Source: Perkinsus olseni
Taxonomy: Eukaryota
Direction of reading: 5' to 3'
NCBI GenBank assembly: GCA_013115125.1
Contig: JABANN010000359.1
Coordinates: forward strand, 1 to 35,695
DNA length: 35,695 nt
Shown piece after piece: positions 1 through 35,695 of the stretch; position 1 is the first letter of the stretch; each line of letters opens with the position of its first letter. A program made the translations under genes and the position numbers. Below the pieces are notes generated by a model. That model did no database searches and was not told where the DNA came from. It was given only the letters and a program-made list of their open reading frames with translations.

Positions 1-2238
1 ATTGTCCAGCCAGCGTTCGCGGCGCTTCTTCCTTTGATATTCTATAGCGCTTTCGCGATTATGAGGCATTGTGACAGGTTGTGACTGAGCAGCGGAGCAT
101 GGTCGCGTGAAAGCTGTGGTCCAACCTGAGATACCGATGCGTATCGACTCTACACAGCGGCCGAGGCAAGCAACGCCGGGAACTCCCGTAACCAAACGCC
201 GAGGACGAGTTATGAAGCAGGTTGACTGCAGTTGGGCTACACACGGGCGTAACACAAAAGAACGAATAGCTAACGAGTGGTGATGTATTATTGAAACGAC
301 GACGAGCTTCTCCAATGGAAGAGGCTCTTGATGAATGTGAGGGTGTGGATGCATCAACATGGTAGAATGCATCGGATGGACGAGAGAAGTACAAGGAATG
401 TCCTTCGGAAGCCGTCTATTTACGGGGATAGACGAGCCAGTGGAACTCCTCGTGGGACTTCTGAATATCTGGTAGTATCTGCAAGGGACCTCACAGCCCA
501 AGCAAGGGGCGTCAACAGTACGCAGCGTCCCGTGTTCCCTGCACGGCCGCTCAACAGTTGCTCCTCGGCAAGAGCATCCACAGTCATGAAGGTGAGCTTG
601 ACATTGGGAGCAGACCACACCGATTTGACCATGCGAATTAGGTCGGAAACGAAGCAACCTGTGACAGATGATTCGGCGATCTCAGGCGGTCCCAGGAAGG
701 CCCACCAGCAGCGGTAGCCAAGGCCCCAACAACGGCAACCTTCTCCTCATCGCATGACGTCAGGTACGCATCAAGGAGTGGCACCCCTGAGCGTCGACAC
801 GTTCAGTATCATTCGCTGCGACCGAGAGTCACCTTTCGTAAGAAGCGAGCTCACACCGGAGAGGTCAGGGACAGCCGACATCATCGGGCGAGCGGAAGAG
901 TCAATTAACGTAGTCGAAGAGTACGAGGTGACCTGCAGCATATCTCGACGCTATCAGCCGAGATACAGTCCCTTTACGAGAGCCAGAATGGCCAGGGCAA
1001 CGTGGTTGGCAGCACACGCGTGCGAGTCTTCCTCGTCTCCTTCAGAGGGGGCCTCAGACCCCGTAAGGGCCAGAGAGGCTACTATTGAGAGGCTCTGACA
1101 GGACCTGCAGGGCTCAGGGTCAGCAATGCGATGCGACCGAGGCGACACCTCAGAACTGCTCCGGCGTTAAACCAGGTGAAAGAGTTGGGGGCGAGCTCGG
1201 GGAGGGCTAGTATGAAACGGTCGTAGCATATCCGGAGGCAATCTGCCACTGTGGCGGTACCGTCGAGATTCCAGTCGAATATGGAACTGCTGAGCACAAC
1301 CTGAAGGATCTCTAATAATCATCGCGTTGCCTGTCAGGAGAACGGCAAAGGGTGGCGGCCACCCGGTTGGCGGGGCTTTTCCCAACATCACGAGGAGGGA
1401 GAATGAGATATGCAAGAAGGCCAGTGAATAAGGCGCTGGCTGGGGAGATGGACTGAGGACCTTGAGACGCATGAGCGCCTTCGATCGTTCACTGCCCTTC
1501 CTGCAGTCTTCTTCGTTCTTGACAAGGAAGGATTTCAAGTTAACATTGTAGTCGCCGTAGTTGACGAAACCAGAGAAGAAGTGGCCCCAAGTCACTATCC
1601 AAGAGGATGGTGGGGAGTCCAGAGGGCACCTGCAACGATAGAGGTCAGGCGAGAGACAGTTGGAGGAGGAGAACATACCTGACGTCCACGGCTAGAGAGA
1701 CACTGGCAGCACACATCGCCCGCACGGAGGCTTCAGCCCGGAATGCTTCAGGCGAGGTGGCCTCCGCGCTACTCAAATGTGGATGAAGATGAGAAACGGA
1801 CTGAAAGAGGAGGAGAAGAGACAGGTAGGCCTCGCCAAGGGAGGACTTTTGCCGCCAGAAGAAATACTTTGGCGAATATCTCCCAGGCCCTGCAGTAGAG
1901 AGGAGCATCGTGTACACTGCCTATGAGGTTGAGACAGCGATGGAGCATCCTGGCTAGGTTCATGCGCCGCTCAGGGCTTCCCAGAATGGACGCTGTCCCG
2001 CCGCAGACAGCAGTCTCTCGGGTGATGGAGGAGTTGATGTAGGCCAGGAACTGAGGGAGGTGACATGAAGCGGAGTGTAAGATTGTAGGGAACCCGAAAT
2101 GAGACTGCCCACCTCATCGGAGCATCGGTGCTCCACCCATCTCGAGTGGAGGCTGCTGCTGCTCGCGCCATCTCGGCAGCCGCTCGTGGACGACAGACGG
2201 AGTCGCTTTGCCGCGGGAGGCTGGGATGCCAGCTCCAT
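1..2238 (-). CDS. Multi-exon hypothetical protein, probably alpha-helical, with N-terminal NLS; 3' end probably runs off the window
   Basis: ATG at 2238 gives MELASQPPAAKRLRL (c-Myc-type NLS-like). Hand splicing through short GT-AG introns gives ...CSDE|FLAYINSSIT...LARMLHRCLNLIG...WEIFAKVFLLAAK|SVSHL...AVDVR|CPLDSPPSSWIVTWGHFF...ALMRLK. Downstream exons were not fully resolved and no family was recognised. Confidence 0.55.
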
Positions 2239-2418
2239 CTCAACCGAGGGTGATGTGCGGGACTCCGAGGAAAGCATTCGACCGATCTCCAGCAGACCTG
2301 CTGGTGCCGCTGTTGAATTGGCACAACTTGAACACTACAACAGCAGCAGCCTAGGGACACAACCGATGATGATGAATAACGGAAGACCATGCTGCTGAGG
2401 ACATCTGCCGCAACGGAA

Positions 2419-4978
2419 CTACGCCTGAGCGTTCTTAGAGGACTCCGAGGTGCCCTTGGCATCCTCGCTTTCAGGGAGCGCGATCCCCAGCCGTTTAACA
2501 GACCTGTCGAGGCAACCGAATGACAGCCCTACGGGCCAGTGACACTCGACTATCACCTGGTAAATTGCCGAGTGCTGTTGCAGTATTTCAACTTGTCCAA
2601 CTCGGCTTTCAACTTGCTCTTCTCAGCCCACCCTTCGCGTATGCTAACCTGATAAACGACGGAGTGAACCGATCTGAAGAAGGGAGTATGCTTACTATTC
2701 TCTTCTGGTAGAGGGCCTCCTTCTCCTGAGCCCGATCACGCAGCTTAGCCTCTGTCTCAGCTATCCGCAGCATCCCTACAAGTAGGCTCTGAATGGCCCT
2801 CGCCTACCGCAGTGGCCCACGTCTCTGATTAGTGTGCTCGTGTTGATTGGCTATCCTTGCCGCATTCATCTTCACAAGGTCCTCATACATCTCTCGCTTT
2901 AACTTGATCTGCCTCGCCACAAAAGCCTCCCTAGCCGCCTTCTCTCCAGCAGCACTGCACCGGGTCAGAACCACTGGTAGCGGGTTCGATCCAAACGCCT
3001 TACTCTTTTCGGGACGTTTTCCGTTCATAAGACTCCTTCACTCGATGATGCTGTTCAATCCTGGCCTTGGCAGCTCGCTCTCGAACCTTGGCGATGTCCT
3101 CCTCGTGCTTGCGGTTTCCTGCATGCATCATCCAACTCGCCTTTCCCCCAATCACTCTTACGAGCCTTGATAGCCTCCCATGCCTCTTCACGAAGCTTCT
3201 CGCTTTTCCCTGAAAACATCGACCCTCCTATCACACCCCGATCAGCTGCCTACTTATGGCTTCCTCGTGCCGCTCCTTGGCTTCCTCTCCTGATACCTGA
3301 CGCTTGGCCTCTGCCTCAGCTTCAATGCGCTGAGCCGCCACCAGCCGCTTCGAGAACTCGATCGACCGTATCACTGCAGCATCCGCCAGCTAAGCGAGAT
3401 CGTAAGAGAGATGACACTACTGAGAGCACTACTACCTCATGCATGAGATTCACTTTGTTCTCCTCAATTTGTTTCTGCTTTTGGGCGGACTTCGCTTGCC
3501 GTTCGGCTGCCTCAGCAGCTAGGCGTTCACGCTCTACTCGCATCTTGTCCTTTACTTCTTCCAGCTTTTGGGCAAAAGCCTCTGCCTCAGCTTTCCTGAG
3601 ATGACCTTGCATCGCTTGACTGTTAACCTCAGCACCACCGCACTTGATTTCGGCCATCGCCTGCTTCCTCTCTGCCACTACTGCAAGTTTAGTCTCTATC
3701 TTAGTTTGAACCTGGCACCAATTCCAGTACTTGTTGACGCTCCCCATCACTCGACTTTCTACCTCTTCACGCAGACGTTCCTTCTCCTCTAGTTTCTTAC
3801 GTAACAGCTCTTCTCGCTTCTGTTTCTTTTGCTCCATCACAGCCTTGCGAGCCTGCTCAACAGCCCCTAGCCTATCGTCCTCGCGGAAGCACGAGTAGTA
3901 GCGCTCCACCAATACCGGAATGAGACTCCCCAGAAGGCCACGAACTGTGGTCCACCTCTTTAAGCTTTGCTCGGTCCTCCTCGAGTGTCTTGAGCTTCTC
4001 CGCGAACTTCTTCTCCTGTGTTTCCCGTGCTGCGGCCAGTTGCTTCTTTGCGAGCTCAGTTGTGACCATGCTTAGGATCTCAGCCTTGAGCTCTTCCCCT
4101 GGGAAGGAGAAGGCAAGCATCACCTCATTTCCCCGCACACCATCTTCTCCCCTTACTCGTTCTCTCTACTTGTTCCCTCTGCCGTGCCACCGATGGATCC
4201 TCTTCCTCGTCCTCTTCCCGGGCCTCAGCTCTCGAGAGTCCAGCGGCAGACTTCGAATCCCGAAGTTCTCGCTGCGCCCGAGGTGAAGTCCGAGCTGAGA
4301 ACAACACCATCAACCGAATCAACACCATCACCCAGCAGACGTGTCCGACTATCGCCCCTTCAAGGCGACTCCTCGCGCTACTGGGTGGTCTCTATCGGAG
4401 ACAAACTCGACGGCGGCCTGAGCAGCCCCACCAGAGCCGAGCCTTACCCGAAAGCTCCAACTGGTATTCCTGAAGCCTTTTATATTCTGCGAGCTCCTCA
4501 GGACTGACATGCTCCCTCTCAGCCAGAACCAACTCCGTGAAGTGGCGTCTCTTCGCCGCCATTAACTATGCAACGGGGAAATGAACAACACCGAGAGGGA
4601 ATTAATCCAAAGCTACCTGGCTCCACACGCCGGCGACCTCGGGATCTCCACTTCGAAGAGCTCGGCTTGGCAGCTGCTGATTAGCCGCCTATCACGATGA
4701 CCGAAGCATGCAACGTGTGCCCAGGGAGAAAGGCTCACGTCATCCAGCATCTCTCGTGTGATGCCAAGCTTGTCGACAACAAGTCGAGTACGAGGAGAGC
4801 TGAGAGGATGATAGAAAGGACGATACCGTTGCTGTGCTGACCTCAAGTCCACTTGCGTCGCGACTACGCCGCTTTGATGATTGCCAGTTTGCTTAACTGA
4901 GCGGGGCACGAGTAGGAGATCGAGGGCCGAGGTAAAGGTACCTTTCATGGGAGGGGAGGTAGACTCCGAAGATGCCAT
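2419..4978 (-). CDS. Long coiled-coil (E/K/R/A/Q-rich) protein, multi-exon
   Basis: Spliced model MASSESTSPPMK|VKQTG...VDL|SSPRTRLVVDKLGITREMLDD|AANQQ...WSQ|LMAAKRRHF... joins the ORFs 4613-5134, 3872-4138, 3322-3912 and 2804-3191. It ends ...SSKNAQA* (TAG at 2421-2419). Charged, helix-favouring composition throughout. Confidence 0.75.
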
Positions 4979-5626
4979 TAGACAGGTAGTAACATTGACT
5001 CTGCGGGAGGTATCAGAGAGCAGAGTGCATGTTAGCGAAGACACCCATTGAAACAGTCGTCTTGCCTCAATTCTTTCGCGCGCTGCAGAGGATGAAATAA
5101 GGGCGAGCGCTGATGAAACTGGTCTTTTGTGCAAGATGAGGGAATATTGCTATCTTGTGAATTCTAAAACCTTAGTAGCACGCGCGCTCATGATCGGAGT
5201 TGCGTTGTGTTTTCGACGGTGTGGCGTGGGTTAAGTATGAGCGCGGTGATGGGGGTACGTGGTTCATCAGCACCGGCCGGCACAAAGCATCAGAACCGGT
5301 CATCGATGAATCGACAGCACTCGCATAGAAGATTGCTTCCCGTCAGGAGAGAACGAATTCACTGGCCAGACGCCATTGGCAAGTGTTAAGTGTTTATGAG
5401 ATACACTTTACAGCTCCATCTTATCGGTAGGTGTCGTAACAAACCCGCCATTGCCTTCGACTATGAGTGGGGGAGAGTGACACCAATAAATGGCTATGAA
5501 CCAGCTAGCTTCGATAGTCGCCTAGCTACGACCTGAATTCTAAGAGTACTAACGCAGAGCGGCAGAGAGTTGACAGCACAGTAAATTGCATGAGTCATGA
5601 AGTTGATAGTAAGTGGATGAGAGCCG

Positions 5627-8136
5627 TCAAAAATCACATGCTTCGCAACTGGACTCACCGAGGAGGAAGAGCTGAGAGGAAGAGAAATGCAGATCCAATC
5701 ACAACGGGAACAATCGCCCGATGGCTCACACGAAGCCATCCTTACCACTGCTTCGACGGGGGCTGTTATTTCGTCCGAAGGCTCCTTCCCACAGGCCTCC
5801 ATGATGCAGTGATGTACAGCAGTTGTCACTGCCGTTTCCGGCGGGATCAAGCCGAACATTTGGAAGAGTGCAGTGTTCTCTTGAATGTTCATCGTGTTAC
5901 TGCCGTCCATGTCCATTGCAGCGTACGTTGGTGCATAGAAGTTGGTGCAAGCAGGCAGGCAAAGCTGCGAAGCGCCGCTCAGGAGCCATTTCCGGCAGTA
6001 CCCGGTGAGGGATTGTGATAAGCCGATAAGAGAGGCGTCAACGTCACAAGCATCGGCCGCCGATCCTGACCCGCAGTCCACGATTCCTTCCGTCCACTCG
6101 GGAAAGTCGGCACTTTGGCAAATTGGGTTACCCGCCAGGCCAAGGTACTCGAGATGGCGCATTTCTCTGAGCGACTCGAATGGCAATTCTTGGATTTGTG
6201 AGAGCTCGAACTGGAAGGAGCGGATGGAGGGCAGCCGTTGTTGCACATCATTGGGCACTGTGGATAGCTGCGTCGCTGTCACGACGAGGACTTCCAGGTC
6301 TTCCAGTAGCCCAAAGTTCAGCGTCTCCATGGGAACCGCTACCAGAGACAGCACAACGAGCCCGTCAAACTTCGAGACTGCATCAAGAAGCTTCTGAGGT
6401 TGATTCGTGCAGGACGTAGGCGGGGTCGGATTGTTGTCAGATATCATAAGATAATCCATCCTGCTGTAGAGTGACAGGCGGGGCATGTCGTCCTGCACAC
6501 ACTCTTCATGCAGGTAGACTGATGCCATCCGACAGTCACAGGAGTCAGAATCTAGGATTGGATACACGGGCAACAAACACTCATCACCGAATCTTGCAAT
6601 CAGCTCCTCGCAGTCACCCTTGAACTGTGTCATCGTTACATAGCTGAAGCCGCTTATACCAATGACCCACAGAGTGAGAGCCATGACGTAGTAACGGAAA
6701 CGCCCTCGCCTCGGTGCACGGGTGAGCTCAGGGCGCTTCGCGATCTCTAGAAGGTATCGATCGACTCCCACAATGTTGTCGAGCGACAGGACGGCAGGGA
6801 CAAGACTCGAAAGGAAGGTTGTGAAGGAGCTGAAGTGCAGCGTATGCCACGTGTCCACCTTGAAGATATTCCCGGATATGATAAGGTAAGCACCAGTGAA
6901 GCTGAAGGCTGCCATGACATCGAATAGAGATGCCCAGACTCTGTTGTTGAGTACAAGAGTGGTTGGACCGACGACCATTACCAACATAATGAGGGTAGCC
7001 TGTGTCATGATAGCCGTACGATCTGCTACGGCGGTTTGCTCTCCAGTCAAACTGCGGCCTCCCTGCTCGGCGAGACGGATGATTTGTAATACAGTGTCGA
7101 AGATCTGCAGGCTGAAATAAGTTTGCCAGAACCAGTCACCGGTCATTTCAGTTCTGCTCCTCAAGGTGGTGCACATGCAGACGATCCGCTTCCTAACAGT
7201 GCATTCAGATCTGTCACGGCATTTTTCAACTTCCACTGCTTGGCTTCTGAGAATATTCAGCTTCGCATTATCGCTCAAGAAAAGCGTCTTCACCACCACC
7301 ACTGCTCGAATGAGGGCGAGCAGCCCGATGGAACCGAGTATTATCGTCTCAACCACGCCAACAGCGGTGACCTCGTAACGTGTATTCTGGGGGTTCGTAA
7401 GCGTCTCAGGGGCAAGAGTATCCAACTCAGATGCTGTTGGAGGTACTGGTACGATGAATTGAGCGTAGCACTGGATAGCACAGATAAAAGCCAGTAGTGC
7501 CTACGGACACACATGCTACGTAAGGCAGAGTGAACAGAAGCAAGGCCACGACGTCCTGACGAAACAGAGACGGCCTGGCCACCGAATCGATGTGTACTGG
7601 CGGGGAACACGGAGAAGATAGATGCAGCGTGTGATGAGGCAGAGACTGACCAGTAGGAGTAGAAGACCTATCCTGTAGGCCGTGTTGTACTTATCGACAA
7701 GTACGACGGCCATATGCTGCAGAGCGGAGTGCCGAGCAGCGATGCGGCGTGGGCCCTGAGACAGAGTCTAAGGTCCGCATGAGCTCATCATAGAAAATTA
7801 CTCGCATCGTCCTGCCCGAGCGCATGCCGGGCCTAGCCTTTTCAGTGGCGTTACCATCGTCAGCAACCGCCACATCCACCCCTAGGGCCTCAACTGCGCT
7901 CGATTCCTCATCCGAGCCCTCATGCTCATGTAGTGCTTCCTCAAAAGTTGGTCGCCGGGCTTCTTGAATGACCCCTGAAAGCCCTGCGATAAGTTTCGAA
8001 AAACCTCAGGGAGCCAGGCATCACCTTCATCTGATAGAGCACCGGAATCCCTCCCAGAACCAACACCATTCGTCTTCACAGCAACCTCCTCTGTGCTCAG
8101 CTCTGAGCTGCGGTGGCCTTCTGTGGTTGCCTCCAT
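5627..8136 (-). CDS. Multi-pass (about 7-8 TM) membrane protein with C-terminal Cys-flanked leucine-rich repeats and an EF-hand-like loop
   Basis: ATG at 8136 (MEATTEG...). A large exon spans ~5746-7500. The last intron is 5672-5745 (gtaag...ctctcag), giving ...EAV|LFLLGESSCEACDF*. Hydrophobic segments are followed by LRRs (LEDLEVLVVTATQLSTVP, IRSFQFELSQIQELP, LEYLGLAGNPIC) and the loop DMDGSNTMNIQE at 5878-5913. Confidence 0.8.
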
Positions 8137-8410
8137 TACTGTTGATTTGGAGCCAAGACACTGGGACAACCCAAAGTCTGCTCGAGTCCGCCGATATTGA
8201 AGCAGAACTCTGGTGAGAGACTGCTGCTTCTGCTCGAGCTGAATCTTAGGCCGTCCCTTCGGGCGCGCGCGATTTGCCGCGAATTCTCAGTTGTTCGAAA
8301 AGTGCGAAGCTACTGCAACGGAGCGATTGAGTTGACCGGTGTGGTACAAGAGGTTGTCTTTACTACTTTGTTATCCACAGTATTTCCTTTAAGATAGGAT
8401 ATGCTACAAA

Positions 8411-10643
8411 ATGGCGTCCATGGTCAATATCCCGAGCCACAACGACGACCCGGCATACAGGTAGTACAACGGGAAAGGAGGAGGGCGATGTGGAAGCAGC
8501 AGCCTTTAACTTGAAGTATGGGTGTAATCGTACTCGGACCTGAGAGTATCTTATTCGATCTTGCTGTGCATGCTTGGGTTGCAGGTACAAGATGCCCAAG
8601 TTAGTCGTGAAGATTGAAGGCAGGGGTAATGGAATAAAGACTAACATTGTAAATATGGTCGATGTGGCAAGGGTGAGAATCTATCTTACACCATGGCAAG
8701 ATTCAAGTCGGGTTAACCTCTCTAGGCCCTCAAGAGGCCTCCGTCCTATCCCACTAAGTTCTTTGGCTGCGAATTGGGAGCCCAGAGCAAGTTCGATGAG
8801 TCCACTGATAAGGCCATCGTCAACGGTGAGCATCAGCAAGCGGACATGCAAACGCTCCTTGACAAGTTCATTGAACGGTAATTCCGTGGTGTTCCCGGAT
8901 CGACCTTGAATACCACAATTTGGTCGCTCAGATACGTCTTATGTCAAAACTGCCATTTACCTGAAATCGATATGAGTGTGAAGAAGGGGGACATCAAGGG
9001 TGTCTGCAAAGCCTGCGGGTGGAGAGGGAGTCTGGACATGACGCATAAGGTGGCCACCTTCATACTCAAGAACCCTCCCCAAGGGACAGAAGGGTTCGGA
9101 GGTGTTGCCAGAACAGGGAAGAAGGATAAAGCTGAGCGACAAAGGGAAAAGGCGGAGCGTCAACGAAAGGTGAGTTGAAGAGATTCCTGTGGGGGGGAGA
9201 GTGGTACTGTAATAGGAGGCCGCTGGTGATGATGCGGATGACGACATAGTGGTGAAGGAGAAGAAGGAAAAGAAAGAAAAGAAGGAAAAGAAACACAAGA
9301 AGGATAAGGGCGAGGATGATACCGAGAAGAAGGAGAAGAAAGAGAAAAAGGATAAGTACGATGGGGTATCCCTCAGGCGTGCGCGTGCTCGTACCGAAGG
9401 GACTGTGATGAATATCTGAATGTGGTGGGAGTGAAGTCAAGTAGTTCCTTGCGGTTCTAGTGACTGGAAGTGTAGCGGACGGATGTTGTTAAGGTCGGAG
9501 AAGAAGCACCATAAGCATCACAAGCATGACGAGGAAGACAGTGAAGAGGGTGGAAGCAGCAGTAAGAAGAGCAGCAAGAAAAAGCACTCTAGGAAGCAGG
9601 CTTCTGGGGATGATGAATCCCCGAAGACCAGTAGGCCTTTCAACTCTGTCCGTACCTGATTATCACCGCATCATCGCAGATGGTGATGCTGCGGATGAGA
9701 AGGCTGATAAGAGCACGCAGGAGATGGACTTAGCTCCGCTCACTTCTCAAAGTCCTGAGCTTCAGGAGGCAGTCCTCGAACCCCTGGCCGCAGCTATGAA
9801 GGACGCCGGAGGTATCTTAGGTTGATCATTGACTTTGATCGATTATGCTTCGCATCTTTTCAGGCATACCATCCATGCCTGTTGACGACTTCCTACAGGA
9901 GCTTCGTCTCTTGCAGATCTCTCAGAGGTTCTCACACGTTACAAGACTTTATGTCGCCCTTGAGGTAGAGCGACTTATCGTGGCGAGTTGTGGTTCACCG
10001 TGTACTCAGGTTATATTCTCGGAGGAGAAGGAGGGCCTCTGTAAGGACACCTTCGAGGCACGTCTACCTTATGTTAGTCGAGTTATCGACAACGCTGGAC
10101 TTACCACGGCCGAGGTAGGAGATAGTGGTGAAGAGGGTTTGTCGGTGTACGCTCAGTTATAGGTTTGCGAAGCCTTCGAGGTTATGTATTTGTTGCATCC
10201 TGACGTCGCGAAGATAGCCCACTATCCTTATATCCTGAAGGACCTTTATGATGAGAACCTGGTCACTGAAGGGGCCCTGCTGAAGCACTACGAGGGTAGC
10301 AGTTCTCGGAAGGGGTAGTATAGTCATTATCTAGCAGGCGAGGGATGCTGTTGCTGATGGTAGGTTCCCCTTGTGCCGCAAGGCTGCAACTCCCTTCCTC
10401 GACTGGCTGCGCACAGCAGAAGCAGAGGACAGTAGCAGTAGTGATGAGGACGACGACAGTGATGACGATGAGGAAGAGGAGGTGGTGGTTACCAAGAAGG
10501 CGCCTGAGTCCAAGCAGAAGGAAGTCGCCAAGGTCAGCGATGCTTGCTTCTATTCGGGGCTGATGATACTGTTGTGGTTGTACGCTCAGGCGCAAGTCGC
10601 GGAGGAGGACGATGGCTCCGACATCGACGTGGATGCTATTTAA
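8411..10643 (+). CDS. EIF5: Eukaryotic translation initiation factor 5 (GAP domain, Zn ribbon, W2 C-terminal domain)
   Basis: [58 protein letters not shown]...CKAC zinc ribbon; LKDLYD...[14 protein letters not shown] acidic box; ends DIDVDAI*. Confidence 0.96.
9252..9356 (+). repeat. Low-complexity KEK/KKEK codon repeat within the eIF5 linker
   Basis: A/G-rich aaggagaagaaggaaaagaaagaaaag tract encoding [18 protein letters not shown]...[10 protein letters not shown]. Confidence 0.8.
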
Positions 10644-10905
10644 ACTTAGTCCTTCCTATTCACATTACTACACTTGCTCTTCTCCCTCGTGGAGCCGCCA
10701 AAGTATCCCCAGCTTCGTCATAATCTGTTGAGTTTATTCGACCCAATACTGTCGAGGGGCCCTTGTGTCGATCACAGTCAGTATTAAGGGAGCTTCTGTG
10801 GGCGTCATCTGGCTACATTCTGGTACCGGTCAACGACCGGCGTACTCGCGTGAGGAGGGGACAGGGAAGATCATCGTTACTGGAGTTGGTGATAATCTTC
10901 CGCTG

Positions 10906-13553
10906 ATGGGCAGCCGGTCGAGATCTCGCTCCCGAGATCGATCGTCTCGTCGCCGCAGGTCGAGGGATCGTGATGACCAGGACAGAGGTGATGCGGTTAG
11001 GACGCGGTGACACGGCGTTCTCATTGGAAGTCTCCTGGACTTTTCTAATGGATTTTAATCGGTTGAGGGCTGCTTACGCTGATCGACGATCGACCTTGGT
11101 TTTTTGGGGTCCCCAGCACATAGTCTTTTCAGATCGGTCACGGTCTCGTGGACGGTCTCGGCGGGAGAGGAGACGGTCGAGGTCCCGAGACCGCAGCAAG
11201 AGATCTAGGCGGGACTCGCCGGAGCCAGCACCCAGTGTTTTCAGTAGGGTGGCCTGCTCGAGGTAGATGTGTCTTTGAGCTTCTGTAGGTGTAGCGCCTC
11301 CTACGCCGAGGCCACAGGGAGAGGGAGTCTCATCAGGAGCCACTATGGGAAGAGTAGTGGAGATTGTAAACTTGAGGCGTGTAACTGGGAGTATCTTAGG
11401 TTAAAGGTGATGCATCTGAGAGGAGGTTGACGGTGAAGAATATCCGTCAGAGGGACTCTAGCCAGCAGTCAGTGATGGACTTCTTCAAGGGAGCGCTATT
11501 TGCCGTCACTGGCAACGGCGGGAAAACAACTCCGCTTCACCCGGTGGGCCACCCCATTACTCGCTTTCATGGGCTATGGTCATGCTCAGATCGTCTCTGT
11601 GTTTTTCTTGATCTCTGATGGTCACAGTCGTACAGCCCTCGTCGAGTTCCGGACTACCATCGCCGCAACAGTGGCCATGAGGCTCAATGGTACTACTTCT
11701 CGCGGGGCTATACACTACGTAGTCGTATGAGCGTCGGGAGGAGAATCTTAGGTCGACGCTTGCATGATAGGTATCGACTTGGATGGGCGTAAGTTGGCGA
11801 TAACAAGGCCCCACGGGTATAATAAGGAGGACCCTTCTAAGAGTATAACGGCCGAAGAAATCCAGAAGATTACCATCGAGGAGCTCTGTGGTAGTACCAT
11901 CCTCGTACCCATGCGGGAGTCGAACGATGATTGGCAGGAGGATCTGCAGCGAAGAAGACCTCCGGCATGAACTTGCAATTGGGGATATACCATCTCCCAC
12001 CAGTAATGTATCCATAGGGGTCGTGTGAGTAGGCGATCGCACCGGGCTGTAGGTGATGACGGAGACCTACCTGCGGGATCTATTGGAGCAGTTCGGCGCT
12101 CTGACTATGGTCAGCTTGATAAGGGATAAGACCACCGGCTTGAGCAAGGGGTACGGCTTCTGTCAGTTCGAAGGTAGTAGCAGAGTCATCGGTCTTGCGA
12201 AGGCGCATGAGGGATGGGTTGCCTCATTCTTAGACGCTGCCGATGCGGATAGGTGTCTGTACGCCCTTGATCAATTCGTCTTGGGTAACTACAGTCTCAG
12301 TGTTACCAAGCTGGTACCGGACGCCCAGCAGGGAGGGGTAGGCGGGTTCGAGTATCTCGGCTTACTCGCCACTTCTTCGCTGACAGGCTGCTGGTATCGG
12401 AGGCGCTGGTGTGGCTCCCGCGACTAATCTGGCCGACGGTTCATCAGGGGTAGTGGCGGGGGTCTTGGTAGCCTTGTAGGAGGGCGCAGCTCGTGCTCGC
12501 AGGTCCAGTCTATGACGGCTCGTGTGCTGGCTAACCCAGCCTTAGCTGCTCAACTGAAGGCCGGTCGAGAGATAGGGTCCACTCCAAGTACAGTAGTGCA
12601 GCTCCTCAATGCTGTTTACATCGAGGATCTCATGTCGGAGACGGGTAGTTACAAAATCGAATCTTTGGTGGCTGACTCTGGTCGCCTTCGATGCGTGTGC
12701 CATTTCAGAAGTCAAGTCGATCGAGGATGAAATACGAGATGAAGCGCAGAAGCACGGCACAGTACTGGAGGTCCGAGTCCCACGGGTGAGAGTCGTCCTA
12801 GCCTGGTTGGTTGGTCAGCCTGTTCCTCTCTCAGCCATCAGCAAGCCTGACGCCATACGCCAATGGCGTTGGGAAGATATTCGTGCAGTTCGCGGACATA
12901 ACGGCGGCCAGGAAGTTCCAGGCCGTCAACAACGGGAGGAAGTTCGACGACCGGGTTATGTGCGCAGCCTTCTATCCGACTGATAGGTGATGCGGAGGAG
13001 GCTACCAACTTTGTCGTTACTAACTTGTCACGCCTAGCGAAGCTGAACTCTCTGTTGGACCGGAAGTAGTTTTGTAAACGGCTCACGAGTGTCATCCATA
13101 GCATCTCACGGCCGCCCCCGGTTGAACCAACTTTGATGCCTAGTAGATTCCGAGGTCTGTGACGTGTGTGGGGTCAGGTATAAGATGGGTAAGTATACCC
13201 TGTATAACGTAGAGAGTATGACGATGGCAGTAAGACCGGTGAAAGCACCACCGCCTAAGCCTCCACCGCCAGCTGTTGGTATGACCTCCTGCCCGCTCTG
13301 CTGTCTTTGAGTCTCGTCCTTGTATAGGGTCGGGCCCAACGGCTATTGGGGAAGAGGAAGGAGATGACGTGAGCGATGAACAGAAAAAAGAAGCCGGGAC
13401 GACCGAGGCGTCTGGTAGGTCTAGCGTGAAAGTTTTTGGTGAATCAGTTGCATGCTCTAGCCTTGTGTACATGCGTTTTGTCTGGTAGATACCGCGAAGG
13501 GGGCGAAAGAAGGAGACAAGGCTGATGATGATGATTGTGAGGTCGTGGATTGA
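10906..13553 (+). CDS. U2AF2: U2 snRNP auxiliary factor large subunit (U2AF65-like), divergent
   Basis: N-terminal RS domain (MGSRSRSRSRDR...). RRM1 ends LAITRPHGYN. RRM2 has LIRDKTTGLSKGYGFCQF. The UHM has VVQLLNAV...DEIRDEAQKHGTV...GVGKIFVQF...GRKFDDRVMCAAFYP. A Pro/acidic tail ends DDCEVVD* at 13551-13553. Confidence 0.88.
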
Positions 13554-13873
13554 CGTCGTCGTGACTAGTACAGTTTCGCTCCTCCCCTGCCAACGTCTTG
13601 TGTTCTTCTAGCCTCCCTTAAGCTGTGGACGGTGTGTACCTGTGGAGCGTTCACAAGCTAGATGACCTCGAGCGATGGCGCTGTCGCTCGACTTCACTCA
13701 CCTCAGGCCGTACACTGTACGTGAGATGCCACTCAGTGTAACGGGCCGGATAGTTCGTCGTCCCCCTCGAGGCCGACCTCCCTTGGCATGTCCTGTCTCC
13801 TTTTTGTGTGGCCACGACTGTAACAGCAGCCACCGCATCACTCGCATAGATTGTTCTTGTTTTTCGAATTATT

Positions 13874-15224
13874 ATGTTGAGCAATATTGCCCGTCGTGGC
13901 TTTGCCTCCGTCACTGCAACTGCGAGACTCGCAGCCCTCAGGCAGCTCATCAAGACAAGAGCTGTAGGACTTTTCCCGACCCGGAGTTGCGCGTTCGAAC
14001 GTCTCTTTTCTCTCAGCCTAACAATGGCGTCATCCGAGCGATGGAGGCCCACTCCGGCCTCTCTGCGATGGTCGTGGAGCAGACTAAAGGCCGAAGAGCT
14101 GATGGTAGTGTTTTGCGCTGAGCCACGTTCTACGGTCGTCCGACTCGCTGTTGGTAGGCTCGGAAGCAAAGTTTGACTGCCTCTGGTCTTCCTCGTTGAC
14201 TTCTAGCACTCTGAAGGGGATGCCTGATATTGAAACGGTTGATACCACACAGAGATTGCAAATAGTCGAGGACTGCCTCGACGTCTCTTCCCTCCCTATG
14301 ATCTACGATGGGGACACTGGTGGGGAGGCCGAGATCTTCCGATTCACGGTCAAGAAGTTGGAACGTCTTGGTGTGAGTGCTTGCGTTATCGAGGACAAGA
14401 CCGGGCTCAAACAGAACTCGCTATTTGGCACTGAGAGGTAGTCAACTGGTGCGGAAATGAAGGCTCATTGGCTCATGTTATTCAGGAAGCAGCAGCTTGC
14501 TGACGTTGATGAGTTCTGTGACAAGTTGGCGGCCGGCAAGGATGCGCAGGTCACCAACGACTTTATGATTTTTGCAAGAGTTGAGGCTCTCATCGCTGGT
14601 TTTGGACAAGACGAGGTGCTTTCACTACTTCTGGTGGCGACCGTGATGATGGTGTCTTCGCTCAGGCCATGCGTCGAGCAACGGCGTACCTGGAAAAGGG
14701 AGGCTGTGATGGTATTATGATCCATTCTAGGCAGAAGGATCCTCAGGAGATCTATGATTTCCTTAAAGTACCCATTCCCTTACGGCTTGCTTTTGCGTCC
14801 GTCGACTCATCATTGTCCGTAGGTTTTTCGACAGCAATACCCCGACAAGGTCAAGACGCCGATCATCCTAGTTCCTACTAGGTAGGGAAGCCCTTTTGGT
14901 TTCTGGCGTTTCCTCATTCAAATTGCGCTCAGTTACAACAGCGTCCACGAGTCTGAGCTGGCTGAGCACGGTGCGAATATTATTATTCACGCCAATCAGC
15001 TCATCAGGGCAGCCTATCCCGCCATGCAAAAGGTCGCAGCCGAGATTCTCTCAGCGTAAGAGTCCCCCCACTGGTGCTACTGGACTTGGTGGTATTCCCT
15101 TGTTGTCAGTGGCCGGTCGCAGGAAGTTGACGGTGAGATCATGCCCATCAAGCAAGTGATAAGCTTCATTGATGACAACACTAGTGCGCCCAAGGCTACG
15201 GCCCACCCTACTGCGAGCTCGTGA
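13874..15224 (+). CDS. pepM: Phosphoenolpyruvate mutase (phosphonate biosynthesis) with putative mitochondrial presequence; 8 exons
   Basis: MEAHSGLSA, LWSSSLTSSTLKGMPD, YDGDTGG, the diagnostic EDKxxxxxNS motif EDKTGLKQNS (14391-14420), ARVEALIAG, IMIHSR, LVPTSY and HANQLIRAA. Seven GT-AG introns, for example 13964-14016 and 14105-14157. Stop TGA at 15222-15224. Confidence 0.95.
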
Positions 15225-15418
15225 GAAGGGTGCTGGATAGATGTATTAACCACTCTTTTTTTCTGACTGTGGAGTGCTCTTAGTTTCTACCGTGTTAGTG
15301 AGTGTATCAGCGTCGTAACTATAGTGCGTTCTGTGTCTCTAGCAACATGATCTTGTGTTATCAACGGCAGGGTTTTGTGAGTGCTAGTTGGCCCTGGTAG
15401 TAGTAGGAGCCTTTGCCG

Positions 15419-16801
15419 ATGTTCATCATCACTGTGGTGTCGGACACTATAGTCCTCCCACCTGATGAGTTCGAGCCTGGCAAGCACATATCGCATGTAC
15501 GGCGGCGGATACAGGAGAAGTAGTACCACTCCTTGCGCAACTCGTACAGCTGAACACTAGACCGCGCACGACTGCCTCCCTGAGGGTCTGAGGACTGCCT
15601 TTCTGCTTACAGGGCTTCTTCAGTTGCATGTCCCCTTACTAGGTACGTAGATCGAGTGATACCGGATGTCGGCCTGGTAGTGGCTCTCTACGACATTATC
15701 AGGATAACGGATGCCTACATCCATCCGGCTGACTTCCACCATCAGAAGGTACCATCGACGCTAGCTGGTGAGAGCCGCTCCTCATCACGCATTGTTAGGG
15801 CGGTGCCTTCTGCAAAGTAGCCTTCCGGTTGTGTGTCTTCCGGCCGATGGTTGGTGAGACCATCGTAGGAGTGGTGGACCGTTCTACAGCCACTGGCCTC
15901 TACGTCAAGCTTGGGTCCTGGTTCAAGGACGTACATATACCCTATGCTGATCTGAAGTAATACCACCACTACGTAGTGAGCACACGACGACGTCGCGGGA
16001 CTTCGAATTGGAACACACACAACGTGGGAGGTTTGGTATCGCTCGTATCTTAGGGACCCGTGCTTGTATGATGAGCAGACGAAGCTGTGGATTTGGCAGT
16101 ACAAGCGAGAGGACGCTACTGATAGTTTCTTCTACAGGCCAGGTAGGACCTCTCCCTGTGAGGGTGGGACGCCATGACGATCCGCTTCTGTTCTTAGGAG
16201 CTGAGATATGTTTCTCGGTGAAGGCGATAGTGTTCAATCAACGGCAGGAGGCTAAGACTGGCTTAGCGCAGGTTGTGACAGAAAAGGACTCTAAAGGTAG
16301 TAGTGGGGTAGTAGGGGTTGCAGTAGTAGCAGTAGTGACTACTACAGCGTACGGTCCATCCCGGTGATCGGCTATGGGACTGGCCGCAGCCAGGGCTCCT
16401 CTGAGAGTCTTGCGCTCCGTTCACGCGACGCGCGGTATCGTACAGTGACGCCAGCATATTCTGTCCCATCTCTTGCACGCGTGATGGTGGGGTGTCTATC
16501 GCCAACACTTTTCCGGCAAAGTTGGGTACTGTGGTCCTACACATATCGTGTAGCCTTTCATTTCCCATCTTCTGATGCCCAACTCGCACAATGTATTCGA
16601 GACCCCATCCGGGTAGCAGTAGTGAGAACCTTATTATGATGAGCGGCCTCTCGTCGTTGCACGGTTAACCTCGCCCTTTCGAAGCTCTCGTGAGTATCCC
16701 TTTCCTCATCAGGTCCTAGTGCACCGCTGCCCCCAATGCAAGTATTGGGTAGTGTCGCTGGGGACGGTATGGGTCTTACCAGCTGGTGGGCCGAGGAATG
16801 A
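15419..16801 (+). CDS. POLR3H: RNA polymerase III subunit RPC25/RPC8 (Rpb7-like)
   Basis: Mostly absent from the ORF track. Spliced: MFIITVVSDTIVLPPDEF...IQEK|YVDRVIPDVGLVVALYDI...FRLCVFRPMVGETIVG...WIWQY... ending VLGSVAGDGMGLTSWWAEE*, the typical RPC25 C-terminus. Confidence 0.9.
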
Positions 16802-16926
16802 TACTCCCCCATACGTTTACTACTCGACAGCCTGTTGCGTTAGAGTGGAGTTACTAGTCGTCTACGTGGAACCGGTGTGATCTTCTCCAAGTTCGGCTCT
16901 CCCGTTACCCCAGCACATATCGTTTG

Positions 16927-19405
16927 ATGTCACCAACGGCGGTAGATACTACACCGTTGTTGCCTGGCTCGGAGGAGTTCATTCCGGACACTAAGCCGGA
17001 GGAAATCCTACCAATATATAGATCGCTAACATCAGCCTTCAGAACTGGTAGCTAGCAATAGCCTCCCTGCCCCATCGGCGAACCTGCTTCCCGCTTTTTC
17101 CCAGATCGTACCAAGTCGTTGGAGTGGCGTCTGGAGCAGTTGGACGCTCTAGAGCGCATGATAAGGGAGAATGGCGCCCTTTTCAAACAGGCCATGCTAG
17201 AGGACATGCATGTGTGAGCGGATCACAAAAGGGCTTCGCTTGCTCCTCAGCCTTGTCACTGCGAAACCATCAGGCTAGCCACTGATGTATCAGGGCCTAG
17301 TAGCAGCTCGGAAGAGCCTGCCTGAAGTGCCGCTGTGCAGGTCCCCTCTGGATAGTGATGTCATGCAAGTTTCCCTCGTATTAAGCGACATTGAGCTCTT
17401 CAAAGCCGATCTCGAGTCCTGGATGAAACCTGAGACTGTATCCTCGAACGTGCTCACCTTTCCAGGTCGTACTCATCTTCGAAGATACCGACGTTCTGAT
17501 TCTGATGATATTCCTTTTCAGGCAAATCGGAGCTCCTGAACGAACCCCTCGGTGTCGTGGTTGTCTATGGCGCGTGGAACTACAACTTCCTTCTCACCCT
17601 GCAGCCCGTTGTGGGCGCCATCGGTGCCGGGAATTGCGTAAGCTGCTCCGATCGAACTTATATATCTCCTTCACGCTCCCACAGGTGCTTATCAAGCCTG
17701 GTGACTACGCAGTGAGGAGTACTCAAGCTATGATGCAGCTCATTCCGCGGTATATGGACCAGGACTGTATCAGAGTGGTCAGTGGCGGGCCGGAACTCAG
17801 TGACGCTATACTTGAGCATGAATGGCAAAAGATATTCTTTACCGGAAGTGGGCTCTCCCTTCATTAGTTGTGTGGTTACATGCAATACGGTATGTCAGGT
17901 CCGAACGTTGGGCGCATCATCTACGAGAAGGCTGCTAAGTTTCTGACACCCTGCACCCTCGAACTGGGTGGGAAGAGCCCTTGCATTGTCGACGCTACGG
18001 CCGATCTCACTATCACGGCCAGACGTAAGTGACCTCAATGACTTCTGTGAGGAGGACTTCCATCACCTCAGGCCTCGTGTGGGGTGCTTTGGCCAGTGCT
18101 GGACAGACCTGCGTCAGACCGGATTATGTCTTGGTAATAGGCTTGGGGACGGCTGGGAGGACCATCAATCCGGCTGGTTCGCTCACATCTTCATCAGGTT
18201 CATGAGTCGATCGGCGACAGGCTAGTTCAGACGGTCAAGTCCACCGTCAAGGAGTTCTACGGAGAGGATCCTAAGGAATCTCCGTGGTTCGCTCGTAAGC
18301 TCCAGCTTTGTGTGTCATCCACGCATACCTTTCTCGTAGGTGTGATCAACCAACGTAACTTCGATCGCGTTACCGGCCTTTTTGATGGGTCGGAGGACCT
18401 TATGGTCCTGGGCGGCCCGAAGACCATGGATCGCGACACATGGTGAGCACCTCTTCCGCCGCTGGATGAAATAATGGAGGGCTCTGTATCCACCCTTCGG
18501 TTTCTGCTAGTTACGTGCCTCCGACAATTATCAATTTCCGTACAGACAAACAGCGCTTCGCTGCGGCAAAGGTTATGCAGGTCGGCTATCCCCTCTCCGA
18601 GAGCTACTGCTTTTGTCACATCACCGCTCTGATTCAGATGGAAATCTTCGGCCCCCTTATTCCGGTCTGCTACTACAAGGACTTCTCCGAGTGTGTGGAT
18701 TTCATTCGGTAAATTGCTGTGCGGGAGGTCAGTCGATCGTCCCTTTGTTCAGGTCTCGTCCGTCTCCCCTTGCCTCCTACCTCTTCTCATCAGACCCGAC
18801 CATGAAGGAGACGTTCAAGCACAGCATCCACTCGGGCAGTCAGGCCATCAATGGTCCGCAGTTTTTCTCGCGCTCTCGAATTTACGTCCGTCCGCCTGAT
18901 GTACGCGTACTGTGGTTACAGATACGATGATTCACCTCAGCGTGGAGGACTTGCCCTTTGGGGGTACCGGTGCCTCCGGCTTCGGCTCGTACCATGGGAA
19001 GTACTCCTTCGAGTGCTTCTCACACAAGAAGGCTGTAAGGTGGTCTATGATCTCGCCAGAGCTAGTCGCCCCAAACCTAGGTGTTGTCGCGCCCTACGAT
19101 TCTGGATGTCCCTCAACGTTATCCTCCGTACACTCCAGCAGATGGAAAGTTCTTACGCGCGGCCCTCAACGCCAAGGTTGGCCGACACGATTGTAGCGGG
19201 CGTATCACGTGGCAATTTCAGCTCTCTCTCGTGTGGGGAAGGTTGTCTAAGTTGATGACCACAGGGAAGATCGTGGCCTTCGTCGTATTACTCTTGGCGT
19301 AAGTCCTCGAATAAGAGCATAGCAGCCCTGATTTTCGTAGACCACGTTATTCCGGTGAGCAGGTTCTTGCTGAGGAAGAACATCGCGAGGTTCGTGCTGC
19401 AGTGA
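16927..19405 (+). CDS. Aldehyde dehydrogenase family 3 (fatty aldehyde dehydrogenase-like) with C-terminal membrane anchor; many introns
   Basis: [29 protein letters not shown] (catalytic Glu), [10 protein letters not shown] (catalytic Cys), [30 protein letters not shown] and RYPPY. Hydrophobic tail [23 protein letters not shown]; the last exon is uncertain. Confidence 0.92.
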
Positions 19406-21218
19406 GCACTGGAGGGGCAGCTTCCTACGGCCCTGATTTATTAAAATACCATCATCGTCTTCTCAGCGATTCGTATTAACTCGCTAGCTTGCGTTCCTCA
19501 ATCGGTCTTCCTCGAGTGTAGAGGTGCAGTAACTCGTCGGAGCCACTCAACACGCGCTTGGTTGCAGACTTATCGTGGACTTGGAAGGTTCTTCGTCTGA
19601 GTGTGGTAGTACAAGCATCCCTGGATTGCCATTCACATCAGACAGCAGTGATGAATATTGCGGGGCAGCTGCGGCAGAGGCAGGATTCCACTGTTGCTGT
19701 CAAAGGCTCATCATCGCACTGACGTCAGTCACCTTAGTGAACTGATTGTAGCTGATTTCATGAGTGACTTCTGGTCAATCGGCCGCGACTCTGCGAAGTA
19801 TCAAAGTGAACACAGTGGCCCGAACTCATGCTTCCAGTGGGAGGTTCAGACGCTGTTATCACAGCAATGCCACAACGAGGTTGGATGCTTCATAGCTCTT
19901 CTTCGGTCGAGCGACGAGTACGTCCGTAGGTAGATGACTACTACGAGAATGACAAGGACGACAACTATCGTCGCAGTATGATCCTATGCTTTGGTATGGC
20001 AACACAGAAGTACCGAAGGTGTAAGGAAGAGTATCAAGCGGCGTCAACGTCAATAGTAAGTCCGCACAGCTAGTTTGGTCTTTGTTGGCTAGAGACCATG
20101 GTGGCCTTTGGTGGCTGGTTACTGGCGAGGGGGTGGGACTGCGTACCCATTCGCTAGGCCATAAACTTATGATGATCTTAACGAGCGGAACCTTCTGCGA
20201 CATGCTTTTGCCTTGAATCTGTCAGAGAAAACCTCGCGACCTGTCCTTAGTTTGTCTTCTTCGACTCAGAGTCAAGCAAGGGCCAATACGCTAGAGGGTT
20301 GTCTACTGAAGCACTTCAAGCAGGCCATCACGTTGTTATTGAAGACTGCAGAAGTGAATGGGAAATGTGTCCCTATTCAAAGATCATGATTGTTGTTGAA
20401 TATCGTTTCCGTTCACTCACCAAATTTCGGGTTATCATGTGATGAAGAGTATAGACCGAGTGTATTGAGCATCAGCGCGTCCAATGATTGGACCCCAATC
20501 GTAGCACGGTCGAAACGGGAAAGAAGGTGTGTGTGAGTGTTCAACGCCGAAAACCGGCTCAGTGCATACGACTGTCATCACGTAGGCTCGTAGGATGTCC
20601 CTCTGGACCATCCATCCCATGCATCTCGTGAGATCCGCCCTCCCTCAATCACCATACACATGTGTGGCCGCTGCTTTAGTGCAGATGACTTGTAGCCCTC
20701 ATCGGGTAGCAGCCACAACTATTTATACACGTTTAAGGTTCTAGCCGGGGGACAATAACGATGCCTTCATCTTCCGTGTGTATGAGCAGACAGTGAAAAC
20801 AGAATGATTCGAGTCGGTCCTCTCTACTTACTTTCAAAGACGTACGTAATTTAATCGATCTCTATACCATACAAATCGAGAGCAAAAGTTTGTTAGACCT
20901 CGACTGCTCACCACGAGCGGAGGCTGATTGTATACAGGAGGAATGGAAGCGGCAGCATCGTTTGTCCCGGAGGACTATCTTTCTTCGTCGTCCCCCCGTA
21001 CACTCATGACCATTACTCATCCTTGTCCTACCCCTGCGTGGTCTCACCGCCCTGGTTCTCACTCGAAAACACGACATATCACTCGTTGTCTACACATTAG
21101 TCAGAAAACAGATAGAAAAGCACTCACAGTTGCCGTTCGATTCATCCCTACAGACAATGTAGTCTCGACGAATCGAAAGGCCATCATCGACCACGCTTCA
21201 CGTGATCCGTACACCGGC

Positions 21219-24200
21219 TCATGCTCCAGCCACAGCCTTTTCCTCTCTTGGAGAGCTGGCCGCCTCTTGCTGTTTCGAGGAGCCATGCAGCCCTTCGGAT
21301 ATCACAGCATTGAGAGCAGGGAACTCTCGGTCGTCTCCAGATTCTGATTTAGCGGGCTTTCGCTGATTGCCTGAAAAGGACGACTTTCGCCGAAGCCATA
21401 GCAGCTCGCAGGCCTCGCGGGACGAGGGGCCTACGTTTTCCCGCCTTCTTGTTTTTGTTCGTATTATCGCGCAGCTTGAGGACGCGCGGGCCGGATGAGT
21501 CGAGCACCTACGGGCATGCGAGAGTACGACTTTACAAGCAAGTGCGCTGACTTTACCGGTGGTGCAGATTTGTCCGAGTCCTTTGCTTCAACATTCTTCG
21601 TGAAGTCCACTCGCTCGCCCGCTGAGATTGCTTTCACCATCTCCTCAGCTCGGGCAGCAGACTCCGGTTGACCAGTTATCCGACAGTTAGACTGGCCCTC
21701 CTTGGCCTGGTCGAAATCAATCGAGGTAACTCCAGTGACTGCCTTGATACGCTGTATCTACGGAAAAAACAGAGTTACCCAGTGACCGATATGGCACTGG
21801 CAAGCTCACCGTCCTGCCCTTTGCTCCAATGACGAGCCTCACGGTGTCCTCAGGGATCTCGAACTCAATGGTTTCCGTCCCGCTGGTAGCGTCTCGTAAG
21901 TCGTTAACCAGTTGACCGAGCATCTGCAAGTACACAAGGATATGCCAAAGACTAGAAACAGCGCAGCCTTACTCTCTTTGCTTGGACAACATCAGCCTTG
22001 GAGCCAATGAGTCTGATATCTCGGCGGGTGCCATTCCGTCCCCCAGCGGCTGGCGATCGGCCGCTTCCTTTACCGCTGCCACCCAACAGCGTCAAGTTGG
22101 TACCGGTTTCCTTGCCAATCTGATTGAGCTTCGCTGCCCGATCTCTCATCAAAGTGCCGATAACGGCATCAGCGAGCTTGGCATCACCACTGCAAGCTCC
22201 GAGCACCGCGAAGGTCTCGGTAACCTCAGCGTTAGTGGCCACGTTCGGTATGTCCTTCTTAGCACTAGCCACAGCCTCAGGGATACCAATAAGCTCCAGC
22301 CTGGGTCCGGAGTTCTCGTTGTCGATGCCGCCGCCCCGCTTGAACAACACTCGAGTGAGATGATTCTTCAACCGCAGCAGTTCAACGTTGGCGGACCGCA
22401 TCCAGACGTTAACATCACCGCTGGGGACGGGAACCGTCTCGAAGCTCATGGCAGCCTCCTCGACCAGCTTCTGCAGTTCCTTGGCAGCCTGTTCAGCTTC
22501 ATCTTGACTTTGGGAGAGAACAGTGATCTTCTTCTCCTCGGGGTCCTTCACGATACGGCACCCGCCTCGATACTCCCGCTTTATGATCGACAGACGCGGC
22601 CCAAGCAGAGCGTTGGCTGAGAACAGCTTCTCCCGCTGGTCCTTCGTCTCGACTGGTACCACCACTCGAGCGACAGCCTTGATAGCGCTGTTGAGGACCT
22701 TGCAAGCTTCACTAACCTTGGCTTCGGTTGGGCCCCTGACCGTCACCGTAGCCTTCTGGTTGTTGAATCTTGCCTGCACAAAGCAGCCCGTCTGGGACTG
22801 GATCTTCCTCAGTCCCATCGCACCGTCACCCATCACACAGCGTAACGTTTCGGTGTCAAACGTGACCACTTTACTGACAGAATTCTGCGCCCTATCAGCA
22901 GTTCTCATGGCGGCCTTGATCTCATCGGCAGCCTGCTTGACCAGAGTTCCCTTGGTGGGGCCATGGACGACGATATCCGTGTTACCAAAGGTGATAAAGA
23001 GGGACTGCTCGTCAGAGGTCTCAAGCTTCCTGACTACGTCTCCGGCGCGTCTGCGAGCACCGGGAACGTCAGTGGGAATCGGTACGCGGACCACGTTGTT
23101 GACGTCAATCAGCTTCAACTGTTGTACTGCGGCTGCGAGGGCTTCTTCCGAGTTAGCAGAGACACGAACGCCGCGAACTAAACCGGTCTCACCATAGAGG
23201 GGCTCGAGTAGGGCAGTGACGGACTTCTCGACACGGGGTAGGATGGATGGTTGACCTTCTGGAGGGAAGAGCAGACCGATCAGCCGTGCCTGAGCAACGA
23301 AAAGGGTAACCATTCGTTGGATGGCCCATGGCCGATGCGCACTACCCGTCACGCACCTGGACGCCATCCTCAAATCCTGTGGATATCATCGGTAGCTCGA
23401 GCTCCTGCAAGTCGGTAACTTCTTCACGGAGCATCTTCCCCAGCCTGGTCGCCCGTCGGCTCTCGATGGCTTCCTCTCGCTGCTGCTTCCTCTTCTCCCT
23501 CTGCTGCTCCTGACCTTCGCTCAGTTCCTTCTTCACCAGAGTCATCCGGTGTTGCAGGTTTCTGAACATCTCGTGCGCGGCCGTCGGGATGAGCTCTGCC
23601 TGCGCGGACTCTAGCATGCCCGTGACCTCCTCCGAAGGTGACAGCTGCGAGAGCTCGAATATCTGTTGACGCAGGCGCAGAGTAGTCTGGCGCTTGTCCT
23701 TCGGCTTGGGAGGCAGGTCGGCACGGATATCCTCCACTTGCTGATCGAGCGGGCTAACGAGGGCCTGGAAATCGGGCCATTCAAGCTCTCGGAGCTTGTT
23801 CTTGGTGGTGGCGTCGATCATGGCATCCATCTTAGCCTTAGAAGGAAAGTCGGGGACGGGTGGGAAAAGGGAGGGGTCCTGCGGTAGTGACGGGATGTTC
23901 CGCTGACACGATCAGCTTGGGTGTCTTCCTACCGCCTTTATCGGTTTGGGCTCATCCTGCTCAGCCTCTGCCTTCCTCTGCAAACGCTTCTTTCTCTTTA
24001 ACTGGCTTTTAGTCAGCTCGACGGGCTTTGGCTCCTCCTCTTCCTCTTGAACGGCCTGCTCAATAGAAACTGTGCCAACAACCGGTTTCCATAGTCCTTA
24101 CCTCCTTGTGAGCTCGACGACGCCTCCTGCGACGACGGGCGGCGCTGCTACTGACGGCAGGCTGAGGGGAGTCTATGGGATCCACCGGAGACTTTGGCTC

Positions 24201-24356
24201 CAACGGGGAATCGGCCCCCACTGTAGTCGGGGCAGGGGACATCGCCACTGCGGCCGGGGGCTCCTTGGCCAGGATCGAGCCAGTGGAGACCGGCCCAGCC
24301 GTAGTGGTGGGAGCACTGAGGGATGACGGCTTGTTATTTCTTCTTCTGTGAGGCAT
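21219..24356 (-). CDS. Multi-KH-domain RNA-binding protein (vigilin/Scp160-like) with N-terminal basic/coiled-coil region
   Basis: Repeated KH-like units (VMGDGAMGLRKIQSQTGC...VTVRGP; LMRDRAAKLNQIGKETG...IRLIGS; VRLVIGAKGRT|IQRIKAVTG...CRITGQ). Starts MPHRRRNNKP. The last exon ...DDREFPALNAV...AVAGA* stops at 21221-21219. Confidence 0.82.
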
Positions 24357-24692
24357 AGTGATAAAAAAAGAAAACAGACACTAGAGAGACCAGACTTAGG
24401 CAACCGAGGCTCTCTCGGTTAGCAGGCAACACAACAACAGCCCGGAATGACGACGACCAATCTTCACCCGAACCACGACTGAGCATGGGAGCGGCAAGAA
24501 GCCTCGGGGATCCGCAAGAGCCTGCAGGGAATCCCTTAACCGAGCCTGAATTTGCTAGGATTCGCTACGGAAGCCTTGAAGTGGGCATACCCTCCTTTCA
24601 GAGGGAGCCGCTTTGATGGGGCCTAGGGGAGGACACAAGCCGTAGGCCAGTAGCTCAAGTGAGACACGGCACACCTCTCCCTCTTAGCACGA

Positions 24693-26344
24693 CTACGTCT
24701 CCTCCTTCTCCTCAGCAGGCGGCGTCGGCCGACCCTCAAGAGCCGTTGAACCCTCGCATACATACCAGACCACGAAGGCTCCACCAAGTGCCCTGACGAG
24801 CCTGACAGAGCACAGCATACCGACGATGATGCCGGAGACAGAAGATGAAACTCCGAGAACTGACGAAGGAGTACCTTTTGTCCACTCCGGAGGATGAGCA
24901 GGTTTTAGGGGAGATATTCTCGAGGCCGCGGAGCAGTTCGGTAGCGGAAGTGATGAAAACCTGACGATACTTCGGAACTACAAGCGAGCGACCGATGTGT
25001 TACCTCCTGATAAGCTCCGCACAGTTCTCAAAGCCTCGCTTGTTTGCGGACTCCAGCTTACCGAGGGAGCCTTCCACAACATCATAAGGGCCGTGAACAT
25101 GACCATTCCCCTTCGGACAGCGAAGCTTGGTATAAGTCTTAGATACATCACGGAGCTTCCGAGCTACAGTCCGCATCTCCTCATCCCTCGTTTCCATACC
25201 ATCCGCCAGAGCCGGAGCTCTCATAAGCTTCCTACTGGCAGTCGGCCCCACCTCCCTGGGCGATTCCGAGAGACTCGGCTTCTCCAGCTCGCCACCGCCG
25301 TACTTCACCCCATCAACTGTTAGCGACAGCTGACCCTCGCGAGGGCTGTTGACAATCGAACATTTCCTTTTCGTCGGCGCTGCTGTCGATGAGCCAGTAA
25401 CCTTGACGGGTCCTTGAGGGACCCGATTGGAGCTGCTCTGCTGCTTCTTGAGCCGGCCTCTGGTAGGAACCCCTCGTAGCCCAGCTGAGTAGCCGACAGT
25501 GACGCCCTCGTTGACCTCTCCTTTCAAGAACGCGCCAAACATACGCAGAGCTCGGGCATCATTGGTAACGGCAAATGCCTTCTTCTGAGCGGCCGATATC
25601 GCTTCTTGTACAGGATGGTCAGCCGAGACGTGATAAAACCAGCCATCCCAGTCCGAGTCTAGAGCGGCCTTCTGGGCACCGGCGGAGGTCTCGGTGGTGA
25701 GGAGGGCGAAGAACGCCGGTGGAAGGAACTTGACGCCGTCCACTGACGCGGTTAGACATGCCCTGAGCCGGCCTTGAGATTTGGTGACGGAGAGGTACAG
25801 AGTGGCCAAAAAGAATAGATAGTCCTGTAGAAGACCGTACGAGAGAGACGGCTGTCACGGGGCACTCACTTGCAGCGTTGGTGGCAGCGGGCACCAAATG
25901 GTACAGAGCTCCAAGAGGAACATCGAGAGGCCATCATAGTCCACTGAAGAGGAGGAACCAACGTCCCGAGGAAGATGACCGACGGCTCTTACTTAGATCA
26001 CGACCCTCGCCGCCAGCGGTAGAGTGAGCCTCCCCGGACCAATCGCCACGAGCAGAATCCACAGCTTCGTTCAACTGGAAGTCACTAAGAAGGGATTTCT
26101 GAAAGACAACAGTCACCTCACGACAACGACGATCAACACACACCTGCAAACGGACGTTCAGTTGTACATATTCTTCCTGGCCTACGCCCTCTTCTTCAGA
26201 TACAGTCTCCCAAAACAGTCGCATAAGGAACTGCAGGTGATCGCTCTCGTACAGAGCAGCTTGCATCCGCACCAGCAGACCAGAGTCCAGGGTGGAAGCC
26301 TCGTCCGACGGGACACTTCCGGCTCGACCCGACAAGGCGGACAT
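24693..26344 (-). CDS. Hypothetical protein with N-terminal degenerate EF-hand-like helical domain
   Basis: Spliced: ...FWETVSEEEGVGQEEYVQLNVRLQ|KSLLSDF...ARGDW...DL|MDYDGLSMFLLELCTIW...|DYLFFLATLYLSVT joined to ORF 25000-25809. Probable end ...AEEKEET* at 24693. The pattern resembles a domain I recall from protist hypothetical proteins; this is not verified. Confidence 0.65.
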
Positions 26345-26728
26345 GATGAGGCAGAGAGAAAACCTCTAAAAAGATAAAAATCTGTAGAATATGACATTGG
26401 TGTCCGACTATAGATATACCCATTAGAGAAATGATCCAGCACGACAATAATCAACAGTAACTATAGATTCTATAGTATAGAATTCTCGTAAAAAACGGGA
26501 GTCGTTTCCCTTTCCTTGAACTCGACAGGACAGCCATAAAAAAGCGCTTTCTCGGGTGTTTGGGTAGTATCTCCTCGACACGCTGGTGGAGAGATGATAG
26601 CATCATAACTATGATAAATCTCAATTGATAACGACGACAGCACACTGCTACTACGAGAAGGACCGTACGGTCCAACATGGATAGAGCTGGGTGTATTATA
26701 GTATGGAAGAGGGAATAATCCCGGGTGT

Positions 26729-27557
26729 TTAGATACCGGTAAGCTGGCGCTGTTCATAACGCCTTCCTCGAGACTGGCCGTCCCTGGCATCACCGATGGT
26801 ACTGTAGCGAGCGCCACCCAAGGCCTGCATTCCGGAGGATCCATGGCGCGGCAGATGGGGCACGGCGTCTTGGGTCCAACGCTGGTCGAACTCAGCAGCG
26901 GTGTCTTCAGTGAGGCCACCGCGGAACATGTCTTGGGTATTTTGGTCACCAGTGTTGCGGTTGCGGCTACGAACGACCCTGCGACCTGAGCAGGAACAGA
27001 ATGTTGTTTTCGAGAGAGCGCAGCAAGCTGACCTTGTTCGCCCATGGTCCTCTCCAAAGCCATCTTGTCCATGCCCGTGCCCGAGTTGGTGTACATCTCC
27101 TGTTGTTCTCGTAGCTGTCGGTCAGTATCTCCTACGGTCGAGCTTCGATACTGCTCGGTCACCGTCTTGCCGTCGGATCCTCGAGTACTGGAGGAGACGT
27201 AAACCTGATATAAGGATCAGAGCCATCGGAGGCACCAACGCAGAGCTCGAGCTACCTGACTGGAATACTGCCCTTGTTGAGGTTGCCCAGCGGACAGCAT
27301 CCCTCCAAAGAAGCTATCACCATCGTTACGGGTCATGCGGGTCATGTCCCTCTCCATCCCTTGCATCATACTGTCCATAGCCTGAACAACACACTGTGAA
27401 CTAAGCCACAGCCCAACCGGGATGCTACCTCCTCTTGCGCCCGGAACATCCTGTCGAACGCCCCGAACCCGAAGAGGTCGTCTTCGGCCTGCTCTGCCCG
27501 AGCTAGCTGCCGCTCAGCTCGGCGCTCATCGAAACGGCGAGATACTCTGTCGAACAT
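26729..27557 (-). CDS. Myeloid leukemia factor (MLF) family protein
   Basis: Met/Phe/Gly-rich N-terminus (DLFGFGAFDRMF...MDSMMQGM), then VYVSSSTRGSDGKTVTE...QEMYTNSGTGMDKMALERTMGEQ|GRRVVRSRNRNTGDQ...AAEFDQRW, which matches the MLF domain pattern. Three introns. Confidence 0.8.
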
Positions 27558-27740
27558 AATTTCGCTGTAAAAGTAAATCTACAAGAAACTCGTCAAAAAA
27601 CCCGCTGGCCCTCCCGAACACAACGCAGCCTGAACGATCGCCACCATAAATAGTTGAGTGTCCGAAGGGACGCAAAGGCGGTAAGCATGAATGATACAAA
27701 TAAGCACCATGATGAATTATGCAGAGGAGCGGAGAGAGCA

Positions 27741-29634
27741 CTACGTGCTGGTGCCTCCGCTGCCGGGGAACCGATACTGCGCTCTTGGCGGGTCTGGCAG
27801 GACCCATTGACCCCGACGCCTGTCAAACACGAACCTGAGGAGAGCACCGCCCATTAGCGTTGAAGACATTCTATACCAACCACTCACTTGTTCTCAGACC
27901 CGAGGTGCGCTCGAGTTGGGAACAGCTTCCGCTGAACTGCCGTGAATAGCGGCCTGACCGCGTCAGTCAATCCTGAGACACGTGACGATCAGCGGTAAGA
28001 GACAGCACCTCCTCGTTCTCATGTGTTTTCACCTCTAGGCTCGTCTGGATCCAGCGGTTGACCTGTCTCCTCATCCCACTCATCGTACTCATCGTCCTCC
28101 TCAATTTGCGCGAGTTCTTGCTCACTATAATGGTGCCTCATCGGCCGCATCACCTCAGAGGACTTCTCACCGCTACCGATGTCAGGCGGTACAGGAGCCC
28201 CTGAGAAGCCACAATGGTCACCTACAGAGAATCAATCACCCGCCTATCACTACCAGTTGCCTCCATCCTCATCGTGAGCAGCTCTAGTACGTCTTCATGA
28301 CCAGCGATGGCTGCCGCTTCGAAGCAGGTGTAACCTCGCTGGTCGCGGACCCTCAATAGTTCAGCTAGCACCGGTGACTCCAACCGAGCCAGGATCTCAA
28401 CGACACAGTCCGCCTGACCCAGAGTAGAGGCCTCGTGGAGGGCGGTACAGCCAGCATGGTCAACCAAGAGGACTTCATCTCGGCGACAGGCGCCCAGAAG
28501 GAGAGCCGTCACCACTGGGTAACCATAGCGACATGCAAAGTGCAGTGGAGTTTGACCGAAAGTGTCTACAGGGAAGGCGGAGTCGATGTGTCGCAAGAGG
28601 AGCTGTACGGTATAAGCACAGCCACCAGCACAAGCATAGTGGAGGGGCGTCCGACCCGACACTGTATCGGGCATATCCAGGCTCCCTCCCACCTGAAAGG
28701 GACACAGCGATTATCACAAAAACAACACGAAAGGAGATAGTACCTGCCGGTATGCTTCCACGAAAAAGTAGTTACCATCCAAGGCTGCTTGATAGACCGA
28801 TTGAACGCTTGAAGGGTCCTTTTCGAGATAACCGTCGAGTCTACTGTTGTACCACCATACCTTATCATCCCTCGCCGCCACTTGCCGCCAACCACCAAAG
28901 GCTTCCAGGAGTGACGGCGGTGGAGTGGCCCACGGTAGGGTCCGACCAGAGCGCCGTTCGACAAATCTCATACAGCCGTCCCTAGCTACCAGTGACCAGT
29001 CTGGAGGGAGCTCCTCAGTAAACATAGCAGTACCAGACTCTTGACCAAGTGACACACCGAGCTCAGGTGTAGGGGGTAGACCACTGCCGGACCCGTGAGA
29101 GTCACCGAGACGGCGTTCCTGGGGTACCATACTGGAGTCACACATAAAGCGACTGGCCTCCAGCAGCTGCCTGGGTGTCCTTCCGTCACGAGGTGACATG
29201 AACGGTGGGCTCCTCGGCTCATCGTGGTTGGCTACCTTAACCTCATAAGAAGGAGTCACCGTAGAGCAGGAAGTTGTCGCCATCGAGACACTCCTATCCT
29301 CGACTTTAAGAGCCTCCTCGCTAGCCTGTTTGATACTGTTTCGAACCGTCTCCTTCTCAACCTTCAAGGTCTCCAGCAGCACATCATCTAACAGGGCGTC
29401 TTCCTCTGCCTTGTCGCATCTCTCTAGCCAGAAGTCCATACAGTCACTATCCGCTCGACCTCTGTCCGAGACCATCAACCGACCACACTTCTCCGCTAGC
29501 AGCCGTGCAGCGGTGTCGCTGTTACTCAGGGTAGCCGACGACTGCTCTGGTGAGCCTGAGGGAAGGGCGAAAGGCTTCACACAATTTCATGGCGCACTGA
29601 GTAGCAGAGGATCCAACGTCACAGAAGAGGACAT
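27741..29634 (-). CDS. Protein with two WW-like domains, about 4-5 ankyrin repeats and a C-terminal Sec16-like motif
   Basis: WW-like LPPDWSLV...WATP and GGWRQV...VWWYN. Ankyrin motifs GRTPLHYAC, GQTPLHFAC, GCTALHEAS and GYTCFEAAA. Acidic linker. The last intron 27835-27887 gives AHLGSENK|FVFDRRRGQWVLP...TST*. The start ATG at 29634 is inferred via a short intron. Confidence 0.82.
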
Positions 29635-30115
29635 ACTTCGCTAGAAATTGGCTAGGGCCTCTCAACCATTCTATCAGAGCAGGACGCAGCCGAAAACGCG
29701 CAAATAACCGACAACACAGTAACGAGCAGGCCAACTCGACTACACGGACGTTCGACAGCACAACCCACCTGGGACTGCCGAGTCACTGCCCAGCTCAGAG
29801 AGGCTCGGACAGTAGTCGCTCCAACCATCATCACCACTACTAGCCGGACTCGGAGAACCCGGCGGGGTTCCTATGCGATGGTGCTCTATATCGAAACTAG
29901 ACATGACATCTGTCAAACCACCTGTAACCTAACGAATCTTGAACACTTAGCCCATTCCTCAACGCTCATCTACGTCCTTGAACAACATTACAGAGTGACA
30001 ACACGAAAACGACTTCAATAGAAACGGGTAAAGGTTGGGGTAAATGATAGCTTCACAACTCACAGGTATTAGCAATCAACTAAGAGGCACAGTGGTGAAT
30101 GAAGGCCTCCACTGT

Positions 30116-31358
30116 TTAGAAGCACTTCCTGTGGACGATAGTCGGTCCAACCTCATCATACTCCTCCTTGGTAATCCACATCTGCTGGAATGTCGACAAG
30201 GACGCTAATGTAGAGCCTCCGATCCACACCGAGTACTTGCGCTCGGGAGGAGCCACCACCTTGATCTTCATGGTCGACGGGGCTAGGGCTGTCAGCTCCT
30301 TGCCCATCCTCTCACGGATGCCGCTGAACATGGTAGTACCACCGGAGAGAACCACATTAGCGTAGAGATCCTTGCGAATATCCAAGTCACACTTCATGAT
30401 GGAGTTGAATAAGGTCTCGTGAATACCACAGGCCTCCTTGCCCATCAGGTCCGGCTGGAACAGCACCTCAGGACAGCGGAAGCGCTCGTTACCCAAGGTA
30501 ATGATGTTGCCATCGGGAAGCTCGTATGTCTTCTCGATCTCGCTGCTGTCGGCGGCAGACTTCATTTCTTGATCGTAATCAAGGGCAACATAGCACAACT
30601 TCTCCTTAATGTCGCGGACAATCTCGCGCTCGGCCGAAGTGGTAAAAGTGTAACCACGACCAGTGAGGATGGTCATCATGTACTCAGTCAGGTCTCTACC
30701 AGCGAGGTCCATCCGCTTGATGGCATGCGGCATAGCATACCCCTCATAGATGGGTACGGTATGAGTCACTCCATCACCAGAATCGAGGACGATACCGGTT
30801 GTTCGGCCGGAGGCATACAGAGACAGGACGGCTTGGATCTGGACGTGTACACCAGGCACGTTGAAGACCTCAAACATGATCTGCACCATGCGCTCTCGAT
30901 TGGCCTTAGGGTTCAAGGGAGCCTCTGTTAGAAGCACCTAAAGCATAGATTATAAGGAGCTGATAGAGGCCGTAACAGTGGCTTACTGGATGATCCTCAG
31001 GCTGCACTCGGAGCTCATTATAGAAGGTGTGATGCCAGATCTTCTCCATGTCGTCCCAATTGGTAACAATGCCATGCTCGATAGGGTACTTGAGAGTTAG
31101 CACACCTCTCTTCGACTGAGCTTCATCACCAACATACCACTCCCTCTGGTCCATGCCGACCATGATACCGGGCCTGAACAAGAGCCGACAAATGCGTAGG
31201 ATGTTAGTCGTGGAGGTTTCTTACATCTTAGGTCTGCCCACAATGGAAGGAAATATGGCCCGGGGGGCATCGTCACCTGCGAAGCCCGCCTTGCAAAGAC
31301 CACTGCCGTTATCAATGACAACCGCGGGAGTTTCCTCTGGAGACTCAGTGTCAGACAT
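30116..31358 (-). CDS. ACT: Actin (somewhat divergent isoform), 3 exons
   Basis: [45 protein letters not shown]...[23 protein letters not shown]...[17 protein letters not shown]...IVHRKCF*. Confidence 0.98.
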
Positions 31359-31887
31359 AATGCTCAAATAATCAGACAGAAAAACTACTAGCGATGGTCA
31401 ATGCGCTCGGGTAGCAGCAAAAGGCCTCCACGCCACACAAGGATCGACATAGGATGCCATTCGCACACAGACGCCAAGTCGTCGTTAGCTTCCGCACATT
31501 GCTCTACTCTGGTAGCCTAGCTGAGGCAGCATCGACACACTCTGCTGTAATGAAGCACGACTTCAATTCTGAGAAGTCTCTGCATCGACCTTGGATCCCA
31601 GGGGAATCATTCCCCTGAGTTGTCAGAAAAAAGTTTGACAAAAATCGACCATCATCGTATGAGGGACATATGATGAGCGAGCAGCGCATCGCGATATCGA
31701 GAAAGCAAACAAGCCCAATGCAGGGTTACTTGGAAGGCGCCGGCGGCAAGCTATCTCACGAGACCGCGGCCCGAAATGCAGGGCGTTGAGTTTTCTCAAG
31801 TGAGCAAGATGTCAAGATGTCGCTCGACCGTGGCCTTGGAGAAAATCATCTTCCTTATCTGTCTGGTTCCTACTACTACCTCTAGTG

Positions 31888-33729
31888 ATGGCCGGCGCAG
31901 CACAGGGCCCCCACAGGAGGGCGGTCCCCTGCCCTAGCTGTGGTCAGCATTTCTTCCCTCAAAGCCTCCGTTTCCACCTCAAGTCGTGCGTTGTCAAACA
32001 GCAGCACGTCGAGCTGCCGTGCCCTTTCTGTGACACCCCAGTGAAGCGGTCGGAACTAGAGAACCACACGACGACCTGCAGGAAGCGGAAGACCGCCAGG
32101 AAAAGTCTGAGCGTGGCCTCGCTTTTGGAGACCTCTCCCAGCGGCCGAACGCCGTGCGTTATCTGCCAACGGTCGTTCTCCAGTGATAGAATAGCAAAAC
32201 ACCAGGCGATTTGTCGGCAGCAGTCCGAACAGGCCGAGCGTCGGAAGTCGCTCCTGTCGACCCCACAGAAGAAGTTGATCGCACGGCAGCAGGCAGCGGT
32301 GTTGGCGGGGAGTGGATCTCCGACGACCGCTGCGTGGCGGCAGAAGAGGGATGCTCAGAAGGAAGCGTTCGAGCGTATCAAGCGGCAGCAGCGAAGTCGG
32401 CTGCAGGGCTCCATAGGGAGGACTCTAATGCATGAAATAGTGGGTGTCGACGCGACGGAGGTGGAAGTGTCTGATGGATCATCGGGAAGCGCTGAGAGTG
32501 AGTCGTCACGTTGCTCTACGAACGACACTGGTGCCTTCCCCTTGGCGCAAGTGGACTCCAGCGTCCCAGAGACTATTGAAGCCCCTATGGACAGCACACG
32601 GGTCGACGCCGTCCCAGTGCGGGGGAAATGGGCCTCCTCCTCCCCGGTCGCGTTAAAGCTGAATGATGAGAGTGATGACGTCGCCACCGAACGGTCTGGG
32701 AGTTCTCGCCCGGACGAGGAAGAGTTGCCCAGTGAAGCCTCTTCCGACGGATCTGATTTTGATGGCGAGGAGCGGTCCAAGAATGATCATTCGGAACGGC
32801 ATATGCCACCGCCGCCAAGGAGGTCGCCGCCGCCCGCGAGCAGCTCTGCGACCAGTAGTAGGATGGACACTGAGCGGAGCGATGCGCATACCGAAACACG
32901 GGACTCAGAGGCCAGCTCATCAGGCCCCACCCAGCATGGTATCAGCGGACTCCACCTTGCACATAGAGAGTTGCACGGGACGGAGGCGAGAACCACTGGT
33001 CAGGCAACGCCTGGCAGGAAGAGTTCTTGGTGGGTAGAGAAAAGGCCATCTGTCGACACTTGGTTTTCATCAGGCGCTTTGACGGAAGGTCCGAGGATGG
33101 TCGCTCGAGAACTGGGACAGTATGTGACAGTGTGGGATCGAGAGGGGCGCGCCCCGTGGACGCCCCCAATGCAGATAGGTGGGTCGTCGGAAGGCTTTAC
33201 TGTACGAACCGGCGTCAAGGGTGATATTTTCAGGTCAGGGTTAGAGAGCATGGACCAATCTCCCACGAGCGGCGAGCTTCCCGTGCAACGGAACCTCCGC
33301 GGCTGGCTCGTTGGTGAAGATGCTGACCTCCAGGATGCTCTTGATCGGGCGAGCGTCGCTCTGGCTAAAGCACGCAGCCTGAGGCCTGAGAACGGAAGCT
33401 CGACGTCGAGCACTCCCAGCTCTCGCAGTGAGGAGGATTCCCCACCCCCACTGGTATGCACAAGGCGGCCAAGGAGCCAGCCTGCATGGGAGCTGGAGGT
33501 ACATCAAGAGTCCCATCCACGCCCGGAGGAGGGGCCGATGGTTATCCACTACCATCATCATCACCACCATCACTATCCTGGCGGGCTCCCTGGTGATATC
33601 AGAATGGAGGAAGCTGAGAAGAAGGCGGTGGATGACGCTGTGAAGGTGCATTGCAGAGGCCTTCACGATCGGGCATTTCCCGAACCGTTTTCATCTCATT
33701 TAGATGTTATCAGCACGAGGCACCCGTGA
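31888..33729 (+). CDS. C2HC-type zinc-finger protein (three CxxC-x12-H-x3-C fingers) with long disordered tail; 3' end may be extended by splicing to ~33870-34040
   Basis: CPSCGQHFFPQSLRFHLKSC, CPFCDTPVKRSELENHTTTC and CVICQRSFSSDRIAKHQAIC. Ser/Pro-rich tail with HYHHHHHHHY. A possible intron gtgcat...tttag lies at ~33646-33703. Confidence 0.82.
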   Translation: MAGAAQGPHRRAVPCPSCGQHFFPQSLRFHLKSCVVKQQHVELPCPFCDTPVKRSELENHTTTCRKRKTARKSLSVASLLETSPSGRTPCVICQRSFSSDRIAKHQAICRQQSEQAERRKSLLSTPQKKLIARQQAAVLAGSGSPTTAAWRQKRDAQKEAFERIKRQQRSRLQGSIGRTLMHEIVGVDATEVEVSDGSSGSAESESSRCSTNDTGAFPLAQVDSSVPETIEAPMDSTRVDAVPVRGKWASSSPVALKLNDESDDVATERSGSSRPDEEELPSEASSDGSDFDGEERSKNDHSERHMPPPPRRSPPPASSSATSSRMDTERSDAHTETRDSEASSSGPTQHGISGLHLAHRELHGTEARTTGQATPGRKSSWWVEKRPSVDTWFSSGALTEGPRMVARELGQYVTVWDREGRAPWTPPMQIGGSSEGFTVRTGVKGDIFRSGLESMDQSPTSGELPVQRNLRGWLVGEDADLQDALDRASVALAKARSLRPENGSSTSSTPSSRSEEDSPPPLVCTRRPRSQPAWELEVHQESHPRPEEGPMVIHYHHHHHHHYPGGLPGDIRMEEAEKKAVDDAVKVHCRGLHDRAFPEPFSSHLDVISTRHP

Positions 33730-34487
33730 ACTCGCGAGTGAGCACAGCGGCCCTCCGACAGTGCATCACGTGACCTATCGCCATCTTCATCACCACCAGC
33801 CCCCAGTTATCAAGCAGCCCATCGAGCGCCAGAGAAGTGTCGGAGTTCAGCAGTAGGACCGTGACGGCGTGATCTTTCTGATGGAAGTGTTCTTCCTGGA
33901 GTAGGTATCTCGTCAGGCCATCGACCGCTGACCACCCGCAGCGACTGAGGTCGGCGCCGTCCACTTCTATACGGCCCTCGTGGTACTCGAGGACCCTGGC
34001 GCTCCCGCTAATGCCGACAACGACTCGGCAGTTCGGGTCGTGAACTTGATTGTATGATTATCAACCGGTTGTCGCTCGTACAGGAAGGTCCTTCGTTCAT
34101 GGGCAACATGCAGCATTTAATATCAACGACGATCTACCGCTTGCGTTGGGAGTTCTTGGCGGGGGTTTGGTCTAGTGTTTGTGGAAGGCAGCGAGGGGGT
34201 TGTCGGAGGGGCAATTGGTTGTCCAGTACTGTATTGCCTCATTTTGGGGGCTCCCAGTCGGCACAGCTGGGTTCGAGATCCCCGTAGTTCACGTTAGACT
34301 CCACCCCCCAGAATTCCCCGCCTTAAGAGTTGTCCCCCTGGCGACCATGGTACGACTTCCGTTGATACATTATCGGTCGGGTATTCTTAGCCGAGAAGTT
34401 CATGGCCGTCATAACGCGGTTCGTTGGGAACTGCTGGGCGGTTAATTCAATATTCGGCGGGATGGCGAATGACCCTCAGTGAGGCGC

Positions 34488-35240
34488 ATTAGGGCCCCTA
34501 ATTTAGGGGTAGAGGTATTCCTGGATGCTCGGCCATCTCTTGATGTCGGGTCTCGCGTGCGCTGTGATGAGGCGAGAAATTATCTCGTCCACGATCGCGC
34601 TTCAGGTCTTCAGGGGGCCTATAGCTGCATCGCGGTCTGCTGGAGCCATCTGCGGGAGTAGCTAGTCCCGGGCAGGGACGTCTTGCTAGGCTCATCTGCT
34701 GGCGTATCGTGGAGTCATCTTGAGCGTTATCCCTGTGTGCATGCGTGCAATCAAGCACGCATGCACGGCAGGGTTCGGGTACAAGGGTATCGAGTTCAAT
34801 GCGAACGGTTAACGAACCGTGCGAAAAATCGACGACTCTAATTCATCTTCCCGCGGGTCTGCGACGGCAACAACACAGGCCGAGGTCTGCATCTAGTTGC
34901 CTCGCAGTTAGTCGTGGCCCACACCACTCTTGGCTGAATAGCGCGGGAATACTGTAGTCTTCTCAGATGTGACGAACCGCTGGTTCGAGGGGGCAGCGCA
35001 CGGTAGTTGGCGCGCGCCTCAGTTGTCTACATATAACCGTCAGCCGTTTCATTTTTTGGGGGGCCCCCTAAGCTGAGATTTCGAGAGCAAGCACCGGCAA
35101 ATGAGCGGGACGGGAAAAGTGCGAAACTCCCGTTTTGGATCTTCTGAAGGTTTTCCCTCTCGCTCCCGTCCCGCGGCGGGAGAGCGAGTCCCGCCCGAGT
35201 CCCGCACTTCTCGCTGCGCTGAATCGACTTCGGGAGAAAC
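34488..35240. other. Hairpin/palindrome-rich non-coding region
   Basis: Perfect 12-bp stem gtgcatgcgtgc/gcacgcatgcac (34737-34748/34755-34766). Also acggtt/aaccgt (34804-34819), cgaacc/ggttcg (~34973-34987), gcgggacggga/tcccgtcccgc (35105-35115/35164-35174) and a T6-G7-C5 run at ~35052-35069. Confidence 0.6.
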
Positions 35241-35297
35241 GCAACGCAGAGGAGCTGTGAATCGCGGATATAATGCTATTTTATCCCGATATTCTAG

Positions 35298-35695
35298 AGC
35301 GTCGTCCAGACCATACCTGATTTTGCATGGTTCATCGCTGTGGCGTCGTATCGTGTGTGCAGTATTATTGCCGCAATAATATTGCGGTCTGTCCGGTTGT
35401 CGTGTTACCCTGTGGCCCACAGGCTGTGGGGTCTGCATGATCTCACAGGGATTTCGACTATCGCGGCGGTCAGCTGAAGCACAATCCCACGAGAAATTGT
35501 CGCGTACACCTCTCCAGCGTCGTCCAGACCATACCTGATTTTGCATTGTTCATCGTTGTGGCGTCGTGCCGCGTGCGCAGTACTGCGTTCTGTGCGGTTG
35601 TCGTTCTACCATGTGAGGCCTGTATGTAGTCACAGGGATTTCGACTCTCGCGGCGATAAGATGAAGCAAAATCCCACGAAGAATTGTCGTTTACT
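35298..35695. repeat. Diverged tandem repeat, period ~218 bp, two copies (second reaches the window edge)
   Basis: agcgtcgtccagaccatacctgattttgcat occurs at 35298 and 35516. The blocks tcacagggatttcgact, tcgcggcg, tgaagca and aatcccacga are also shared. Confidence 0.93.

Follow-up and report, generated by a model that had tools for sequence, protein, structure and literature searches.

A seven-intron nuclear gene of Perkinsus olseni predicted to encode a stand-alone phosphoenolpyruvate mutase of a type common among protists

The stretch of DNA analyzed here (positions 1-35,695 of contig JABANN010000359.1 from the Perkinsus olseni assembly GCA_013115125.1, 35,695 nt, in the following called the window) contains a gene for a putative phosphoenolpyruvate (PEP) mutase, PepM, at positions 13874-15224 of the forward strand. 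According to the gene model, it consists of eight exons and seven GT-AG introns of 48-55 nt (Table 1), with a coding sequence of 987 nt that specifies 328 amino acids. The ATG begins at 13874 and the TGA ends at 15224, exactly where an initial annotation made from the sequence had placed the two ends of the gene. Perkinsus genes are described as containing one to ten GT/AG introns, mostly shorter than 100 bp (PMC3101222), and the seven short GT-AG introns of the P. olseni gene are consistent with this pattern. A coral PepM with seven introns has already been published, as stated in PMC3640398.

Table 1. Features of the PepM locus and its surroundings in the P. olseni window (X6, X10, X11, X20: sequencing runs with intron-skipping contigs).
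Feature	Position in window	Strand	Basis
eIF5-type domains	8.9-10.6 kb		domain scan of window ORFs
RRM protein	~12 kb		domain scan of window ORFs
Mature mRNA	13848..15339	+	X6, X10 contigs
Exon 1, codons 1-30	13874..13963	+	gene model; no family match when scanned alone
Intron 1, 53 nt, GT..AG, phase 0	13964..14016	+	model; absent from X6, X10, X11 contigs
Exon 2	14017..14104	+	model; TIGR02320 18.6 bits
Intron 2, 53 nt, GT..AG, phase 1	14105..14157	+	model; absent from X6, X10, X11, X20 contigs
Exon 3 with WSSSL, DGDTGG and EDKX5NS	14158..14437	+	PF13714 66.4 bits; TIGR02320 127.3 bits
EDKTGLKQNS, PepM-specific EDKX5NS motif, residues 138-147	14391..14420	+	motif search
Intron 3, 48 nt, GT..AG, phase 2	14438..14485	+	model; absent from X6, X10, X11, X20 contigs
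Exon 4, carries R184 (aligned to Mytilus R159)	14486..14615	+	TIGR02320 48.9 bits
Intron 4, 50 nt, GT..AG, phase 0	14616..14665	+	model; absent from X6, X10 contigs
Exon 5, carries H216 (aligned to Mytilus H190)	14666..14767	+	TIGR02320 37.8 bits
Intron 5, 55 nt, GT..AG, phase 0	14768..14822	+	model; absent from X6, X10, X11 contigs
Exon 6, 19 full codons, below scan length	14823..14881	+	model; homologue alignment
Intron 6, 51 nt, GT..AG, phase 2	14882..14932	+	model; absent from X6, X10, X11 contigs
Exon 7	14933..15055	+	TIGR02320 40.8 bits
Intron 7, 54 nt, GT..AG, phase 2	15056..15109	+	model; absent from X6, X10, X11, X20 contigs
Exon 8 including TGA stop	15110..15224	+	no family match alone; aligns to homologue C-termini
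Rpb7-type N-terminus	15.6-15.8 kb		domain scan of window ORFs
KH protein	21.9-23.4 kb	-	domain scan of window ORFs
Ankyrin repeats	28.2-28.7 kb	-	domain scan of window ORFs
Actin, 342 bits	30.1-31.2 kb	-	domain scan of window ORFs
C2HC zinc-finger protein	31.8-33.7 kb		domain scan of window ORFs

The genes around PepM are eukaryotic, and its GC3 of 60.8% lies inside the span of 56.9-68.1% found for six nearby ORFs. Together with the removal of the introns described below, these observations agree with the initial annotation in that the gene is not bacterial contamination; chance or contamination as source of the locus is ruled out. Domains of a phosphonopyruvate decarboxylase, an aminotransferase or a cytidylyltransferase were not found in any of the 181 stop-to-stop ORFs of at least 75 aa in the whole window, a length limit at which shorter exons are missed. 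An aldehyde-dehydrogenase-like gene, located two genes downstream of PepM, was considered as a phosphonoacetaldehyde dehydrogenase and rejected, as by eye it looks like a class-3 enzyme; Pfam was silent on three of its ORFs.

Evidence for a processed transcript came from assembled contigs of public sequencing runs, which were aligned to window positions 13600-15500. Contigs of four runs skip introns at the predicted borders, namely seven of seven in X6 and in X10, five of seven in X11 and three of seven in X20. X20 is the sole run recorded as RNA (metatranscriptome), and the organism label of X11 and X20 differs from that of the DNA runs containing the stretch. The lack of introns at the predicted borders implies that a spliced form exists, with the restriction that assembled contigs give no expression level. 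Thus, the gene model, the intron-skipping contigs and the neighbors, along with the family scans reported below, bear out the description of an intact PepM with seven spliceosomal introns in eukaryotic surroundings.

Both contigs that skip all seven introns, one from X6 with 1128 nt and one from X10 with 1135 nt, match the window from 13848 onward, that is from 26 nt upstream of the ATG, and extend to 15339 and 15335, respectively, leaving a 5′ UTR of about 24 nt and a 3′ UTR of about 111-115 nt. Ahead of 13848, 11 letters in the X10 contig and nine in the X6 contig, there following adapter-like letters, do not align with the window. Read together with the genomic AG, these letters equal the last 11-13 nt of the 22-nt PmaSL1, as judged from one contig per run in two runs. 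PmaSL1 is described as the spliced leader of Perkinsus marinus, with TCTT in place of the TTTT of dinoflagellates (PMC3101222). The match to PmaSL1 is short; taken with the intron pattern, it makes a perkinsozoan the likely source of the gene. The whole 35,695-nt window contains no leader-like sequence. The AG at 13848-13849 is a likely spliced-leader acceptor, and the PepM pre-mRNA apparently receives a spliced leader.

With regard to the identity of the encoded protein, family scans were run exon by exon. TIGR02320 (PEP mutase equivalog) was the best model in all five exons that gave any match; exons 1 and 8 gave none. Exon 3 scored 127.3 bits on this model vs 37.3 bits on PrpB and 34.9 bits on phosphonopyruvate hydrolase (NCBIfam models). 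The five scoring exons together reach about 273 bits, which is an exon-wise sum and not a whole-protein score, whereas the TIGR02320 cut-off of 319.55 bits applies to the whole protein. Five of five full-length relatives from the same clade lie above this cut-off, at 334.6-368.4 bits. The window protein also contains the strings WSSSLTSSTLKGMPDIE and YDGDTGG. Its residues D83, D110, D112, E138, K144, N146, S147, R184 and H216 are identical to the aligned Mytilus positions D58, D85, D87, E114, K120, N122, S123, R159 and H190, which we take to be metal-binding and catalytic residues.

The protein might in principle be another member of the isocitrate-lyase/PEP-mutase superfamily, such as a phosphonopyruvate hydrolase, a carboxy-PEP mutase or a methylisocitrate lyase, given that PF13714 spans all of these enzymes and that exon 5 scored higher against the phosphonopyruvate hydrolase chain 2DUA (25.9 bits) than against the Mytilus PepM chain (19.6 bits). 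Against this, TIGR02320 outscores TIGR02321, TIGR02317 and TIGR02319 in each scoring exon, and in five of five full-length relatives its lead over those models is about 200 bits or more. Moreover, EDKTGLKQNS, which the initial annotation had pointed out as the catalytic motif, is present and intact and corresponds to EDKXXXXXNS, the marker that tells PepM apart from the rest of the isocitrate-lyase superfamily according to PMC6697681. We therefore regard a different superfamily enzyme as highly improbable. The sequence points instead to a stand-alone phosphoenolpyruvate mutase (TIGR02320, K01841), for which catalytic activity would be expected by homology. This assignment is one part of an explanation that we consider likely as a whole, namely that a native nuclear gene is transcribed at this locus, with seven introns removed and apparently a spliced leader added, and that its product is a stand-alone PepM.

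Ahead of the PepM domain lies a stretch of about 21 residues with three Arg and no acidic residue; the domain boundary was derived via the homologue P0009, by which position 1 of TIGR02320 corresponds to approximately residue 22. A fused nucleotidyltransferase (PF01467 or PF12804) is absent from this short stretch ahead of the domain. The N-terminal extensions of the Symbiodinium and Diplonema PepMs resemble the basic 21-residue stretch. One may guess that it serves as an organellar, perhaps mitochondrial, address, although we would not give this reading an even chance.

When exon 3 was used as query against a collection of 5.8 billion proteins, 6278 matches were obtained. The best 120 of these are 71-82% identical over exon 3, with 139-160 bits for the protist matches, and 49-68% identical over the stretch aligned by BLASTP (55-65% for near-complete matches). 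EDKxGLKQNS is found in 120 of these 120 proteins, a precomputed PF01467 (cytidylyltransferase) domain is listed for none of them, and no near-identical protein is among them. Sixteen of the 120 carry the name of a eukaryote resource or of an organism, and all 16 are protists, including Symbiodinium, Alexandrium (two), Diplonema, Hemistasia, Euglena and further EukProt and MMETSP entries. In six of the 120, PepM is joined in one protein to both TPP domains (PF02776 and PF02775) of a decarboxylase. Over the full length, 112 eukaryote-like rows are 52.7-65.3% identical to P. olseni PepM, and 80 prokaryotic loci 45.7-55.1%. That protists possess PepM has been known for a long time, and the database entries of Symbiodinium and Diplonema already bear this name.

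Prokaryotic relatives were collected by a scan of one genome per species, which yielded 564 of them; with a protist sequence as query, the best 80 of the 564 show 50-59% identity. At about 73 of these 80 loci, an open frame with at least 125 residues lies ahead of the PepM match, and PF01467 was found in all three such upstream frames that were scanned. A search with the Diplonema protein added 29 more fused proteins with 47.7-52.5% identity to P. olseni PepM, among them two assigned by name to Rhodobacteraceae; the PepM of Trypanosoma cruzi was not among the best 120 matches to the Diplonema protein. The combination PF01467-PF13714 is referred to as Fom1-type architecture in PMC6697681.

These comparisons clarify the subtype of the enzyme. 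The initial annotation had noted a resemblance to bacterial AepX-like enzymes and a contrast with a Mytilus-type signature, and on both points it was correct: the nearest prokaryotic relatives are cytidylyltransferase-PepM fusions, and Mytilus PepM (PDB 1M1B) reads WGSGL, DADTGYG and EDKLFPKTNS and reaches 40.6 bits against exon 3. The type I signatures WGSGL and EDK(L/Q)FPKxNS are absent from P. olseni PepM, which has WSSSL and EDKTGLKQNS instead; they were found in 1M1B and in three Actinomycetota loci. What has to be revised is the implication that the Mytilus type is the only eukaryotic signature, as the EDKxGLKQNS type is eukaryotic as well (16 of 16 named best matches are from protists). 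A bacterial-looking signature that is common among protists does not, even in combination with introns, prove a private horizontal transfer.

For phylogenetic analysis, rows shorter than 270 aa were removed, fused proteins were trimmed to the PepM domain, and one locus (L095) from a genome flagged as unpublished was set aside, so that no conclusion depends on it; the trees do not include PepMs of animals, ciliates, kinetoplastids and oomycetes. In a FastTree phylogeny of 193 rows, the 80 prokaryotic rows split off with a support of 100, and P. olseni PepM shares its side with 112 rows, of which 16 are named protists and 96 lack an organism name. A quick IQ-TREE analysis (LG+C20+F+G4 PMSF) of 81 rows was rooted on type I PepM, using as outgroup the three Actinomycetota loci in which the Mytilus-like motif occurs. 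Here, the clade made up of the 36 prokaryotic rows has a support of 100, and P. olseni PepM joins a stand-alone set with a support of 87. At its base, the eukaryote-like side forms a polytomy, into which the root falls. In a third tree (FastTree, 246 rows), to which the 29 additional fused proteins had been added, all 109 rows of fused or prokaryotic proteins cluster in a single clade (support 100), and P. olseni PepM is found in a 35-row group with Symbiodinium (support 91). Between the two clades, there are no diagnostic columns at 90%, two at 80% and six at 70%, and P. olseni PepM shows the eukaryote-like state in six of the six columns that discriminate at 70%.

The initial annotation had proposed an independent horizontal acquisition with later intron gain. 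Spelled out, this lineage alone would have taken an AepX-like, cytidylyltransferase-associated PepM from a bacterium, and both the loss of the fused domain and the gain of the seven introns would have followed. In favor of this scenario, the fused prokaryotic PepMs (46-55% identity over the full length) are far closer to P. olseni PepM than the Mytilus type is, the terminal branch of P. olseni PepM is long (0.42-0.62), and a topology with P. olseni PepM as sister group of the prokaryotic rows was not rejected by an AU test (delta lnL 0.73, p 0.49). Nevertheless, the prokaryotic or fused rows, be it 36, 80 or 109, always form a clade without P. olseni PepM, its best matches are stand-alone protist sequences, all six discriminating columns side with the latter, and the composition of the gene matches that of the adjacent genes. 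Since protists are closer (53-65% vs 46-55%) and the exclusion from the prokaryotic clade has a support of 100 in all three trees, a lineage-specific bacterial acquisition is not supported, and we consider it quite unlikely. A placement nested in the sampled prokaryotes is contradicted by the trees, and an ancient transfer to this lineage alone, from a donor on a stem outside the sampling, is formally conceivable, but nothing calls for it. What is left of the phylogenetic expectation is that the protein is not of the Mytilus type and is near to AepX-like fusions; its position lies outside the prokaryotic clade, among stand-alone PepMs of protists. The likely explanation given above thus includes that P. 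olseni PepM belongs to a stand-alone clade common to dinoflagellates, diplonemids and euglenids. Apart from this correction of the inference on its origin, it is an ordinary, well-behaved metabolic gene.

A different question is how this clade came into being. One old transfer, in either direction, may link the stand-alone clade of protists to the fused clade of prokaryotes, followed by vertical or eukaryote-to-eukaryote inheritance. This proposal addresses nothing but the origin and does not conflict with the explanation preferred here. The two clades are mutually nearest, share EDKxGLKxNS and are both distant from type I PepM (outgroup branch 1.79 + 1.79). In addition, the named dinoflagellates are split over two subclades, with Alexandrium near the diplonemids and Symbiodinium elsewhere, which suggests paralogy or transfer between eukaryotes. 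On the other hand, the root sits in the polytomy, the four eukaryotic groups named above are missing from the trees, and vertical descent of two ancient paralogues stands as an alternative. Overall, an old transfer is a serious candidate, to which we assign a probability somewhat below one half.

PepM catalyzes, with Mg2+, the interconversion of PEP and phosphonopyruvate, whereby the C-P bond is created, and it forms the entry point to almost every C-P compound found in nature. The presence of PepM predicts phosphonate production by the organism. As the equilibrium of the reaction favors PEP, net synthesis requires an enzyme that consumes phosphonopyruvate, normally phosphonopyruvate decarboxylase. 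In P. olseni, PepM would, by homology, form phosphonopyruvate from PEP, a coupled decarboxylase would consume it, and an aminotransferase would then yield 2-aminoethylphosphonate (AEP) for lipids or glycans. The fusions of PepM to a decarboxylase in the same clade illustrate such a coupling. When the decarboxylase half of one such fusion was used as query, the best 120 matches, most of them rows without a name, included no protein named for Perkinsus.

Taken further, these considerations lead to a tentative joint proposal, which we put forward as a possibility with somewhat more against it than for it. Perkinsozoans might make phosphonates (AEP or a derivative) de novo via a spliced-leader-capped and possibly organelle-addressed PepM and incorporate them into membrane lipids or surface glycoconjugates; at the same time, Myzozoa and Euglenozoa might share a lineage of stand-alone PepMs that is distinct from the animal type and sister to the cytidylyltransferase-fused enzymes of prokaryotes. 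If this is true, phosphonate synthesis would be an unreported metabolic capacity for a Perkinsus-like parasite, and such head groups, which resist hydrolysis, would be similar to the phosphonolipids found in invertebrate hosts. To our knowledge, PepM has no counterpart in vertebrates, and under the same premise it could be a selective target. A full-text literature search, judged by title and covering main texts without supplements, found no paper on phosphonates in Perkinsus. One text that names Perkinsus together with phosphon- words merely lists an empty KEGG category. An article on marine phosphonate producers (PNAS 2022) apparently does not treat eukaryotic producers (dinoflagellate, protist and MMETSP do not occur in its text, and eukaryot- is confined to its references).

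In comparison to known systems, the fused bacterial and archaeal proteins (Treponema, Bacteroidales, Clostridia, Thermoplasmata, Rhodobacteraceae) are the nearest prokaryotic kin, with the sub-motif EDKxGLKxNS, and presumably catalyze the same reaction as P. olseni PepM, but they contain an N-terminal nucleotidyltransferase domain of about 140 residues that the latter lacks. The PEP mutase of Mytilus edulis (1M1B, 1PYM) shares the fold family and the nine aligned catalytic-site residues, but represents the other subtype, with one additional residue after DTG. Most similar are the stand-alone PepMs of protists. Those of Symbiodinium microadriaticum (“PEPM”), Diplonema papillatum and Alexandrium catenella share the same side of the fully supported branch in all three trees, and the transcripts of Hemistasia and Euglena likewise encode stand-alone proteins with EDKxGLKQNS, a short N-terminal extension and no cytidylyltransferase. 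Still, P. olseni PepM is only 53-65% identical to these proteins and sits on a long branch of its own, and the seven short introns are known here for the P. olseni gene alone, the protist relatives having been compared as proteins. With respect to the fate of the product, T. cruzi is a precedent for the endogenous synthesis of phosphonates via PepM in a parasitic protist (PMC5648825, citing Sarkar et al. 2003). There, AEP is described as occurring in glycerophosphonolipids, GPI anchors and ceramides (PMC5648825), and it is by this precedent that AEP in P. olseni may be destined for lipids or glycans.

The genes of the window are arranged in runs of the same strand with very short spacers in between. 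The eIF5-like, RRM, phosphoenolpyruvate mutase (PepM), Rpb7-like and aldehyde-dehydrogenase-like genes (about 8500-19300) are all encoded on the forward strand, and the KH, ankyrin and actin genes (about 21900-31200) all on the reverse strand. Such a closely spaced, same-strand order fits processing by a spliced leader. Non-genomic letters at the 5′ end of PepM transcripts (one contig each in the sequencing runs X6 and X10), read together with the genomic AG at the junction, agree with the 3′-terminal 11-13 nt of PmaSL1, the spliced leader of Perkinsus marinus. Judged from these contigs, the PepM mRNA is apparently trans-spliced and the window probably belongs to Perkinsozoa. A 390-nt contig (X6, record 10; window 13600-13877) follows the genomic sequence without a break past the leader acceptor and into the PepM start codon. 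It could stem from precursor RNA that had not been processed, from the upstream RRM gene's transcript at its 3′ end, or from DNA in the library.

Downstream of PepM, a separate transcript, that of the Rpb7-like gene, begins at 15402-15408 (+) in all four runs, approximately 65 nt past the end of the PepM mRNA. Across the four runs, its contigs were 2- to 34-fold deeper than those of PepM (6345 vs. 185 in X6 and 521 vs. 53.5 in X10), contig depth being a poor measure of expression. The following gene looks like a class-3 aldehyde dehydrogenase by eye, with GAWNY, FTGS, ELGGK and EIFGP-type strings in its exon translations; Pfam yielded no match for three of its ORFs. The leucine-rich-repeat ORF also contains hydrophobic stretches, and its length and lack of introns are unusual for the window.

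Features in the window
Feature	Position	Strand	Remarks
Leucine-rich-repeat ORF	5497-7500	-	668 codons, uninterrupted; LRR_8, 26.1 bits
Leader junction	13848-13849	+	AG, 24 nt upstream of PepM ATG
Rpb7/Rpc25-type gene	15402-15500 and onward	+	ATG near 15421; SHS2_Rpb7-N at N-terminus, E 8.6e-6
Aldehyde-dehydrogenase-like gene	about 17060-19200	+	multi-exon; exon translations judged by eye

In both FastTree trees (193 and 246 rows), the named dinoflagellate PepMs split into two well-separated subclades, with Alexandrium adjoining the diplonemids and Symbiodinium placed elsewhere. This separation suggests paralogues or eukaryote-to-eukaryote transfer within the protist PepM clade.

Among the best 120 of 6278 matches to PepM exon 3, six proteins of 665-755 aa (P0025, P0035, P0097, P0100, P0106, and P0120) are fusions of PepM with a complete phosphonopyruvate decarboxylase, and all six fall inside the stand-alone, eukaryote-like PepM clade. 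Since PMC6697681 gives such decarboxylase fusions for only 2 of 1485 prokaryotic PepMs, this architecture may be mainly eukaryotic.
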